In this document: one piece after another, positions 1-64,000 of the stretch
Layout: each line of letters starts with the position of its first letter
How positions within the stretch are numbered: the first letter of the stretch is position 1
DNA from: Candidatus Latescibacterota bacterium
GTDB lineage: Bacteria > Latescibacterota > UBA2968
Assembly (NCBI GenBank): GCA_965222605.1
Contig: OZ244960.1
Location: 1,472,001-1,536,000, forward strand
Length of the DNA stretch: 64,000 nt
Direction: 5' to 3'
Notes under the pieces: generated by a model
Database searches by the model: none
What the model was told of the DNA's origin: nothing
What the model saw: the letters and a program-made list of their open reading frames with translations, nothing else
Program-made: the position numbers and the translations under genes

Positions 1-966
1 GCGCAGCAAGAAAGCTGGTTGACAATGTGTCGGGAACTGATTATGCCCAACTACGACATCACGCCGGAAATGATCACACACACCTTTGTGGTTGACCTTG
101 AGACATTGCAACCCATCGATCCAAATTTGTGGGAACAATGGGGATGGAACAATTTGCCGACCGATAAAGAAGAGCTGGTAACAAATTATATCGCGCTGGC
201 GTGTGAGATCCTGCACAATGTGGGCCTGACACCTGCAGGTGTGACAAGCCCAGGGGGATTTGGCAATCCAATAGACTTTTATGCCAGATGTGCGGAAAAT
301 GCCGTGCGAAGGATAACGGGTAATCCAACACCGTATCTGTTTAAGCGGGTGTCGTCCAGCGGTGCGGTAGATTGCCCGGTGTGGTATCCCAAACCCGAGC
401 GCGGCGAGGCAATGGGTGAAGTGATTGCCGCGACGGGTGATCGCACGGGATCGTGGACCGGATATGGCGAAGTAGATGTAGATTATTACATCACATCGGA
501 CCTTCAGGGTGGACGTTTGCCCGAAGTCATCGACGCGGGCGACCCGGCCGTCATGATCAGTCACTGGCAGGGATTTTACGGGATTCACAATGAGGATAGG
601 CGTGGCTTTCGGGCATTTCAGACCATTGTGCGGCGGCTCAAAGAACGCGATCCCAATGGGGAGAAATCTCAGTGGCGCAAATGCAGTGAAATTACCAATT
701 ATGCCATAGCGCGCGAAATGGCTGATGTCAGGATAGAAGAACAAATAATAACACTCGATTTACCCGTGCAAGTCCCCGAATTCACATTGCGATTGCGAGA
801 TATAACAGTTGCAGGCGTAAAGATAAACGGCAAACCCCTGACACCCGCGCTGACAAAAGCGGCCTTTAGAGATGGTACATTTTATCGAGATGGCGATGTA
901 ACGCTGGTGGCCTTTACGCCCGAAGACCGGAATATAAGAGTTGAGATAGAAAACCGCGAGACGTAA
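1..966 (+). CDS. Hypothetical protein, 5' partial (possibly polysaccharide deacetylase-like fold)
   Basis: Frame is open from base 1 to TAA at 964-966; contains GVTSPGGFG and SHWQG motifs; family not confidently recognised. Confidence 0.55.
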   Translation, partial: AQQESWLTMCRELIMPNYDITPEMITHTFVVDLETLQPIDPNLWEQWGWNNLPTDKEELVTNYIALACEILHNVGLTPAGVTSPGGFGNPIDFYARCAENAVRRITGNPTPYLFKRVSSSGAVDCPVWYPKPERGEAMGEVIAATGDRTGSWTGYGEVDVDYYITSDLQGGRLPEVIDAGDPAVMISHWQGFYGIHNEDRRGFRAFQTIVRRLKERDPNGEKSQWRKCSEITNYAIAREMADVRIEEQIITLDLPVQVPEFTLRLRDITVAGVKINGKPLTPALTKAAFRDGTFYRDGDVTLVAFTPEDRNIRVEIENRET

Positions 967-980
967 AAGGAAAAAGATAC

Positions 981-3062
981 GTGATTCCAAAAACAGTAAA
1001 ACTCAAAAAAGAAATCGGCTTACTCGGCGTTTATGCCATAGCGACGGGCACGACCTTAAGCGCGGGATTCTTTTTATTGCCGGGGCTGGCTGCCGAACAG
1101 GCCGGCGCTGCAATTGTACTGGCGTATATCGTTGCCGCCGTTCCACTCGTACCGGCGATGTTCAGCATTATTGAACTGGCAACTGCAATGCCCCGCGCAG
1201 GTGGCGTGTATTATTTTTTAGACCGGTCGCTCGGACCGTGGATGGGCACGCTTGGAGGCGTTGGCACATGGCTGGCACTGGTATTAAAAGTATCATTCGC
1301 ACTCGTGGGCATGGGGGCATACATCGCGCTTCATGTACCCGAGTTGCCAATAACCCCTGTGGCAGTCGCAATTGCAGTTGGCCTGGGCATACTGAATCTG
1401 TTGGGCGCCGAGAAAAGCGGTGGGTTTCAAATGGCGCTGGTGCTGGGGTTGTTGATGATTCTGGGAATATTTATCGGGGGAGGCGTACCCAATATTGAAC
1501 GCGTGCGATTGAACGCGATATTTGAAGTAGATACCCAAACGATTTTATCCACAGCAGGACTGGTCTATATCAGTTATGTCGGCGTAACAACCGTAGCGAG
1601 TTTATCAGAAGAAGTAAAACATCCCGAGCGCAATTTGCCTGTGGGCGTCATCTTCTCATTAATTACGGCGGTTCTGGTCTATGCTTTGGGCACAGGCGTC
1701 ATGGTCGGTGTATTGCCGCTCGAGCAGTTGGTGGGTGATTTAACGCCTGCAGCTTCGGCGGCCAAAGCCGTATTTGGCGATTGGGGTGCCATAACCATCT
1801 CTGTCGCTGCCCTACTCGCCTTTACATCGGTCGCCAATGCCGGAATGCTTTCGGCTTCTCGCTTTCCCCTCGCCATGAGCCGCGACCACATGATGCCGAG
1901 ATTTTTTCAGCATTTGAATACCAAAGGCGCGCCCGTTCAAGGGGTATTGGTGACCATGGGCGTGATTATTTTAATCCTCATTTTTCTCGATCCAACCAAA
2001 ATTGCCAAATTGGCCAGTGCTTTTCAATTATTGATGTTCGCACTGGTGTGCCTCGCCGTAATTGTCATGCGCGAAAGCGGATTGGCTTCCTACGACTCGG
2101 GATATCATTCACCGCTATACCCGTGGATGCAGTTATTCGGCATGGTATCTTCGTGTACGTTAATTGTCCAGATGGGCTGGTTATCATCCCTGTTTTCTGC
2201 CGCGCTGATCCTGCTGGGAACGATTTGGTACTTTAAATTTGCCCGAGACAAGGTCAACCGCGACGGTGCGATTTATCACATGTTTGAACGCTGGGGGCAA
2301 AAGCGGGACACCGGACTGGATGCCGAACTGCGGGGTATCTTGAAGGAGAAGGGATTGCGCGATAAAGATCCTTTCGATGAGATCGCGGCGCGAAGTCTGG
2401 TCATCGATCTGGATCGTCCGGCTGAGTTTGAGGCGGTTGTGCAGCAGGTATCGGAATGGTTATCGGGTCGCGTTCCGCATACCATGGATGAAATCGAGAA
2501 ACAATTGCTGGACCGTACGCATATTGGATCGACACCCGTGACACACGGCGTGGGATTGCCGCATCTGCGGATTGACGGAATTGAACACTGCGAAATGGTC
2601 CTCGTGCGATCACTGCCGGGCATTCACATCCAGTTTACAGATCCACTGACCGGGCACGAGGTAAAAACGCAGTTGACAGCGATCTTTTTTTTATTCAGTC
2701 CAGAACGCGATCCGTCACAACACCTGCGTATTCTCGCACAAATTGCGCGGCGTGCAGACGATGAAAACTTCTTGCGCGAATGGCACTCCGCCAGCGATGA
2801 AGTTGAATTGAAAGAAGCCCTGTTGCGCGACGAAGCCTTTTTATTATTAACATTGCGCCGCGATCATGCAACCGCCGATCTCATTGGCCATGCGCTGCGC
2901 GAGACAGATTTTCCAGAAGGCTGTCTCGTGGCGATGTTGCGCCGCGGCGGGCGCATGGTGATTCCCCGCGGCGATACCGTGCTGCGAGAAAATGATCGAT
3001 TGACAATTTTGGGAAACAGTAAAGGATTGCGCGTCCTCGAAACGCGATATGGCGGGCGGTGA
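981..3062 (+). CDS. APC-family amino acid permease fused to PTS EIIA-like and TrkA-C (RCK_C) domains
   Basis: About 12 hydrophobic segments with GTTLSAGFF and SEEVKHPERNLP APC motifs; GSTPVTHGVGLPH resembles the EIIA phospho-His motif; C-terminal IPRGDTVLRENDRL is TrkA-C-like; AAGGA RBS. Confidence 0.85.
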   Translation: MIPKTVKLKKEIGLLGVYAIATGTTLSAGFFLLPGLAAEQAGAAIVLAYIVAAVPLVPAMFSIIELATAMPRAGGVYYFLDRSLGPWMGTLGGVGTWLALVLKVSFALVGMGAYIALHVPELPITPVAVAIAVGLGILNLLGAEKSGGFQMALVLGLLMILGIFIGGGVPNIERVRLNAIFEVDTQTILSTAGLVYISYVGVTTVASLSEEVKHPERNLPVGVIFSLITAVLVYALGTGVMVGVLPLEQLVGDLTPAASAAKAVFGDWGAITISVAALLAFTSVANAGMLSASRFPLAMSRDHMMPRFFQHLNTKGAPVQGVLVTMGVIILILIFLDPTKIAKLASAFQLLMFALVCLAVIVMRESGLASYDSGYHSPLYPWMQLFGMVSSCTLIVQMGWLSSLFSAALILLGTIWYFKFARDKVNRDGAIYHMFERWGQKRDTGLDAELRGILKEKGLRDKDPFDEIAARSLVIDLDRPAEFEAVVQQVSEWLSGRVPHTMDEIEKQLLDRTHIGSTPVTHGVGLPHLRIDGIEHCEMVLVRSLPGIHIQFTDPLTGHEVKTQLTAIFFLFSPERDPSQHLRILAQIARRADDENFLREWHSASDEVELKEALLRDEAFLLLTLRRDHATADLIGHALRETDFPEGCLVAMLRRGGRMVIPRGDTVLRENDRLTILGNSKGLRVLETRYGGR

Positions 3063-3077
3063 GTTTCGGCAACGAGA

Positions 3078-4628
3078 TCACCCGTAGAGGCGGTTAACAG
3101 CCTCGGGGTGTTGGCGGGCCTCGCGCATGAGGCGATTGCCCCAGGTTGTGGGATATTTGCCCGTGACACATCCCAGGCACAGGGTATCTGTTTCACATCC
3201 AATGCTGGTACCCAAATCGGAAACATCGAGGTACTTCAGGCTATCGACATCGAGTTCGAGAGCCATTTTTTTTTGCGTTTGTTCGCTGGGTAAACCGCGG
3301 TATCGCACGGGAACGTGTTCGGGAGCAAAAAGTTCGTCCAGGGTGGACATATCAATGCCATAAAAACACGGCGCGACAATGGGCGGACAAGCCACGCGCA
3401 CATGAACTTCGGCCGCACCGCCGATATCGCGCACCTGATGGGCAAGAGTGCGAATCGTAAGGGAGCGCACAATAGAATCTTCGACAAGAAAAACGCGCTT
3501 TCCCGATAAAACAGAGGCCAATGCCGTGTATTTGCTCTGGGCACTCTGCGTGCGGGTGGTTTTGGGCTGGATAAAAGTGCGCCCCACATAGCGGTTGCGA
3601 ATCACGCCTTCCATGCAAGGCATATTCAGATGATGGGCATAGGCATCGGCTGCTGCTTTGGCAGTATCGGGAACGGGCACAACCACACACGAATCGTCGA
3701 TTTTCTGGCTTTCTTTCTCGGCCAAAATACGACCGGCATCAGCGCGAGAAGTATAAACGCTGATGCCGTCAATTTCACTGGCAACATTAGAAAAATAGAC
3801 CCATTCAAAAAAGCAGCGGGCTGTTTTTTTCGGATCCGCATAGCGCGCAACGCGCAGATCGCCATTTTCGACGATTACCATTTCGCCGGGTTCGAGCCAT
3901 TTGACATCGCTAAAACCGAGATTGGAAAGAGCGGTTGATTCATTGGCGGCGGCAAAGAGGCGGCCTTTTTTTCCCCAGCACATGGGATGCACCCCGAGCG
4001 GATCCCGCGAGACGAACATGCGTCCTGATGCATCGAGAAATGCAATATTGTAAGCACCGTCAAAATCGCGGGAAAGCGAGCGCATCACATCGTCCAGGTC
4101 GGGTGGATTTTCACCCTTCAACCGATACGCCAGGGTATGCATGATGATTTCAGTATCGATATTGAGGGTAAAGTGATACCCGCGCTTGGACAACAGGCGT
4201 TCGCGCAACTGCGTGTAATTGGCAAGGTTGCCATTAAAAGCCAGGCTAAACCATTTCCAGATACGCCCGTGCTGCCGTTCAAATGGCTGTGCATATCGCA
4301 CATCGTCTTCGCCACTGGTGGCATAGCGCGTATGTCCAATAGCGGCGACCCCTGCATATTCGTTGATAATGGACTGGTATTTGCCGGGATGCGACATGCG
4401 AAAGGCTTCGGTAACGCCGCCCAGATCTTTGAAGGTGTTTAGAATGTGATCGCGGTTGGGGTTATAGGAACAATACCCCGCGGCGAGTTGTCCCCTGTTT
4501 TGAAGGTCGAGCAACATGCCCGGCATAAATGCTGCAACATTTTTAAAATCATCGGCATCGGCATTGCCGTTTTCTTTGAGCCAGTAGAGGGCTGCCACGC
4601 CGCATTCGTGACCAATATCTTCGCTCAT
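3078..4628 (-). CDS. purF: Amidophosphoribosyltransferase
   Basis: N-terminal ECGV Ntn nucleophile, GHTRYATSG, CFFEWVYF, VEDSIVR PRPP loop, PCFYGIDM. Confidence 0.95.
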   Translation of the reverse strand: MSEDIGHECGVAALYWLKENGNADADDFKNVAAFMPGMLLDLQNRGQLAAGYCSYNPNRDHILNTFKDLGGVTEAFRMSHPGKYQSIINEYAGVAAIGHTRYATSGEDDVRYAQPFERQHGRIWKWFSLAFNGNLANYTQLRERLLSKRGYHFTLNIDTEIIMHTLAYRLKGENPPDLDDVMRSLSRDFDGAYNIAFLDASGRMFVSRDPLGVHPMCWGKKGRLFAAANESTALSNLGFSDVKWLEPGEMVIVENGDLRVARYADPKKTARCFFEWVYFSNVASEIDGISVYTSRADAGRILAEKESQKIDDSCVVVPVPDTAKAAADAYAHHLNMPCMEGVIRNRYVGRTFIQPKTTRTQSAQSKYTALASVLSGKRVFLVEDSIVRSLTIRTLAHQVRDIGGAAEVHVRVACPPIVAPCFYGIDMSTLDELFAPEHVPVRYRGLPSEQTQKKMALELDVDSLKYLDVSDLGTSIGCETDTLCLGCVTGKYPTTWGNRLMREARQHPEAVNRLYG

Positions 4629-4637
4629 AAAAATCTC

Positions 4638-5741
4638 CTATCCCAACGCCTGATTCTGCATATATTGAATCCCCGCAACGATTTCTTCGCGCGGCACATC
4701 ATCTCGCGGCACAATTTTTCCGATCCGCTCGGGCAATACAAATCGGATGACACCATCCCGCGCTTTCTTATCGCTCATCATCCGCGTCAACACCTCATTG
4801 ACCTTCAAATCCGGCACACCTTTGGGAATGCCCAGACGGGTAATAAGTGCATTTTGCCGCTCAAATGCATCCTGCGACCACATCCCCTTTTGCACAGCGA
4901 TATACCCTGCGGCCAACATCCCCAAACACACCGCCTCACCGTGTTTATAATAGTCGTAATGCGTCACCACTTCCAGCGCGTGTCCCACCGTATGGCCATA
5001 ATTCAAAATTTCGCGCAAACCCTTCTCGGTTTCATCAGCAGCCACAACCCCAGCCTTGATGCGACACTGTTGGGCAACAAGCCAATTGATCTGATCCGCA
5101 GACAGGCTTAAATTTACGGCACCTTCAATATGCTCTTCCAAAAATGCCACCAGATGGGAATCGCGTATAATCCCGTGTTTGATCACCTCCGCCATACCCG
5201 CTCGCACTTCGCGTTTGGGTAAGGTATCGAGTGTAGCTGTATCGATCAACACCAACTTTGGCTGGTGAAAAGCACCGATCATGTTTTTTCCCAAAACGTG
5301 ATCCACAGCTGTTTTGCCCCCCACACTCGCATCGACCTGCGCTTCCAGCGTTGTGGGCACCTGAACAAAATCAACACCTCTCAAATACGTCGCAGCGACA
5401 AAGCCTCCCATATCGCCAACCACACCACCGCCCAATGTCACAATACAGGATTTGCGATCCAATCCCGCCGCGATCAAATCGCCGTAGATCTGCGCGGCCG
5501 TCTCAAATGTCTTGTATTGCTCGCCATCTGGCACAGTTACGACCACAACCTTCACACCGGAGCGCGCGAGACTTTGCTGAACCGTATCGAGATAGAGCGC
5601 GGCAACTGTCGGATTGGTCACAATCGCCGCTGTTTCTCCCAACCCGCGTTCCGCATACAGATCGCCCAAATCGCGCAAACAATCGCGACCGATCAAAATA
5701 TCATAACTTCGGTCACCTAAATCAACCGTCACCGTTTCCAT
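4638..5741 (-). CDS. aroB: 3-dehydroquinate synthase
   Basis: LGGGVVGD, QVDASVGGKT, LNYGHTVGHALE, HGEAV motifs; start set at ATG 5741. Confidence 0.95.
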   Translation of the reverse strand: METVTVDLGDRSYDILIGRDCLRDLGDLYAERGLGETAAIVTNPTVAALYLDTVQQSLARSGVKVVVVTVPDGEQYKTFETAAQIYGDLIAAGLDRKSCIVTLGGGVVGDMGGFVAATYLRGVDFVQVPTTLEAQVDASVGGKTAVDHVLGKNMIGAFHQPKLVLIDTATLDTLPKREVRAGMAEVIKHGIIRDSHLVAFLEEHIEGAVNLSLSADQINWLVAQQCRIKAGVVAADETEKGLREILNYGHTVGHALEVVTHYDYYKHGEAVCLGMLAAGYIAVQKGMWSQDAFERQNALITRLGIPKGVPDLKVNEVLTRMMSDKKARDGVIRFVLPERIGKIVPRDDVPREEIVAGIQYMQNQALG

Positions 5742-5752
5742 TATCAATCCCA

Positions 5753-5858
5753 ATCAGGATGTAAGGATTTAAGGATGTTCAGGATACCCATACTCCGCCA
5801 CCCAAAAACTGGGGTGTGGGGTATCCTGTGATATCCTGAAAATCTTGTCAATCCCGAT
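5753..5858. repeat. Imperfect palindromic REP-like element built from periodic AGGAT/ATCCT units
   Basis: Left arm ATCAGGATGTAAGGATTTAAGGATGTTCAGGATACC is imperfectly complementary to right arm GGTATCCTGTGATATCCTGAAAATCTTGTCAATCCCGAT; lies between aroK and aroB and overlaps the aroK stop. Confidence 0.65.
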
Positions 5859-6396
5859 CCAGAACGCGCTGTAATTCAATAAGAGCTGTCTCTGCCGTGT
5901 CTTCGGGCGTACAATCATTTGTCGAAGTTGCAAACGCATCTGCACGCGCATAAAAACGCTCTCGATCCGCCATCATCTCTTCAATTTTGTTTTTCAAACC
6001 CTCGTCATCCAGCCCCGATAGCAAGGGCCTTTCATCGCGCTTGCGACTGACCCGTTCAAAAATCGTATTGACAGAAGCGCGGAAACACAAACACACGCCG
6101 GTTTTGCGAATGACCGCCCAATTCCGCTCCTGAGTGATGGCACCACCGCCGAGAGAAACGATCACATTGCCCATCTTCGATGCCTCGATAACCGCCTGGT
6201 GTTCCAACTGGCGAAATGCGGTTTCACCACCTTCCTCAAAAATTTCCGGAATTGTTTTTCCAGCAGCATCGACCACCAATTCATCTGTATCGACAAAGGT
6301 CCGCTTCAACCATCCGGCCAAAATGCGCCCGACTCTGGTTTTCCCCGTTGCCATAAAACCGGTGAGGAATATGGGTTTATCAGGTAGATCAAACAC
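5848..6396 (-). CDS. aroK: Shikimate kinase
   Basis: Walker A GFMATGKT, DTD, GETAFRQLE, SLGGG, RPLL. Confidence 0.95.
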   Translation of the reverse strand: MFDLPDKPIFLTGFMATGKTRVGRILAGWLKRTFVDTDELVVDAAGKTIPEIFEEGGETAFRQLEHQAVIEASKMGNVIVSLGGGAITQERNWAVIRKTGVCLCFRASVNTIFERVSRKRDERPLLSGLDDEGLKNKIEEMMADRERFYARADAFATSTNDCTPEDTAETALIELQRVLDRD

Positions 6397-6418
6397 AGTG
6401 CTCTTCCACGATACAGTA

Positions 6419-8125
6419 TCACATCTGTTCTGGCGCTTTCATCCCCAGCAAACTCAGGCCCGATGCCAGCACCGTCTTAATCGCATAAACCAGTGCAACG
6501 CGGGCAGCCGTCAAATCCGCTTGTTCAGAAATAACCTGATGGGCATTGTAAAATCGATTGGCGACCGTACACAATTCAATCATAAGCGTTGTCACCACAG
6601 AGGGTTCGTATTCATCCGCAGCCTTTTGAATCTGCCCTGGAAATCGCGCAAGACATTTGACCACTTCAATAGCTTCTGGCTCATTTAACAACGCAAAATC
6701 AACATCCCGCGGCGGCAAAATGCCGTCATAACGCCGCAACACACTGCAATATCGCGCGTGGGTATATTGCAGATATGGACCGGTTTCGCCGTTGAAATTT
6801 AGAATCTCGTCCCAATCAAACACAATATCGCGCGTCCGTTTGGAATCCAGATCTGCAAAAATAATCGCACCAATGCCCACATCTCGTGCAATCTGCTCGC
6901 CATTTGGCAAATCGGGATTTTTATCGGCAATGATTTTTCGCGTCAATTCAATCGCGCGATTCAGCACATCTTCTAAAAAAACCACATTGCCCCTGCGCGT
7001 TGAGGCCCCACTGCCATCTTTGAATCGCAGCCGCCCAAATTGCACATGCGCGCATTTTTCTCGCCAGTCATATTCCATCAATTCCAACACCTGAAACAAC
7101 TGGCGAAAATACAAAGATTGCGCCACATCCACCACATAGAGCAGTTTTTCAAAGCGATATGTTTCCCACCGATACTCCAGCGCGGCCAAATCGCGCGTAC
7201 CGTACAATGTCGCATCGTCGCTTCGCAATGCGATCAAAGGCGGCATATCCCATTTTTCCAAATCCACAATCGTCGCGCCTTCACTCTCGGTCAGCAAACC
7301 CTTTGCTCGTAAGCGATCCAAAGTCGCGGGCATCTTATTCTGATAAAAACTCTCTCCAGCAATCGACTCAAATCCAATGCCCAGCATATCGTAAACGCGA
7401 TCAAACTCCTTAAAACTCACATCCACGCACACCTGCCACATCCGCACGGCTTCTTCATCGCCGTCTTCGAGGCGGCGAAACCAATCGCGGGCTTCTTGTT
7501 CGAGTTTGGGGTTGTCCTCAATCTCTTCGTTAATGCGAACATAGAGTTCCAGCAACTTCTGAATGGTAATATCCGCCGTCAATTCGCCATCACCCCAGTA
7601 ATTCCACGCCAGAATCAATTTCGCAAACTGAGACCCCCAATCGCCCAGATGATTCACCCCAACCACTTCGTAGCCCAATGCCCGATAAATATTTCTCAAG
7701 GCATTGCCAATGACCGTTGATCGCAGATGGTGAATGCCAAATGGTTTGGCAATATTGGGATGCGAAAAATCGATCACAACCGTCTTTCCAACACCCTGAT
7801 CTCCGCGCCCGTAATCCGCACCATGGTCGAGAATCGCAGAGAGTGTCTCCCCGACCAAATTGGCCTTTGGGACAAAAAAGTTGAGATAAGGACCTGCTGG
7901 ACGCACCTCGGCTATGTGGTCTCCCGTCGCAATTTGTGCAGATAGGTCTTCGGCAATTAAATGGGGTGCTTTGCGAAAAATTTTAGATAGAGCAAAACAC
8001 GGCAAAGCGTAATCGCCCATCTCGGGTTTTGGCGGCGTTTCGATCAGTGCCATTACCTCATTAGAAGACATCTCGGTCGCTTTTGACACCTGCAATACAA
8101 TTTCATCGACAAAAGGATTAGTCAC
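6419..8125 (-). CDS. argS: Arginine--tRNA ligase
   Basis: GDYALPCF, DFSHPNIAKPFGIHHLRST (HIGH-like), NHLGDWGSQF, GETGPYLQYTHAR, C-terminal APEQM. Confidence 0.95.
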   Translation of the reverse strand: MTNPFVDEIVLQVSKATEMSSNEVMALIETPPKPEMGDYALPCFALSKIFRKAPHLIAEDLSAQIATGDHIAEVRPAGPYLNFFVPKANLVGETLSAILDHGADYGRGDQGVGKTVVIDFSHPNIAKPFGIHHLRSTVIGNALRNIYRALGYEVVGVNHLGDWGSQFAKLILAWNYWGDGELTADITIQKLLELYVRINEEIEDNPKLEQEARDWFRRLEDGDEEAVRMWQVCVDVSFKEFDRVYDMLGIGFESIAGESFYQNKMPATLDRLRAKGLLTESEGATIVDLEKWDMPPLIALRSDDATLYGTRDLAALEYRWETYRFEKLLYVVDVAQSLYFRQLFQVLELMEYDWREKCAHVQFGRLRFKDGSGASTRRGNVVFLEDVLNRAIELTRKIIADKNPDLPNGEQIARDVGIGAIIFADLDSKRTRDIVFDWDEILNFNGETGPYLQYTHARYCSVLRRYDGILPPRDVDFALLNEPEAIEVVKCLARFPGQIQKAADEYEPSVVTTLMIELCTVANRFYNAHQVISEQADLTAARVALVYAIKTVLASGLSLLGMKAPEQM

Positions 8126-8144
8126 AAAATACCTCGCAAAGGTC

Positions 8145-8222
8145 CCTCTCCTGCGAGGAGAGGAAAGTTAAGGGATAAGTAATTCTCCCCTTTTATCTGT
8201 GTTTATCCGTGTTCATCTGTGG
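8145..8222. repeat. Intergenic hairpin plus 10-nt periodic ATCYGTG repeat
   Basis: CCTCTCCT-GCG-AGGAGAGG perfect 8-bp stem (8145-8163); ATCTGTGTTT/ATCCGTGTTC/ATCTGTGG (8195-8222). Confidence 0.6.
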
Positions 8223-8240
8223 TTGCTTTTTGTTTCTCAC

Positions 8241-8705
8241 TTATTTCAAAATATCCAAATCCAAAATTTTCTGCACATCGGCCTTCACCTGCGCGGGCAC
8301 GCGAAACCTATAGCTTTTTCGTTGAGAAATGAGTTCTAAATCGCGCTCTGTGCGCCACACATATCTCGAAAAACGCTGCCAGGGCATGTAACGCATGCCC
8401 ATCAGCAATCCGCGCGCACTCATAGTTACGCGAATAGTAGCATAAGCGATATAAAAAAATTCAAGAGAAAGCAAAAAACCGAACAATTGCGGCACGAATC
8501 CCACGCCATCTGAGATCGCAGCCCCCCGAAACAGCACAATGCCCCCCGTCACAATCAATAGTACATCCCATCGCTTCTGCAAAAAAACCACCACAGGCTC
8601 TTGTGTATTGGACACATGTCGCCGCAACCGCCAATAGGCCACAATAGACGCGCCCAGTAAAAGGGGAGCGAGAACCAACACGATTTGTATAAGTGTCAAA
8701 GACAT
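8241..8705 (-). CDS. Hypothetical membrane protein
   Basis: Three hydrophobic segments followed by a basic, bacterial PH-like tail; start at ATG 8705, directly after the ubiE stop. Confidence 0.65.
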   Translation of the reverse strand: MSLTLIQIVLVLAPLLLGASIVAYWRLRRHVSNTQEPVVVFLQKRWDVLLIVTGGIVLFRGAAISDGVGFVPQLFGFLLSLEFFYIAYATIRVTMSARGLLMGMRYMPWQRFSRYVWRTERDLELISQRKSYRFRVPAQVKADVQKILDLDILK

Positions 8706-8706
8706 A

Positions 8707-9495
8707 TTACGATTTCGACGCCAGATAAATAGTTGCAATCCCAAAGCTCAACCGAACCGCCTGTATATTGACAAATCCCGCATCGGACAACCGCCGGCAA
8801 AAATCATCACCTTCGGGAAAACGCATCACAGATTCGTACAAATAGCGGTAGGCATTTGGGTCGCGGGAGACCATGTGTCCAATACGAGGCAAAATACGCT
8901 GAAAATAAAAATTGTAAAGGCCGCGAAACACAGGGGTTCGCGGCCTCGAAAACTCCAGCACAGCCACGCGCCCACCCACCTTGAGCACGCGACACATCTC
9001 ACTCAGAGCCGTTTCCAACTCGGCCACATTGCGAATGCCAAATCCGATTGTCACGCCGTCAAATGTCCCCTCACCAAACGGCAGACACTCCCCATCGCCA
9101 CACAGAAACGCGACCGGATTTGCTCGCGACCCATTTTTTTTTTCGCCCTCGCGCAACATCGGCACCGAAGGATCGACACCAATCACCTGAATATCGACAG
9201 CGCGTTTGCCGCATTCAAACCCCAAATCGCCCGTGCCCGTAGCCAGATCTAAAATTCGCCAGTTCGGCCCGGGTTGCAATTGATCAATAGTCTTTTTTCG
9301 CCAAACAATATCAATACCCATGCTCAACAGGTGATTGAGCAGATCGTATCTGTGGGCAATCCCGTCAAACATCTGCCGCACAAAAGCGCGCTTAGCTTCA
9401 GGTTCAAGCAGCACATCGCGCGCGATACCTGTCGATCGTGGGCTATGCTTGTGCTCACCTCTCATTTTTTGTGCCGACCCGTTTGACAACGACAT
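8707..9495 (-). CDS. ubiE: UbiE/MenG demethylmenaquinone C-methyltransferase
   Basis: MFDGIAHRYDLLNHLLSMG, LDLATGTGD SAM motif, FGIRNV, AYRYLYESV. Confidence 0.92.
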   Translation of the reverse strand: MSLSNGSAQKMRGEHKHSPRSTGIARDVLLEPEAKRAFVRQMFDGIAHRYDLLNHLLSMGIDIVWRKKTIDQLQPGPNWRILDLATGTGDLGFECGKRAVDIQVIGVDPSVPMLREGEKKNGSRANPVAFLCGDGECLPFGEGTFDGVTIGFGIRNVAELETALSEMCRVLKVGGRVAVLEFSRPRTPVFRGLYNFYFQRILPRIGHMVSRDPNAYRYLYESVMRFPEGDDFCRRLSDAGFVNIQAVRLSFGIATIYLASKS

Positions 9496-10333
9496 TTTTC
9501 ATCACATCAGTCGGTGGCTCAACACCCGTCCAGATAGCAAAAGATCGCGCCCCTTGAAAGACCAGCATATCCAGTCCCCCAAAAGCCGGCGCACCAACCG
9601 ATTGAAACGCGCGCATCAACTGCGTTTTCAGCGGATTGAACACCGTATCGTAGAGCACCAAATCCAGATGGACAGCGCGCACATCGGCAAGAGGCGAAGC
9701 ATTGACCTCGGGATACATCCCCAGCGAAGTGGTATTCACAACCACGCCCGCATCGGCAAACGCCCGGCATTGTGTATCGGCATCCAGCGCGCCCACATCC
9801 ATTTTTGTACCCGTTATTTTTTCCATATCCATCGCCAGAGCCTCCGCGCGCTTGATCGTGCGATTCAAAATCGTCACCCGCTGCACACTCTCTTGCGTCC
9901 CCAGCGCATACGTCACAGCGCGGGCAGCCCCACCGGCGCCGAGCACCACGCAATGTGCGGGAAATGTCTTAATCCCCGCAATATCGCGCAACGCCGTCAA
10001 GACGCCATAGACATCCGTATTATATCCAACCAGCTCACCATCTTCGCGCGAAATAGTATTAACCGCACCCACAGCCAGTGCTTCTTCTGAAATGCGATCC
10101 ATGTGTTCCATCACCGACAGCTTGTGCGGAATAGTCACATTTAATCCGCGAATATTCAATCCGCGCAACCCCTTCATCGCCTCGCTCACGCGGTCGGGCA
10201 ACACGTGAAAAGCCACATAACAATAATCCACATCTAATGCGGCGATTGCGGCATTGTGCATATCGGGAGAAAACGAATGAGCCACCGGGTCACCAATAAC
10301 GCCCAGTACCTGACTTGTTGCGCGAATATTCAT
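9455..10333 (-). CDS. aroE: Shikimate dehydrogenase
   Basis: HSFSPDMHN, NVTIPHK, GAVNT, NTD, GAGGAARA, GLDMLVFQG; ATG at 10333 overlaps the upstream TGA. Confidence 0.95.
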   Translation of the reverse strand: MNIRATSQVLGVIGDPVAHSFSPDMHNAAIAALDVDYCYVAFHVLPDRVSEAMKGLRGLNIRGLNVTIPHKLSVMEHMDRISEEALAVGAVNTISREDGELVGYNTDVYGVLTALRDIAGIKTFPAHCVVLGAGGAARAVTYALGTQESVQRVTILNRTIKRAEALAMDMEKITGTKMDVGALDADTQCRAFADAGVVVNTTSLGMYPEVNASPLADVRAVHLDLVLYDTVFNPLKTQLMRAFQSVGAPAFGGLDMLVFQGARSFAIWTGVEPPTDVMKNVVVKRVGTKNER

Positions 10334-10488
10334 CAAGATTTCCGATTGCCATCCAGCAAATCATTCACAAACTCATCGGCAATATCAAAACTTTCCTTCC
10401 ACGAGCAGTCATAAGTATAGCGTATAAACGCCACACCGCCCAGGATCATCAAAATCGCACACATCGCGAGCTTAAAAAGTATTCTCAT
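10333..10488 (-). CDS. Small 51-aa single-pass membrane protein (absent from the ORF track)
   Basis: MRILFKLAMCAILMILGGVAFIRYTYDCSWKESFDIADEFVNDLLDGNRKS*; AGAGGTGA RBS upstream; TGATG stop/start overlap with aroE; fills the gap exactly. Confidence 0.7.
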   Translation of the reverse strand: MRILFKLAMCAILMILGGVAFIRYTYDCSWKESFDIADEFVNDLLDGNRKS

Positions 10489-10491
10489 ATT

Positions 10492-11142
10492 TCACCTCTT
10501 TTGTTGAACAAGGTTCGATAAACACGCAAATAACCCGGCGAAATCGCGGCACATATCACCCGTATTTGACACCTGAGTTTCGCCCTCGGCTGCCAATCCT
10601 GCCAGTGCAAAGGCCAATCCCGTACGGGCATCGCCGCCGGCATCGACCTCTGTTCCCTGAAGGCGCACAGGCCCCTGCACCACCAGGCCATCGGGCATTT
10701 CGCCTACCTTAGCCCCCATTTGACGCAAATTTTGAATCACCAGTGACAGGCGGTCGATCTCCCCCTGTCGCAAGCCCTCTCCATCTCGAATAACCGTTTC
10801 GCCCGCGGCCTGCGTACCCAGCACAGCGAGAAAAGGCACTTCTCGAATAAATAAATCGGTCTGCTCGCCCCCTATGCGCGTGCGCCGCAATTCAGACCCC
10901 TGGACTTTAATCGTACGCGTCACTTTTGCCTTTGATCGCGTCACCTGAATGTCCAATTGCGCATTCAACCGCCGCAACAAATCCAATGCGCGTCGGGTCT
11001 TCCAATCGTCGCCCACGCAGTGAAGAGTCAAATCCGACTGCGATAACATCGCCGCAACACCGAGCAAATACAGCGTGGTCTCGGGATCTCCCGGTACATC
11101 GCATTCCCCAATAAGCCCACGCGCTTCTTTTACCTCATACAT
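10492..11142 (-). CDS. Half-length, single-domain EPSP synthase (AroA)-like protein with degenerate active site
   Basis: 216 aa; N-terminal GLIGECDVPGD runs directly into the AroA C-terminal half (GETVIRD, EIDRL, QMGAKV, DGLVVQG, GDART); about 210 aa of the other domain are absent. Confidence 0.75.
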   Translation of the reverse strand: MYEVKEARGLIGECDVPGDPETTLYLLGVAAMLSQSDLTLHCVGDDWKTRRALDLLRRLNAQLDIQVTRSKAKVTRTIKVQGSELRRTRIGGEQTDLFIREVPFLAVLGTQAAGETVIRDGEGLRQGEIDRLSLVIQNLRQMGAKVGEMPDGLVVQGPVRLQGTEVDAGGDARTGLAFALAGLAAEGETQVSNTGDMCRDFAGLFACLSNLVQQKR

Positions 11143-11152
11143 ACTGCTCTCC

Positions 11153-12262
11153 CTAACGCAACCGCACTTGATAACCCGCATCTCGCAAAATTTCGACAGA
11201 CCGCTCGGCTTCCTCCTGTTGCCCAAACCCCATCCGAATCGTCCCCCCTTCGCCCTCGCGCACTTTCAGGACTTCAATATCTTTGATATTGATCCCCTCG
11301 GCAGATAGACGCGATGCAACATCGGCAATAATACCAGGTTTGTCTTCTGCCACCAGCAAAATTTCGTGAAGCGGATGCAAAAAACCCTTGGAATCTCTGG
11401 GAATCTCCCCCCGAATGCGATTGGCATAGTCAAAATCTTCCGATAGTGCTTCTCGATCCACCTTCTCTCGTATCGCCGCAAGCGCGTCGAGATACGCATC
11501 GATCATCTCTCGAATAGGACCGGCATTCGTCTGACAAATATCTCGCCACATCGCAAACGGACTGGAGGCAATGCGCGTCAAATCGCGGAACCCACCCGCT
11601 GCCATTTGCAGGGGGAGACCATCGGCCTCATTGAGCCTGCCCACCAATCCCACGAGAGTGGTAGCCATCATCTGCGGCAAATGACTCACCGTCGCCGCGA
11701 CCCGATCATGCGTCTCGGCATCCATACGCATAGAACGCGCCCCAATGCATTGCACCAGTGCTGCAAGCGCATCCACAATTTTGTTGGGAACACCGCTTGC
11801 GGGCGTGAGAACATAAAGCGCGTTTTCAAACAAAAAGGGATCGGCTGCACCCACGCCGCTCTTTTCCGATCCCGCCATAGGATGCCCGCCCACAAAATGG
11901 ACATCTTCACGCGCGACCTGTTCTGCACATGCGACAATCGCGCCCTTTGTGCTGCCCACGTCTGTGATAATGCAACCCGGCGAGGCCGCTTGTACGACCG
12001 CGGACAACTGCTCCAGAATACGCACAATGGGCGAACACAAAAATACCAGATCTGACCGTTTTACGCCATTGTCCATTTCGTCGTATTCATAGCCACTGTC
12101 AATCACATCGAGCGCACGGGCCTCTCGCAGGGTCTCCGCGCGGCTAATACCAATAATCTCGCGCCCAATACCCAGTCGCTTAAACGCCAACCCCAATGAC
12201 CCGCCAATCAACCCCACACCCACAATGGCAATCGTCGCATCTCTAAATAGAGGATCGTTCAT
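11153..12262 (-). CDS. tyrA: Prephenate/arogenate dehydrogenase with C-terminal ACT domain
   Basis: GVGLIGGSL, TDVGSTK, GGHPMAGSE, SHLPQ, GFRDLTRIASS; EDKPGIIA ACT motif. Confidence 0.92.
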   Translation of the reverse strand: MNDPLFRDATIAIVGVGLIGGSLGLAFKRLGIGREIIGISRAETLREARALDVIDSGYEYDEMDNGVKRSDLVFLCSPIVRILEQLSAVVQAASPGCIITDVGSTKGAIVACAEQVAREDVHFVGGHPMAGSEKSGVGAADPFLFENALYVLTPASGVPNKIVDALAALVQCIGARSMRMDAETHDRVAATVSHLPQMMATTLVGLVGRLNEADGLPLQMAAGGFRDLTRIASSPFAMWRDICQTNAGPIREMIDAYLDALAAIREKVDREALSEDFDYANRIRGEIPRDSKGFLHPLHEILLVAEDKPGIIADVASRLSAEGINIKDIEVLKVREGEGGTIRMGFGQQEEAERSVEILRDAGYQVRLR

Positions 12263-12594
12263 ATTGGTGACCCAATTTCTAAATCCAAGGCAAATAAGAT
12301 AGCGTTTTTGATCTCTCTCATCACATTATCTGAAAGTTTGCCAAGCCTTCTTTCAAGCCGAACTTTCGGTACAGAACCGAGTCCCTGTACATTGGCATAA
12401 GAATCTTGATTCAGAAACCTCAACTTTGGCAGTACCACTTCGTAGGGACTTTCCCTGTATTGGGTTGTTAAAGGGATATAAGTTATCATAGCTCGTGGTG
12501 GGTCTGAATCGTAGCGAGATACCACGAGAACAGGTCGTGTTTTTGCAGCTAAACCGAGATCCGCTAGCCAGATCTCACCGGGTTGTGGGTTCAT
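12259..12594 (-). CDS. PemK/MazF family toxin
   Basis: QPGEIWLADLG, KTRPVLVVS, IPLTT; 111 aa; overlaps the upstream small ORF. Confidence 0.85.
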   Translation of the reverse strand: MNPQPGEIWLADLGLAAKTRPVLVVSRYDSDPPRAMITYIPLTTQYRESPYEVVLPKLRFLNQDSYANVQGLGSVPKVRLERRLGKLSDNVMREIKNAILFALDLEIGSPI

Positions 12595-12760
12595 CGAGTA
12601 GATTCAAAACCTCCTGTTCTACGGAACGCGATTGCATTATATCCAGGACATCCTGGTCTGCGAGATCGATAATTTCCGCAATGCGTTCCCTAACTTCCAC
12701 TACAGTATTGGGTTTCCATTCGCGTAATTTTGCGTCTAATTTTTCAGCTAACACATCCAT
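12575..12760 (-). CDS. Putative antitoxin
   Basis: 61-aa acidic ORF overlapping the toxin start, GGAGGA RBS; call rests on position. Confidence 0.65.
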   Translation of the reverse strand: MDVLAEKLDAKLREWKPNTVVEVRERIAEIIDLADQDVLDIMQSRSVEQEVLNLLDEPTTR

Positions 12761-12773
12761 TGCCTTTCCTCCA

Positions 12774-13061
12774 TTAGGCTGCTTGCGGTTTGACGTAAAC
12801 TTCGACTTGCATCCCCGCCAGCGTCAGCATATTAATCAATTTATCCACGCTAAACCGACGAATATCTCCCTGCATTAAATTACTAATGCGCGGCTGGGAT
12901 TCGCCAAAAAATGTAGCGGCTTGACTCTGGGTCCACCCCTTCGTTTCAATGTACTTTCTCAAGTCAAGCATTAAATCAGCCCGAACTTTTAAGCTCGCGG
13001 CTTCTTCCCGATCAAAACCGATATCTTCAAATACATTATCGCTTCCTTGAGTCACTTCCAT
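12774..13061 (-). CDS. XRE/HigA-like HTH protein (orphan antitoxin)
   Basis: GSDNVFEDIG, WTQSQAA, QPRISNL, FSVDKLINML; no HigB/RelE toxin upstream. Confidence 0.8.
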   Translation of the reverse strand: MEVTQGSDNVFEDIGFDREEAASLKVRADLMLDLRKYIETKGWTQSQAATFFGESQPRISNLMQGDIRRFSVDKLINMLTLAGMQVEVYVKPQAA

Positions 13062-13085
13062 AACGTCGTATCCTGTTCATTGGTT

Positions 13086-15489
13086 TTATGACGCTTCTTG
13101 ACCGAAGTCATTGGCAAAAATCAGAAAGTCACCAAATCCAATCACGCCATCGCCATCCAGATCAAACCGCGCGTCATACCCCTCATCGCCCCGACTTAAT
13201 CCGAACTGTGCTACAAAAAGCAAAAAGTCAGCAAAGCCAACAACACCGTCGCGATCAAAGTCGGGATTGGGGATTTGAGGAGCGATGTTAGACGACATAT
13301 CCCACAGCAAAACCGTGCCATCGTCTGCCCCCGAAGCGAGAGTTGTACCATCGGGCGAAAACGACACTGAACGGACCCAACCATTATGTCCAGCGAGGGT
13401 GGCGATATTTTCTCTTGTCACGACATCCCACATCAAAATCGTGCCATCGTTTCTCCCATAAGCGAGAGTTGTACCATCGGGCGAAAACGACACTGAGAAG
13501 GCCAAATTAGACGGAAGTGTGGTGATCTGTGTACCCGTCGCAACATCCCACAGGATGATCCCATCAGTATGCCCAGAAGCGAGAATTCCATCGCGAGAAA
13601 ACGAAAAAGAAAGCGGCCGCCCAAATCCAGTCTTTCTTGCGCTAAGGAGGGTATTCGTGCCTGTCGCCACATCCCATAGATTGAAGTCATGACCAAACCA
13701 CCCGGAAGCGATGGTTGTGCCGTCGGGTGAAAAAGCCACAATTTCAATTTCCTTCGGATTAGGTCCAAAGCTGGTGGATATTCGTCCCGTTTTCACATCC
13801 CATAGCTTAACCGTGGCATCGCTTGACCCGGAAGCGAGCATCGTCCCATCGGGCGAAAACGACACCGAAATGACCTGACTTGCAGTAGGTAGCAGCGCAA
13901 GGACACGAGACGTCGTCACTTCGTACAGCCACACGCCAATACCACTTGCCACAGCAAGGCGTTGCCCATCAGGCGAAAGCGTCACCGACTGACTGCTCTC
14001 GCCCAGGAGTCCTTTTCCCAAACTCAAGATTGCTCCATCGGGTAAATGCCATTTCTGAAGATCACCGTCCTCGCTTGGCGTAGTCAGCGTTCCAATACCC
14101 TTCGCATTAAATGTCACTGGCTCACGCCCAGCGATAGTTACTTCAACGATGTTTGCTCCCGGATTAGTACCAAGAGTAAGAATACTCTCTGCTCGACCAT
14201 TGGCATTGGTCGTTGTTTGCTCAAGGGAGAACTGACCGCTGAGTTTCCCATCGCCGGTGGTAACCATGAAGGTGACTTGTGCATCTGGTAGAGGGTTGCC
14301 GGACTGATCTCTGACTTCCACGATCAGGGGATGGGCCAACGTCGCCCCGGGCCTGGCCAGCTGCTCGTCGCCGGAGACTTTCATAATCGTTGGTAGCTCA
14401 GATGCATCTTCCGATAGTTTAAAAAATTCTAAGTTGATATTCCCGGCCATATCAACTGCTAAAACAAGGAACGGACAATTAGGAATTTGGGGAAAACCCG
14501 TAAAGCCAGAAAACCCAAAAAAACCCTTATAATCGAAAGTAACGACGGTATTTTTTTCTTCCATAAATCCACGACACTCCACCATCGCGGAGTATCCGTA
14601 GAAAGAAGATAGTAACACTTGATAAAGCCCATCTGAATCGCTGACTTCGAGTTGAATGGGGACGCTCTTTGAGCCTACTGAATACTCACGCGGTGAGATA
14701 AGTTTGATAGTGGGTGGTGGCGTCTCTTCAATTGGGATATCGGGATTGAAGTAGGGATGCACGGCCAAAAATTTGGCATGACAGGCAGATAACTGTGATT
14801 GACTCAATCCCAGGCCCCATACGACATGAGGTACGCGTTATCGCGGAAATCGTGATACAATCCAAAGGCATGCCCAAATTCATGTGCCGTTATATGTGTT
14901 ACATCCTCTACATATGCAATATAACGATGGGCAGGCATCGCGGCGAATCCACCAATTTTTCCCTGCGGCCTCCCCGCGGCGTGAACACTCCACTATTGTC
15001 AATGGCAACAAAGTAAATGTTTGCCTGTAGATCAAATACCTGTCCAATCTCCTCCTGTACAGTATAAAAAGGTTCGCCAAAATAGCCGCTATTGGGGTGT
15101 TGACCATCCACGCGATGAACCACCGGTTCATCCTGAGCATCGGTTTCAAAGCGAAAGGTCTTGCTCCCATACCCATGCGCCTGCATCTGTTCCGCATAAA
15201 AGGTCTGAACTCGGCGAATCGCAACTTTCATAGAATCAACCACTTCCTGACGAAAAGGACGATCATTGGGCAAGAAGTAGATCAATCGCACCGTGCGAGG
15301 TTCGCCTACGTTCAGATTCGCCAGTCGCTTGGCGGCAGGGCGCGGATGATCGCGCCGCCACTGCTCGTAATCGAACGGCAGACAGAAATGCACGCTATCG
15401 GCTGGTGAAGAAGCATAGACGGCAGCCATCGGCGAGAGCACGAGGATGACCAAGACAAAAAAGGCAGGATGAATAATGAATTTTTTCAC
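13086..15489 (-). pseudogene. Frameshifted gene for a secreted metzincin-type peptidase + Ig-like + WD40 repeats + paired EF-hand/dockerin-like tail
   Basis: Signal peptide in ORF 14908-15489; HEFGHAFGLYH...LMSY in a third frame (14884-14820); ORF 13086-14807 carries Ig-like, WD40 and DFDRDG/DLDGDG repeats; frame changes fall in homopolymer runs at about 14960 and 14812. Confidence 0.75.
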
Positions 15490-15515
15490 GAGTCTATTAT
15501 CCTATATAACTTCGG

Positions 15516-16541
15516 TTAAACCAAACCCGCCAATTCCTTCACAAACACTTCTGTATCTTCCCACCCCAGGCATGGATCAGTAATCGATTTCCCAAATATC
15601 CCCTCTTCGGGTTTTTGCGCGCCTTCCTCCAGATAACTCTCCACCATCAACCCGCGCACCACATTGTGAAGAAGCGAAGAATGGCGTCGGCTGCGCATCA
15701 CCTCCAGGCCAATGCGCGGCTGTTCGGAGAACGTTTTATTTGAATTGTTGTGATTGGTATCCACAATAATCGTCGGATTGCTCAGCTTCCGCGCCAGATA
15801 TTGCCCGGCAATATGGACCAAATCTTCGTAGTGATAATTGGGAAGACTTCGCCCGCTATATGCCACCCCGCGCAACACCGCATGCGTCAGCGAATTGCCC
15901 GACGTGCTAACTTCCCAACCATTGTGAAAAAACACATGCGGAATTTGTGCTGCATAAATGGCATTGAACATCACATCCAAATCCCCACCCGTTGGGTTTT
16001 TCATACCCGCAGGCACATCGACACCGCTAATAGTCAAGCGATGATTCTGATTTTCAACAGACCGCGCCCCCACGGCAATATAACTCAGCAAATCCTCCAC
16101 ATAAGGCAAATTCGAAGGATAGAGCATCTCATCGGCAGCCGTCAAATGCGACTCGCGAAAAGCGCGAATTTGCATCTTTCGAATGGTCTTAATCCCAACA
16201 ACCATATCGGGCGTACCTTCGGGATCGGGCTGGTGGGCCATGCCCTTATACCCCTCGCCAGTCGTGCGCGGTTTATTGGTATAAATCCGCGGCACGAGCA
16301 CCAATTTATCCACCACCTGCTCTTGAAGCCGCGCCAGGCGATTCACATATTCACACACCGCATCGACATTGTGGGCCGAGCACGGGCCAATAATCAACAA
16401 AAACTTATCGCTCTTGCGCTCAAAAATAGTCCGAATCTCGGCATCGCGTTCTTCTTTCTTAGCCTTCAAATCATCGGGCAGAGGCAAAGCGTCTTGGATT
16501 TCTTCCGCGCTGGGAATGGGCTGAATCCGTTTGAAACTCAT
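15516..16541 (-). CDS. aroF: DAHP synthase, class I-alpha
   Basis: IIGPCSAH, KPRTTGEGYKG, VGARS, GMKNP, DTNHNNS, SITDPCLGW; feedback-isozyme identity cannot be determined. Confidence 0.9.
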   Translation of the reverse strand: MSFKRIQPIPSAEEIQDALPLPDDLKAKKEERDAEIRTIFERKSDKFLLIIGPCSAHNVDAVCEYVNRLARLQEQVVDKLVLVPRIYTNKPRTTGEGYKGMAHQPDPEGTPDMVVGIKTIRKMQIRAFRESHLTAADEMLYPSNLPYVEDLLSYIAVGARSVENQNHRLTISGVDVPAGMKNPTGGDLDVMFNAIYAAQIPHVFFHNGWEVSTSGNSLTHAVLRGVAYSGRSLPNYHYEDLVHIAGQYLARKLSNPTIIVDTNHNNSNKTFSEQPRIGLEVMRSRRHSSLLHNVVRGLMVESYLEEGAQKPEEGIFGKSITDPCLGWEDTEVFVKELAGLV

Positions 16542-16561
16542 AAGAATACCTTTTTTACGAC

Positions 16562-16750
16562 CTGATGTTACGCATGTCTCGCGTTTCTGTCATGCTGAGG
16601 CGGGCGCAATGAATCTCCTGCGCCCAACACCCGATAGGCTGACGAAGCATCTTTTACCTATGCATATCGTTCAGGCAGCAGATTCTTCGACTCCGCTGCG
16701 CTCCGCTCAGAATGACAGGCGCATTATATTGTGCCTATGCGTAACGTCAG
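16562..16750. mobile_element. 189-bp MITE-like element with 14-bp terminal inverted repeats and 7-bp target-site duplication
   Basis: Ends CTGATGTTACGCAT / ATGCGTAACGTCAG (13/14 match); TTACGAC at 16555-16561 and 16751-16757; internal palindromes TGTCATGCTGAG..CTCAGAATGACA and CGAAGCATCT..AGATTCTTCG. Confidence 0.85.
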
Positions 16751-17032
16751 TTACGACTCTGAATCTGCGTGATCTTCTTCCAACCGCAATGACTCATCGA
16801 TAATCTGTCTAAAAATGCGTTGCGCTGCTTCGTGACTCAAAGGACCGCCATTCAATTCGCGAATGCGGTTGAGAATCAGGGTTTCCCGTTCGGGGGCATG
16901 CAGGGGCAAACCCGTGGTACGCTTAATTTTTCCCACAGACAGGGCACACCGGGCACGCTCATTGAGCAACTCGAGAATCTGTTCATTTAAGGCATCGATT
17001 TTCTCGCGCCAGAAATCCAGATCCTTCTCCAT
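16751..17032 (-). CDS. Monofunctional chorismate mutase (AroQ class)
   Basis: WREKIDALNEQILELLNERA, GKIK, PERE, IFRQII; 93 aa. Confidence 0.9.
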   Translation of the reverse strand: MEKDLDFWREKIDALNEQILELLNERARCALSVGKIKRTTGLPLHAPERETLILNRIRELNGGPLSHEAAQRIFRQIIDESLRLEEDHADSES

Positions 17033-17035
17033 AAC

Positions 17036-17839
17036 CTACACACCTTCTCTCAAAGGGCCGATCAAAGACCCGACAAAAGCACCGACCTTTGAAACCAGAT
17101 CGACATCGTTTTGGTACTCTCCCACACGACGTACAATCGCGCTACCAACCACAACCGCATCGGCATACCGCGCAATTTCCGACACATGCTCAGGCGTTGA
17201 AATACCAAACCCAACGGCGATGGGCATATCTGTATGCTCGCATATCGCAGACACCTTATTTTGAATTTCATCGGCCAAAAAATCGCGTTCTCCCGTCACC
17301 CCGGTGCGCGATACATAATAGACAAAACCCCTGGTATGCGACACAATCATCTTCATCCGATCATCGCGCGTGGTAGGCGTCATGAGAAAAATCGTATCCA
17401 GCCCGTGTACATCCATCTGCGCTTTGTAATCGTCGCCCTCTTCCGGAGGCAAATCCAGTATCAGTACGCCATCTACCCCCACATCTGCGGCGCGTTTTAC
17501 AAAGCGCTCCACCCCATAGCGATGAATCGGATTATAATACGTAAACAGCACAATGGGGATTTCGGTCTCAGCCCGCAACTCTGCAACCATAGACAACACG
17601 CCCTCGAGCGTTGCACCTGCGGCCAAAGCGCGTTGTGACGCCTCCTGAATCACGGGGCCATCCGCCAAAGGGTCGGAAAAGGGAACACCCAATTCCAGGA
17701 CATCCACACCTCGCCGATCCAATTCCAATACTACCTGATGCGTAGTATTTAAGTCCGGATCGCCCGCCGTAATATACGCGACAAAGCCCGTCCTACCCGC
17801 TTTTCTCAAATCTTTAAACCGCTGTCCAATCCGCGTCAT
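17036..17839 (-). CDS. trpA: Tryptophan synthase alpha chain
   Basis: [42 protein letters not shown]; ATG 17839 overlaps the trpB stop. Confidence 0.96.
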
Positions 17840-19041
17840 CTCATTCCTTCTATAAATCGCGCCGCTTGTTGCACATCTTTGTCCCCACGTCCCGATAAAT
17901 TGACAATCACAATCTGATCTCGACTCATCTCGGATGCCAACTTGCAAACATGCGCAATAGCGTGTGAACTCTCCAAAGCGGGAATAATCCCTTCGGTATG
18001 ACTGAGCAACTCAAAAGCACTGAGTGCTTCCTCATCCGTCGCATACGTATAAGCCGTGCGCGCCATATCCCGCAAATAACAATGCTCTGGCCCCACGCCC
18101 GAATAATCGAGACCCGCCGATACCGAATGCGTCAATGCGATTTGTCCATCATCATCTTGCAACACATAAATGCGCGCACCGTGCAAAACCCCCAAATCGC
18201 CACCATTAAACCGCGCAGCGTGCTCGCCAGACGCAATACCGTGACCGCCGGCCTCCACACCGATCATCTGCACATCGGCATCATCCAAAAAAGCGTGAAA
18301 CAACCCGATAGAATTGCTTCCCCCGCCCACACAGGCGACGAGCACATCGGGCAATCGGCCTTCTCTCTCCAAAATTTGAGCGCGGGCTTCAACGCCAATA
18401 ACCCGCTGAAAATCGCGCACAATCATCGGATACGGATGCGGTCCCAAAACCGAACCAAAGATGTAAAACGTATCCTCCACATTGGTCACCCAGTCGCGGA
18501 TGGCCTCATTAATCGCATCTTTCAGCGTTTTGCTACCCGAATGGACGCCCGTAACTTTCGCACCCAAAAGTCGCATGCGAAACACATTGAGCGCTTGCCT
18601 TTCCATATCTTCAACACCCATGTAAATTTCGCATTTGAGACCGAACATCGCCGCCACAGTTGCCGTTGCCACGCCGTGTTGACCGGCACCTGTCTCGGCA
18701 ATAATCCGCGTTTTGCCCATTCGGTTGGCGAGCAAAATCTGCCCCATGGCATGATTGATTTTATGCGCGCCCGTATGGGCGAGATCTTCGCGCTTGAGAT
18801 AAATTTTAGGCCCGCCGAGTTCTTCTGTCAACCGCTCGGCAAAATAAAGCGGCGTGGGTCGTCCGACATAATCGCACAAGTATCGATCCAGTTCAGCCCA
18901 AAACTCCGGATCGCGCTTTGCCTCCCGATAAGCCGCCTCCAGGTCTTGCAACAGCGCCATAAGCGTTTCGGGCACATACTGCCCACCATAAGGCCCAAAA
19001 TGCCCGCGCGCATCGGGCAAATCACTCGCGTTTACAGCCAT
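17836..19041 (-). CDS. trpB: Tryptophan synthase beta chain
   Basis: [14 protein letters not shown] (PLP lysine), [28 protein letters not shown]. Confidence 0.97.
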
Positions 19042-19054
19042 ATTGTATATCCCC

Positions 19055-20032
19055 TTAAATATCGCTAACCACACGGTCGTAAAATGCCAAATACTGCTCG
19101 CGGTCATCACCATCGAGCAATGCCATTGCCTCGCGGGGATGCTGGTTGTGCTGGCCGGTGATGTTATAGGGAACCAGAGGCCCCCACTTCATTTCTCGGC
19201 GCAACTTGACAAAATGATCCTCCAACAACCTATAGACCGGACGGATCTTAAACTTGGGATTCCGCAAAAAACCGAGCAACAATTCCATGGGACAATTGCC
19301 GGCACCGCGCCCCAATCCATCCACTGTGGCATCGACCCGATTGGCCCCTAAAATAATGGCCTCAATAGTATTGGCAAATGCCAGTTGCTGATTGTTGTGC
19401 GCGTGAATACCCACCTCTTTGCCCGTGCCTTTGGTTGCTTCCATATATTTTCGCACGAGCATATCAACTTGCTCGCGGTACAGAGCACCAAAACTATCCA
19501 CAACGCAAATCGTGCCCACAGGGGTTTGCATCAACACTTCTAATGCCTGATCAATCTCGACATCTTGCACAGTCGAAATCGCCATAATATTACAACTCGT
19601 TTCATACCCCTTCTCATGGGCATCGAGCAACATTTCAACCGTCTCGGGAATCTGCTCGACATAACACGCCACGCGCACCATATCGACCACACTCTCACTG
19701 GATGGCAGAATATCTTGAGCCCAATCGCTCTTGCCCGCATCGGCCATAATTGCGAGTTTCATCCCCGTCGCTTCGGGGTCGTGATCTCCCGTAATTTTGC
19801 GAATATCCTCTTCATCGCTGTGGCGGAACGTACCAAAATCTCTTTTGGGGAACATCTCCTTGGAATTTCGGTACCCAATTTCCATATAGTCAACACCCGC
19901 CGCGACACAGGTTTCATACACGGCTTTCACAAAATCATCATCAAAATGATGGTCATTCATCAAACCGCCATCGCGGATTGTACAATCGAGTACCTTGAGT
20001 TCCGGGCGGTAGGTAATCCAGGGTGCTTTCAT
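19055..20032 (-). CDS. DRE-TIM metallolyase / HMGL-like aldolase catalytic-domain protein
   Basis: [29 protein letters not shown]; substrate unknown. Confidence 0.8.
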
Positions 20033-20134
20033 AAAAAAATCCTTCCTTTGGGGTTACGTAGTTGATCCAAATAAGTTCAGTGATCTGGCTCGTCAAAAAT
20101 CTGTCTTCTTTTGCCTATTGTAGCACCTACCCAG

Positions 20135-21418
20135 TCACACCAACCACCTCACCAAAAAGTAGCGGCGTTTGCCGCGGCGGATGACCAGATATTTTCCAGC
20201 CAGTCTTTCATCAGGCGTTAAGAGCCCGTGGCCCTCTTGCCAGCGCTGCCCATTGATATAAATGGCACCATTCCTGATATCTTCGCGCGCCTGCCGCCTG
20301 GACGATGAAATCCCGGCTCTCACGAGCAGATCAATCAGAATCACGCCACCTTCAGCATACAGAGTGCCTTTTCTTTCAACTTCATAAGACGGCACATCGC
20401 TACCAAATGCTTCTTCGATCTCCTGTTCATTCAAATCCTGCAAATTGCCGTAAAACAGCGCCTCGGAAATATGCACGGCGCGGGCCTTTGCGGCTGCACC
20501 GTGGATAAACGTCGTCACCTCTTCGGCCAGCACGCGCTGTGCCTCGCGCTTTTCGGGTCTCGCCTGCACTTCTCGTTCCAACTCTTCTATGCGTTCACGG
20601 CTCAAAAAAGTGAACAATTTTAAAAATTTCACCACATCGCGATCTGCTGCATTCACCCAAAACTGATAAAATTGATAGGGCGATGTCTTCTCGGGATCGA
20701 GCCATAATGTTCCCGTCTCGGTCTTCCCAAACTTTGTCCCATCCGACTTTTCCAGCAACGGGAAAGTCAACCCATACACAGTCTTATTGAGCATGCGCCG
20801 GCTCAGCTCTATACCCGCCGTAATATTGCCCCACTGATCGCTACCCCCAATCTGAAGCTCACAGCCATACTGTCGGTACAACTCCATAAAGTCATACGCC
20901 TGCAAGACCATATAACTAAATTCGGTAAACGAAATCCCGGTAGAAAGACGCGACGCCACCGACTCTTTGCCCAGCATATACCCCATTGAAAAGTGTTTGC
21001 CCACATCGCGCAAAAACTCAATCGTACGCAACTCTGAAAGCCAGGTATAATTGCTCACCATCTGCGCCGGATTGTGCACAGTCTCAAAATCCAAATACTT
21101 TTCCAACTGCTCCCGCTGACGCTCTGTATATCCCTGCACCACCTCCAATGAATTCAACTGTCGCTCTTCTGCTTTCCCACTCGGGTCGCCGATCAATCCC
21201 GTACCACCGCCCACGAGTGCAATGGGCTTGTGCCCCGCATCTTGAAAGCGGCGCAATCCCATAATAGGAACCAGACTGCCCGCATGCAGACTATCGGCTG
21301 TGGGATCAAATCCGCAATACAATGTCATCTGCCCCTCTGCCAAACGCCTGCGGAGCTTATCTTCATCTGTCATCTGAAAAATATAGCCACGAAATGCCAA
21401 ATCGTCTAATACATCCAC
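20135..21418 (-). CDS. tyrS: Tyrosine--tRNA ligase
   Basis: YCGFDPTADSLHAG, QIGGSDQWGNI, KFGKT, C-terminal S4 domain. Confidence 0.97.
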   Translation of the reverse strand: MDVLDDLAFRGYIFQMTDEDKLRRRLAEGQMTLYCGFDPTADSLHAGSLVPIMGLRRFQDAGHKPIALVGGGTGLIGDPSGKAEERQLNSLEVVQGYTERQREQLEKYLDFETVHNPAQMVSNYTWLSELRTIEFLRDVGKHFSMGYMLGKESVASRLSTGISFTEFSYMVLQAYDFMELYRQYGCELQIGGSDQWGNITAGIELSRRMLNKTVYGLTFPLLEKSDGTKFGKTETGTLWLDPEKTSPYQFYQFWVNAADRDVVKFLKLFTFLSRERIEELEREVQARPEKREAQRVLAEEVTTFIHGAAAKARAVHISEALFYGNLQDLNEQEIEEAFGSDVPSYEVERKGTLYAEGGVILIDLLVRAGISSSRRQAREDIRNGAIYINGQRWQEGHGLLTPDERLAGKYLVIRRGKRRYFLVRWLV

Positions 21419-21439
21419 GTTTTTATCTCCATATTCATA

Positions 21440-22048
21440 TCACGCCTTTACGCGCGCCAAAAAATCCCTCACTTTTTTGTGATCCTTCTTCCCCGGCTCG
21501 GCTTCTACGCCACTACTCGTATCCACCGCATAGGGACCAACTCGCTCAATCGCCTCCTGAACATTATCCGGATTTAGCCCACCGGAAAGAATAATGCGCC
21601 CATACCCTTTTGCCTCCACCGCCTTTATCCAGTCAAATGTCTTTCCCGTACCGCCGTAAGAACCCGCTCTCTCTGTATCCAATAAGAATGTATTGACCAG
21701 ATATGATCGCATGATCTGCACATCAAAATCGCGTCCCACGCGAAGCGCGCGAATCACAGGAACCGCATGCCCCAGACATGCTTCGGGAGGTTCATCCCCG
21801 TGCAATTGAATCGCCCGTAGCCCCGCCAACTTCACGGCAATATCAATCTCCCGCTCCGACGCATTCACGAACACCCCGACGGGCGTCACAAACGGCGGCA
21901 AATCAAAAACAATTTCTCCTGCTTTTTCGGGCGCGATATAGCGAAGACTCTTCTCATAAAAAATAAACCCCAGAGCATCTGCGCCATTATCAATCGCGCA
22001 TAGCGCATCATCCCGATTTGTAATCCCGCAAATTTTAGCTCGTACCAT
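21440..22048 (-). CDS. trpF: Phosphoribosylanthranilate isomerase
   Basis: KICGIT, QLHGDE, GGTGKTFDW, SGGLNPDNV, DTSSGVE. Confidence 0.95.
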   Translation of the reverse strand: MVRAKICGITNRDDALCAIDNGADALGFIFYEKSLRYIAPEKAGEIVFDLPPFVTPVGVFVNASEREIDIAVKLAGLRAIQLHGDEPPEACLGHAVPVIRALRVGRDFDVQIMRSYLVNTFLLDTERAGSYGGTGKTFDWIKAVEAKGYGRIILSGGLNPDNVQEAIERVGPYAVDTSSGVEAEPGKKDHKKVRDFLARVKA

Positions 22049-22829
22049 ACCCTATCAACTCCTGCAACTTGGCGGCAATATCCGATTCGCGCATCAAACT
22101 CTCGCCCACCAGCACGGCATCTGCACCCGCATCTCGAAGTGCGACAACATCCTCGCGCGTATAAATACCACTCTCGCTCACCGTCAACACGTCATCGGGG
22201 ATGTGATCGATCAACCCATAAGTCATATCCAGAGACGTATCAAAAGTTTTCAAATTTCGATTATTAATTCCAACAATCTCCGCACCCGCATCGAGCGCGA
22301 CCATCAGTTCTTCCCGCTCATGCACCTCCACCAGTGCATCCAGACCCAGCGCACGGCTCGTCGCTATAAATGAGGACAATTCTTCGGGCGTTAAAATCGA
22401 CACAATCAACAACACAGCCGAAGCCCCAATCGCGCGCGCTTCGTAAATCTGATAGGGATCAATCGTGAAATCCTTTCGCAAAATGGGCCGATCAACAACT
22501 GTTGAAATCTGAGTTAAATAATCCACCGAACCCTGAAAAAATTTCTCATCCGTCAATACCGAAAGCGCCGAAGCCCCATTTCTCACATAAATTTTCGCAA
22601 TACCCACCGCGTCAAAATCCCCGCGAATCACGCCCTTAGACGGCGATGCTTTTTTTACCTCGGCGATCACAGCAATATCGTCCCCATCTATCAGCCCATC
22701 AAAAAACGAAGGCGATCCTGGCGCATCTTCCGCCAACCGCGCCATCTCCTCAAACGGTGTCTGCGTCATACACCTGGCGAGGAACTCGCGTTTATACGCC
22801 ACAATTTTATCGAGAATATTGCTGGCCAT
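22035..22829 (-). CDS. trpC: Indole-3-glycerol phosphate synthase
   Basis: IAEVKKASPSKG, SVLTD, LRKDF, GINNRNL, SESGI. Confidence 0.96.
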   Translation of the reverse strand: MASNILDKIVAYKREFLARCMTQTPFEEMARLAEDAPGSPSFFDGLIDGDDIAVIAEVKKASPSKGVIRGDFDAVGIAKIYVRNGASALSVLTDEKFFQGSVDYLTQISTVVDRPILRKDFTIDPYQIYEARAIGASAVLLIVSILTPEELSSFIATSRALGLDALVEVHEREELMVALDAGAEIVGINNRNLKTFDTSLDMTYGLIDHIPDDVLTVSESGIYTREDVVALRDAGADAVLVGESLMRESDIAAKLQELIGYGTS

Positions 22830-22854
22830 AAAGTCCCACCATCCTCAGACAGGG

Positions 22855-23919
22855 CTAAAGCCACGACCGCGGGTCGGGAACAGACACCCATCCATTTTCG
22901 CGCACCGCCTGCAACCCCGCAATACCGGGCAGTGTCATATCCAGCGCCTGCATCAAATCTATCGGTGGTGGCGATCCATTCACAATCGCCTGCACAAAAT
23001 CCAAAACAATGAGCATACTCGTTTTGCCATGCCCCGCACCGAGCGCGCCCGAAAACTGGGGCAACTCGGGATGGCAACATTCTTCTCGCGTCACCTGCTC
23101 CTTATCGTCCAGAGAATAATAACACACCGTTCGTGCTTCGCGAAATCGCCCCGTCTCGAAAGAACCTTCATCGCCATAAAAACTCAAAAAATGGCTCATC
23201 CCATGCACATTCTGAAACGAATTTGTCAACCTGAACACCGCGCCGTCTGCAGTACGGAACAAAGCCGTCTGCACCCAGTCTGCTTCATACCCTTCTAAAA
23301 ATTCATCTCGCCCTGAAGCCGAAACAGCCATGACCTCAACCAAACGGTCGCCCGTCATCTTCAAATACGGCGATGTCCCATGTGTCGGATAAATAAGGGG
23401 TTGTAAACTATTCCGCCAGGTGGGTCGCCCATCGGGATGTCGCCTCAACGCTTTTAGACCGTGAATATACTCGGCCTCGGCATAGTAAATACGCCCCAGT
23501 TTCCGCGCTTCAAAAAGTGACCTGGCACGCACCACACTGGGTTCATAGATCCAATTCTCCGCCATCATATAAATGCGGTCACTTTTTGAAACGACCTCAA
23601 CCAATGCCTTTGCTTCATCCATTGTCAGCGCAGCGGGCACGGCACACAAAACGTGCTTACCAGCCCGAATCGCTCGAATCACATGTTCTGCATGAAGCGG
23701 CGCGGGAGTAAAAACAGCCACCGCGTCAATCCGTTCATCAGCGACAAAATCATCAAAAGCCGCATAACAAGCATCGACACCCAACAGCTCTTTCGCCTGA
23801 CCGCGTCTCTCCTGCTGGATATCACAAATAGCGACCAAATCAGTCTCGGCATACGCATCAAATACCCGCGCCCAGGACATGCCAAATCGCAAACCCGCAA
23901 CACCTACCGAGAGACCCAT
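22855..23919 (-). CDS. Gfo/Idh/MocA family oxidoreductase
   Basis: N-terminal Rossmann-like GVAGLRFG, TPAPLH, AGKHVLCAVP, MAENW, AEYIH. Confidence 0.85.
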   Translation of the reverse strand: MGLSVGVAGLRFGMSWARVFDAYAETDLVAICDIQQERRGQAKELLGVDACYAAFDDFVADERIDAVAVFTPAPLHAEHVIRAIRAGKHVLCAVPAALTMDEAKALVEVVSKSDRIYMMAENWIYEPSVVRARSLFEARKLGRIYYAEAEYIHGLKALRRHPDGRPTWRNSLQPLIYPTHGTSPYLKMTGDRLVEVMAVSASGRDEFLEGYEADWVQTALFRTADGAVFRLTNSFQNVHGMSHFLSFYGDEGSFETGRFREARTVCYYSLDDKEQVTREECCHPELPQFSGALGAGHGKTSMLIVLDFVQAIVNGSPPPIDLMQALDMTLPGIAGLQAVRENGWVSVPDPRSWL

Positions 23920-23942
23920 TTTACCTCACTCCATCTCGAAAA

Positions 23943-24956
23943 TCATTCCTGGCTCGCTTCTTTCAACCCTTCCAACTTCTCCAACGCCTTGCCCGAATCA
24001 ATCACTTCAGCCGCGACCTGCACACCTTCTTGTAAATCACGCGCCTTATCTCCCGCCACAATTGCCGCAGCCGCATTCAACAACACTATATCGCGCCGAG
24101 GACCTTCTTCGCCATTCAGAATCGACCGCGTAATCTCTGCATTATAATCGGCATCCCCTCCTTTTAGCGCGTCGGCTGTGGCTTGTCCCAGCCCAAAGTC
24201 CCCAGGTGATACGTCATACGTCGAAACCGATCCAGCCTTCAATTCGCTCACCTTCGTTGGACCTGTCAACGTCATCTCATCCAAACCATCCAAACCGTGA
24301 ACGACAAACGCGCGCTCAGATCCCAGAGTTGCCAAAACACCCGCGAGTGTCTCGGTCAATGCCGCGCTGTAAACGCCGACCACCTGCCGCTTTGCACCCG
24401 CCGGATTGCTCAGCGGTCCCAGCGCATTGAAAATTGTCCGCGCACCAATTTCCCGACGCGGCCCAATCGCGTATTTCATCGCCCCGTGCAATGAAATGGC
24501 GAACAAAAACCCGATACCCACATCGTCCAGACACCTGCTCACCGTCTCGGGCGATGCCTCAATATTCACACCCAATGCACTCAGCACATCCGCACTGCCA
24601 CTTTGACTCGTCGCCGCGCGATTGCCGTGTTTGGCCACACACAAACCCGCCCCAGCCGCGACAAATGCCGCCGTTGTCGAAATATTAAATGTGCCCGAAT
24701 GATCGCCCCCCGTGCCACAAGTATCGACAATCACATCGTGCTTTGTCACAATAGGCGTCGCCTTCTCGCGCATCACAGACGCTGCCCCGGCAATCTCATC
24801 AACACTCTCGCCCTTCACGCGCAACGCAATCAAAAACGCACCAATCTGCGCGTCCGTCGCCTCGCCCGACATAATCTGATTCATCGCATCCGTCATCTCA
24901 CCTCGGTGCAAATCTTCGCCTTCGATCACTTTTGCAATTGCTTCTTGTATAGTCAT
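23943..24956 (-). CDS. trpD: Anthranilate phosphoribosyltransferase
   Basis: DTCGTGGD, FNISTT, KHGNR, SGSADVL, GLDE; start at ATG 24956 after a GAGGAG RBS. Confidence 0.96.
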   Translation of the reverse strand: MTIQEAIAKVIEGEDLHRGEMTDAMNQIMSGEATDAQIGAFLIALRVKGESVDEIAGAASVMREKATPIVTKHDVIVDTCGTGGDHSGTFNISTTAAFVAAGAGLCVAKHGNRAATSQSGSADVLSALGVNIEASPETVSRCLDDVGIGFLFAISLHGAMKYAIGPRREIGARTIFNALGPLSNPAGAKRQVVGVYSAALTETLAGVLATLGSERAFVVHGLDGLDEMTLTGPTKVSELKAGSVSTYDVSPGDFGLGQATADALKGGDADYNAEITRSILNGEEGPRRDIVLLNAAAAIVAGDKARDLQEGVQVAAEVIDSGKALEKLEGLKEASQE

Positions 24957-24978
24957 GCTCAGCTCCTCGGGTAACAAA

Positions 24979-25542
24979 TCACGTATCGAGAAAGTTTTGC
25001 AGCAAATTCTTACCTTCACCCGTCAAAATCGATTCGGGATGAAACTGCACGCCATCTATCGCCATATCTCGATGGCGCAAACCCATAATCACGCCATCAT
25101 CGGTCTCAGCCGTAATCTCCAGACAAATGGGAAGACTTTTCCGCTCCACCACCAGCGAATGGTAGCGCGTGGCAATAAACGGATCGGGTAGTCCCTCAAA
25201 AATAGACTGCCCTCTATGATGAATCTCCGACACCTTCCCGTGCATAATTGTCGGCGCGCCCACAATTTTCCCGCCAAATGCCTGCCCAATGGACTGATGC
25301 CCCAGACAAACCCCTAAAATCGGAATTTTCCCCGCAAAATGCTGTACCAAAGCCACGGAAATCCCCGCTTCATTTGGTGTGCATGGCCCGGGAGAAATAA
25401 CGATCTTCTCGGGCGCGATATCCGCAATCTCTTCAAGTGAGATTTGATCATTGCGATGCACCACCAACTCCGCACCCAGTTCCCCGAGATATTGAACGAG
25501 GTTATAAGTAAAAGAATCGTAATTATCAATGACGAGAATCAC
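24979..25542 (-). CDS. trpG: Anthranilate synthase component II
   Basis: [33 protein letters not shown]. Confidence 0.95.
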
Positions 25543-27014
25543 AACAACTCTCCTCCTTCAGCCATTTCTACCGCCCGAAACAGTGCCCGCGCTTTGTTCA
25601 CAGTCTCCTCATATTCGTATTCCGGCTCTGAATCGAACACCACGCCACCCCCTGCCTGCACATACGCTTTGCCATCCTTAATCACCAGCGTGCGAATGGC
25701 AATACACGTATCCATATTGCCCGCAAAATCGATATAACCCACCGCACCGGCATAAGGCCCGCGGCGCGTTGACTCCATCTCGTCGATAATCTCCATCGCC
25801 CGAATTTTTGGCGCGCCCGACACCGTGCCAGCCGGATAACAGGCAAAAAGCGCGTCCAGCGCATCGACACCCTCGTGCAATTCGCCGCGCACATTCGAAA
25901 CAATATGCATCACATGCGAATAGCGTTCAATCGACATCTGCTCGGTCACGCGCACCGTATCAAACCTGGAGACACGCCCCACATCATTGCGCCCCAAATC
26001 CACTAGCATAATATGCTCGGCGCATTCTTTTTTATCGGCCAACAAATCCTCTGACAGCACCTGATCCTCTGCCTCTGTTTTGCCGCGCCACCGCGTACCC
26101 GCAATGGGCCGCACCTGCACCACTCCGTCCTCTACCCTGACGAGCAACTCGGGCGACGCACCCACCAATTGATGGTCCTTCAAATCGACGTGAAACATAT
26201 AAGGCGACGGATTCACCGTCCGCAACGCCCGATAAATATCCAGCGCATCCACCGTCACATCCATTGCAAAGCGCTGCGAAGGCACCACCTGAAAAATATC
26301 ACCGGCCACAATGTATTCCCTGCAACGCGCCACCACATCCATATACGCTTCTTTGCTCGTATTTGAAGTCACCTCGCACGAACTCGTGCCCGATTTCAGA
26401 GACGCATCCACCGGTTGCGCCAGTGCCTCAATCAGTGTATCAATCCGTTTGACTGCATCTGCGTAATTCGCCTCCAGGTCGCCCTCTGTATGCACATTGG
26501 TCATCACATGCACTTTGTGCGTCACATTGTCAAAAGCCAGCACTGAATCGTAAAATGACAAAAATATATCGTCCAGACCGAGATCGTCTTCAACCGTCTC
26601 GGGAATGCGCTCAATCAAACGCACGGCATCATAGCTCACATAGCCCACCGCACCACCCGTAAATCGAGGAAACCCTTCTACGTGTTGCGAGTGGTATTTT
26701 TTTAACAACCCGCGCAATTCCTCAATTGGCTTCCCATCAAATTTTCGCACCTCACCCGTCGTCGTATGTTCAATCGAAATTTTTGTTCCGCGCGAACGAA
26801 AAATCAGAAATGGATCCACGCCCAAAAACGAATACCGCCCAATCTGCACACCGCCCACCACACTTTCAAACAAAAACGCATGCGATGATCTGGCGCGAAT
26901 TTTCAAATAGGCCGAAACGGGCGTCTCTGTATCCGCGAGAAGTTCTCTTGAAATGGGAATCAGACCACAGCCTTCGCTCAGCTTCTTCACAGTTTTGAAA
27001 TCGGGTTGAATCAC
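25539..27014 (-). CDS. trpE: Anthranilate synthase component I
   Basis: [44 protein letters not shown]; GTG start at 27014 after AAGGA. Confidence 0.95.
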
Positions 27015-27026
27015 TGGAAAATCCTT

Positions 27027-27066
27027 AAAAAAATAAAAAAGGTCGTGAGCAGTTTGCCCACGACCT
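27027..27066 (-). terminator. Intrinsic terminator (attenuator) upstream of trpE
   Basis: Minus strand AGGTCGTGGGCA-AAC-TGCTCACGACCT stem (12 bp, one G-U pair) running into a T6-A-T7 tract. Confidence 0.9.
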
Positions 27067-27092
27067 CGTACTTTCATTCACTTACATCACAC

Positions 27093-27197
27093 TTAACACG
27101 CAGGACAAACCACACTCTTGGACGGGCGGCGATAATAATAATATCGACCGTCAAATCGACGCCAAAAATACCAAAAATGGGTTGCAAAAGCGTTCAT
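27093..27197 (-). CDS. Attenuator leader peptide rich in Phe/Trp/Tyr (34 aa)
   Basis: MNAFATHFWYFWRRFDGRYYYYRRPSKSVVCPAC*; AAGGA RBS at 27208-27212; lies between the promoter and the terminator in front of trpE. Confidence 0.88.
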   Translation of the reverse strand: MNAFATHFWYFWRRFDGRYYYYRRPSKSVVCPAC

Positions 27198-27238
27198 CAC
27201 ACCAAATTCCTTAAACAAGAGTTATGTCAGATGCGCCA

Positions 27239-27268
27239 AAGATAACAAATTCTAAAACAAATTGTCAA
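27239..27268 (-). promoter_or_regulatory. sigma70-type promoter of the leader/trp run
   Basis: TTGACA (27268-27263), 18-nt spacer ending in TGT (extended -10), TATCTT (27244-27239). Confidence 0.75.
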
Positions 27269-27277
27269 GTAGGAAGT

Positions 27278-28048
27278 TTATTCGTGGCCGTCAATCGTGC
27301 CCACCTCAATTTTCAACTCATCGCGGTCAATAATGCGATCTACGCGGCCATCGCGCACCCACACCACGCGGTCGGATACCGACAGCATCTTGTGATCGTG
27401 CGTCGCTGAAATCACGGTCACGCCCGACTCCTCGTTCATCCGGCGCAACAACTCAATAATCTCCCGCCCCGTATTCAAATCGAGATTTCCAGTCGGCTCG
27501 TCAGCCAGAATAATCGCTGGATCGTTGGCAAAGGCCCGCGCAACAGCCACGCGTTGCTGCTGACCACCTGAAAGCTCATAAGGCTTGTGCATCACGCGCT
27601 CGCCCAGACCGACCTGTGTCAACAACCCTACGCCCTTGTCGCGCGCCTCGTCGCTCGTCAGCCCGGCAAACACCATCGGCAGGGTCACATTCTCAAGCGC
27701 CGTCATCACCGGAATCAAATTATAAGATTGAAAAATATAACCGATCTTTCGGCAGCGCAACCACGCGAGTTCATAAGCGTCGAGTTGGGCGACATCTACA
27801 TCGTCGATATAAACCTTGCCTTCGGTCGGCTTGTCCAATCCACCCACCATATTAAACAGAGTACTCTTCCCCGAACCAGAAGGTCCCATGATGGACAGGT
27901 ATTCGCCCTGCGTCACTTCCAGATCCACTCCTCTGAGTGCGTGAATCTGCTCTTCGCCCATTATGTACACCTTCTTCACATCTTGCGTGCGTACAATAGT
28001 TGCCTGTTCGGCCTCTGCATTTGTTTCTGTTTTTTCTTCGGCAGCCAT
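27278..28048 (-). CDS. ABC transporter ATP-binding protein (LolD/MacB-like)
   Basis: GPSGSGKST, LSGGQQQRVA, ILADEPTGNLD, THD. Confidence 0.9.
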   Translation of the reverse strand: MAAEEKTETNAEAEQATIVRTQDVKKVYIMGEEQIHALRGVDLEVTQGEYLSIMGPSGSGKSTLFNMVGGLDKPTEGKVYIDDVDVAQLDAYELAWLRCRKIGYIFQSYNLIPVMTALENVTLPMVFAGLTSDEARDKGVGLLTQVGLGERVMHKPYELSGGQQQRVAVARAFANDPAIILADEPTGNLDLNTGREIIELLRRMNEESGVTVISATHDHKMLSVSDRVVWVRDGRVDRIIDRDELKIEVGTIDGHE

Positions 28049-28074
28049 AAAATACCTCACAATCAGTTTGTCAT

Positions 28075-28746
28075 TTAAACTTCCAAAGACATCGCATCAA
28101 CCGGCTCCATCTTGGCAGCGCGATAGGCCGGCAAAATGCCACCAATCAGCGACAAAAAAGAACCAATGACAATAGCTTTAACACCATCTTGAAGGATTTG
28201 AACCATGGGAAGATGATCGAAAATCACCGTACCAAAACTCGACATATTGAGCAATGCAGTCAGCAAAAACCCAACGATCACGCCAATAACCGTGCCCGCT
28301 GCACCCATAAACGTCGATTCGAGAATAAATAACTTAATAATAAATCCGTCCAATGCGCCCATACACTTCATAGTGCCAATCTCGCGGAACCGCTCCGTAA
28401 CAGACATCAGCATGGCATTGGCAATACCCACCAGACACACGAGCAGCGACAACACCACCAGCCATGCATCTTTTGACCGTTGCTGGATTGCGGCGGCACT
28501 ATCGGGATCAATTTCAACGCCCTTTTGTTGCAAGATCAAATTGATCTTGGGATCACTGGCAGCCATCAAACCGTCAATAATGGAATTGCCTGCCCAAATC
28601 GACATCAAAAAAGCGATGGCAAGCACAATACCACTCACCGTAATCAAAGACCGGCCAAATCGGATCTTAACGCTATTAAAACTGATCTCAACCGCTTTGG
28701 AAAGCGGAAGAGATATCTGGGTATTGAGTTCGCGCTGCTCTGCCAT
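28075..28746 (-). CDS. Short FtsX/MacB-type ABC permease
   Basis: RSLITVSGIVLA, IANAMLMSVTERFREIGTMKCMGA, PAYRAAKMEPVDAM; almost no periplasmic domain. Confidence 0.85.
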   Translation of the reverse strand: MAEQRELNTQISLPLSKAVEISFNSVKIRFGRSLITVSGIVLAIAFLMSIWAGNSIIDGLMAASDPKINLILQQKGVEIDPDSAAAIQQRSKDAWLVVLSLLVCLVGIANAMLMSVTERFREIGTMKCMGALDGFIIKLFILESTFMGAAGTVIGVIVGFLLTALLNMSSFGTVIFDHLPMVQILQDGVKAIVIGSFLSLIGGILPAYRAAKMEPVDAMSLEV

Positions 28747-28787
28747 AAACGCCTCCAGTTTCAAAAAAATTGCACAAACCGCTGCTC

Positions 28788-28816
28788 AACATAAAAGCCA
28801 ATTGCCCCTCTGTCAA
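28788..28816 (-). promoter_or_regulatory. sigma70-type promoter for the ABC pair
   Basis: TTGACA-N17-TATGTT on the minus strand. Confidence 0.6.
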
Positions 28817-28831
28817 GCCAAAATACCAGAC

Positions 28832-29551
28832 TTATTTATTATCGGCGTTGCCCTTTTTTCGCAAAAAATAGAATGTCAACAATTGCTTCATAAACAAATA
28901 GTACTCAGTCCAGTTCAATTTGCTGCTACTATATTGCCGGTTGCGAAACACAAAGGGCACCTCTATAAAAGACTTATAATGCCCCTTGACCAGAATCTCC
29001 AGCAAAATTTTATACCCCGGGGAAGTCAATGCCATGTTTTTAATAACGCGCCGATGCAAAAAGAAATAGCCCGCCAGTGGGTCTTGCACGCCAGTTAATT
29101 GCCGGGCGAGAAATACTCCCAATTGAGAAATAATTCTGCGGTACCAGGCCCATTGTTCGACGTGACTATCCGCATCAAATCGGCTGCCAATAGCCAGATC
29201 GTGATCTCGCAACCCGTAAATGAGCTGAGGCAAAACAATGGGATCGTGGCTCAAATCGGCATCTATCACCCCCAAAAGATCCCGCTCTGCCCGCTCAAAC
29301 CCCGCCATCACAGCACTGCCCAATCCCAATTTTCCTGCGCGGTGAACCACCTGCACCGGATAGCGATCCACGAGTGATTCGGCCACCTCTCCCGTGCTAT
29401 CGGGCGAATTATCATCAACCACAATCAATTCGAGATCGATGTCGGGATAGTCTTTCAGAACGTCGAATATTTCTTCCACCAATAAAGAAATATTCTCGCG
29501 CTCGTTATAGGTGGGCGTAATCAGAGAAATGTGGAGTTTATTATCAGACAT
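28832..29551 (-). CDS. GT2 glycosyltransferase, polyprenol monophosphomannose synthase (DPM1)-like
   Basis: PTYNERENI, VDDNSPD, GLGSA, DADLSHDP, IGSR. Confidence 0.85.
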   Translation of the reverse strand: MSDNKLHISLITPTYNERENISLLVEEIFDVLKDYPDIDLELIVVDDNSPDSTGEVAESLVDRYPVQVVHRAGKLGLGSAVMAGFERAERDLLGVIDADLSHDPIVLPQLIYGLRDHDLAIGSRFDADSHVEQWAWYRRIISQLGVFLARQLTGVQDPLAGYFFLHRRVIKNMALTSPGYKILLEILVKGHYKSFIEVPFVFRNRQYSSSKLNWTEYYLFMKQLLTFYFLRKKGNADNK

Positions 29552-30440
29552 AGGTATTAGCGATCTTGTGAAAAACGCCCTTTAGTTGTCTCAAATTATG
29601 CTCAAAAGAGGCAGGTACAATATCACATAATGTTCTGGCGAGTGCGGTTGTCAACCCGGCTCGCAGCGGGCGCTGTGCGAACTGCCCAAATTCTGCAGAA
29701 GTGATGGCAGACACCAGCGAAAAATCAAGCCCCATCACCGCACAAATCTGCTCAACCATTTCAAAACGCGTCAAAAAATCCGCCCCGCCAAAATGCACCA
29801 CACCGCGGAAGTCAGTGCGGCAAAGTTTTAAGATAAATGCGGCAAGCTCATCGACAAAAGTCGGATTTGCCCACTCGTCTGTCACCACGCGAATCGCCTC
29901 TCGCTCCGCCAGCGATGAAATGGCCCAGGTCACAAAATTGGGCCGACAAGACGGGTGAAAACCGTACAGTACCGCCGTTCGCACCACAATGCCGGGGCAA
30001 AGTGCATTCAATAGAATAACTTCGCTTTCTAACTTGGTCTGCCCATACACATTCACCGGGTGTGCTTCATCGACCTCGGCATAAGGCCCTTTCTTTCCAT
30101 CAAACACGTAATTGGTCGATAAGTTTACCAGACCACATCCAACTCGTTCACACGCTTGAACCAGATTGCGCGTTCCATCGACGTGTATCGCACGCGCAAG
30201 CGCGGGATTTCGCTCGCATCCATCAACGCTTGTCATAGCTGCCGAATTGATCACCCACTGAGGGCGCACCTGTGCTACCACCTCGTGTACCGAAGCGGGC
30301 TGTGTCAAATCTACGACGAGATGACCCTTTTGACCGCTACGCGACGCAGGTGTCCGCTCCCAATCATCGCAGGATACATCGCAAAGTGCGTGTCCCAAAA
30401 AACCCGATACGCCGACAATGAGCAACCGGTTATTAGCCAT
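29544..30440 (-). CDS. dTDP-4-dehydrorhamnose reductase (RmlD)-like extended SDR
   Basis: GVSGFLG, AAMTSVDGCE, STNYVFDG, YGQTK, NPTFV; start at ATG 30440. Confidence 0.8.
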   Translation of the reverse strand: MANNRLLIVGVSGFLGHALCDVSCDDWERTPASRSGQKGHLVVDLTQPASVHEVVAQVRPQWVINSAAMTSVDGCERNPALARAIHVDGTRNLVQACERVGCGLVNLSTNYVFDGKKGPYAEVDEAHPVNVYGQTKLESEVILLNALCPGIVVRTAVLYGFHPSCRPNFVTWAISSLAEREAIRVVTDEWANPTFVDELAAFILKLCRTDFRGVVHFGGADFLTRFEMVEQICAVMGLDFSLVSAITSAEFGQFAQRPLRAGLTTALARTLCDIVPASFEHNLRQLKGVFHKIANTYV

Positions 30441-31987
30441 TAGTTTTCGCTTTCCCGCACAAATAATGCCAATGCGCGATTCAGAGCACCGGCATATCCA
30501 ATACGATCTATATTGGGTGCAATTAGAGCTGTCAAAATCGCCTCGGCTCGATCTCGATAGCGCGGCATTTTTGTATGCACAAAAAGCCGCATAAAAACCT
30601 GCGCCGCCACGCCATTTCCCGAAGGCAGCCACCGATCAATAGCGGGCGAACTCGCGACCTCTGCCTCCGGCGTTCGATCTCTCAAAGCGCCCGAAGAATC
30701 GGCAAAAGCTGTCATCACCCGATCTGCATGCGTCCGCGCAAATAACAAATCGGCCTCGCGTTTCTGCACCTCAAACAAATCGAGGGCCGCGCGAATGATT
30801 AAAACCTGATCCAGCAAAAAATGGGGCGTATTTAAAGATCGCGCGTGGGCAAACAGGCTATCGTCCTGTACAAATCGCGTCTTAACCTCTTCAAAAATTC
30901 GCCGCCCAGCATCTAAAAAACGCGCCTCTCGAGTTTCGAGAAACGCCGCGCACAAACCCGAAACCGCCAGTGCATTCCAGCCCGAATAAATCTCTGCATC
31001 CCGCAATATATTTCCCGCCCGATCTTTAAAACCAGCCAGCCCGGCCCCCAACAAAACATTGCCAGATACGGCAAACTTTTCGAGCATCGCATCGGCCAGA
31101 TCGCGGGACAAATTTACCCGTGCAAATGCCCGCAATAATTGGGCATTGACCGCCATGTGCTTTTCCGAATCAATCACAGGCCCGCGATGTGTTAATACCC
31201 CCAACACATAAATGCCATCTGTATCGCGCCGTGCGCTGTGTGCAAAATTGACCAAAGGCGAATCAATACCCGCTTCTGCAAGCGCAAGAAGGCCTTCGGG
31301 ACCTGGATCAAAGCCGCTTTTTGCTACCGATTTTAAACTGTCGCGCACGCGGTGCAAAAGCGCTGCGTTGGGTTTGATACCAGGGCGCAGATCTTTCTTT
31401 TTATCGAATTCTACTCGCCGCTTCAACTCTGACCGCTGCACCTCGAGCCTGACGAGCCTATCGGGATTGTCGTACAAAATTTGCACCCACCGCAACAGAT
31501 CTATCATATCATCGGGATCGAGATAGGTGCTGCCCGTAATCCATTGTCCATCGGGTGTCAAAAAAGAGAGCGATGGAACCCCGCCCAGACCAAAACGCTC
31601 AAACAAATCGGGCCGTTGATCAGCATCAACCCATATCGGCAGGGTGTAACGGGCAATCGCCCGCGCAATTTCTGAATCTTCAAAACACCGCGCTGCCAGA
31701 TCGCGACACCAAACCGATCGCTGCGTGTACAAAAACAACAAAATGGGGCACTCGGTAATTCGGGCAGAATCTCTTTGGCTCCATGTCCGCCAGCTTATTT
31801 TTCCGCCATCCAACGCCATTACATCTAATTTGGTCGTCTTATCTCCCCCACCACATGCTAAAAACCCAAACACGAGCGCGATCCAGATATTTTGCCGCAA
31901 AACGACCCGCAAGAGACCACTATCACACAAATTTTTTAAAAAAAAAACATGGAACTCGCTGCATGGGAAAACGTCTAAACCAAACAA
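30440..31987 (-). CDS. DUF255/YyaL-like thioredoxin-domain protein, probable lipoprotein
   Basis: WCRDL, VDADQRPDL, FLTPDG, C-terminal PSGNGVA; FLAC lipobox suggests the true start is near 31900. Confidence 0.7.
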   Translation of the reverse strand: MFGLDVFPCSEFHVFFLKNLCDSGLLRVVLRQNIWIALVFGFLACGGGDKTTKLDVMALDGGKISWRTWSQRDSARITECPILLFLYTQRSVWCRDLAARCFEDSEIARAIARYTLPIWVDADQRPDLFERFGLGGVPSLSFLTPDGQWITGSTYLDPDDMIDLLRWVQILYDNPDRLVRLEVQRSELKRRVEFDKKKDLRPGIKPNAALLHRVRDSLKSVAKSGFDPGPEGLLALAEAGIDSPLVNFAHSARRDTDGIYVLGVLTHRGPVIDSEKHMAVNAQLLRAFARVNLSRDLADAMLEKFAVSGNVLLGAGLAGFKDRAGNILRDAEIYSGWNALAVSGLCAAFLETREARFLDAGRRIFEEVKTRFVQDDSLFAHARSLNTPHFLLDQVLIIRAALDLFEVQKREADLLFARTHADRVMTAFADSSGALRDRTPEAEVASSPAIDRWLPSGNGVAAQVFMRLFVHTKMPRYRDRAEAILTALIAPNIDRIGYAGALNRALALFVRESEN

Positions 31988-32051
31988 AAAAGGCTTGACA
32001 CATGGGTAGGATTTGTTGAAGTTCTAAAATACTTCAGAAACAGGGAAAAGA

Positions 32052-32315
32052 CTATTGAGACACGAATTTGTTTAGCGGGATGGCTTCGTCGATCAACATA
32101 ATGGGAATCGCGTCCTGAATGGGATATAAAAAGATGCGATCTTCGCGCACCAGGCCCCCATCAATCGGCAGTTCAACTTTTTGTCCGCCTCGGTTTTTAA
32201 CCTCGCCTTTTGCAATCGCGCTGTTGATGGTGTCAATCAGCGGTTGATCGGCTAATTTCACGGGCGTTTTGTTCTCTGGGCAAGCCAAAATATCGAGTAA
32301 ATCCCGGTCAATCAC
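32052..32315 (-). CDS. Trm112/YcaR-like small protein
   Basis: LLDILACP ... YPIQDAIPIMLIDEA; GTG start after AAAGGA. Confidence 0.8.
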   Translation of the reverse strand: MIDRDLLDILACPENKTPVKLADQPLIDTINSAIAKGEVKNRGGQKVELPIDGGLVREDRIFLYPIQDAIPIMLIDEAIPLNKFVSQ

Positions 32316-32622
32316 GTTCTTTCCTTTCATCAATCAAAAATTCGTGATCTGAAAATAGGCAACACGCGGGTCTCAAACAAGCGGTTTTTTATTTATTCTC
32401 ACCATTAATCAGGGAAATTTGTCTATCGCATCACCGCTAAAGCGCTGTTTTTTGCATCAGTAAAATCCCGTCGGCTACTTTGTCCGATATCCGAAGATGT
32501 GCCTGCTTTAGCGCGCGATGTTAGAATGCCCCCCCGGTTGGCGGCGCGTTCACACGCGCTCACGGCCGGGTTTTTTACTTGTTTTGCAGGCTTTCCGGCC
32601 AATTCTATAAAGGAGAGTTTCA

Positions 32623-33687
32623 ATGAAATACCGTTTTCTCGCCCTGTTCGCACTTGGTATTGGCCTGCTCAGCACCCCAGCTTATGCAACGCCAGAAAGC
32701 CATGCTGCAGCCACTTTTTTATTGTTCGCACCATCGGCTCGCGCAGCGGGCATGGGCAATGCTTATGTCGCTATTGCCGATGACGCCAATGCTACGTACT
32801 ACAACCCCGCCGCACTGGCCTCGTTACAAATTCACAGTCTCAGCACTACCCTGTACAAACCCGTTCCCCGACTGGCCACCGACATCTTTTCGTCATTCGG
32901 GGCTTACACACACCCGTTTAGTGGCATTGGCAATCTGGGATATAGCCTCATTTACAGTTCTTTAGGCGAACAACAGCGTACCGATGAGGAGGGAAATCTT
33001 TTAGGCACATTTAAGAGCTACGGCATGGCCCTGGGTGTATCTTATGGCACGCATCTCTTCAAAAATCTGGCCCTGGGCATCACAGCTAAGTTCATCCATG
33101 AAAACCTCTCCGACATAGGCGCGGGTATTGAGCAAGGCAAAGGTACAGCGACTTCTTTTGCCGGAGACATAGGTCTCATGTGGGCAGCTACAGATCGGCT
33201 TAGCTTCGGTAGCGTATTGCGCAATGTTGGCCCAAACATGACTTTTATCGATGCCGACCAGGCAGATCCATTGCCACAAAATTTCGTTTTCGGCATTGCA
33301 TACAAAGTGTTCAAAAACAACTCGTCTTCCCTGATGCTCACCGCAGATGTTTACAAACCCCTCGCCTCTGATAATTTCTTCTCCTTTATTTCGGGCTGGA
33401 ACGACGACACCTTTGGCTGGAAGCCCAACCCGGGCGGCAATGGTTTTACGGAATTTGACGATATGGATTACCGCGTCGGTGCCGAATGGATGTACCATCT
33501 TTCTGAAGATTCGGCTTTTGCCCTGCGCAGTGGCTATTCCTATGACAAGGATGGCAAACGCAACTTTCCCACCTTTGGGCTGGGCTTGAAATACAACTGG
33601 GCAAATTTCGATATTTCGTATTTTGTGCCGACGGAAGATACGCCTGCCAGTAATACATTCCGCTTCACGGGTGGATTTATATTTTAA
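32623..33687 (+). CDS. PorV/PorQ-family outer-membrane beta-barrel (T9SS-associated)
   Basis: Signal peptide, FLLFAPSARAAGMGNA, DDANATYYNPA, QADPLP, terminal aromatic residue. Confidence 0.85.
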   Translation: MKYRFLALFALGIGLLSTPAYATPESHAAATFLLFAPSARAAGMGNAYVAIADDANATYYNPAALASLQIHSLSTTLYKPVPRLATDIFSSFGAYTHPFSGIGNLGYSLIYSSLGEQQRTDEEGNLLGTFKSYGMALGVSYGTHLFKNLALGITAKFIHENLSDIGAGIEQGKGTATSFAGDIGLMWAATDRLSFGSVLRNVGPNMTFIDADQADPLPQNFVFGIAYKVFKNNSSSLMLTADVYKPLASDNFFSFISGWNDDTFGWKPNPGGNGFTEFDDMDYRVGAEWMYHLSEDSAFALRSGYSYDKDGKRNFPTFGLGLKYNWANFDISYFVPTEDTPASNTFRFTGGFIF

Positions 33688-33743
33688 TTCTCCAGGTTCA
33701 GCAACTGGCCCTCTTGCGATGAAGAACTATCCGTTGAAATACA

Positions 33744-35096
33744 ATGCTAAATCTCTTGAGATATAATGCTAAACCTCGTCTCCTCGCGCTCGGGACCGTC
33801 AGTTTGCTGAGCTTCATGCTCTTGATTTCGTCTCTTTTTTCGCAAAATAGTAGCCCCCCTTCTCCGGACTTTAATGGCAATGGTGTTGTCGATTTCCCCG
33901 ACTTCTTGCTCTTTGTCACCGCGTTCGGATCTCAAGCCGGTCAAGAGCAGTACGATGCGAAATACGATCTGGATGGCAATGGCGAGATTGCATTTGACGA
34001 TTTTCTGCTATTTGTCGGTAGCTTTGGCAAAGCGGTATCAACACCAACGACACCACCACCCAGCGATCCACGCCTGGCGCGGATTGAACTACCTGAAGGG
34101 TTCCACATTCGCGTGTACGCCGAAGGGGTAACTGGCGCTCGCTCGATGAGCCTCAGCCCAGACGGCACCCTATTTGTCGGCACCCGTCCCAGCGGCCGCG
34201 TGTACGCACTGCGCGACGAAGACGGCGACCACAAGGCAGAACGGGTCATCATCCTCGCCCGCGGCCTGAATAACCCCAATGGCGTCGCCTTCAAGAACGG
34301 CGACCTGTACGTAGCCGAAATCAGCCGCATCCTGCGCTATCGCAACATCGAAGCACAACTCGACAACCCGCCGCAGCCGGAGATCGTCAACAACGCTTTC
34401 CCCACAGATCGCCATCACGGCTGGAAATTCATCCGCTTTGGTCCCGACGGTTTGCTATACGTGCCGATCGGCGCGCCGTGCAACATCTGCGCTCGCGGCG
34501 ATCCGTACGCGTCGATAGGAAGATTGGACGCCAATGATACCTTCAGTATCATAGCGCGAGGCATTCGCAACACCGTCGGCTTCGATTGGCACCCAAAAAC
34601 GGGCCAATTGTGGTTCACGGACAATGGAAGAGACAGGATGGGCGACGATGTGCCCCCGGACGAACTGAACAGAGTAACCGCCGATGGACAGCACTTCGGC
34701 TATCCCTACTGCCATGGCACCAACATCGCCGATCCTGTATTCGGCAATCAGCGCAGTTGCAACGAGTTTATCGCGCCAGTCCAGAATCTCGGTCCGCATG
34801 TAGCGGCTCTGGGAATGCGCTTCTATACCGGCGACATGTTTCCCGAGAAATACCGCAATCAGATCTTCATCGCCGAACACGGATCCTGGAATCGCAGCAG
34901 CAAGATCGGCTACCGTGTCACTCTGGTGCGTCTAAATGACAACAAAGCGATCAGCTACGAGCCGTTCGCAAAAGGCTGGCTACAGGGAGAATCGAACTGG
35001 GGCAGGCCAGTCGATGTGCTCGTCATGCCCGATGGTTCCCTGCTGGTATCGGACGACCAGGCCGGCCTGATCTACCGCATCAGCTATTCTCACTGA
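33744..35096 (+). CDS. PQQ-dependent sugar/L-sorbosone dehydrogenase-like beta-propeller with N-terminal paired EF-hand/dockerin-like domain
   Basis: HHGWKFIRFGPDG, GAPCN, GIRNTVG, PPDELN, HGSWNR, GRPVD; DFNGNG/DLDGNG repeats; start position uncertain. Confidence 0.82.
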   Translation: MLNLLRYNAKPRLLALGTVSLLSFMLLISSLFSQNSSPPSPDFNGNGVVDFPDFLLFVTAFGSQAGQEQYDAKYDLDGNGEIAFDDFLLFVGSFGKAVSTPTTPPPSDPRLARIELPEGFHIRVYAEGVTGARSMSLSPDGTLFVGTRPSGRVYALRDEDGDHKAERVIILARGLNNPNGVAFKNGDLYVAEISRILRYRNIEAQLDNPPQPEIVNNAFPTDRHHGWKFIRFGPDGLLYVPIGAPCNICARGDPYASIGRLDANDTFSIIARGIRNTVGFDWHPKTGQLWFTDNGRDRMGDDVPPDELNRVTADGQHFGYPYCHGTNIADPVFGNQRSCNEFIAPVQNLGPHVAALGMRFYTGDMFPEKYRNQIFIAEHGSWNRSSKIGYRVTLVRLNDNKAISYEPFAKGWLQGESNWGRPVDVLVMPDGSLLVSDDQAGLIYRISYSH

Positions 35097-35105
35097 TCTC
35101 GCATT

Positions 35106-38100
35106 ATGAAACCGAACATACGCTTGACTATGACCCTTCTACACAGATGCGAGATACCCGAACAATTCAAAGCGCATACAGGAGTCTTTTGCTCAATCCT
35201 CCTGTGTCTTGTAGCCCTTTTTGTACAGCCCATTATGGCTGCCGACACCTATCGCGTCTTAGCCGTGCGCGTCTCTTTTCCTCCCGAAGACCCCGACAAC
35301 GAAACCACCAGTGGGAACGGCACATTCAATCTCAGTACAATCGAAAGTTCTGATCGCATCTATCCCTTTGACGCGCCCCCCCACGACCGCACCTATTTTG
35401 AAGCCCACCTGCAGGCACTTTCCAATTATTACCGCGACATATCCCGCGGTCAACTGACCATCGAATACGATGTCTATCCACAAGATCTCACCGCGAGTTA
35501 CGTCCTCAACACCCCCTTGATCGAATACGGCAATGGACGCACGAGGCGCGAAATAAATGAGCGCGTCACGCGGCTCTTTCGAGATGGCATTCGCGCCGCA
35601 GATGGCATTGATGGCGCAACCATAGACTTCTCAAAATACCGTGCTTTTGCAGTATTTCACGCGGGTCTCGGCGGAGAAGCAGGGCAAAAACTCAACGACA
35701 TACCCTCGGCCTTTATTTTTCAACGCGACCTCATCGAACTCGCCGACGGCGCGATTTCCGTCAACAACGGTAATTTTCAGGTCACATCGGGCATGCTATT
35801 GCCCGAAGCTATCAGCACAAATGGCCGGGGCGGTCTCAATGGTACGCTCGCCCGATTTTTTGCCTCGCAACTCGGCTTGCCCGGTCTTTCGGACTTTGAA
35901 AACGATCTGCCCGCAATTGGCGACTGGAGTTTGATGGATACGGGCGCCAACAATCAAATTGATGCCGCGCGCCTGGATCTTCAACCTCTCAGAAATGATC
36001 CCGAATCCACCAGCACAAATTTGATCGGATTTTTGCCCAGTCGCATGATCGCCTGGTCGCGCATGCAACTCGGCTGGATCGAACCACTTTTGATCACCCA
36101 CAACGACACCGTAGAAATCGCCAGTAGCGCGTCCGATCTTCCGCAGGCTATTCGCGTGCCCATCAGCACCACCGAATATTTTTTGATCGAAAACCGCTTC
36201 TCGCGCCTCAATATTGAAAATCGCATTCCGCAAATCGAATTTTCCACCCCTCATAATGTCTGGCTTTCCGCAGACGATTACGATGCGTTCATACCCGGCT
36301 CGGGCATTCTCATCTACCACATTGACGACGCCGTCATTCGGGCCAGCGACGAAAAAAAACACATCAACAGCCATCCCGATTACAAAATTGCACCTGCCCA
36401 ATATCGCCGCGGCATTGCCCTCGAAGAAGCCGATGGCCTGCAAGACATCGGCAATGTATCGGCCAGCCGCATCATTCAAGCTGGTATCATCTCATTAAGC
36501 AGTATTGAAGGCTCGCCAGAAGACGCCTTTTACGTGGGCAACAACACCGTATTTGGACCCGATACCTCGCCAAATACTCGCAGTAATTTGGGCTATGAAA
36601 GCGGCATAACCATCGAAGTGCTCAGTCCTCCCGGCGAAGTGATGGCAGTTGCAATCCGTTTTGCCAATCGGATAGATAACTGGCCGATTACAGACTTAAA
36701 TCCCACGCGAATAGCACCTCGCGTCATCGACCTCGATGGAGATGGAATCAAAGAAATACTACATAGTTCTGGCGCGTGGAAAATCGCGGGCACACCGCAC
36801 GGCACGGACGAGGTGTTTGCCACAACCCCTGCAATTGGCGACCTGGAAACAGGGGACGGATTCATCTACCATCGCGGAGAAACAACCCGCACGCACTGGC
36901 GTCCCGGTGGTACAATCCACGAAACCGTCGATATCACCCCCCCCATATTTCTCTCTTCAACACCCGTCATTGCAAAATTCCCCACAACGTATGTCGATAT
37001 CTGGGGATGGCGTGATGGGAAAATCGAATGGGGTAATTTTCTATCTGAAATCGCGGGCAGTATCACCCTGAACGACGGCATCCAATCACTCGCCGTGGGC
37101 AATATCGACAGCGATTCGGACAATGAACTCATCGCCATTACCAGCAGCGCTCAGATCCACCTCATTCACGGCACCGGCCAATCTACGCCACTCGCCACAT
37201 TCGCATCTCCCATCATCGGCGGCCCGGCAATAGGCGACCTCGACCGCGATGGCGATGATGACATTGCAGTCGTCACAACAGACGGTAGGCTCTCCATCCT
37301 CGACGCCAACGGCCTCGCCTTTGCGAGCGATCCCGTGCCCGGCGGCGCGCATTCATCCCCTGTTGTCGCCGACCTCGACCAGGACGGATTTGTCGAAGTC
37401 CTCTTTGGCGGCAACGGCAAACTCTATCTCTATCGCTTCAACGCCATCTTACAAACCGAAGGCGCAATCGCCTTCCCCATAAAAGACGATGCTGGCCCCA
37501 TCGAAGCACCGCCCATTCTCGCCGATATCAATAACGACGCATCTCCCGATATTTTCATAGGTACACGCGGTGGCCTCCTCTACTGCCTGACCGCCGAAGG
37601 ACATCCCCTACCGGGCTTTCCCCTGCTACTGCCCGGCCCCATTTTCTCATCACCGCTTATCGACGACCTTGACAACGACGGCACCCTGGAACTCATTATC
37701 TATACCGCCGACGGCAGCGCGCAACTCTTCCACATGGAAACAATTGACCCCTCTTATACCGGCAACAAAATTATCTGGGGGCAACGCGGTGGCGGACCGG
37801 GCAACGCGGGCAAATTGCTCCAACAGCCCGACGAAATCGCAATCCCAACAGAAACCTCGCTTTTACCCGCGGAGCGAGCATACCTTTACCCCAACCCGGT
37901 CCGCAATGGCGACAGAGCGCGCATTCGGTTTTTTTTATTAGAACCCGCCGAAATCAGTATGACCATTTACAATCCCCTCGGTGAAAGAGTCGCAGACCTC
38001 ACACACAACAATCCCATGCCCAACACCGACAACGAAATCGCGTGGGATGTAACCGATTATGCCAGCGGCCTCTATATTTGTCGCCTGCAAGCCAGCAACA

Positions 38101-38147
38101 GCACGCGCACAGAGGTGCAATTTATCAAAGCCGCGGTAATTAAGTAA
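35106..38147 (+). CDS. Secreted M6-peptidase-like protein with FG-GAP repeats and T9SS-type C-terminal sorting domain
   Basis: FHAG, LGLP, WSLMD, YFLIENR, GILIYHID (InhA/M6-like); repeated DLDxDG; YPNP...ASGLYICRL C-terminal domain. Confidence 0.78.
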   Translation: MKPNIRLTMTLLHRCEIPEQFKAHTGVFCSILLCLVALFVQPIMAADTYRVLAVRVSFPPEDPDNETTSGNGTFNLSTIESSDRIYPFDAPPHDRTYFEAHLQALSNYYRDISRGQLTIEYDVYPQDLTASYVLNTPLIEYGNGRTRREINERVTRLFRDGIRAADGIDGATIDFSKYRAFAVFHAGLGGEAGQKLNDIPSAFIFQRDLIELADGAISVNNGNFQVTSGMLLPEAISTNGRGGLNGTLARFFASQLGLPGLSDFENDLPAIGDWSLMDTGANNQIDAARLDLQPLRNDPESTSTNLIGFLPSRMIAWSRMQLGWIEPLLITHNDTVEIASSASDLPQAIRVPISTTEYFLIENRFSRLNIENRIPQIEFSTPHNVWLSADDYDAFIPGSGILIYHIDDAVIRASDEKKHINSHPDYKIAPAQYRRGIALEEADGLQDIGNVSASRIIQAGIISLSSIEGSPEDAFYVGNNTVFGPDTSPNTRSNLGYESGITIEVLSPPGEVMAVAIRFANRIDNWPITDLNPTRIAPRVIDLDGDGIKEILHSSGAWKIAGTPHGTDEVFATTPAIGDLETGDGFIYHRGETTRTHWRPGGTIHETVDITPPIFLSSTPVIAKFPTTYVDIWGWRDGKIEWGNFLSEIAGSITLNDGIQSLAVGNIDSDSDNELIAITSSAQIHLIHGTGQSTPLATFASPIIGGPAIGDLDRDGDDDIAVVTTDGRLSILDANGLAFASDPVPGGAHSSPVVADLDQDGFVEVLFGGNGKLYLYRFNAILQTEGAIAFPIKDDAGPIEAPPILADINNDASPDIFIGTRGGLLYCLTAEGHPLPGFPLLLPGPIFSSPLIDDLDNDGTLELIIYTADGSAQLFHMETIDPSYTGNKIIWGQRGGGPGNAGKLLQQPDEIAIPTETSLLPAERAYLYPNPVRNGDRARIRFFLLEPAEISMTIYNPLGERVADLTHNNPMPNTDNEIAWDVTDYASGLYICRLQASNSTRTEVQFIKAAVIK

Positions 38148-38158
38148 CCACCAACACT

Positions 38159-41100
38159 ATGTCTCACAAATTCACACAAATAATTCTCATCCTCCTGATC
38201 CTGAGTACACAGGCTCTCGCGCAATTTGACGCCAATCATCCCGAACTGAACTGGCGCGTCATTGAAACCGAACACTTCAAAGTCTATTACCATCAGGGGC
38301 TGGAAAAATTGGCTCCGCGTGCTGCACAGGTCGCAGAAGATGCTTACGGCCCAGTCGCGTCCTTTTACAATTTTGAACCCAATAGCAAAGTCCGCATCAT
38401 CCTCAAAGACACCGAAGACTATGCCAATGGCGCGGCGTATTATTACCACAACACCATCGAAATCTGGGTCTCCAACCTCGACTTTGCACTGCGCGGCAGT
38501 ACAGATTGGCTCCCAAACGTGATAACGCACGAATTGACGCACATCATCTCGCTCCAAATCGCCCGCAAATCCTCGCGGCGCATCCCCGCCATCTTCGTCA
38601 ACTACCTGCAATATCAGGGCGAAGGCAAACGCGACGACATCCTCGCTGGTTATCCCAATGTCCTGGCCGCTTACGCCATTCCCGCCACCATCATTCCACC
38701 CTGGTTTGCCGAAGGCACGGCGCAATACATGGCACCGGGCGCACAACGCGACCGCTGGGACTCGCACCGCGATATGGTCTTGCGCCAGGCCACGCGCAAT
38801 GGAAGCCTGCTCACCCGCAATGAAATGTCCGTCTTTGGCGCCAAAACAGGTCTCGGATTTGAAAAAGTGTACGACCACGGCTATTCGCTTACCCTATTTA
38901 TTGTCGATACCTTTGGGCGCGACAAACTCCCCGAATTATATCGGCAAATGAAAGTCTGGTGGCGCACGGATTTTGGCGGCGCAATCCGCGCAACCCTGGG
39001 CATCTCTGCAAGCGAATTGCACACGCGCTGGGTCGCATCGCTCAAAAAACGCTATGCGGATCAAATCGCACAGATCGAAACAAACCCCGCACAGGGCGAC
39101 CTCATCCGCGAAGACGGCTACCTCAACCTGCACCCCCGCTGGTCGCCCGACGGCACAAAACTCGCCTACCTCTCCAATAAAGGGCGCGATTATGGGCGCA
39201 CGAGTTTGATGGTCTATACCCTCGCCGACAGCAGCGTGGAACTCGCCGCCCCCAGCGCAGTCACGGCCTTTGACTGGTCAACCGATAGCGAACAATTCCT
39301 CTACGCGCGCCACAGCCAGCCCAACAAATATGGCGGGCGGCAATGGGACCTCTACACCATAGATCCCAAAGCCGCAAAATCGAGCCTGTTTCAAAATGTC
39401 AAAACCGCCATTGGCCTCGCGCGTGCCACCTTCCCGGGTGAAACGAGCCTCAGCACTGGCTCGCGCGGCATTCACCCGGCCTATTCGCCAGACGGAACAG
39501 AAATTGCGTTTATCAAAAACGGCGGGGGCAGCACCAACCTCTGCATCCTCGACATCGCGGCAGACACCATTCGCTACCTCACATCCTTCGACGACGGCTC
39601 ACAGGTCGCCACTCCGCGCTGGTCGCCCGATGGATCGCAAATCGCATTCTCGCTCTACCGAAGCGGCACCTCGCGGGACATCGCCACCATTCCCGCAACA
39701 GGTGGCGACTACACAGTGCGCGTCGCCTCCCGAGAAACCGACCGCGACCCATGCTGGACACCCGATGGCTCATCCCTCGTATTTGCCTCTGACCACGACG
39801 GTATCTTCAACCTCTATCGCGCCAATCTATCTAACGGCGCAATAGACCGCCTCACTCGCGTGTACGGCGGCGCATTTCAACCCCATGTGCATCCAGATAG
39901 CAACCGCATCGCCTATGCCCACTACGGCAAAAAAGCCTACGAAATTCGCGTTATCTCTCAGCCATTAAATGAACCCGTGGAAGCCAATATCTTTCGGATT
40001 GAACCCTTTGCGCCCGTAACGCCCAAACCCGCAATAGCGAGCCGTCCATACAAAAATGAATTTGCAACCACCACCATACTTCCGCGTCTGGCAATCGACA
40101 GCGGCAAACTCAAACTCGGTGCCATAGCGGGATCCGACGACGTCTTGCGAAAACAAACCTTTTTTATCAGTGGACTGCTTGCCCACGATCTGGACATGGA
40201 TTTATACGCGCTTTACGAATACCGCAAAAAACGCCCCACCTTTTTCTTGGAAGCCTACCGTTTATCGCGCCACGTTGAAGAAGATGTAATCAGCCGCGAC
40301 GAAGACTTTCGCATCTACAACCGCACCTTCGCACTGACGGGCATTGAAATAGGTGGCAAATACACCCTGAGACGCGGCGGTATTATCGACGCTCGCCTCG
40401 TGTACAATCGCACGGGCGCGGTTCTGGATCAGGCGCGATTCAACGGCCTCAACCGCGATATAGTGGGCGCCACTACCCTCAACGGATTTGACCTCGCCCT
40501 CACCTATCGCCTCAATGCCATAGGCCGCTCGCGCGACTCGGAAATCAATCCCCGATCCGGACGCCGTCTCGCGCTGCGTTACGACCGTTATTTCAACTGG
40601 TTCATCAGCGGCTTTGAGGAAAATATCTCGCTGATTGTCGAAACCTATGATCGCTATTTCTACAACCAACTCTCCCTCGATTGGAACGAATTTATCCCGG
40701 TTGCCCCCGGGCGTAGTGCGCTGAGCTTCCGCTTTTTTGGCGGCGTAATCGACAGCGAAGTTGACGACGCCTTTGACTTCTTCCTCGGCGGCTTGCCCGG
40801 CATGAAAGGATATACCTTTTACAGCATGGAAGGTCGTCGCGCCCTGATGTTGCGGTCGGCGTATCGCTTTCCCATCTGGTCGCACATCGATCGACAAACC
40901 GGCCCGATCTACTCCGACCAACTCTACGGCGCATTCTTTGCCGGGATCGCACGCGCCTGGGATGGCACACCCGATGATGCAATACTCAAACGCGGCTGGA
41001 AACGCGAACTGGGCGCGCAATTGCGCTACGACGCCACCTCGTTTTATCTTTTTCCCACACGCGCCAGCCTCGACATAGCCTACGGTTTCGACCATGTGCC

Positions 41101-41200
41101 TTTGCAACGGGCTGGCGATCCACTTGAACGAAGTGGCTTAAAAGTTTATTTTACATTGTTATTTGGATTCGTTACGGATGTTGGGAAGGGCCACTTTTAG
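38159..41200 (+). CDS. Peptidase MA-like (HExxH) + TolB/PD40 propeller + BamA-like barrel protein
   Basis: Signal peptide, ITHELTH and WFAEG, repeated PxWSPDG, C-terminal beta strands with GGLPGMKGY. Confidence 0.78.
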   Translation: MSHKFTQIILILLILSTQALAQFDANHPELNWRVIETEHFKVYYHQGLEKLAPRAAQVAEDAYGPVASFYNFEPNSKVRIILKDTEDYANGAAYYYHNTIEIWVSNLDFALRGSTDWLPNVITHELTHIISLQIARKSSRRIPAIFVNYLQYQGEGKRDDILAGYPNVLAAYAIPATIIPPWFAEGTAQYMAPGAQRDRWDSHRDMVLRQATRNGSLLTRNEMSVFGAKTGLGFEKVYDHGYSLTLFIVDTFGRDKLPELYRQMKVWWRTDFGGAIRATLGISASELHTRWVASLKKRYADQIAQIETNPAQGDLIREDGYLNLHPRWSPDGTKLAYLSNKGRDYGRTSLMVYTLADSSVELAAPSAVTAFDWSTDSEQFLYARHSQPNKYGGRQWDLYTIDPKAAKSSLFQNVKTAIGLARATFPGETSLSTGSRGIHPAYSPDGTEIAFIKNGGGSTNLCILDIAADTIRYLTSFDDGSQVATPRWSPDGSQIAFSLYRSGTSRDIATIPATGGDYTVRVASRETDRDPCWTPDGSSLVFASDHDGIFNLYRANLSNGAIDRLTRVYGGAFQPHVHPDSNRIAYAHYGKKAYEIRVISQPLNEPVEANIFRIEPFAPVTPKPAIASRPYKNEFATTTILPRLAIDSGKLKLGAIAGSDDVLRKQTFFISGLLAHDLDMDLYALYEYRKKRPTFFLEAYRLSRHVEEDVISRDEDFRIYNRTFALTGIEIGGKYTLRRGGIIDARLVYNRTGAVLDQARFNGLNRDIVGATTLNGFDLALTYRLNAIGRSRDSEINPRSGRRLALRYDRYFNWFISGFEENISLIVETYDRYFYNQLSLDWNEFIPVAPGRSALSFRFFGGVIDSEVDDAFDFFLGGLPGMKGYTFYSMEGRRALMLRSAYRFPIWSHIDRQTGPIYSDQLYGAFFAGIARAWDGTPDDAILKRGWKRELGAQLRYDATSFYLFPTRASLDIAYGFDHVPLQRAGDPLERSGLKVYFTLLFGFVTDVGKGHF

Positions 41201-41204
41201 CTAA

Positions 41205-42130
41205 GAAGCTGTTTTAAAACTATTGTGAGTGAAGAAAAGGGTTGAAAAAGCGTATTCATCTGTCCAAATTTAGGTTAGCAAATCACCCTAAAAAGAAAGG
41301 ACAAAGATGAATACGCAAAGGCAATATCCGACAAATGTCACCCAAGCGCAATGGCAACTGCTGATCCCCTTGCTGCCCAAACGCAAATGGCGAAAAGGAG
41401 GTCCCGGACGCCCTCCTGCCAATTTGCGCCAAGTGTTCAATGGCATCCTGTATCTGACGAAGACCGGCAGCCAATGGCGCATGCTACCCCATACCTTCGG
41501 CTGCTGGCAGACCGTGTATGGCTATTTCAATAAATGGCGCAAGCAAGGCATCTTTGAGCAGGTGCAACAGGCACTCACGCGGCGAGAAAGAAAACGGCAG
41601 GGACGTAAGCCTACCGCATCAGCAGGCTGCATTGACAGCCAAAGTGTCAAGACAGCAACACAAGGAAAATCAAAAGGTTATGATGCTGGCAAAAAGGTCA
41701 ATGGACGCAAACGCCATCTTCTCGTTGATACCCTCGGACTCGTCATCAGCACCTATGTCTCGCCTGCTGATCTCCAAGACCGTGATGGCTTAAAGAAGGT
41801 GCTCAATCAGTATTTTGACACGGGAGAGACACGCTTACGCAAGCTATGGGTTGATGGCGGCTATCGAGGTGAAGACCTCAAGAAATGGGTCGCTGCTAAG
41901 AAGCAGACGCATAAGATTGATCTTGAGGTTGTCACCCCAAAAGGCAAAGGCTTTCAACTCGTCAAACGCCGGTGGGTCGTCGAGCGCACCTTTGCTTGGT
42001 TATTTAATTTTCGCCGACTATCAAAGGATTATGAAGACTTGACCGACAGTAGTGAAGCCTTTATTTACATCGTTATGATTTACCTCTTAATCAACAGACT
42101 CGCTTAAGCGAGGGGTTTTAAAACAGCTTC
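41205..42130 (+). mobile_element. Complete IS5-family insertion sequence (IS1031-like), 926 bp
   Basis: Perfect 16-bp TIRs GAAGCTGTTTTAAAAC (41205-41220) and GTTTTAAAACAGCTTC (42115-42130); TAA duplication at 41202-41204 and 42131-42133. Confidence 0.93.
41307..42107 (+). CDS. IS5-family DDE transposase
   Basis: IDSQSVK, GRKRHLLVDTLG, WVDGGY, RRWVVERTFAW; intact 266-aa ORF. Confidence 0.95.
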   Translation: MNTQRQYPTNVTQAQWQLLIPLLPKRKWRKGGPGRPPANLRQVFNGILYLTKTGSQWRMLPHTFGCWQTVYGYFNKWRKQGIFEQVQQALTRRERKRQGRKPTASAGCIDSQSVKTATQGKSKGYDAGKKVNGRKRHLLVDTLGLVISTYVSPADLQDRDGLKKVLNQYFDTGETRLRKLWVDGGYRGEDLKKWVAAKKQTHKIDLEVVTPKGKGFQLVKRRWVVERTFAWLFNFRRLSKDYEDLTDSSEAFIYIVMIYLLINRLA

Positions 42131-42145
42131 TAAAGGAATTTCCCC

Positions 42146-42817
42146 ATGCGAACATTCACACTCTGCACGCTTGTTTTCGCGCTAATATGCGGGCAGGCCA
42201 CCGCGGAAAAATCGCCTAAAACAGCCTTTTTTCTTTCATTGCTCGTACCGGGTTTGGGTGAATTATATGCCGGGGCTAAAATGCGCGCAGTCGGGTTTAT
42301 GGGCGCAGAAGCCCTCACCTGGACCGCCTATGTCTCATGGCGAGGCAAAGGCAATGATATTAAGGGAGAATTTCGAGCGTATGCCGATCGGCATTGGCAG
42401 GAAGCGCAGTACAGCGCCTGGCGGGAATGGAACAAAAGTCAGCCCGAACCGTATTACGAAACCCATGCCCTGCCCTCAAAAAGTGAAGACACGCAGCAGT
42501 ATTACGAACTCATTGGCAAATACCATCAGTTTGTCTATGGCTGGGACGATGTGACGGCTGACTTTTCCACCGATAACAAGAATGTGCCATCGTCCCGCAG
42601 GCAGGACTATGAAACCCGTCGCAACGACAGCAACAAATACCTCAAGCGCGCGTCACTTGCCACTGGCCTGGCCGTACTCAACCACATAGCAAGTGCCATA
42701 CACGCCTCGGCCTATACGCGCGCGCTCCAAAAACAGACCGGGCCGAGCTTGTGGATCGACATCACGCCGGTCGATAGCCATGGGCGGTCCATGATTGAAT
42801 TGAAAACGAGATTTTAA
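42146..42817 (+). CDS. Hypothetical secreted/membrane protein (DUF5683-like)
   Basis: Signal peptide, KSPKTAFFLSLLVPGLGELYAG; paralog of the next gene. Confidence 0.6.
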   Translation: MRTFTLCTLVFALICGQATAEKSPKTAFFLSLLVPGLGELYAGAKMRAVGFMGAEALTWTAYVSWRGKGNDIKGEFRAYADRHWQEAQYSAWREWNKSQPEPYYETHALPSKSEDTQQYYELIGKYHQFVYGWDDVTADFSTDNKNVPSSRRQDYETRRNDSNKYLKRASLATGLAVLNHIASAIHASAYTRALQKQTGPSLWIDITPVDSHGRSMIELKTRF

Positions 42818-42822
42818 GCATC

Positions 42823-43446
42823 ATGAAAACACCATCTCAAATCCTGATCGTCTGTGCCTGTTTGCTCGCGCCATCTGCCGCAATCGCACAAGAAGCGAAA
42901 TCACCCAAAAAAGCCGCCTTTTTATCGATTCTCTTACCCGGCCTGGGCGAGAGGTATGCGGGCGGACGAAAATCCGCGAAATTTTTCCTCTTCACCGAAG
43001 GCATGTTCTGGACGGGATTATTTGCATTTCAAAAACTCAACACCACGCGAGAAAACACCTTTCGCGCTTATGCCGCGGCACGCGCTGGCGCAGCCACGGA
43101 CAAAAAACCCAACTCCCATTACGACCACCTGTCCAGCTACAACAGCATCTACGACTACAACGCCCGACTGCTATATGTCGAAGGCACATCGGCCAACCCA
43201 CTGCCAGAAACACCTGAAAACTTTTGGGAGTGGGATTCGCCAACTTCCCGCGAACACTTCCGAGAACTGCGAAGCAAAGCCACCTGGGCACGCACACGCG
43301 GCTTTCTCTTTGTGGGCGCACTTATCTTCAACCGCTTTGCCAGCGCGTTAAATGCCGCCAACATCGCCACCAAAACCCGCCCCATTGCAACCGTCTCCCC
43401 CAATACCTCTGGGGACTTGCAGGTACAATTTCTGGTTCGGTTTTAA
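42823..43446 (+). CDS. Hypothetical secreted/membrane protein (DUF5683-like)
   Basis: Signal peptide, KSPKKAAFLSILLPGLGERYAG. Confidence 0.6.
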   Translation: MKTPSQILIVCACLLAPSAAIAQEAKSPKKAAFLSILLPGLGERYAGGRKSAKFFLFTEGMFWTGLFAFQKLNTTRENTFRAYAAARAGAATDKKPNSHYDHLSSYNSIYDYNARLLYVEGTSANPLPETPENFWEWDSPTSREHFRELRSKATWARTRGFLFVGALIFNRFASALNAANIATKTRPIATVSPNTSGDLQVQFLVRF

Positions 43447-43448
43447 CA

Positions 43449-44975
43449 ATGTCTCCGCCAACAACTCCCAAACGCAATTTGCGTTGTATTTTTTTTACTA
43501 TTGCATGCTGCATTGCTCTTTCTTGCATCACAGCGCACGCCCAACCCATCCCCCAGAGCGGAACCCACCTGATACCACGCCATACCGCACCCTACCGCCC
43601 CGCAACCAAAATACCCTTCTCCACGCCTTTCCGTGTTGGCGATACACTCACGCTGCCCGCATACAGTTTTCAACTTGTTGGCGGCGGGAAATACCACACC
43701 ACAACAACCTGTCGCTATGTGGGCGACCACTGTTACATTTTTGTAGAAGATGACATGTGGAACACCCCGCGCGTAACACAATCGGGCATTGAATCCCTCG
43801 CACGCGCGTTTGATCATTCCACCGCACGCCATCCCGATCGCGGCATTTACGAGACAGTCACCGACCTCTTTGGCGATCCCCCGGATGTCGATGCCGATCC
43901 CCGCATACTCATCCTCGTACTCGACGTGCTCGACAGTCCAATCACAGGCATCACATTTGTCGGTTATATCGATACCGACAACGAATTCCCGCCCGTCTCG
44001 CGCGAAATCATTTATATTGACGCCCGTCCCCTCGACATTGACAGCAACCTCGCACGAGCCACACTCGCTCACGAATTTCAGCACCTGATCCACTGGAAAG
44101 CCGATCCCGACGAAGCCAAATGGCTCGACGAAGGGTGCTCGGAATACGCCGAACTCGCTTGTGGATACAAAGATACGACAGCAGCCGCGACCGAAAATTT
44201 TCTCTCGCTCGCGGCCAATACAGACCTCACCTATTGGGAAGATCAGTTTTTTGACTTTGATCAGGCATATCTCTATATGGCGTATTTCGCACAGCGCTAT
44301 GGCGACGGCGCACTCCGAAAACTCGTCGCAGACCCGGACAGCAGCATTGCGAGCATTGACAATATTCTTCAATTGCTCAACGCGCCCGAACGCTTCGCCC
44401 ACCTCTTTGGACAATGGGCCGCGGCCATGTACCTCGACGTCGAGGGCGACCTCGGCTATCGCGCCATTGACCTGCGCCCGGTAAAGCGCGAAGTCCTCAC
44501 CGTCCCGACCAACAATCTCACGCGACGCGCCACGCGCTGGGGCATAGACTATCTCGCTCTGGGCGAAACACCCGGCCTCGCCTTCACAATTAAATCCACA
44601 GGTGACAACGATCTCCTCGTCACACTCATCGCCGAAGGGGATACCCCCTTTGCTGCGCCGATCCCCGTTTCAGCCACACAGAGCAAACGCATTCACACAT
44701 CTGGCACTATTGCCAGAAGCCTCGCCATCACCTCCACATCTGGCACAGCAATCGGTTACACCCTCTCCGTATCTGAACTCGCGTCCGGTCCCGCAGCCGC
44801 AGACTTTGACGGCGACGGTGAAATAGGCTTCTCGGACTTCCTCGCCTTTGTCTCGGGCTTTGGCAAAACCGCAGGCGACGTTGGCTTCGACCCCACCTTT
44901 GACCTCGACGGCGACCTCCAGGTCGCGTTCTCGGACTTCCTCATTTTTGTCCAAAACTTCGGCGCAGACTTTTAG
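43449..44975 (+). CDS. Secreted zinc metallopeptidase (M30/gluzincin-like) with paired EF-hand/dockerin-like tail
   Basis: TLAHEFQHLI and WLDEG; DFDGDG/DLDGDL repeats at the C-terminus; start at ATG 43449. Confidence 0.78.
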   Translation: MSPPTTPKRNLRCIFFTIACCIALSCITAHAQPIPQSGTHLIPRHTAPYRPATKIPFSTPFRVGDTLTLPAYSFQLVGGGKYHTTTTCRYVGDHCYIFVEDDMWNTPRVTQSGIESLARAFDHSTARHPDRGIYETVTDLFGDPPDVDADPRILILVLDVLDSPITGITFVGYIDTDNEFPPVSREIIYIDARPLDIDSNLARATLAHEFQHLIHWKADPDEAKWLDEGCSEYAELACGYKDTTAAATENFLSLAANTDLTYWEDQFFDFDQAYLYMAYFAQRYGDGALRKLVADPDSSIASIDNILQLLNAPERFAHLFGQWAAAMYLDVEGDLGYRAIDLRPVKREVLTVPTNNLTRRATRWGIDYLALGETPGLAFTIKSTGDNDLLVTLIAEGDTPFAAPIPVSATQSKRIHTSGTIARSLAITSTSGTAIGYTLSVSELASGPAAADFDGDGEIGFSDFLAFVSGFGKTAGDVGFDPTFDLDGDLQVAFSDFLIFVQNFGADF

Positions 44976-45001
44976 CAGTTAAAAAAACGAAAGGTACTCC
45001 C

Positions 45002-46594
45002 ATGCCAATTACTACCCTTATTCACTCAGGCAAGATCATCGACGGCACCGGCAACCCCTGGTTCTACGGCGATATCGCTCTGGAAAACGGCAAAATATCC
45101 GCCATCGAACCACCGGGGACCATCCCCCGCGATGGAATCGGCGAAATCGTCGATGCGGCCGGTCACATCGTCTGTCCCGGCTTTATCGACATACAGAGCC
45201 ACTCCATCGTCCCACTGATGCGCGACGGCCGATGCCTCTCCAAAATCACCCAGGGCATCACGACCGAAATCATGGGTGAAGCGTGGACACCAGCACCTGT
45301 TGGCGGCTCCAACACCCTCTCGCGATCTCTACCCAAAAACTGGCGGGAACGCGCGCGGAACTGGCATCGCTTCGGCAACTGGCTCGACGCCATGATCGAA
45401 GCCGGCGTCTCGCCCAACGTAGGATCCTTCCTGGGCGCGGGCACCCTGCGCTCGCTGGCAATGGGCATGCGAATGGGCGAGCCGACCCCCGACGAAATGA
45501 AAGATATGCACCGCATCATGGCCGAATCCATGGAAGACGGCGCCTTCGGTCCCTCCTACGCCCTCATCTACCCGCCGGACACATATACCAGCACAGACGA
45601 AATCGTCGAAATCTGCAAGACAGCGGCGCGGCACGGCGGTATCTACATCACCCACATCCGGTCCGAGGCCGACAAACTTCTCGAGGCCCTGGACGAAGCC
45701 ATCGAAATCGGACAGCGCGCCAACATCCCGGTCGAAATCTACCACCTCAAGGCCGTCGCCGAGCGCAACTACCCCAAAATACACCGGGTCATTGAGCGCG
45801 TGAACCAGGTACGCGCCGAGGGCCTCGACGTCACCGCCGATATGTATCCCTACCCCGCCAGCGGCACTGGCCTGGCCACTGTCCTGCCCACCTGGGTGGC
45901 TGCAGACGGCAAGTTCTTCGACAACCTGCGCGACCCCGACATTCGCGCAAAAATCGTCTCCGAAGTCAAAGGCGTCCGCGGCGAAATTCCCCGCCGCCCC
46001 GACCAGATCGCTCCAGTCGCGTTCACCAAACCCGAGAACCAACAGTACATCGGCAAGCGCCTCTCTGAGATTGCCGAGATGCGCGATCAGGACTGGGTAG
46101 AAGCCACCATCGACCTCCTGCTGTCGGAGAACCAGCGCATCTTCACCATCTACCACACCATGTCCGAAGACAACGTCCGCCTCCAACTCCAGCTCCCCTG
46201 GGTCAAGGTCTCCACAGATGCGGGCGGCGTCGATCCAGAATGGGCGGCTGCCGAGGGACCACTCCACCCGCGGTCGTACGGCACCTATCCCCGCGTCCTC
46301 GGCCGCTATGTCCGCGACGAAAAGCTCATGCCACTCGAAGAAGCCATCCTCAAAATGACCTCTTCAGTCGCCAATCGCCTCTCACTATGGGACCGCGGGC
46401 GTCTGCAGCCCGGCTGCTGGGCCGATGTCGTCGTCTTTGACCCCGACACCGTCGCCGACCACTCGACATTCGACGACACCCACCAACTCTCTATCGGCAT
46501 CCGCGACGTCTTCGTCAACGGCATCCGCGTCCTTGAAAATGGCGCACACACAGGTGCGACTCCAGGAATGTTCGTCAAAGGTCCGGGTGCGTAA
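45002..46594 (+). CDS. N-acyl-D-amino-acid deacylase (amidohydrolase)
   Basis: IIDGTG, PGFIDIQSHS, THIRSE, YHLK, ADMYPY, HPRSYGTYPRVLG. Confidence 0.88.
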   Translation: MPITTLIHSGKIIDGTGNPWFYGDIALENGKISAIEPPGTIPRDGIGEIVDAAGHIVCPGFIDIQSHSIVPLMRDGRCLSKITQGITTEIMGEAWTPAPVGGSNTLSRSLPKNWRERARNWHRFGNWLDAMIEAGVSPNVGSFLGAGTLRSLAMGMRMGEPTPDEMKDMHRIMAESMEDGAFGPSYALIYPPDTYTSTDEIVEICKTAARHGGIYITHIRSEADKLLEALDEAIEIGQRANIPVEIYHLKAVAERNYPKIHRVIERVNQVRAEGLDVTADMYPYPASGTGLATVLPTWVAADGKFFDNLRDPDIRAKIVSEVKGVRGEIPRRPDQIAPVAFTKPENQQYIGKRLSEIAEMRDQDWVEATIDLLLSENQRIFTIYHTMSEDNVRLQLQLPWVKVSTDAGGVDPEWAAAEGPLHPRSYGTYPRVLGRYVRDEKLMPLEEAILKMTSSVANRLSLWDRGRLQPGCWADVVVFDPDTVADHSTFDDTHQLSIGIRDVFVNGIRVLENGAHTGATPGMFVKGPGA

Positions 46595-46635
46595 ACGGGA
46601 TCACAGCTCACTTAAACCCTTGTGAAAGACGACTA

Positions 46636-47781
46636 ATGACCGGAACAAAAAATACAGATCTGTTGCAGCGTGATTTCATCGACATGCTCAAGGCGACAGG
46701 TAGTTTGAAGAATAAGGCAATAGAACATGCCCTCCAATCGACACCAAGACATCTGTTTGTTGATCGAATCCATGCATTGGGAAAGCAGAAAGGCCTAATT
46801 GAAGTAGATCCGAGATGCCCCACCTCGAGCCAATTAGAGAGAATTTATTCCGACGAAGCTTTGCTCAGCCACATCAATCCACCAAGCTCGACATCGCAGC
46901 CTTCTCTCGTCGTTCACATGCTGGACGTTTTATCTGTTCGCGCAGGCCATCGCGTATTTGAAATTGGCGCAGGCACCGGATGGAACGCCGCTCTATTGGC
47001 CCATCTCGCAGGTCCTGACGGACATGTTGTAACGATGGATATTCAATCTGATGTCACTCGCAGGGCACGCCGTCACTTGAAGCGACAGGGCACAAAAAAT
47101 GTTAGTGTAATAACGGGTGATGCATCAAAAGGCTATGCGAAAGAAGTGCCTTTTGATCGGCTGATCACTACGGTTACGTGTCCAACCTTATTCCCTGCCT
47201 GGTGGGAGCAACTATCGCCCAAAGGCGTAATGGTATTGACGTTGAATGACTTCCCAGGTGAGAGCCAGTGCCTCATGTTGAAGTTACAAAAGCGAAAAGA
47301 TCATCTCAGTGGGAAGGTAATTTCTCTTCCTGGATTTATGGTGTTCACAGGCAGACATGGAATAACCCTTCAGTGGGGTCAGGCTCAGAAATTAGTCGAA
47401 GAATTTGCCGGAAAACGACCAGCCGCCAAAGAGCGCGCTTCCTGGGCGGATATTCTAGACGGAAGGGGAAGCTGGACTTTACGGAGGGATCTGGCGTTCT
47501 TTGCTCAACTTCAAGGATTAACCGTAATACCTATGCAGAATGCTTTTGTACTCACCACTCATAACAGATCGAATATCTGTATCATACACGAAAATCACAT
47601 AACTGCATACGGAGGAAGGGAGTGTTTCGACAAACTCAAAGAAGCGCAAACAAAATGGCTGCGTTCAGGTTCACCATCCCGCCAGGACTACTGCGTAGAA
47701 GTATGGCCGAGTACCGTCCATCAAAAAAATAGCTGGCAGCTACGCCACAAAGACGTAACCTTTATTTTTACCCTAAAATGA
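46636..47781 (+). CDS. Protein-L-isoaspartate O-methyltransferase-like protein with C-terminal extension
   Basis: PRHLFV, SSTSQP, EIGAGTGWNAALL, PFDR. Confidence 0.78.
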   Translation: MTGTKNTDLLQRDFIDMLKATGSLKNKAIEHALQSTPRHLFVDRIHALGKQKGLIEVDPRCPTSSQLERIYSDEALLSHINPPSSTSQPSLVVHMLDVLSVRAGHRVFEIGAGTGWNAALLAHLAGPDGHVVTMDIQSDVTRRARRHLKRQGTKNVSVITGDASKGYAKEVPFDRLITTVTCPTLFPAWWEQLSPKGVMVLTLNDFPGESQCLMLKLQKRKDHLSGKVISLPGFMVFTGRHGITLQWGQAQKLVEEFAGKRPAAKERASWADILDGRGSWTLRRDLAFFAQLQGLTVIPMQNAFVLTTHNRSNICIIHENHITAYGGRECFDKLKEAQTKWLRSGSPSRQDYCVEVWPSTVHQKNSWQLRHKDVTFIFTLK

Positions 47782-47804
47782 CATGGACGCAGACAGACCA
47801 AAAC

Positions 47805-48722
47805 CTATGTGATCACACCGCGCTTGCGAAGCATATCATCCACCTTATCATCGCCTGTCGCTTTGTCGGCAAAGTTGAACTCCGATTCCGCATTGAGCAG
47901 CAACTCAATCACCCCGGCGTAATCGGCATCTGGAACGGGATGATTTGCCAGAAAATACATCGTTGAACCAAGTGCCGTACCACCAAAATCATTTTTCAGC
48001 GCAACAGAAGCCCCGTCCCCCAGAAGCATCTCGACCGTATCTCTCCGACCGCGTTGTGATGCCAACACCAACCCCGTATTATTTGCCCCACCCTTTGCGT
48101 CTATATCCACGCCACGTTTGAGAAGACATTCTGCCACCTCGGTATGTCCATACTTGCAAGCGCACCAAAATGCTTCTTCCAACTCTCTGCTGGATATACC
48201 TCCCTTATCGACGAATCTCTCGACCAGTTCAAGCTCTCCCAAACCAGCAGCGATTTCGACATTCATGATCCGTGCACCGCATTCAAGAAGAGCCTGAACC
48301 GACTCGGGATACTCAAAACCAAGCGCGAGCCTCAAAGGTTCACCATCTCCCATTATTCCATCTACTCTGGCACCTGCATTGACGAATACTCTCACAAGCT
48401 CAGCGGCAACCCCTGATTTATGTGGATGAAAACTGGTCACCAACGACACAAGAGGTGTAGTCCCCGACTTCCCATCCAGAAAAGTAGCATCTATTTCGGC
48501 ACCGGCATCAATGAGTATATTTGCGACATCGACAGCATTAGCCGGTGTACTCTGCCGTTCATCTTCCACACCATTTGCCGCCACATAGTGGATCAACATC
48601 GCTCTATGCGCTCTGGATGATCGCATGCGAATCAGATCAGGTTCCTGCTTAAGTAGCGATTTAAGCGTCTCCGTATCGCCGGAAATCACGGCATCAACTG
48701 CTTCCTCAAATTCCTTAGCCAT
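47805..48722 (-). CDS. Ankyrin-repeat protein
   Basis: TPL/TAL and LLxxGA repeats. Confidence 0.85.
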   Translation of the reverse strand: MAKEFEEAVDAVISGDTETLKSLLKQEPDLIRMRSSRAHRAMLIHYVAANGVEDERQSTPANAVDVANILIDAGAEIDATFLDGKSGTTPLVSLVTSFHPHKSGVAAELVRVFVNAGARVDGIMGDGEPLRLALGFEYPESVQALLECGARIMNVEIAAGLGELELVERFVDKGGISSRELEEAFWCACKYGHTEVAECLLKRGVDIDAKGGANNTGLVLASQRGRRDTVEMLLGDGASVALKNDFGGTALGSTMYFLANHPVPDADYAGVIELLLNAESEFNFADKATGDDKVDDMLRKRGVIT

Positions 48723-48825
48723 CTTTATTAACCCTTTTTAGACGTCCAACGGTTAGAATTGCAAAATCGGTCGAGGTTTGCGATATTATGCAATATGTCT
48801 GATCAATGTATAAAGGGAATTCAAA

Positions 48826-49026
48826 ATGAAATTCGACCGTATAACCTTTGATCCCAAAATCATGGGGGGACGCGCGTGTATCCGCGGCATGCGCGTAACG
48901 GTTTCTCTTTTGGTCAATTTGGTTGCAAATCGCCTATCAACAGAAGAAATTCTTGAAGCTTATCCCTATCTTGAAGCCGAAGATATTCAACAAGCACTGC
49001 AATACGCTGTGCAAAAAACCTTATAA
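48826..49026 (+). CDS. DUF433 family protein (orphan antitoxin-like)
   Basis: RITFDPKIMGGRACIRGMRVTV...YPYLEAEDI. Confidence 0.85.
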   Translation: MKFDRITFDPKIMGGRACIRGMRVTVSLLVNLVANRLSTEEILEAYPYLEAEDIQQALQYAVQKTL

Positions 49027-49038
49027 TACGGTGAACCT

Positions 49039-49272
49039 ATGAAAACAATTCAAATGGAAATTGACGAGGATCTATTGGCCGAAGTTGAACGTGCGATCAG
49101 AGAAAGCGGTACAACCCGATCTGAATTTATTTGCAATTCACTCAGATTGGTACTCAGAGATTCGCTCATACCGGCGTTAGAAAAAAAACATCGAGAGGGA
49201 TATAAAAAACACCCCGTGACAGAAGGTGAATTTGACGTCTGGGAAACAGAACAAGTTTGGGGTGATCAATGA
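49039..49272 (+). CDS. Ribbon-helix-helix antitoxin
   Basis: MKTIQMEIDEDLL...TRSEFI; ATGA overlap with the toxin. Confidence 0.8.
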   Translation: MKTIQMEIDEDLLAEVERAIRESGTTRSEFICNSLRLVLRDSLIPALEKKHREGYKKHPVTEGEFDVWETEQVWGDQ

Positions 49273-49592
49273 ATCGAGGAGATGTTTACTGGTACACATT
49301 TAAGCAACCAGACAAACGCCGTCCAGTACTAATCCTCACCCGCACCTCTGCTATATCTCACCTTACATCTATTACCGTAGCACCACTTACCACAGCGATT
49401 CGCGGCATTCCCACAGAGGTCATCTTGACTCCTGACGATGGAGTAGAAACAGCCTGTGCAGTGAATCTCGACAATCTTCAGACCATTTCCAAAAGCAACA
49501 TCGGTGCTTTCATCACTCGTCTGCCTACTGCAAAGATGCACGAAGTTCGTCTTGCTATTTCTTTTGCGTTAGGATTTGATGCTCTGACGTAG
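49269..49592 (+). CDS. PemK/MazF family toxin
   Basis: RGDVYW, KRRPVLIL, VAPLTT, NLDNLQT. Confidence 0.88.
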   Translation: MNRGDVYWYTFKQPDKRRPVLILTRTSAISHLTSITVAPLTTAIRGIPTEVILTPDDGVETACAVNLDNLQTISKSNIGAFITRLPTAKMHEVRLAISFALGFDALT

Positions 49593-49597
49593 ATTAT

Positions 49598-50272
49598 TCA
49601 CACCCCTTCATCCCTCACCACTTCCCCATCGAGCAGATGCACAATGCGTTTGCTATAGCCCGCCCACTTTTCAGAATGCGTCACCTGCACAATCGTTGTC
49701 CCTCCTTCGTGCAACCTGGTGAACAAATTCATCACATGTTCGCCCTGCGTCGAATTTAAGTTTCCAGTAGGTTCATCAGCCAGGATCACGCGCGGTTTAA
49801 TCACAACGGCGCGCGCAACACCTACGCGCTGTTGTTCGCCGCCAGACAATTGGTGGGGAAACAAATCCTTCTTTTCCACCAGATCAAACTCATCCAGCAT
49901 CGTATTCACCATCTCCTCGCGTTCATCGCTCTTCACCTTTTTGTATAACAAAGGCGTCTCGATATTTCCGTACACGGTCAGTTCGTCAATCAAATGATAG
50001 CTCTGAAACACAAAGCCGATATTGTTTTTGTGACAATCCGACCGCTCGCGCTCGCGCATCTTATGCACGGCTTTGCCATCAAACAAGTATTCCCCTCTAT
50101 TCGCCGAATCCAGCATACCCATAATGTGCAACAAAGTGGATTTACCAGATCCAGAAGGCCCCATAATGGACACAAACTCCTCGGACGAAATCTCCAGATC
50201 AATCCCCTGCAACACAACCGTTCGAATAAAACGCGACGAATACCACTTTTGAATACCCGACATCTTAATCAT
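49598..50272 (-). CDS. ABC transporter ATP-binding protein (MacB/LolD-like), no adjacent permease
   Basis: GPSGSGKST, LSGGEQQRV, ADEPTGNL; GAGGAGG RBS. Confidence 0.9.
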   Translation of the reverse strand: MIKMSGIQKWYSSRFIRTVVLQGIDLEISSEEFVSIMGPSGSGKSTLLHIMGMLDSANRGEYLFDGKAVHKMRERERSDCHKNNIGFVFQSYHLIDELTVYGNIETPLLYKKVKSDEREEMVNTMLDEFDLVEKKDLFPHQLSGGEQQRVGVARAVVIKPRVILADEPTGNLNSTQGEHVMNLFTRLHEGGTTIVQVTHSEKWAGYSKRIVHLLDGEVVRDEGV

Positions 50273-50331
50273 CTCGCACCTCCTCGATAAGCTAATTCTG
50301 AACAACGGATCAAATTGTAACTCCCATCCTA

Positions 50332-50450
50332 TGCAATATTCGTGCCAAAATATATATTTTATTATTTTTCAGCATGTTATCACAAAATGGCTAAATTCCA
50401 CAACGCCACAAGTGTCCGGTATTGATACACAGGTGTCCGAAAATGAACAC
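50332..50450 (-). promoter_or_regulatory. sigma54 promoter with AT-rich IHF-like spacer and tandem palindromic upstream activator sites
   Basis: TGGCACG-AATA-TTGCA (50347-50332, minus strand); palindromes GTGTCCGGTATTGATACAC (50412-50430) and GTGTCCGAAAATGAACAC (50433-50450). Confidence 0.8.
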
Positions 50451-50491
50451 TTAAAACCAAATTTTTAACCGATTACTCAGACGAAAATTCA

Positions 50492-51397
50492 CTATACCTT
50501 CACCTTCAACGCACCCGGAACAACCTCAATCTTCGCGGGAATCTCACACACGGGTTCGCCATCGGCAAAAATCCACAAAGGATCATCGGACTCAATCCGC
50601 AAAGCCCTGGTCTGCACAACACGCACAGCAGAATGACCAATATGTGCGCCGGAATACGCGCTCAAAAACATCCGCAAAACCGTCCAGCGCGAAACATCTG
50701 CCACAATGCACACATCCAGCATCCCATCATCAACAATGGCATCAGGTGCAATTTTAATCCCACTCCCATAAAAAGGCGCATTCGCCGTTGCCACCAGCAA
50801 AATACGCCCTTCAAAAACGCCAAAATCTCCTCGCAGACACACAAAAGGAGATCGATATCCAAATAGTGTTCGCAAAACTGTCAGCCCGTATGACACCGTT
50901 CCCCCCGCCTCCAAAGCCCGTGTGAGAATGTGCATTGAACCAGTCCCCTGATTCCGCATCCTTTGCGCCACCGCCGTATCGAAACCCAAACTCGCAACAG
51001 TCACAAAAAATCGGTCGCCCACTTTCCCCAGATCAATCGCGCGATCCACCCCATGCACCAGCGTATTGACCACATCCTTCACATCTCTGGGCAACCCCAA
51101 TGCCCGCGCCAAATCATTCCCGCGACCACAGGGCACAATCCCCAAAACCGCATCTGAATTTGCGAGACCATTGACCACTTCATGAACCGTCCCATCCCCC
51201 CCACACGCAGCAACCTGTCGCGCACCCCGCGCCAACACTTCTCGCGCTATCCGCTCGCAATCGCCCGGCGCCTCCGACACCATCAAATCGGAATTTACAC
51301 CGCGCTCGCGCAACAAATCCGCAACCCGCTCACCCACGCGCCTTGCACGACCGCGTCCCGAAACGGGATTTGCAATAATTGTCCAGTGATTTGACAT
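50492..51397 (-). CDS. Diacylglycerol kinase family lipid kinase (DagK/YegS)
   Basis: NPVSG, GGDGTVHEV, PCGRGNDLA, YGSG, DDGMLD, ADGE. Confidence 0.9.
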   Translation of the reverse strand: MSNHWTIIANPVSGRGRARRVGERVADLLRERGVNSDLMVSEAPGDCERIAREVLARGARQVAACGGDGTVHEVVNGLANSDAVLGIVPCGRGNDLARALGLPRDVKDVVNTLVHGVDRAIDLGKVGDRFFVTVASLGFDTAVAQRMRNQGTGSMHILTRALEAGGTVSYGLTVLRTLFGYRSPFVCLRGDFGVFEGRILLVATANAPFYGSGIKIAPDAIVDDGMLDVCIVADVSRWTVLRMFLSAYSGAHIGHSAVRVVQTRALRIESDDPLWIFADGEPVCEIPAKIEVVPGALKVKV

Positions 51398-51492
51398 AAG
51401 CTCAAAAAGAAAACTCACCTCTCTATGAGATGAGTCAATAAATAATGCATCTAAATGGTTCTCCTCATCGGGAAATTCTTCGCAGAGAGAAC

Positions 51493-52647
51493 CTAAAAAA
51501 GACCATACTCTTGCTTCAATCTTTGAATCCGATTAAAGGATTCGCAAATGCGTTCTTCTTCAACAACGCCATCTGCTACTGCCTGTACAATGGCATTTTT
51601 TACATCGTACACCTGTTCAATATTGTATTCCCCAATCTGGTTGGCGAGCAAGATCATATCAACACCTGCTTTTATAGCTTCAACAGCCGCCTCTGCCAAC
51701 CCATACGCTTCAACAATCGCCCCCATTTGCATATCATCGGAAATAATGACCCCATCAAAACCCATCTCATTCCTGAGGATCTTCGTCATAATATCATGCG
51801 ACAAAGTTGCCGGTCTTCCACTTTTATCGAGCTCCCGATTGACAATATGCGCGGTAATAATCGGATCGTCATAGCCTTTTTGGATAAATTTTTGATACGG
51901 CAAAAGCTCTTTTACACGTTGGTATGTCTCCGTGACATCGGTAACACCGAGATGTGTATCGCCCGCCGCACTTCCGTGTCCGGGAAAGTGTTTCAGAGTC
52001 GGTATCACCTGCCGCGCTCGGTGTGCGTTGACAAACGCATTGGCATGCGCTACCACAGCCCTCGGCACATCGCTAAATGACCGTTCTATCGCGCCAATAG
52101 CCGGACTTTTGGGATCTATATTTACATCGACAACCGGAGCAAAATTCCAGTTAATCCCCATATCTTTCAATTCGCGTGCAAGTGCGCCTGCCACTCTTTT
52201 TGTCCTACCTGAGGACTTCCTGCCGAGTTTTTGAGCAGAAGGCACAGATACAGCAAATCCATACTCCTTTTTTAGTCGATTGACATACCCACCTTCTGCG
52301 TCAACCGCGATAAAATAGGGCACGGTTGCGACAGCCTGAAGCGCTGAGGTCAATGCGCGAAGTTGCCGCGGGGACGTGATATTCCGCACCACCTCACCTT
52401 TGCTCGGCAGATCGTAGTCAAAAAGCACCACCCCACCGGGTTGAATATCCCGCAGTATCGCCGCGATATCCCCATCTAAAACATCACCGCGAAAACCGAT
52501 CATCAGCATCTGCCCCACTGCTTCCTCTAACGCGGGGAAGTCAGGGTGAAGCTTATGAGACCGCGTCATTGGCTCCAAAAAATTCTCTTTGAACGCAAAC
52601 GTCGCGCCTTCGCCCTCCTGAATCGGAATTTCAAAATCAGCGGGCAT
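51493..52647 (-). CDS. GH3 beta-N-acetylhexosaminidase (NagZ-like)
   Basis: DAEGGYV, APVVD, KHFPGHG, DTH, SDDMQM; ATG overlaps the SDR stop. Confidence 0.88.
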   Translation of the reverse strand: MPADFEIPIQEGEGATFAFKENFLEPMTRSHKLHPDFPALEEAVGQMLMIGFRGDVLDGDIAAILRDIQPGGVVLFDYDLPSKGEVVRNITSPRQLRALTSALQAVATVPYFIAVDAEGGYVNRLKKEYGFAVSVPSAQKLGRKSSGRTKRVAGALARELKDMGINWNFAPVVDVNIDPKSPAIGAIERSFSDVPRAVVAHANAFVNAHRARQVIPTLKHFPGHGSAAGDTHLGVTDVTETYQRVKELLPYQKFIQKGYDDPIITAHIVNRELDKSGRPATLSHDIMTKILRNEMGFDGVIISDDMQMGAIVEAYGLAEAAVEAIKAGVDMILLANQIGEYNIEQVYDVKNAIVQAVADGVVEEERICESFNRIQRLKQEYGLF

Positions 52648-53459
52648 CACACCATATCCTCCAACCCCTGATCCCTCATCTTCCTCTTCACCAGCCACTC
52701 GACAATTTTGGGATGAATCAATTGAAGCCAGGGCAATGCGCGGTGATGCCGGGGAAGCACCAATTCGCGCTTCTGTTTTCGCATCGCTTTCAAAATTGCC
52801 ATGCAACAATATGTAAGAGAAATCGACTCTTTGTTGTGCCGCTGTGAGGAATCGCCCAATGCTTCACCATCTTTCCCAAAGGCGTGCTGTCTCAAATTCG
52901 TCCCCTCAAGCCAATGCGGCAATACCGTCAACACATGCACCTCTTCCACTTCCAGACGCAGAGCGTTTAGAAAACCCAGCACCGCGTGCTTTGACGCCCC
53001 ATATCCCGTATGCAAAGGCACGCCAAATTTCCCCTGCACAGAGGCAATACCTACGATCATACCCTTCGAAACTTTCAAATGTGGCAATGCCGCATGCACA
53101 CAATAAACCAGACCGAGATAATTGGTCTCCATCAGCTTGCGAAACATCCCCAAATCTTCTACCTCGTCAAACCGCGCCCACATACTGATCCCGGCATTGG
53201 CAATCAAATAATCTATGCGGTCAAATGCTGCAATCGTCGCCTCAATCAATTGCTCGCAATCTTCGATCCGTGTAACATCCCCCACCACTGTCACCACCTG
53301 TGCGCCCAACCCCCGACACTGCTCAGCCGTCTCGCCTAACTTTTCCTCTCGCCGAGCAAACAATGCCAGATGTGCGCCCTGTTTCGCCAATTCCAGAGCC
53401 AATGCAGCCCCAAGCCCCGAAGACGCGCCTGTAATAATCGCTACCTTATCGCAAAACAT
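52647..53459 (-). CDS. Classical SDR oxidoreductase (DHRS7B-like; candidate acyl/alkyl-DHAP reductase)
   Basis: TGASSGLG, NAG, YGASK; substrate inferred from context only. Confidence 0.8.
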   Translation of the reverse strand: MFCDKVAIITGASSGLGAALALELAKQGAHLALFARREEKLGETAEQCRGLGAQVVTVVGDVTRIEDCEQLIEATIAAFDRIDYLIANAGISMWARFDEVEDLGMFRKLMETNYLGLVYCVHAALPHLKVSKGMIVGIASVQGKFGVPLHTGYGASKHAVLGFLNALRLEVEEVHVLTVLPHWLEGTNLRQHAFGKDGEALGDSSQRHNKESISLTYCCMAILKAMRKQKRELVLPRHHRALPWLQLIHPKIVEWLVKRKMRDQGLEDMV

Positions 53460-53513
53460 TGCGCCATTCAAAATCAATAATTCCTCTCTATTTAGCTATA
53501 TTGAGGAGGTCTG

Positions 53514-53816
53514 TTAAATGAATCCATCCCGTACAGCCTGGCTTTCAAGTGCTCGTTCGAAACTAACGAGGCGGCGAATGAGACTGTTGTAGCGGGAGTG
53601 CGTATCTCCAGGATATATGGCACCAAGAGCCTTATAGAGCGCGAGTTCCGGCTGGTCTGGCAACGCCACCTGGGGAACCTCCAAACCAGCCGCACGCAGA
53701 CGTGTCGCACCAATGGCGACGAGCAAGGCTTCGACCGTCATCTCACCGCGCTGCAACGCTTCAATGCCCGACATTACGAGATCTGCACCGGGCAAATTTT
53801 GGGGGACTCTATTCAT
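53514..53816 (-). CDS. Hypothetical 100-aa protein coupled to the nucleotidyltransferase gene
   Basis: ATGA overlap with the upstream gene, GGAGGA RBS. Confidence 0.65.
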   Translation of the reverse strand: MNRVPQNLPGADLVMSGIEALQRGEMTVEALLVAIGATRLRAAGLEVPQVALPDQPELALYKALGAIYPGDTHSRYNSLIRRLVSFERALESQAVRDGFI

Positions 53817-54346
53817 TGCTCCTCCATCGCGTTCACCGCATTCTGCACCTTCTCGCGGAAACACGCAGCATCAATCGCGGGATAACGCACCAAACCAGGC
53901 TCAATCGCGTCAAAGAGCGCGATCAGGCGCATCGGCTCAATCAACTGTTCCCGGTGCATCGCCTCGACATCGCGCAGGTCCTGTTCATGCCCGCGCTCAA
54001 TCTTCGCGAGTGCCTGCGCGTAGAAGTCATAATGAAAAAAATCGACCGCCCCGTATCGAGCGATGAACGCGCTCCGCTCTTGCCAGTTGGGAAGGGGAGG
54101 AATAAAATCATCGGGAGCCGCCAACTCGACATTTATGTTTAAGATATTCTTAGCGCGAGCGATCGCATCAAAAACACCGATGGGTTCCGGATCGAGCTTG
54201 AGATCGACATCTACAGTGGTCGCTCGCCAGCCCAGCAGCACCGCTGAACTCCCTCCAACGAGATAAATTCGGCCTTCGCCTCGTGCCTCTGCACCGAGAC
54301 GCCTCATGAGTTCCTGCACCTTCAGGGCATCGGTCGTTTCTCGCAT
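53813..54346 (-). CDS. Nucleotidyltransferase-fold protein (DUF6036-like)
   Basis: YLVGGS...TVDVD (GG..DxD), KIERG..DLRD. Confidence 0.72.
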   Translation of the reverse strand: MRETTDALKVQELMRRLGAEARGEGRIYLVGGSSAVLLGWRATTVDVDLKLDPEPIGVFDAIARAKNILNINVELAAPDDFIPPLPNWQERSAFIARYGAVDFFHYDFYAQALAKIERGHEQDLRDVEAMHREQLIEPMRLIALFDAIEPGLVRYPAIDAACFREKVQNAVNAMEEQ

Positions 54347-54374
54347 GGTATTGGCGTTCCTCTCACTGTCATTT

Positions 54375-56207
54375 TCAATCCCCAAACGCGCCATTGCCAA
54401 TGGCAAAAATATTATTTGGATCCATAGCCTTTTTCATTTGCCGCAGCACTGCAATGCTATTTTCGCTTTGAATCTGAGACAAAAATCCACTGCGGAGCTT
54501 GCCCACGCCGTGATGGTGCGACAAAGACCCGCCGTGGTCTAAAATCTCCTGCCGCAACTGGTGCTCAATCTTGTGATAAACGCCAACCGCATCCTCAAGC
54601 CCCTGTGCGCAAAAACCCATGGTAAAATAAATGCACACACCCGTGTGATAGGTCTGTGTCACGCGATAGGCCAGAAAGGGTTTGCCCGGCACGCTGTATT
54701 CTTCACACAAAGCAATTAGCTTCTTTTCCACCGCACCAATAACATCGTGAATATTAGTCCACGGCACAGAAGTTTCAAATGTCTCGCCCAAAATGTGAAA
54801 CTGAGTAAAAAAATCGCGAATATACGCAATCCCAAACGTCAGCATATACCCCCGCTCGCCACGGCTCGCCCCGCCCGAAATACCGCCGTACTTCTTCACC
54901 AAACGAAAAATCGTCTTTGCCTGCTGCCTGACCTCGTCTTTTGTCCCTTCCATCACAATCGTACAAGCCACCATCTGCTCTGGATCAAAACCCTTGACCT
55001 TAAACAAAAAAAATCGCTGAATACCTTGCTGGAGCTTCTCGAACCCTTTCGCCTCGGGCTTCAGCGCCTGCCCAAGATGAAATTCCGTATTGTTCACCAG
55101 CCGAATACTCGCCGGAATTTGCCCCGTCTGCCGAAGTGCCTTTAAGTAATCTACACCCCGTTCAAATGACGGAAACACCAGCGAGCCAAACGCCTGTGCT
55201 TCGGGCTGTTTGTGAATCTTCATAGTCGCCCGGGTAATAATCCCCAAATTGCCCTCACTACCAAACAAAAACGACCTGGGCTGCACACCTGTCGAATTGC
55301 GCGGCGTCGCATGGTGAGTCTCCACCTCCCCCGTTGGCGTCACCAGCGTGGCCTCTATCACAATATCCTCAATATTGCCATACCGATTCTTTTTCATACC
55401 ACTGGCATTGGTCGCAATCCATCCCCCCAGAGTTGAAAACTCCAAACTATCTGGATCGTGTCCCGACGTGTACCCCCGCTCATTCAGCGCAATCTCCAAT
55501 TGCTTACCCGAAATACCCGCTTGCACACACGCTTGAAAATTCTCTTCATCCACCTGTACAATGCGATTCATGCGACGCATATCCACCGACGCGACCATTC
55601 GCGTCTCTAAAGTCGGAATTGCGAGCGCACCGCTCACATTCGTCCCGCCGCCATAGGGCACCAGCACCACATTGTGATCATTTGCAAGTTGGACAATAGC
55701 CTGAATATCCGCGTCTTCCTCCGGGAACAACACCACATCCACCAGGCGTTCGGGAGGTCGATGGTACGAAATTTGATAAACCTCATCCACACTCAACTGC
55801 CCGTGACTATGCACCAGACGCTCTATGTCCTCCTGAGAAACGCCATCTTCATCGAGTGCCTCGCGCACCGCCCTCAAAAATTCATCATTTGCCACGGGTT
55901 TGGGCAAATCGCGGTGCTCGACCTCCTGCCCCATATCTTCGAGCCTGATCGGCAAATCAAGCACCTTTTCGACAAAAGGCAAAAAATACGGCATCCGATA
56001 GCCACACAACGGATATCGCGTTCCCGTCACCTGCACAGTCCTGTCATCGTCAAACTCAAACCGCGTATCCTTATACCCCCACTTGTGTGCAAACCGCTCG
56101 CCTTCTGTCCCCTCAGAAAAACGGTCTTTACTGGCAAAAGCGCGACGCCCTCGAACGAGCAAAAATACCAGCACCAATAAAAAAGCGACAACCATCAGTT
56201 CATTCAT
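54375..56207 (-). CDS. Alkylglycerone-phosphate synthase (alkyl-DHAP synthase, AGPS)-like FAD enzyme
   Basis: PYGGGTNVS, PDSLEFSTLGGW, ASGMKKNRYGNIED, GSEGNLG, PASIRL, FETSVPW, RVTQTY..G.CIYF, GGSLSHHHGVGK; N-terminal membrane anchor. Confidence 0.88.
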   Translation of the reverse strand: MNELMVVAFLLVLVFLLVRGRRAFASKDRFSEGTEGERFAHKWGYKDTRFEFDDDRTVQVTGTRYPLCGYRMPYFLPFVEKVLDLPIRLEDMGQEVEHRDLPKPVANDEFLRAVREALDEDGVSQEDIERLVHSHGQLSVDEVYQISYHRPPERLVDVVLFPEEDADIQAIVQLANDHNVVLVPYGGGTNVSGALAIPTLETRMVASVDMRRMNRIVQVDEENFQACVQAGISGKQLEIALNERGYTSGHDPDSLEFSTLGGWIATNASGMKKNRYGNIEDIVIEATLVTPTGEVETHHATPRNSTGVQPRSFLFGSEGNLGIITRATMKIHKQPEAQAFGSLVFPSFERGVDYLKALRQTGQIPASIRLVNNTEFHLGQALKPEAKGFEKLQQGIQRFFLFKVKGFDPEQMVACTIVMEGTKDEVRQQAKTIFRLVKKYGGISGGASRGERGYMLTFGIAYIRDFFTQFHILGETFETSVPWTNIHDVIGAVEKKLIALCEEYSVPGKPFLAYRVTQTYHTGVCIYFTMGFCAQGLEDAVGVYHKIEHQLRQEILDHGGSLSHHHGVGKLRSGFLSQIQSENSIAVLRQMKKAMDPNNIFAIGNGAFGD

Positions 56208-56228
56208 CACATACCTCACAAAATGTTT

Positions 56229-58175
56229 TCAAGACTCTTCCGGATTCAACAACGTCGCAATATGCACCGCTTGAAACAGCGCGGCAGCCTCGGACTGAAT
56301 CCGCAGCGACCGTCTTTTGGGCAACAGGGTCGTCTCCCCCAGCATCGGCGGCGAAACCCACACATCAACTTGCCCCGGATTGATATTGATATTGCCCTTT
56401 GGACACTTGGGCCACAGCGCGTGAAGCCCGCGGTACGCAATCGGCACAATCACCACATCCTGGGGCAATTGTGCAAACACTCCGTGTTGAAGCGGAAATT
56501 GCTGAACTGCAAAAGCCGCCGTCGTCGCCATGGGATAAATAACGCCCGGACGCTCTGTCAATGCCTGTGCCACGCGCTGTGTCGTATGGCCCGCAGCATG
56601 GGATCGCTCGAGCATCACATAGCCATCGACATTTTCCAGAATCTGATCAAATACCTCAGACGTCATCCCAAACTGCGTAATCTGTTTCGACCCAATTTTA
56701 ATACCCGAGCGCGCCAGCCCAGTACGCGCCAGAATCACACAAGGTTCGGGTCTTTCCCATCCCATCGCGTCCAAAAATTCTCGAGACTGCAAAACCTTGT
56801 ACAAAACGGGATGGTCAAACAAACTCTGATGCGTCGGCAAAAAAATAAGACGCCGATCTTCCGCATCGGCTCCCAAATCTCGTACAATGGCTTCAAAATG
56901 GGGATCGATATAAACATCAACGCTAATATCAAAAATATCCAGCGTGCGACGTCCCCAATCGAGCCAGGTGCGCCATCCGGCTTCGCGGCGACGGATGGGA
57001 TCGGCTTCTTTTTCCAACAATTTCTTTTTTTGACGTCCCACCTTGAGCGAAGTCCCCATCCACCGGGCAAAACGCATTCCTCGCTGCAACTTCGAAAATT
57101 GCCCCCGACGTCCGACATTGGGATATTCCAAAAATCGTCCTCGCGCCGTATCTGCGAGCAAAGCGGGAATTTCTATACGCGAAACTTTTTGTCCAACACG
57201 ATCGATTTGCGCGTTCACATCGCATATCAGCTTAACTGACAAATCAATCATATCCCGCGTCAAATAACTATACTCCTGCCCATACCAATACAGCCTGGGA
57301 CGCAACTTGGTGGGATCCTCCTGATGCGCGTGCAAAAATTCAATCAACAACGCCTTGATGTGCAACACATCATCATCTATCCCATCCAGACCCACATCGC
57401 TCACCTCGCGCAACCGCGCCAAAGCCACTTCCGCATCCACAATAACCTTCCACACCGACACACCAAACCAGCCAAAATTTGTCAAATAATTATACCGCGT
57501 TGACAGCAACCCCCCCGCAGCGATCAAATTGAGCGTGCGCTGTGCCACATCTTGCAGCAAATCGCGCAAAGATCCCTCAATCCGCTCGCCATCTCGTTCA
57601 CAACTGTACTCCTCGGCCCAGTGTGCGTCCTCATCCACCGCCACATTGCCAAGAGCCTCTGCAACGGCGCGGGCGTGCGACATCGGCACCTGTGTAATAT
57701 GCACCTGAGCCAGTGCCTCTTCCACGGCTTCGGGCGCGTGTAACTCCGCCTGTGCCAGAGCCTTCAAATACAGAGACTGATACAACTTCAAAAAATCTTT
57801 CGCATCCCCGCGCCCTCGTTCGACAAATTGTCGCCTGAGTTGCAAATAAATTCGGCTGCCCGTGTGATATTGCGGAAGCAACTCCGAAAAAGGCCGATAC
57901 GCCTCGTCCAAACGCTCATTGCGAACCTCGGGCAGGCCCCGAAAAATCGCATCCACAAGCTGCGCGCGAAATTGCAGTGCCTCCATATCCATCGCCCCGC
58001 TCTGACTTTTGGGCCAGATCAGCGCATCTGGATCGAACTCGTCAAAATAGCCATCGTGACGCACGGCTTCGAGCATAAGCTGAACCGATTGGTCATAAAT
58101 AGCCAACATCTGCTCCAGATCGTCGAGCAGTGTTTCGTGCAATGGACGAGTATCTGATTTATCGCGTGTAGTCAT
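56229..58175 (-). CDS. Glycerolipid acyltransferase (PlsC/LPLAT domain) with large unknown N-terminal region
   Basis: PTHQSLFD (HX4D), IYP, IVPIAY..LWPK in the C-terminal third. Confidence 0.75.
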   Translation of the reverse strand: MTTRDKSDTRPLHETLLDDLEQMLAIYDQSVQLMLEAVRHDGYFDEFDPDALIWPKSQSGAMDMEALQFRAQLVDAIFRGLPEVRNERLDEAYRPFSELLPQYHTGSRIYLQLRRQFVERGRGDAKDFLKLYQSLYLKALAQAELHAPEAVEEALAQVHITQVPMSHARAVAEALGNVAVDEDAHWAEEYSCERDGERIEGSLRDLLQDVAQRTLNLIAAGGLLSTRYNYLTNFGWFGVSVWKVIVDAEVALARLREVSDVGLDGIDDDVLHIKALLIEFLHAHQEDPTKLRPRLYWYGQEYSYLTRDMIDLSVKLICDVNAQIDRVGQKVSRIEIPALLADTARGRFLEYPNVGRRGQFSKLQRGMRFARWMGTSLKVGRQKKKLLEKEADPIRRREAGWRTWLDWGRRTLDIFDISVDVYIDPHFEAIVRDLGADAEDRRLIFLPTHQSLFDHPVLYKVLQSREFLDAMGWERPEPCVILARTGLARSGIKIGSKQITQFGMTSEVFDQILENVDGYVMLERSHAAGHTTQRVAQALTERPGVIYPMATTAAFAVQQFPLQHGVFAQLPQDVVIVPIAYRGLHALWPKCPKGNININPGQVDVWVSPPMLGETTLLPKRRSLRIQSEAAALFQAVHIATLLNPEES

Positions 58176-58194
58176 GAGAGTTACTCAAAAAAGA

Positions 58195-59799
58195 CTAAAC
58201 ACCTGTCTTTAGCACATGGCGTTGCAAACCGGGAATATGAATATCTTTTACGTAAACGGGCCAATCTATGCGCGAAACATCACAATTAAAAATTTCTTTA
58301 TCTTCTGCATCCATGCTGTCAAATAGCCGATTCATATTGTCATTTTGAAACACGCAATCCAGAGAAATATAAGAGCCGTAAATATCGGTAAGCGACAGCG
58401 TATTTTCCAGCGTCGCATTCAAAATCGATAAATGGCGTTTGCGTTTTGAAACATTGCCCATCGGCACCCAATCCAGTGCCCATTGCAAAATTTTGAGTGG
58501 CAATAGATACTTATAGCGCAACTTTCGACGGAATTGTGACAGCGTCGGATAGGTCCACGGCGTCACTGCAATGGGTTTGCCATTGCGATCGCGCATTGGA
58601 TTGTTCACAAAATACTCATACACATACTGGACGAACTCACCCACCGTCACCGGGTTCTTTGCACTTGTTGTCACATGATAAACCTTCAAATCGGCATTTT
58701 TACGGATGGTAGGCAAAACACCGATAATCACATTGATAATAATATCCACGGGAATAACGTCTAAAACCGCTTCTGGACGCGCTGGAAAATCCGTCAAACG
58801 CCCCTTGCCGTAGTGTACAATAAGTGGGTCGGCCACTTTTAGTCCCTCCAGCCAGCCAGGCTCTGGATCGGACAAACTGCTCTCAATAATAGAAGGACGC
58901 ACGATCACGGTAGGCAAATCACCTCGGATCTTGGCAATCATCTGCTCACCCATGGCTTTGGTAAAAGAATAACTGTCGTGCCAGCCCAACTCTCGCCCGC
59001 GCTTTATGCCGCGCGCGACCATTTGTTCCCGCACCCAGCGCTGGCGCAAAGCCTCCAACTGATGTTCCCGTCGATGCGCTGTAACGCGCTTGCCACGATC
59101 CTGTCGGTCGAGCAACCGCGTAAATTCCGCAAATCGCTCGGGGCTTCGCGACGCCGCCTCTACTTCGCGGCTATACGCCAAAATATCTTCAACCTCCGAA
59201 TCCAGACTATAATCGGGCGCGCGACCATTTCCCATCTGTTGTGCCACCGTTTGATCGGGCACGGGCGCGTTTTCAGAAATGACCCTCTTTTGCCGCCCAT
59301 TGACATAAGCCGTTGAAACATGCACGAGCACAGCATCTCGACACGCTTTGGCAAATTCGACAACGCGCTTGGCCCCAAGTGTATTTTGCGCCAAAGCCAG
59401 ATCCAGTGGTGCGTCAAAAACCACATTGGCCGCGCTGTTAATCACAACATCGACTTCACGGGTCAACCGCGCATATGTCTCGGCATCCATGCCGAGGTGA
59501 TCTTGTGTCAAATCGCTCGGCACGGCAATGACTTTTTCGCGCATCACAGCATCAAAACGATCCCCGAGTTCTGCGCGCAATCGCGCAAAAGCACCAGATT
59601 GCAAAATCTCCTTTTGCAGTCGGTCTTCGGCACTAATGGGCTTGCCCCCTCCCCGCCTTTGAGGTCGCACCATAAGATAAATGCGCCCAACATCTGGCAC
59701 CTGACAAAGGATTTTTCCCACCAATCCCTTGGCCAGAAAACCAGTTGCACCCGTAACAAAAAGAACCTTGTGGTTCAAAAATGGAATAACAACACTCAT
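58195..59799 (-). CDS. Alcohol-forming fatty acyl-CoA/ACP reductase (FAR, male-sterility family)
   Basis: TGATGFLAK, HVSTAYV, YSFTKAMGE, RPSIIES, EPGWLEG, DVIPVD, C-terminal IDW...HIPGL sterile domain. Confidence 0.9.
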   Translation of the reverse strand: MSVVIPFLNHKVLFVTGATGFLAKGLVGKILCQVPDVGRIYLMVRPQRRGGGKPISAEDRLQKEILQSGAFARLRAELGDRFDAVMREKVIAVPSDLTQDHLGMDAETYARLTREVDVVINSAANVVFDAPLDLALAQNTLGAKRVVEFAKACRDAVLVHVSTAYVNGRQKRVISENAPVPDQTVAQQMGNGRAPDYSLDSEVEDILAYSREVEAASRSPERFAEFTRLLDRQDRGKRVTAHRREHQLEALRQRWVREQMVARGIKRGRELGWHDSYSFTKAMGEQMIAKIRGDLPTVIVRPSIIESSLSDPEPGWLEGLKVADPLIVHYGKGRLTDFPARPEAVLDVIPVDIIINVIIGVLPTIRKNADLKVYHVTTSAKNPVTVGEFVQYVYEYFVNNPMRDRNGKPIAVTPWTYPTLSQFRRKLRYKYLLPLKILQWALDWVPMGNVSKRKRHLSILNATLENTLSLTDIYGSYISLDCVFQNDNMNRLFDSMDAEDKEIFNCDVSRIDWPVYVKDIHIPGLQRHVLKTGV

Positions 59800-59868
59800 A
59801 AAAAGACCCCGGCGTCCAAAAAAATTAAAACGCAACAGCGCGAAAAAGTATCTCCTCAAAGTGCCCTA

Positions 59869-59974
59869 ATTAAAGACGTACATTGGACTTGTGTCAACCT
59901 CTTTCTCAGGCAGTTCACAAGCGCAAATCCTTATCAAAAATGAGGTTGACAAAAAAAAGGCCAACTCCTATCTT
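59869..59974. promoter_or_regulatory. Back-to-back sigma70-type promoters for the FAR cluster (-) and the ndk-fab cluster (+)
   Basis: Minus: TTGACA(59897-59892)-N17-TTTAAT; plus: TTGACA(59946-59951)-N17-TATCTT. Confidence 0.65.
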
Positions 59975-60025
59975 GTCCATCTTCAGGCCGGTATAAGCCG
60001 TATTTCTCCACACGGAGTTTTATGC

Positions 60026-60424
60026 ATGGAATGCACCCTGCTCATCGTCAAACCCGACGCTGTTGCACAAAATGTAATCGGTGAAATCATTCGCCGTCTC
60101 GAAGAAAAAAAATTTCGGATTGTAGATCTGAAAATGGTTCGCCTCACGCGCAAACAGGCCGCCGAGTTTTATGCAGTACATCGCCAACGGCCTTTTTACA
60201 ACGACCTGCTCGATTTTATGACCTCTGGCCCCTGTGTGCCCATGGCACTCAAACGAGACAACGCCGTCGCATTTTTGCGCGAAGCCATTGGCAGCACCAA
60301 TCCCGAAGAAGCCGCAGAAGGCACCATTCGCAAAGACTTTTCAACCGATATTCAAAACAATGCCGTACACGCCTCAGATTCACTGGAAAACGCGGCCAAA
60401 GAAGTGGCTTTCTTTTTTGAGTAA
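60026..60424 (+). CDS. ndk: Nucleoside diphosphate kinase
   Basis: IVKPDAV, FYAVH, MTSGP, GTIR, NAVHASDS. Confidence 0.96.
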   Translation: MECTLLIVKPDAVAQNVIGEIIRRLEEKKFRIVDLKMVRLTRKQAAEFYAVHRQRPFYNDLLDFMTSGPCVPMALKRDNAVAFLREAIGSTNPEEAAEGTIRKDFSTDIQNNAVHASDSLENAAKEVAFFFE

Positions 60425-60440
60425 AGCGGTCAACTACCTT

Positions 60441-60956
60441 ATGAAAATAGACCTGAGAGATATACGGGAAGGCGAAACCGAATTCGCGTTTGAAGAAACG
60501 CCAGCCGACCTGCACATTACCGAAGAAGACACCCAATTTGCAGGTGCCATAAACACCCGTCTCGTCGTGTACAAATTTGGCGACTCGCTCTCGGCCAAAG
60601 GTCAAACCACCTGTCTCGTGCGCCCCGAATGCGCGCGGTGCCTGGAATCCATCGAATTTCCCATGGCAGTCTCATACACATTCGTTTTTCAAAAAGGTCG
60701 TCCCGACCAGATGAACGATGACGATGACGAAACGCTGATCTGGCTCAATGAAGAACCCGGCGAAATAGACCTGGGCAATCACGTAAAAGATTATATTTTG
60801 CTCGAACTACCCATGATTCCAACTTGCGCTGCATTGCCTTCTGGCCCTTGTGAACGCTATGAGCAAGACCCCCACGAATTGCTGGAATACACGCGCGAAA
60901 AGAGCACTGACCCGCGTTGGGATGCTCTCCGCGCACTCAAAGAAAGCGAACAGTAA
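60441..60956 (+). CDS. DUF177/YceD family protein
   Basis: CARCL, DPRWDAL; position upstream of rpmF. Confidence 0.88.
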
Positions 60957-60985
60957 ACGGAGCATTAATCAAAAAGGAATACCCT

Positions 60986-61168
60986 ATGGCAAACCCCAAA
61001 CGAAAAAGTTCACGTTCTCGCACAGGTAAACGCCGTGCCAATTGGAAGCTGCGTCAACCCACCTTTAACGAGTGCCCCAACTGCGGGCAACAAAAAATAC
61101 CCCATCGGGTCTGTGGAAATTGCGGTTATTACAATGGGCGCGAAGTGGTTGAAACCGATGGCTTTTAA
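60986..61168 (+). CDS. rpmF: 50S ribosomal protein L32
   Basis: [27 protein letters not shown]. Confidence 0.96.
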
Positions 61169-61213
61169 TTTGGGTCTAATGTCGCGCAGACTTTGAGGAG
61201 CAGAGTAATTATC

Positions 61214-62206
61214 ATGTATCCCCTTACAGCCACCATCAGCGGGATTGGGCACTATGTTCCAGAACAAAAGCTGACCAATACCGACCTCGAAAAAATGGTC
61301 GATACATCCGACGAGTGGATCACATCCCGCACCGGCATCAAAGAACGCCGCATCCTCGACAAAGGATTGGGCACCTCTTTTATGGCCCTAAAATCTCTGG
61401 AATCTATTCTGCACAACAAAGGGCTCAATGCCAGAGATCTCGACCTGATCATCGTTGCGACCATCACGCCCGACATGGTATTTCCGGCAACAGCCTGTCT
61501 GGTACAGGACCAAATTGGCGCCACAAATGCCTGGGCTTTCGATCTATCGGCAGCCTGTAGCGGTTTTCTATATGCCCTGATAGTGGGGGGGCAATTTATT
61601 GAAACGGGCGCACACAAACGCGTAGCCGTCATTGGGGCAGACACAATGAGCAGCATCACAGACTACACCGATCGCGATACCTGTGTGCTCTTTGGCGATG
61701 GCGCGGGCGCAGTTTTACTCGAACCCGGCGAACCCGGTTTGGGGCTTAAAGACTTTATCCTCTATTCTGATGGCAACGGCGTAAAATATCTGCGGCAACC
61801 CGCTGGCGGCAGTCTGCATCCGGCCTCTCGTGAAACCGTTGATAAGAAAATGCACTATATTTATCAAGATGGCCGCGAAGTTTTCAAATTTGCAGTTCCC
61901 AAAATGGCCGAAGTTTCCGCTCAAATTCTGGAACGCAACGGCCTTGTTGGTGAAGACATCGCGCTTTTTGTGCCGCATCAGGCCAACAAGCGCATCATCG
62001 ACGCATGTGTTAAACGCACAGATATACCCAAAGACCGCGTCGTGGTCAATATCGACCGCTATGCCAACACCTCGGCTGCCACCATTCCCATTGGCCTGTC
62101 TGAAGCGGCCGAACAGGGCCGCCTCAATCGCGGTGACAATGTGCTGCTCGCCAGTGCGGGTGCGGGATATACCTGGGGCAGTACTCTGCTAACCTGGGCT
62201 TATTAG
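61214..62206 (+). CDS. fabH: Beta-ketoacyl-ACP synthase III
   Basis: DTSDEWITSRTGI, AACSGF, FGDGAGA, PHQAN, ANTSAA. Confidence 0.95.
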   Translation: MYPLTATISGIGHYVPEQKLTNTDLEKMVDTSDEWITSRTGIKERRILDKGLGTSFMALKSLESILHNKGLNARDLDLIIVATITPDMVFPATACLVQDQIGATNAWAFDLSAACSGFLYALIVGGQFIETGAHKRVAVIGADTMSSITDYTDRDTCVLFGDGAGAVLLEPGEPGLGLKDFILYSDGNGVKYLRQPAGGSLHPASRETVDKKMHYIYQDGREVFKFAVPKMAEVSAQILERNGLVGEDIALFVPHQANKRIIDACVKRTDIPKDRVVVNIDRYANTSAATIPIGLSEAAEQGRLNRGDNVLLASAGAGYTWGSTLLTWAY

Positions 62207-63124
62207 ATGAATAAAAAAGCGTTTCTATTTCCAGGACAAGGCTCCCAATTTGTTGGCATGGGTCACGACCTGTACAGAAGCGCACCAGAAGCACACAAAA
62301 TTTTTGATCTCGTCGATGATGTGCTCGACATAGACATCAAATCATTCTGCTTCAACGGTCCTGCCGAGTCACTCAAACAAACCGCAGTCACACAACCGGC
62401 AATTTTTGCCCACAGCATTGCCGCCCTTGAAGTAATCAAAAGCCGGGGACTGCACCCCGACCTCGTGGCAGGACACAGCGTCGGAGAACTCGCCGCGCTC
62501 GTTGCGGCAGGTGTTATGCGCGTTGAAGACGGCTTTCGGGTCGTCAGTGTTCGCGGGCATGCCATGCAAGTCGCGGGAAAAATTCGACCAGGCTCCATGG
62601 CCGCAGTACTCGGTCTCAGCGACGACGTGATGATTCAGCTTTGCAAAGACCTCAGTTCTTCGGGTCATGTCACAACAGCCAATTTCAATTGCCCGGGGCA
62701 AGTGGTCCTATCTGGCGAGGAAAGCGCCGTTGAAAAAGCACTCGAAAAAGCCAAAGCACTGGGAGCCAAACGCGCCGTGCTCTTGCCCGTGGGCGGCGCA
62801 TTTCACTCGGCCTTGATGCAACCAGCCATAACAGCACTGACAGATATACTCGACGATGTGCCATTTGCTCGGGCGCAAATCCCCGTGATTCCCAATGTCA
62901 CGGCTGAACCCACATGCGATCCCGTTCTGCTCAAAGACCTGTTGATTGAGCAGGTTATTTCACCCGTTCGCTGGACCGAATCCATGCAACGGCTCATAGC
63001 AGAAGGCATAACCGAGGCCCTCGAAGTGGGGCCAGGCAATGTGCTCAAGGGCCTCATGCGCCGAATTGACCGAAATATTTCAGTCCGCGAAGCTGGCACA
63101 TTGGAAGCTATTGAACAACTTTAG
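62207..63124 (+). CDS. fabD: Malonyl-CoA:ACP transacylase
   Basis: FPGQGSQ, TQPA, GHSVGE, AFHS. Confidence 0.95.
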   Translation: MNKKAFLFPGQGSQFVGMGHDLYRSAPEAHKIFDLVDDVLDIDIKSFCFNGPAESLKQTAVTQPAIFAHSIAALEVIKSRGLHPDLVAGHSVGELAALVAAGVMRVEDGFRVVSVRGHAMQVAGKIRPGSMAAVLGLSDDVMIQLCKDLSSSGHVTTANFNCPGQVVLSGEESAVEKALEKAKALGAKRAVLLPVGGAFHSALMQPAITALTDILDDVPFARAQIPVIPNVTAEPTCDPVLLKDLLIEQVISPVRWTESMQRLIAEGITEALEVGPGNVLKGLMRRIDRNISVREAGTLEAIEQL

Positions 63125-63146
63125 AGCCTTTAACTGACAATTACTC

Positions 63147-63893
63147 ATGAACCGACTCACAGGTAAAACAGCTCTCGTAACAGGCGGATCTCGCGGCATT
63201 GGCGAGGCCATTGCCCTGCGCCTTGCGCGCGAAGGGGCCAACGTCGCAGTATGTGCCAGCCAAAGCACAGAAGCCGCAGAAGCCGTGGCCGAAAAAATCC
63301 GCGCACAAGGCCGAGAGGCCATAGCACAACAAACCGATGTATCCAATGCCGAATCGGTTGAAGCCCTTGTCAAGACCGCCCTCGGCACCTGGGGCAAAAT
63401 TGATATACTCGTCAACAATGCGGGTATCGCCCGCGACAATTTGTTGATGCGTATGAAAGAAGACGAGTGGGATGCTGTCCTTGACGTCAATCTCAAAGGT
63501 GCGTACCATTGTATCAAAGCTGTTACCCGTCCCATGATGAAAGCGCGAACCGGTCGTATCATCAACGTCTCATCGGTCGTGGGTCTCATGGGCAATGCCG
63601 GGCAGATCAATTACGCCGCGTCCAAATCGGGCCTTATTGGCTTGACCAAATCGGTAGCCAGAGAATTAGCCAGCCGCAATATTACGGCCAACGCCATTGC
63701 GCCCGGATTTATTCCAACGGACATGACCGCCAAACTCAACCCTAAAATACAAGAACAATTAATCGCTCAGATTCCACTGGGCAAACTCGGCAGCCCCGAA
63801 GATGTCGCCGCTGCCGCAGCCTTTCTCGCTTCTGACGACGCAGCCTATATTACCGGACAGGTTCTCGTTGTCGATGGCGGAATGGTGATGTAA
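63147..63893 (+). CDS. fabG: 3-oxoacyl-ACP reductase
   Basis: TGGSRGIG, NNAGI, GNAGQINYAASK, VDGGM. Confidence 0.95.
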   Translation: MNRLTGKTALVTGGSRGIGEAIALRLAREGANVAVCASQSTEAAEAVAEKIRAQGREAIAQQTDVSNAESVEALVKTALGTWGKIDILVNNAGIARDNLLMRMKEDEWDAVLDVNLKGAYHCIKAVTRPMMKARTGRIINVSSVVGLMGNAGQINYAASKSGLIGLTKSVARELASRNITANAIAPGFIPTDMTAKLNPKIQEQLIAQIPLGKLGSPEDVAAAAAFLASDDAAYITGQVLVVDGGMVM

Positions 63894-63924
63894 ATAATCA
63901 CTACACACTACACAGGAGGCTCAC

Positions 63925-64000
63925 ATGACCGATGACATTCAACAAAAAGTTACCGACCTGATCGTTGACCAACTCGGCGTCGATGCCGACAGCGTCAATG
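63925..64000 (+). CDS. acpP: Acyl carrier protein, 3' partial
   Basis: AGGAGG RBS; MTDDIQQKVTDLIVDQLGVD; follows fabG. Confidence 0.85.
   Translation, partial: MTDDIQQKVTDLIVDQLGVDADSVN

Follow-up and report, generated by a model that had tools for sequence, protein, structure and literature searches.

A candidate leader-peptide attenuator with mixed aromatic codons upstream of trpE in a Candidatus Latescibacterota genome

Results and Discussion

Organisation of the trpE leader locus

The window analysed here is a 64,000-nucleotide stretch of contig OZ244960.1 (assembly GCA_965222605.1, positions 1,472,001 to 1,536,000 of the forward strand) from Candidatus Latescibacterota bacterium, and all coordinates refer to it. 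Between an ABC-transporter gene and trpE the minus strand carries a candidate attenuator. Its parts, in the direction of transcription, are as follows.

27268..27239, minus strand: promoter-like site P1 (TTGACA, 18 nt spacer, TATCTT), with 10 of 12 positions matched in the promoter scan and TG before the -10 element
27212..27208, minus strand: leader ribosome-binding site AAGGA, 10 nt upstream of the leader ATG
27197..27093, minus strand: leader ORF of 34 codons plus stop (ATG at 27197, TAA at 27095-27093) with four Phe, two Trp and five Tyr codons
27183..27171 with 27121..27108, minus strand: helix predicted by folding, whose 5' strand holds part of the FWYFW block
27176..27162, minus strand: FWYFW block, leader codons 8-12
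27149..27128, minus strand: predicted hairpin with the tandem Tyr codons in the loop and inner stem and the flanking Arg codons in the outer stem
27143..27132, minus strand: four tandem TAT (Tyr) codons, leader codons 19-22
27110..27099, minus strand: antiterminator 5' strand (segment 2), formed by the last codons of the leader ORF
27067..27039, minus strand: intrinsic terminator stem-loop of 13 pairs (7 G-C) with a 3-nt loop, -20.7 kcal/mol when folded alone
27062..27052, minus strand: antiterminator 3' strand, made up of the terminator loop and the inner part of its 5' arm
27040..27027, minus strand: T-rich tract of the terminator, 14 nt, with the trpE ribosome-binding site directly after it
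27026..27022, minus strand: trpE ribosome-binding site AAGGA
27014..25539, minus strand: trpE, anthranilate synthase component I, GTG start at 27014

The initial annotation of this region had described the promoter, the ribosome-binding site and the 34-codon ORF with its FWYFW block and four TAT codons, and all of these were found on the minus strand. It had also described a 12-bp hairpin with a long U tract just before trpE; the hairpin is there, but the terminator scan counts 13 pairs. The pairing that it proposed between the 3' end of the ORF (27117-27099) and the terminator core exists as well, in the narrower form of 11 pairs with one bulge between 27110..27099 and 27062..27052. The P1 element is also kept in a sister genus of the same family, and alignment places purine-rich sites in the relatives at the position equivalent to the leader AAGGA.

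Because the T tract runs straight into the AAGGA and GTG of trpE, the gap between terminator and gene has no room for a promoter, and expression of trpE in this genome therefore needs read-through of the terminator. The terminator scan found no separate terminator between the ABC-transporter gene and the leader.

The leader is unusually rich in aromatic codons. Their background frequency is 9.3% of 1.21 million codons (2015 long ORFs), which gives a binomial probability of 1.7e-4 for at least 11 among 34, and the aromatic fraction of the leader is matched by 11 of the 21,671 ATG-started ORFs of 25-45 amino acids in the genome. An Rfam scan of 26000..28000 at E values up to 10 found no leader family and no T-box. 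It returned six matches to unrelated families (E 1.6 to 9.5), which lie far below the gathering scores and were rejected as chance level.

The aromatic amino acid operon

The genes downstream of trpE encode enzymes of Trp synthesis, Tyr synthesis and the common aromatic pathway, together with a tyrosyl-tRNA synthetase (tyrS).

25542..15516, minus strand: rest of the likely controlled operon, beginning with trpG, trpD, a GFO/IDH/MocA oxidoreductase, trpC and trpF, then tyrS, and continuing after tyrS, in order and to 15516, with an HMGL-like aldolase, trpB, trpA, chorismate mutase, a repeat element and DAHP synthase
21418..20135, minus strand: tyrS (TIGR00234, 410 bits), the sole tyrS in the genome
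17032..16751, minus strand: chorismate mutase, type II
between chorismate mutase and DAHP synthase: repeat element of about 190 nt
16541..15516, minus strand: DAHP synthase, AroFGH-type
12262..9455, minus strand: tyrA (with an ACT domain), a truncated aroA, and aroE

A downstream run of trp genes, tyrS, tyrA, chorismate mutase and shikimate genes had been noted before. These genes are present, but in this genome a stretch of about 3.3 kb with unrelated genes (a peptidase-like gene, a WD40 gene and a toxin-antitoxin pair) stands between the block and tyrA, aroA and aroE, and aroA itself is truncated. Relatives carry DAHP synthase, tyrA, aroA and aroE in direct succession, so that the ancestral unit of the order was probably an aromatic supraoperon of 12-14 genes. 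The operon contains no Phe-specific gene; pheA is found elsewhere in the genome, directly behind another ORF and with no leader upstream.

The same genome has at least two more candidate leader-peptide attenuators. One is a Thr/Ile/Val-rich leader before an acetolactate-synthase-like gene, and the other is an Asn/Asp-rich leader before a class II aminoacyl-tRNA synthetase gene.

Conservation of the leader in relatives

The host lineage is uncultured and is associated with sponges and corals. The trpE loci of 30 relatives from 8 genera and 2 families were collected, two of them cut by contig ends, and a homologous leader ORF and terminator were present in 28 of the 28 trpE upstream regions with enough sequence. 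A covariance model (R1) built on the 3' half of the leader and the terminator gave a single strong full-length match in 52 of the 53 genomes of the order, the one miss being a contig cut at trpE. For the 49 of these 52 matches whose coordinates were compared, trpE lies on the same strand no more than about 425 nt downstream. Among 151 sampled genomes of the phylum, R1 found one true relative outside the order at E values up to 1e-4. The weak matches (at position 1829036 of genome G000, and in G098 and G137) were ordinary gene-end terminators and were discarded. A record named Latescibacteria bacterium UBA2968, with 72% TrpE identity, carries a leader of the same kind. A search of genome contigs for related loci gave distant trpE loci only, and these served as contrast cases.

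What is conserved in the leader peptide is its aromatic and Arg content and not its sequence. Alignment of the trpE upstream regions shows that the aromatic codons shift in position and identity between genera while the enrichment persists, and that compensatory changes are present in the RNA.

The distance between terminator and gene varies among the relatives. In the window and in 12 of the 20 species of its genus the gap from the T tract to trpE is 11-16 nt; most relatives outside the subclade of the window have 65-250 nt between terminator and trpE. Many relatives have a second promoter-like site of TTGACA type in this interval, seen by eye and recovered by the promoter scan at two of the three loci tested, and in those relatives it would bypass the attenuator.

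Metatranscriptome contigs, which derive from relatives (the runs held 0.05-0.15 of the sampled words), bridge leader, terminator and trpE in two studies; they do not give transcript ends or levels, and DNA was possibly present. One such contig covers the ABC-transporter gene, the leader and trpE. Another ends at 27070, just ahead of the hairpin, although the end of a contig is not the end of an RNA.

Codon-level and RNA-level constraint

The two halves of the leader ORF appear to evolve under different rules. In the 28-sequence alignment every indel that separates members of the genus in the aromatic block is 3 or 6 nt long, and these indels are whole Tyr codons or two-codon losses in the Phe/Trp codon block. 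Gain and loss of Tyr codons is also visible in one metatranscriptome contig. Synonymous variation within the genus affects one Phe codon (the first of the FWYFW block, TTT or TTC) and one Gly codon. From the 3- and 6-nt indels and the synonymous changes we infer that the leader ORF is translated, and its aromatic half appears to behave as coding sequence.

The last dozen bases of the ORF, which form the 5' strand of the antiterminator, seem instead to behave as structured RNA. They contain invariant columns in the 28-sequence alignment, although different lineages read them in two frames, giving four different tripeptides. In one genus the strand falls just after an earlier stop codon and is hence untranslated. 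The upper terminator stem is invariant across the order, including a G-U pair.

The terminator and antiterminator helices

Covariation was found in both helices. In the terminator 99.4% of alignment cells are paired, three pairs show compensatory change, and none of 500 shuffles reached its score. In the eight-pair core of the antiterminator 79.5% of cells are paired, compared with at most 63.9% when the partner strand is slid, and one core pair appears as UA, AU, CG and GU. The sister family and the outgroups have another sequence in the terminator arm, and the 3' end of the leader matches that arm; the match has a shuffle p of 0.03 or less in 10 of the 22 sequences scored. This deeper comparison between families appears to give stronger covariation evidence than the alignment. 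Within the genus of the window the antiterminator seems weak, since single sequences give a duplex of -12.7 kcal/mol with p of 0.16 to 0.91 against shuffles, and the case for it comes from comparison between genera and families.

Folding with ribosome masks, as already suggested for this locus, gave a divided result. With the full transcript at equilibrium the terminator has a probability of about 0.95 at every ribosome position, so the switch must be kinetic, as in the classical case. With transcripts cut before the 3' arm of the terminator and a 28-nt ribosome mask, the predictions changed in the proposed manner: in 11 of 11 lineages the antiterminator was predicted with an upstream stall and never with the ribosome on the last codons or the stop codon. 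Its probability for each stalled codon varied with the assumed 5' end, codons 9-14 being low in one model, and cut transcripts without a ribosome still gave the antiterminator at 0.3-1.0. When the full 5' leader is included, the minimum-energy fold contains a helix like the 1:2 pairing of classical leaders, but this helix is not robust across models. RNAalifold on 28 sequences returned the terminator and a 3-bp helix only, with neither the Tyr hairpin nor the 1:2 helix; both of these are per-sequence predictions or were spotted by eye. The folding models are not decisive for the switch.

Leader codons and the synthetase gene

The amino acids encoded by the leader vary with the synthetase gene in the operon. 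In the order of the window and one neighbouring family tyrS lies between trpF and trpB (17 of 17 loci). All 35 leaders of these tyrS-carrying families keep the aromatic enrichment and have more Tyr than Trp codons; each has 1-3 Trp codons, and tandem Trp codons occur in none. The sister family has trpS (TIGR00233, 371 bits) between trpC and tyrA in 15 of 15 loci, and its leaders have at least as many Trp as Tyr codons in 15 of 15 cases, with tandem Trp codons in 14. This pattern suggests that leader codons track operon content, and it fits the Tyr run as a working sensor placed for tyrS and tyrA. In an unrooted TrpE tree the trpS family forms one clade (100/100) and the tyrS group falls in two parts. 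The association of leader codons with tyrS or trpS is accordingly one or two evolutionary changes and not 32 independent ones.

The three amino acids are not equally well placed as signals. Tyr is most likely sensed: its tandem codons stand at the critical position, and leader composition correlates with the presence of tyrS or trpS. Sensing of Trp, which draws on one or two isolated Trp codons, can be argued well and is plausible overall. Phe may be sensed too, and of the three its case is the weakest: leaders across the phylum have Phe codons alongside Trp codons, and one outgroup with a Phe- and Trp-rich leader has trp genes only in the operon stretch seen. Judged from these codon patterns, it seems fairly probable that the leader responds to two or more aromatic amino acids. 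That one peptide acts as an OR gate for the charging of Tyr-, Trp- and Phe-tRNA, set before a supraoperon of 12-14 genes and with its codons rewritten together with the synthetase gene, is a more tentative proposal to which we give slightly less than even weight.

Proposed mechanism

The anatomy of the locus, its conservation, the constraint at codon and RNA level and the covariation are the observations behind the following model, in which ribosome stalling, a kinetic choice between helices and the identity of the relevant amino acids are deduced. Transcription would start from P1 and the 34-codon leader would be translated. With charged aromatic tRNAs in good supply, the ribosome would reach the stop codon and cover the antiterminator strand; the 13-bp terminator would then form and the transcript would end in the T tract, with 12 nt left to the start of trpE. 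Under shortage of a cognate charged tRNA, the ribosome would stall at the aromatic codons (8-12, 15 and 19-22), about 20 nt or more upstream of the antiterminator strand, and would leave that strand free. The free strand would pair with the 5' arm and loop of the terminator as soon as these are transcribed, and RNA polymerase would read on into trpEGD-CF, tyrS, trpBA, chorismate mutase and DAHP synthase. Of the regulatory codons, the Tyr run is nearest to the switch and would most likely report on Tyr-tRNA; the one or two Trp codons would report on Trp-tRNA, and the Phe codons would perhaps report on Phe-tRNA. This geometry, in which the antiterminator is masked by a ribosome that reaches the stop codon and freed by a stall at codons 8-22, was already part of the initial annotation, and it has gained support from the order-wide conservation, the in-frame indels and the covariation.

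Alternative explanations

The aromatic codons need not all be regulatory. A real attenuator could sense a single amino acid (Trp, or Tyr alone), the other aromatic codons being structural or inherited, and in Trp leaders throughout the phylum some Phe and Tyr codons do stand next to the Trp runs, independently of what the operon contains. The Tyr codons of the window and the Arg codons that flank them lie in a predicted hairpin, which would put the Tyr codons under structural constraint as well, and the aroR leader of Corynebacterium glutamicum responded to Phe limitation only, according to the review PMC11802643. We nevertheless consider a single sensor unlikely, given the excess of Tyr over Trp codons in every leader of the tyrS-carrying families, the retention of Trp codons (1-3 per leader) though these are never tandem, the turnover of aromatic codons between genera with the enrichment maintained, and an operon whose genes cover Trp, Tyr and the common pathway. 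A different possibility is that promoter, leader and terminator mainly form a stand-alone unit whose short RNA or peptide acts in trans, control of trpE being secondary. Separate transcription is conceivable in the many relatives with a second promoter-like site, and PMC7968998 and PMC7298713 supply a precedent in Sinorhizobium meliloti. Against this reading, trpE needs read-through in the window and in the 12 of 20 species of its genus with the 11-16 nt gap; in addition, the feature that is conserved is complementarity to the terminator arm, while the peptide sequence is unconserved beyond its aromatic and Arg content, and a trans-acting unit is thus improbable.

The terminator might also be controlled by a protein or by direct binding of a ligand to RNA (TRAP-like, T-box-like or riboswitch-like), the ORF being incidental. 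The invariant upper stem with its G-U pair goes beyond the requirements of a plain terminator and might be a binding site, yet a strand with two pairing partners already explains strong conservation. Control of this kind leaves the frame-preserving indels and the aromatic codon enrichment unexplained, and with only chance-level matches in the Rfam scan at E values up to 10 we regard it as very improbable. A last possibility is an unregulated locus in which a chance ORF happens to adjoin the ordinary terminator of the ABC-transporter operon upstream. The interval between the ABC-transporter gene and the leader does lack a terminator of its own, and one metatranscriptome contig spans that gene, the leader and trpE. 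Retention of the whole unit across the order (52 of 53 genomes), the codon-level constraint and the rarity of so high an aromatic fraction (11 of 21,671 comparable ORFs) make this explanation close to negligible.

We therefore favour a classical ribosome-mediated attenuator before trpE with mixed aromatic regulatory codons. The locus has all the structural features of this class that could be looked for, except a robust 1:2 hairpin. That it is a real attenuator is highly probable; the statement as a whole, mixed regulatory codons included, we hold to be moderately probable.

Comparison with known systems

The thr and ilv operons of enterobacteria have multivalent leaders, in which one peptide contains codons for several amino acids. 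The leader described here resembles them in that the amino acids it encodes have pathways with genes in the one operon behind it; it differs in that the thr and ilv leaders concern the branched-chain amino acids and Thr, not the aromatic ones. The candidate before the acetolactate-synthase-like gene of this genome is of the thr and ilv type. For tyrS, control by the T-box is known. In the literature searched, which covered subscription journals thinly, there was no leader-peptide control of tyrS, no such element in this phylum and no leader combining Phe, Trp and Tyr codons, although surveys in subscription journals may hold similar ones.

In mechanism the unit works like Escherichia coli trpL (summarised in PMC11802643). 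There too a short ORF with cognate codons lies near the promoter, the antiterminator and terminator helices exclude each other, the terminator is the more stable of the two, and the antiterminator strand is masked once a ribosome stands at the stop codon. The differences lie in the details. The window leader has no Rfam match, though Rfam includes enterobacterial leader models. Its Trp codons are isolated (one or two) rather than tandem, and Tyr and Phe codons dominate. The stop codon stands at the end of the antiterminator strand, with no robust 1:2 anti-antiterminator predicted. The operon also carries tyrS, chorismate mutase and DAHP synthase.

In the literature searched, the nearest cases were the aroR leader and the Streptomyces trpS and leuS attenuators. 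Synthetase genes behind leaders with cognate codons have parallels in the leader-peptide attenuator of E. coli pheST (PMC11802643) and in those of Streptomyces trpS and leuS (PMC1262725), from which the window differs in that its tyrS lies inside a biosynthetic operon. The aroR leader of C. glutamicum, with its Phe-Tyr-Phe sequence upstream of aroF, also has more than one kind of aromatic residue and also places an aromatic pathway operon under the control of ribosome stalling. It was the sole experimentally studied leader with mixed aromatic codons in the literature searched. However, aroR has two amino acids without Trp and controls aroF, with no trp or synthetase genes, and Tyr availability was without effect (Neshat et al. 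2014, via PMC11802643), so that by analogy this precedent would count against multi-sensing. The trp attenuator of S. meliloti, for which PMC7968998 and PMC7298713 describe a trans-acting RNA and leader peptide, is similar in its position upstream of trpE and in a terminated product that might act on its own; the window differs in that its peptide is not conserved in sequence.

The new part of the system is thus the codon mix, and the mechanism itself is classical. Textbook leader peptides sense one amino acid or the branched-chain group, and an all-aromatic mix would widen this repertoire with a leader that fronts an operon uniting Trp synthesis, Tyr synthesis, the common shikimate steps and tyrS. 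The locus also documents candidate leader-peptide attenuation in an uncultured lineage associated with sponges and corals, and so compact a switch could be used to sense how far aromatic tRNAs are charged. The same switch occurs with a Trp run and trpS in one family and with a Tyr run and tyrS in others, which provides a ready comparative test.

Gene content and interruption of the supraoperon

The trp/aromatic supraoperon of the window carries additional genes, a repeat element, a shortened aroA and an inserted gene group, located as follows.

Window 22855-23919: GFO/IDH/MocA oxidoreductase gene, within the trp operon
Window 19055-20032: HMGL-like aldolase gene, within the trp operon
Window 16560-16750: repeat of ~190 nt that makes up the DNA separating the chorismate mutase and DAHP synthase genes
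Window 12259-15489: inserted genes between DAHP synthase and tyrA (peptidase-like, WD40-repeat, and an antitoxin/PemK-MazF-like pair)
Window 10492-11226: truncated aroA, covering only EPSP synthase profile positions 225-404

Neither the oxidoreductase nor the aldolase is known to have a role in aromatic synthesis. Among the loci compared, the oxidoreductase gene occurs in the trp operon of the window only, and the aldolase gene is common to the window and several relatives. DAHP synthase and tyrA adjoin each other in relatives but are separated in the window by the inserted group. The repeat has 20 matches in the genome, several of them near full length at 75-92% identity, and resembles a small mobile or REP-like element that has entered the supraoperon. 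Besides the truncated aroA, the genome encodes two full-length members of the EPSP synthase family elsewhere.

trpE and its upstream region in relatives

Between the attenuator terminator and trpE, most relatives conserve a second promoter-like site (for example at L169:385-414 and L168:668-697, two trpE loci of relatives), and the window has no such site in this interval. In the sister family, which has trpS in the operon and Trp-run leaders, 46 of the 64 genomes sampled, whole genera included, gave no hit to trpE with an E-value of 1e-100 or below, and these organisms may be Trp auxotrophs.

Other leader-peptide attenuator candidates

At least two further candidates are found elsewhere in the window's own genome (G000).

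L183:164-244 (G000:3782663-3782743), + strand: second candidate, 26-codon ORF with abundant Thr, Ile and Val codons
L184:186-284 (G000:3792185-3792283), + strand: third candidate, ORF of 32 codons in which Asn and Asp codons form a run

The Thr/Ile/Val-rich ORF is accompanied by a terminator and by a promoter-like site of the TTGACA type. The gene immediately 3' of this candidate is acetolactate-synthase-like; its 601-aa product contains the N, M and C domains of TPP enzymes. The Asn/Asp ORF is followed by a strong terminator and then by a class II aminoacyl-tRNA synthetase gene of the Asp/Lys/Asn type.

Follow-up and report, generated by a model that had tools for sequence, protein, structure and literature searches.

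Ether lipid systems in eukaryotes and bacteria

In eukaryotes, peroxisomal ether lipid synthesis uses the fatty acyl reductase FAR1, the acyltransferase GNPAT, alkyl-dihydroxyacetone-phosphate (alkyl-DHAP) synthase (AGPS) and an acyl/alkyl-DHAP reductase (DHRS7B/PexRAP; Ayr1 in yeast). Among bacteria, an operon of Myxococcus xanthus that has been discussed since 2006 contains AGPS (MXAN_1676), a fusion of FAR and a GNPAT-like acyltransferase (MXAN_1675) and a member of the NAD-dependent epimerase/dehydratase family (MXAN_1674) (PMC9131029; PMC13012113); disruption of its AGPS gene is described there as lowering ether lipids only slightly (PMC9131029). In addition, a 2026 preprint reports agps matches in sponge Latescibacterota metagenome-assembled genomes (MAGs) (bioRxiv 10.64898/2026.06.23.733905). 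In view of the M. xanthus operon and the preprint, an AGPS-FAR-acyltransferase-reductase cluster is not in itself new, and an earlier note on the present DNA, which held that characterized bacterial ether lipid routes use other enzymes, had overlooked MXAN_1676-1674.

The locus analyzed here lies in a 64,000-nucleotide stretch of DNA (the window; all coordinates refer to it) from a sponge-associated member of the Latescibacterota. This phylum belongs to the FCB group and is known from MAGs, in agreement with the earlier guess of a probably uncultured FCB lineage. The window holds a probable ether lipid gene cluster with an animal-peroxisome-like logic. As in the M. xanthus operon, a bacterial AGPS is found with a FAR, an acyltransferase and an NAD(P) reductase, mirroring the peroxisomal steps (PMC9131029; PMC13012113). 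The window differs in that FAR and acyltransferase are separate genes, the acyltransferase belongs to a Pfam-invisible family (called X here) rather than being GNPAT-like, the reductase is a classical and not an extended short-chain dehydrogenase/reductase (SDR), and a lipid kinase is attached. The proposed order of chemistry is that of the eukaryotic pathway, and the window FAR has the same two-domain build as its eukaryotic counterpart; for X, in contrast, no homology to GNPAT is detectable at the sequence level. What looks new is the orphan acyltransferase family X, the strict AGPS-SDR coupling, and the class-wide absence of PlsY and GpsA and near-absence of PlsX against the presence of X, a pattern reversed in other classes. 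A search for the PEDS1/CarF domain, run without a positive control, gave no match.

Organization and conservation of the gene cluster

The features of the cluster are as follows.

58195..59859, minus strand: FAR, alcohol-forming fatty acyl reductase; probable start ATG at 59799
56229..58175, minus strand: X, orphan 648-aa candidate acyltransferase (fold and HX4[D/E])
54375..56219, minus strand: AGPS, alkyl-dihydroxyacetone-phosphate synthase; alternative ATG at 56207; hydrophobic N-terminal segment
53813..54406, minus strand: DUF6036 nucleotidyltransferase (Pfam DUF6036, 4.4e-07)
53514..53864, minus strand: 116-aa ORF overlapping the DUF6036 gene; no family match
52647..53477, minus strand: classical SDR, candidate alkyl-(acyl-)DHAP reductase (adh_short, 2.2e-47)
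51493..about 52647, minus strand: GH3 NagZ-like beta-N-acetylhexosaminidase (Glyco_hydro_3, 3.8e-67)
51412..51436, minus strand: terminator-like hairpin, 10 pairs plus T-run (consensus scan only)
50492..51418, minus strand: YegS/BmrU-type lipid kinase with DagK catalytic domain (TIGR00147)

FAR, X and AGPS are tightly spaced and co-oriented, as the earlier note had seen: on direct reading the FAR stop codon (TAG) is followed after 19 nt by the ATG of X, and 9-21 nt separate the X stop codon (TGA) from the AGPS start, depending on the start codon chosen. The SDR and the DagK-type kinase do lie further along the same strand, neither being contiguous with these three genes. The DUF6036 gene and the 116-aa ORF stand between AGPS and SDR, and the GH3 gene, whose ATG shares bases with the stop codon of the SDR (TGATG), stands between SDR and kinase. 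The hairpin lies between the GH3 and kinase genes, and regional counts of such sites are no higher than in shuffled sequences. This splitting of SDR and kinase from AGPS by unrelated genes, with a terminator-like hairpin ahead of the kinase, speaks against the route proposed below. We infer the operon structure of the cluster, as we do all substrates and products. Metatranscriptome contigs from four runs of two studies map to the cluster at 92-99% likeness, one of them (6,804 nt) covering 51511-58117; as DNA can occur in such libraries, these contigs are a weak hint of cluster expression.

The order FAR-X-AGPS-SDR is syntenic across Latescibacterota MAGs. Among 80 loci around X relatives, 50 have a co-oriented FAR gene immediately upstream of X, 42 have AGPS downstream of it and the SDR is present in 37, so the three genes at the head of the cluster are indeed co-conserved elsewhere. 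Phylum-wide, 125 of 168 genomes have AGPS, 132 have X and 123 have both. X occurs in nine genomes without AGPS, and is therefore probably more than an ether lipid accessory; the seven of these nine that were checked (G008, G037, G039, G149, G150, G152 and G153) are also without an SDR ortholog. X is remote from both AGPS and the FAR/ElbD gene in one family (f4). This family holds a FAR/AMP-binding/PF01553 acyltransferase fusion together with X and AGPS-SDR, and proteins related to the fusion also carry the acyl-carrier domain PF00550.

AGPS and FAR

Pfam finds FAD_binding_4 (2.9e-39) and FAD-oxidase_C (7.5e-39) in the AGPS candidate, and since this pair is common to GlcD, D-lactate dehydrogenase and AGPS, the protein might act as an ordinary FAD-linked 2-hydroxyacid oxidase/dehydrogenase instead of an alkyl-DHAP synthase. 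We consider this highly improbable. The match to guinea-pig AGPS (PDB 4bby) spans residues 46-606 with 507 bits (E 6.1e-151), and that to PDB 2uuu reaches 304 bits (E 2.5e-89), whereas the next family, D-lactate dehydrogenase, is matched with 92 bits (E 2.2e-25) and in the FAD domain only; the NCBIfam GlcD-type matches all fall far under their family cut-offs. Identity to the guinea-pig enzyme is ~42%, as counted on the alignment match line. Following the structural literature, we take R419, Y578 and H615-617 of guinea-pig AGPS to be catalytic, and the window protein has R373, Y531 and H568-570 at the aligned positions; the AGPS-specific HHH loop is thus retained along with the Tyr and Arg. 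In this alignment the PDB mutant entry 4bca has F in place of the Tyr. All five AGPS signature motifs quoted in the earlier note are present in the translation, and its assignment of the FAD enzyme to AGPS and not to the D-lactate/glycolate oxidases is upheld; judged from sequence, the enzyme is a genuine AGPS by family identity. Eukaryotic AGPS is targeted to the peroxisome by an N-terminal signal, and the window protein has a hydrophobic stretch at that end.

Both domains expected of a FAR are present, a Rossmann domain (NAD_binding_4, 8.7e-65) and then a C-terminal Sterile domain (6e-15). Sequence identity to the FAR domains within ElbD-like fusions of Latescibacterota is 48-50%, which relates the protein to the ElbD/elbA-E systems of myxobacteria and of sponge Acidobacteriota and Poribacteria. 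Unlike those, the window genome has no ElbD, as its only FAR-like gene stands alone, and none of the 120 listed longer FAR proteins is a FAR-X fusion.

The orphan acyltransferase X

X consists of a long-helix domain with no assigned function (residues 1-360) and a PlsC-like LPLAT module (residues 361-648). It has no Pfam or NCBIfam acyltransferase match at E <= 0.01, PF01553 included, and no PDB sequence match, and a profile of 25 homologs likewise finds no PDB acyltransferase. A phmmer search of 1.84 billion representatives returned 53 matches, all to its own family and none to GNPAT, and this family is confined to Latescibacterota and its neighbors. The AF2 model (pLDDT 84.3) is more telling: the C-terminal 288 residues superpose on the whole of Thermotoga maritima PlsC (PDB 5KYM), model residues 361-644 aligning with chain residues 3-240, N-terminal two-helix element included (VIA-align against 5kym_B, Z 15.0, rmsd 3.0, 220 residues aligned), and squash GPAT (Z 9.4) and human GPAT1 (Z 9.3) align less well. 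By Foldseek the top matches are all LPLAT-family acyltransferases (5kym, E 3e-5, TM 0.67-0.69 on target). Profile comparison by hhalign aligns X with the ElbD acyltransferase domain at 84% probability (E 7e-6) with motifs I-IV in register, against 0.1% for its N-terminal part as a control. X is thus, by modeled fold and by profile, an acyltransferase with a predicted acceptor; its sequence reveals no kinship to GNPAT or PlsB, and its nearest fold is that of an sn-2 acyltransferase (PlsC).

The HX4D motif of X (THQSLFD, H449-x4-D454) is conserved as HX4[D/E] in 25/25 homologs, and it is the fold that makes it meaningful, there being no family match otherwise. Of the earlier description of the second gene as an HX4D acyltransferase, the motif and the LPLAT fold stand, while the protein is not recognizable as a GNPAT. 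Motif II has Arg and motif IV is hydrophobic-Pro. In PF01553 acyltransferases the EGTR of motif III binds glycerol phosphate; X has YP(M/x)(A/G)TT there, that is xGTT, with neither E nor R conserved, so its phosphate-binding residues differ. This motif, the lack of a PF01553 match and the 360-residue N-terminal domain all set X apart from the PlsC/PF01553 superfamily. Foldseek gives no match for that helical domain at E <= 0.001, and its best structural match, to designed helix bundles (Z 9.3), is uninformative.

The SDR

The SDR scores 293.9 bits against NF004825 (cut-off 215) and is a classical SDR with a glycine-rich NAD(P) motif (ITGASSGLG) and a YxxxK motif (YGASKHA); its best PDB matches are clavulanic acid dehydrogenase and 11beta-HSD1. 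Of the 42 loci that hold AGPS, 37 have the SDR immediately after it, and four of the other five are cut short by contig ends. Even in family f4, where the pathway genes are dispersed, 15 of 18 genus representatives keep AGPS and SDR side by side, and all 119 of the 168 genomes that have the SDR ortholog are AGPS-positive. Co-occurrence and neighborhood with AGPS thus make it a candidate acyl/alkyl-DHAP reductase. The suggestion that SDR and kinase belong with the ether lipid system gains from this, as independent gene-neighborhood evidence links both to it.

First-step glycerolipid acylation

In the window's class (132 genomes), X is present in 130, PlsY and GpsA in none, and PlsX over its cut-off in one; the pattern is reversed in the 36 genomes of other Latescibacterota classes (X 2, PlsY 29, PlsX 33). 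The window genome itself has no PlsY and no PlsX, its single PF01553 protein is encoded by a 222-aa PlsC-like gene beside cmk, and no candidate for the first acylation was found in it beyond X. As PlsY, GpsA and PlsX are missing where X is nearly universal, X may serve the clade at large as first-step acyltransferase, acting on DHAP or G3P in place of the usual bacterial first step. GpsA is the biosynthetic source of G3P. A glycerol kinase is encoded in the window genome (664.8 bits, cut-off 590), so that G3P is obtainable from glycerol; none over the cut-off is found in G132, G153, G037 and G008.

X fills in this class the phyletic slot of PlsB, PlsX/PlsY, chlamydial PlsE and mycobacterial PlsM/PlsB2, and by sequence it belongs to none of them. 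Unlike in those systems GpsA is lost as well, and we know of no first-step replacement that entails such a loss. Lineage-specific replacement of the first step has a precedent in PlsE (PMC6167442). It is possible, though we put it forward tentatively, that the class has dropped GpsA, PlsX and PlsY and makes all its ester and ether glycerolipids by a peroxisome-like acyl-DHAP route, in which X would acylate DHAP, AGPS would be optional and the SDR would reduce the keto-lipid to (alkyl/acyl)-G3P. If so, X would add a new, fourth type to the first-step acyltransferases of bacteria, and ether lipids could make up a major share of the membranes of these inhabitants of sponges, sediments and soils.

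Proposed pathway and alternatives

We interpret the cluster as encoding an AGPS-dependent route to 1-O-alkyl glycerolipids, with a probability of about 0.7, its functions being predicted from established family and fold identities, conserved AGPS catalytic residues, synteny and co-occurrence. FAR would turn acyl-CoA or acyl-ACP into fatty alcohol, X would acylate DHAP at sn-1 (possibly also accepting G3P), and the flavoenzyme AGPS would swap the acyl group for the alcohol, giving alkyl-DHAP. The SDR would then reduce the keto group to yield 1-alkyl-sn-glycero-3-phosphate, which the genome's single PlsC, encoded elsewhere, would acylate at sn-2; the YegS-type kinase, as a facultative member, would probably re-phosphorylate alkyl(acyl)glycerol. 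Besides the split gene order, this reading has against it the slight effect of AGPS disruption in M. xanthus, the persistence of X in AGPS-less genomes, the missing sequence link of X to GNPAT or PlsB, its sn-2 acyltransferase-like fold and altered motif III, and the absence of the kinase from an AGPS-bearing genus. The rival PlsA/Ger ether lipid route finds no counterpart in the window genome, where PF09989 was not found (the control was positive in four genomes).

The near-universal presence of X in a class devoid of PlsY and almost devoid of PlsX, and the reverse in other classes, would also fit a housekeeping G3P acyltransferase that has replaced PlsX/PlsY, AGPS then drawing its acyl-DHAP from another enzyme or a side activity. 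The retention of X in the seven genomes lacking both AGPS and SDR, its distance from AGPS and FAR in family f4 and the glycerol kinase of the window genome point the same way. We nevertheless think it unlikely, since GpsA is missing in 132/132 genomes of the class as well, four genomes have no glycerol kinase over the cut-off, AGPS requires an acyl-DHAP for which the window genome offers no other acyltransferase candidate, and FAR, X and AGPS are so closely spaced in the window (9-21 nt). Dual G3P/DHAP specificity, known for yeast enzymes, would moreover reconcile such a role of X with acylation of DHAP.

That FAR and X instead form a wax-ester/neutral-lipid module, X acylating the fatty alcohol next to a separate AGPS-SDR function, seems quite improbable to us, even though FAR-X is the tightest pair (50/80 loci against 42 with AGPS) and is kept in the AGPS-less G008, G037 and G039, and even though a WS/DGAT domain search, whose control was silent, found no match in the window genome. 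Such a module would leave the class without any first-step glycerolipid acyltransferase, X stands apart from the FAR/ElbD gene in family f4, and X reproduces the entire PlsC module down to the two-helix element. FAR-acyltransferase pairing is also a known ether lipid arrangement, seen in the FARAT fusions (PMC13012113).

The lipid kinase and intervening genes

Within the AGPS-dependent route the kinase (TIGR00147, 177.7 bits, cut-off 118.65; DAGK_cat 1.7e-33 and YegS_C 3.3e-35) is an accessory, facultative member. It directly follows the SDR in four loci (L023, L028, L029 and L064), is divergent and adjoins the FAR/ElbD genes in the sister family f4, an arrangement unlike that of the window, and at E <= 1e-35 is found in 0/15 genomes of the AGPS-bearing genus g10. 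Given this absence, the earlier proposal of an alkylglycerol salvager is not supported as it was framed, and such a role is a guess. The animal alkylglycerol kinase is ACAD10 (PMC13596139), which is unrelated to DagK, the type found in the window.

The DUF6036 gene occurs in 8 of the 80 related loci, all close relatives, and is probably a lineage-specific insertion outside the pathway; the 116-aa ORF, with no Pfam or NCBIfam match, travels with it (9/80). The GH3 gene, which matches NF003740 under the cut-off (4.5e-57, 193.7 bits against 207), is an insertion in the window's genus and is present in 13 of the 80 loci.

Gene content of the cluster

The cluster comprises eight ORFs on the minus strand (50492-59859) of a single-contig genome of 6.34 Mb that is 98.7% complete, and close relatives are MAGs titled Latescibacterota. 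Along the minus strand the ORFs are:

58195-59859, minus: fatty acyl reductase (FAR), Pfam NAD_binding_4 8.7e-65 and Sterile 6e-15
56229-58175, minus: X, 648 aa, with a predicted PlsC-like fold of its C-terminal half
54375-56219, minus: FAD enzyme, an alkyl-DHAP synthase (AGPS) by sequence, PDB match to guinea-pig AGPS
53813-54406, minus: DUF6036 nucleotidyltransferase, between AGPS and SDR
53514-53864, minus: 116-aa ORF, overlapping the DUF6036 gene
52647-53477, minus: classical short-chain reductase (SDR)
51493 to about 52647, minus: GH3 NagZ-like hydrolase (beta-N-acetylhexosaminidase), between SDR and kinase
50492-51418, minus: YegS/BmrU-type lipid kinase (Pfam/NCBIfam)

Read directly, the junctions leave 19 nt between the FAR stop and the X start and 9-21 nt between the X stop and the AGPS start; the SDR stop codon and the ATG of GH3 overlap in TGATG. 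The gene cluster described in the earlier note, which likened it to the peroxisomal ether-lipid pathway, is confirmed, and its best explanation, to which we give a probability of roughly 0.7, is an AGPS-dependent route to 1-O-alkyl glycerolipids. We also note an ABC-transporter ATPase after the kinase (49598-50305, minus), whose position is kept among close relatives, and a nucleoside diphosphate kinase-like ORF divergent from FAR (59891-60424, plus).

The FAD enzyme

Against all PDB sequences the FAD enzyme matches guinea-pig AGPS over residues 46-606 with E 6.1e-151 (507 bits) and the Dictyostelium enzyme with 2.5e-89; the next family, D-lactate dehydrogenase, reaches 2.2e-25 with the FAD domain only. 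R373, Y531 and H568-570 of the window protein align with guinea-pig R419, Y578 and H615-617, which we take from the structural literature to be the catalytic residues, and the mutant entry 4bca has F in the same alignment column as the catalytic Tyr. The N-terminus is hydrophobic (MNELMVVAFLLVLVFLLV...). Identity to guinea-pig AGPS is about 42% by hand count of the match line, and PMC9131029 gives the same value, about 42%, for Myxococcus xanthus MXAN_1676 and human AGPS. Judged by sequence, then, this is an AGPS, as the earlier note had proposed.

A divergent AGPS variant, 45-46% identical to that of the window and without a partner SDR, occurs at L103 (genome G151) and L108/L035 (G038), and as a second copy at G094:C428:10192-11916.

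Protein X

X has no match in Pfam, NCBIfam or PDB sequences (phmmer for PDB), a 25-sequence X profile finds nothing in the PDB, and of 1.84 billion representatives screened with phmmer the only matches are 53 members of its own family; its homologues are labelled hypothetical protein in their source records. In the AlphaFold2 model (pLDDT 84.3, pTM 0.88) the N-terminal half is helical and the C-terminal half alpha/beta. VIA-align, over 48,161 chains, ranks Thermotoga maritima PlsC at the top (Z 15.0, rmsd 3.0, 220 of 232 residues superposed on model residues 361-644), followed by squash GPAT (Z 9.4) and human GPAT1 (Z 9.3), and Foldseek agrees (5kym, E 3e-5). In hhalign, residues 361-648 align with the acyltransferase domain of ElbD-like proteins (probability 84%, E 7e-6) with HX4D, the motif II Arg, motif III and motif IV in register, and the N-terminal half, as control, scores 0.1%. 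H-x4-[D/E] is kept in 25/25 X homologues; motif III is xGTT rather than EGTR. The ESM Atlas places the C-terminal part with PF01553 clusters at 0.93, which we treat as a lead only. By its modelled fold, though by no sequence method, X is an ACYLTRANSFERASE. The earlier description of X as an HX4D acyltransferase stands as to fold and motif and finds no counterpart in Pfam, NCBIfam or PDB sequence matches.

Folded alone, the N-terminal 360 residues give pLDDT 85.1; they resemble generic helix bundles only (best Z 9.3), with 0 Foldseek matches at E <= 0.001. In genus g31, X lies in apparent frames of 1042 aa (locus L087 checked). No Pfam family matches the 291 aa upstream of X there, so a fusion was rejected and this part is treated as an open frame in GC-rich DNA. 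There is no FAR-X fusion among the 120 longer FAR proteins listed.

Conservation of the array

A scan for X over one genome per species (185,579 prokaryote species) gave 160 relatives, of which the best 80 loci were fetched and their genes counted by local tblastn with the window proteins. FAR lies directly upstream of X in 50/80 and AGPS downstream in 42/80, so that the co-conservation of FAR, acyltransferase and AGPS that the earlier note anticipated is borne out. SDR follows AGPS in 37 of these loci; of the five AGPS loci without it, four are cut by contig ends and one has a 45%-identity AGPS variant. The kinase is present in 20/80, GH3 in 13/80, the 116-aa ORF in 9/80 and DUF6036 in 8/80. 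Where DUF6036 and the small ORF are missing SDR abuts AGPS, and where GH3 is missing the kinase abuts SDR (L023, L028, L029, L064); this marks DUF6036, the 116-aa ORF and GH3 as insertions particular to a lineage, the older array being FAR-X-AGPS-SDR(-kinase). The GH3 insertion occurs in the window's genus only. The DUF6036/116-aa pair (53514-54406, minus), confined to close relatives, resembles a small mobile insertion of two genes that may be toxin-antitoxin-like.

Among 168 genomes searched, including the window's own, AGPS is found in 125 (E <= 1e-60), X in 132, FAR in 131, the SDR ortholog in 119 (E <= 1e-55) and the kinase in 103 (E <= 1e-35), and AGPS and X occur together in 123; these counts represent few evolutionary events, because kin are not independent. 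Two genomes, 75-78% complete, have AGPS without X (G119, G148). AGPS is present in 119/119 SDR-positive genomes, and the six that have AGPS and no SDR are two with AGPS variants (G038, G151), two with contig ends (G092, G034), G116 and G119. This strict coupling to AGPS makes the SDR a candidate for a bacterial alkyl-DHAP reductase. The array can do without the kinase: genus g10 has full FAR-X-AGPS-SDR arrays and kinase matches in 0/15.

A second arrangement in a sister family

In the sister family f4 the cluster genes are dispersed, yet the same pairs recur. SDR follows AGPS in 15/18 genus representatives, the other three being a contig end, an ortholog elsewhere and an AGPS variant. The FAR domain is mostly within a protein of ~1400 aa, in the order FAR, AMP-binding, PF01553 acyltransferase, which PMC9426513 gives as the ElbD architecture of myxobacteria and sponge symbionts; an acyl-carrier domain, PF00550, is present as well in long FAR proteins related to these fusions. 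In 10/20 sampled f4 loci the FAR fusion gene has a divergent DagK-type kinase gene within 1 kb, and the same placement is seen in 49/61 kinase-bearing f4 genomes (coordinates compared by hand). AGPS-SDR and FAR-kinase are therefore each conserved pairs in a second arrangement, which gives independent neighbourhood support to the earlier inclusion of SDR and kinase as members.

Examples of the ElbD-like ~1400-aa fusions with a divergent DagK-type kinase upstream are L084:6671-10945 (G132) and proteins P0172-P0290. Genomes of 3-4 Mb carry another architecture, FAR / AMP-binding / HAD (~1200 aa, P0179-P0203).

The first acylation step

PF01553 has a single member in the window's own genome, a 222-aa PlsC-like protein whose gene lies beside cmk. 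Searches of this genome for PlsY (control matches in 8 genomes) and for the GpsA C-terminal domain (control matches in 10) found neither.

Genomes with each protein in group A (the window's class, families f1-f4, 132 genomes including its own) and group B (other classes, f5-f14, 36 genomes), the groups being drawn from the search tool's taxonomy
Protein; group A; group B
PlsY; 0/132; 29/36
PlsX (over cut-off); 1/132; 33/36
GpsA; 0/132; 29/36
X; 130/132; 2/36

The canonical initiation module as a whole is therefore lost from the window's class, which leaves X, as far as these sequence searches reach, as the only candidate for the first acylation.

These counts also speak for a rival, less likely reading of X as a housekeeping G3P acyltransferase. 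Nine genomes have X without AGPS (G075, G062, G037, G039, G149, G150, G152, G153, G008). Of the 80 loci, 30 have X with neither FAR nor AGPS within 10 kb. Seven X-bearing, AGPS-less genomes have only SDR paralogues, partial and 31-38% identical, and therefore need another reductase or another G3P source. A glycerol kinase scores over cut-off in the own genome (664.8 bits against 590) and in none of G132, G153, G037 and G008. Glycerol kinase and the SDR-less X-bearers temper the step to all lipids starting from DHAP. A wax-ester module of FAR and X would fit the FAR-X adjacency, with AGPS and SDR as a separate neighbouring function, but is unlikely; WS/DGAT (PF03007) has no match in the own genome, the control being silent in every genome, so that absence is not implied. 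The AGPS-dependent ether-lipid route remains our preferred reading.

Taken at face value, the loss of GpsA, PlsX and PlsY would mean that a class of bacteria begins its phospholipids from DHAP in a peroxisome-like way. This would bear on how far bacterial membrane biosynthesis departs from the textbook scheme and on whether the eukaryotic ether-lipid pathway came from bacteria, which is under debate (PMC13012113), and the clade-wide replacement is the part most deserving experiment.

Two genomes stand apart. G031 (f13, 96% complete) is without X, AGPS, PlsX, PlsY and GpsA; its ElbD-like frame is 1449 aa long, and a DagK-type kinase lies 6 kb downstream of it. G008, of another class, has no AGPS, SDR ortholog, PlsX, PlsY or GpsA; at L086 (G008:C2:366000-385999), after its FAR-X pair, come an adenylyltransferase, a 462-aa no-family protein, a HAD hydrolase, a Zn-alcohol dehydrogenase, a LarA_N-like protein and a DagK-type kinase, which may be an alternative downstream set.

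Other possible ether-lipid routes in the genome

The own genome has no PlsA/Ger domain (PF09989; control matches in 4 genomes including T. maritima) and no ElbD, with a single FAR-like gene; PEDS1/CarF (PF10520) gives no match, its control being silent in every genome, so that neither absence of the gene nor absence of plasmalogen formation is implied. Outside the window, a GGGPS/HepGPS-family gene (G000:C1:5305215-5305964, or L134:1450-2199; NF003198 272.8 bits, cut-off 247; TIGR01769 191.8, cut-off 161.55) may encode a second ether-lipid enzyme, of isoprenoid type. The genome's five Fe-ADH_2 matches include no recognisable G1P dehydrogenase. PF13685 was rejected as a probe for it as too generic, the five matches being AroB and ordinary Fe-alcohol dehydrogenases. 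AroB (3-dehydroquinate synthase) lies in the window at 4638-5753 (minus; TIGR01357 394 bits, cut-off 305).

Relation to known systems

Sponges and sediments widely contain non-isoprenoid alkyl glycerol ethers, of which few bacterial makers are known. For these the cluster points to a candidate producer lineage and supplies a complete gene set open to testing, and X would be an unannotated acyltransferase family at the GNPAT position, now filed as "hypothetical protein".

The cluster is of a kind already known. The earlier note's statement that characterised bacterial routes use other enzymes leaves out an M. xanthus operon, noted in 2006, that comprises MXAN_1676 (AGPS), MXAN_1675 (FAR and GNPAT-like acyltransferase) and MXAN_1674 (NAD-dependent epimerase/dehydratase family). 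Ether lipids fall only a little when MXAN_1676 is disrupted, the main route being ElbD (PMC9131029). PMC13012113 derives eukaryotic FAR-GNPAT fusions from myxobacteria and calls AGPS phylogenetically uninformative, with too little signal. The cluster differs from the M. xanthus operon as a distinct variant, with a split FAR, an orphan acyltransferase of predicted LPLAT fold, an AGPS-locked classical SDR and a FAR-linked lipid kinase. elbD and agps matches in sponge Latescibacterota MAGs are reported in bioRxiv 10.64898/2026.06.23.733905, which calls the phylum new to ether lipids; PMC6431249 gives a phylum list only. Our literature search, of partial coverage, found no paper on the X family, the AGPS-SDR pair or the Latescibacterota PlsX/PlsY/GpsA loss.

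Expression signals

A terminator-like hairpin (51436-51412) precedes the kinase, and a promoter/terminator scan of the region gave site counts not above those of shuffles. Logan contigs from 4 metatranscriptome runs in 2 studies match the cluster at 92-99% likeness, one of 6,804 nt covering 51511-58117 (GH3, SDR, the insert, AGPS and most of X), a weak hint of expression given that RNA libraries may contain DNA and that a contig across genes is not a single transcript; gaps in cover in some runs carry no meaning. In contigs of runs X1-X3, 76 nt at 52534-52611 are missing, with 10 other letters instead, and 28 nt at 53495-53524 are replaced by 88 others; strain differences, in intergenic or overlapping stretches, are the likeliest cause.
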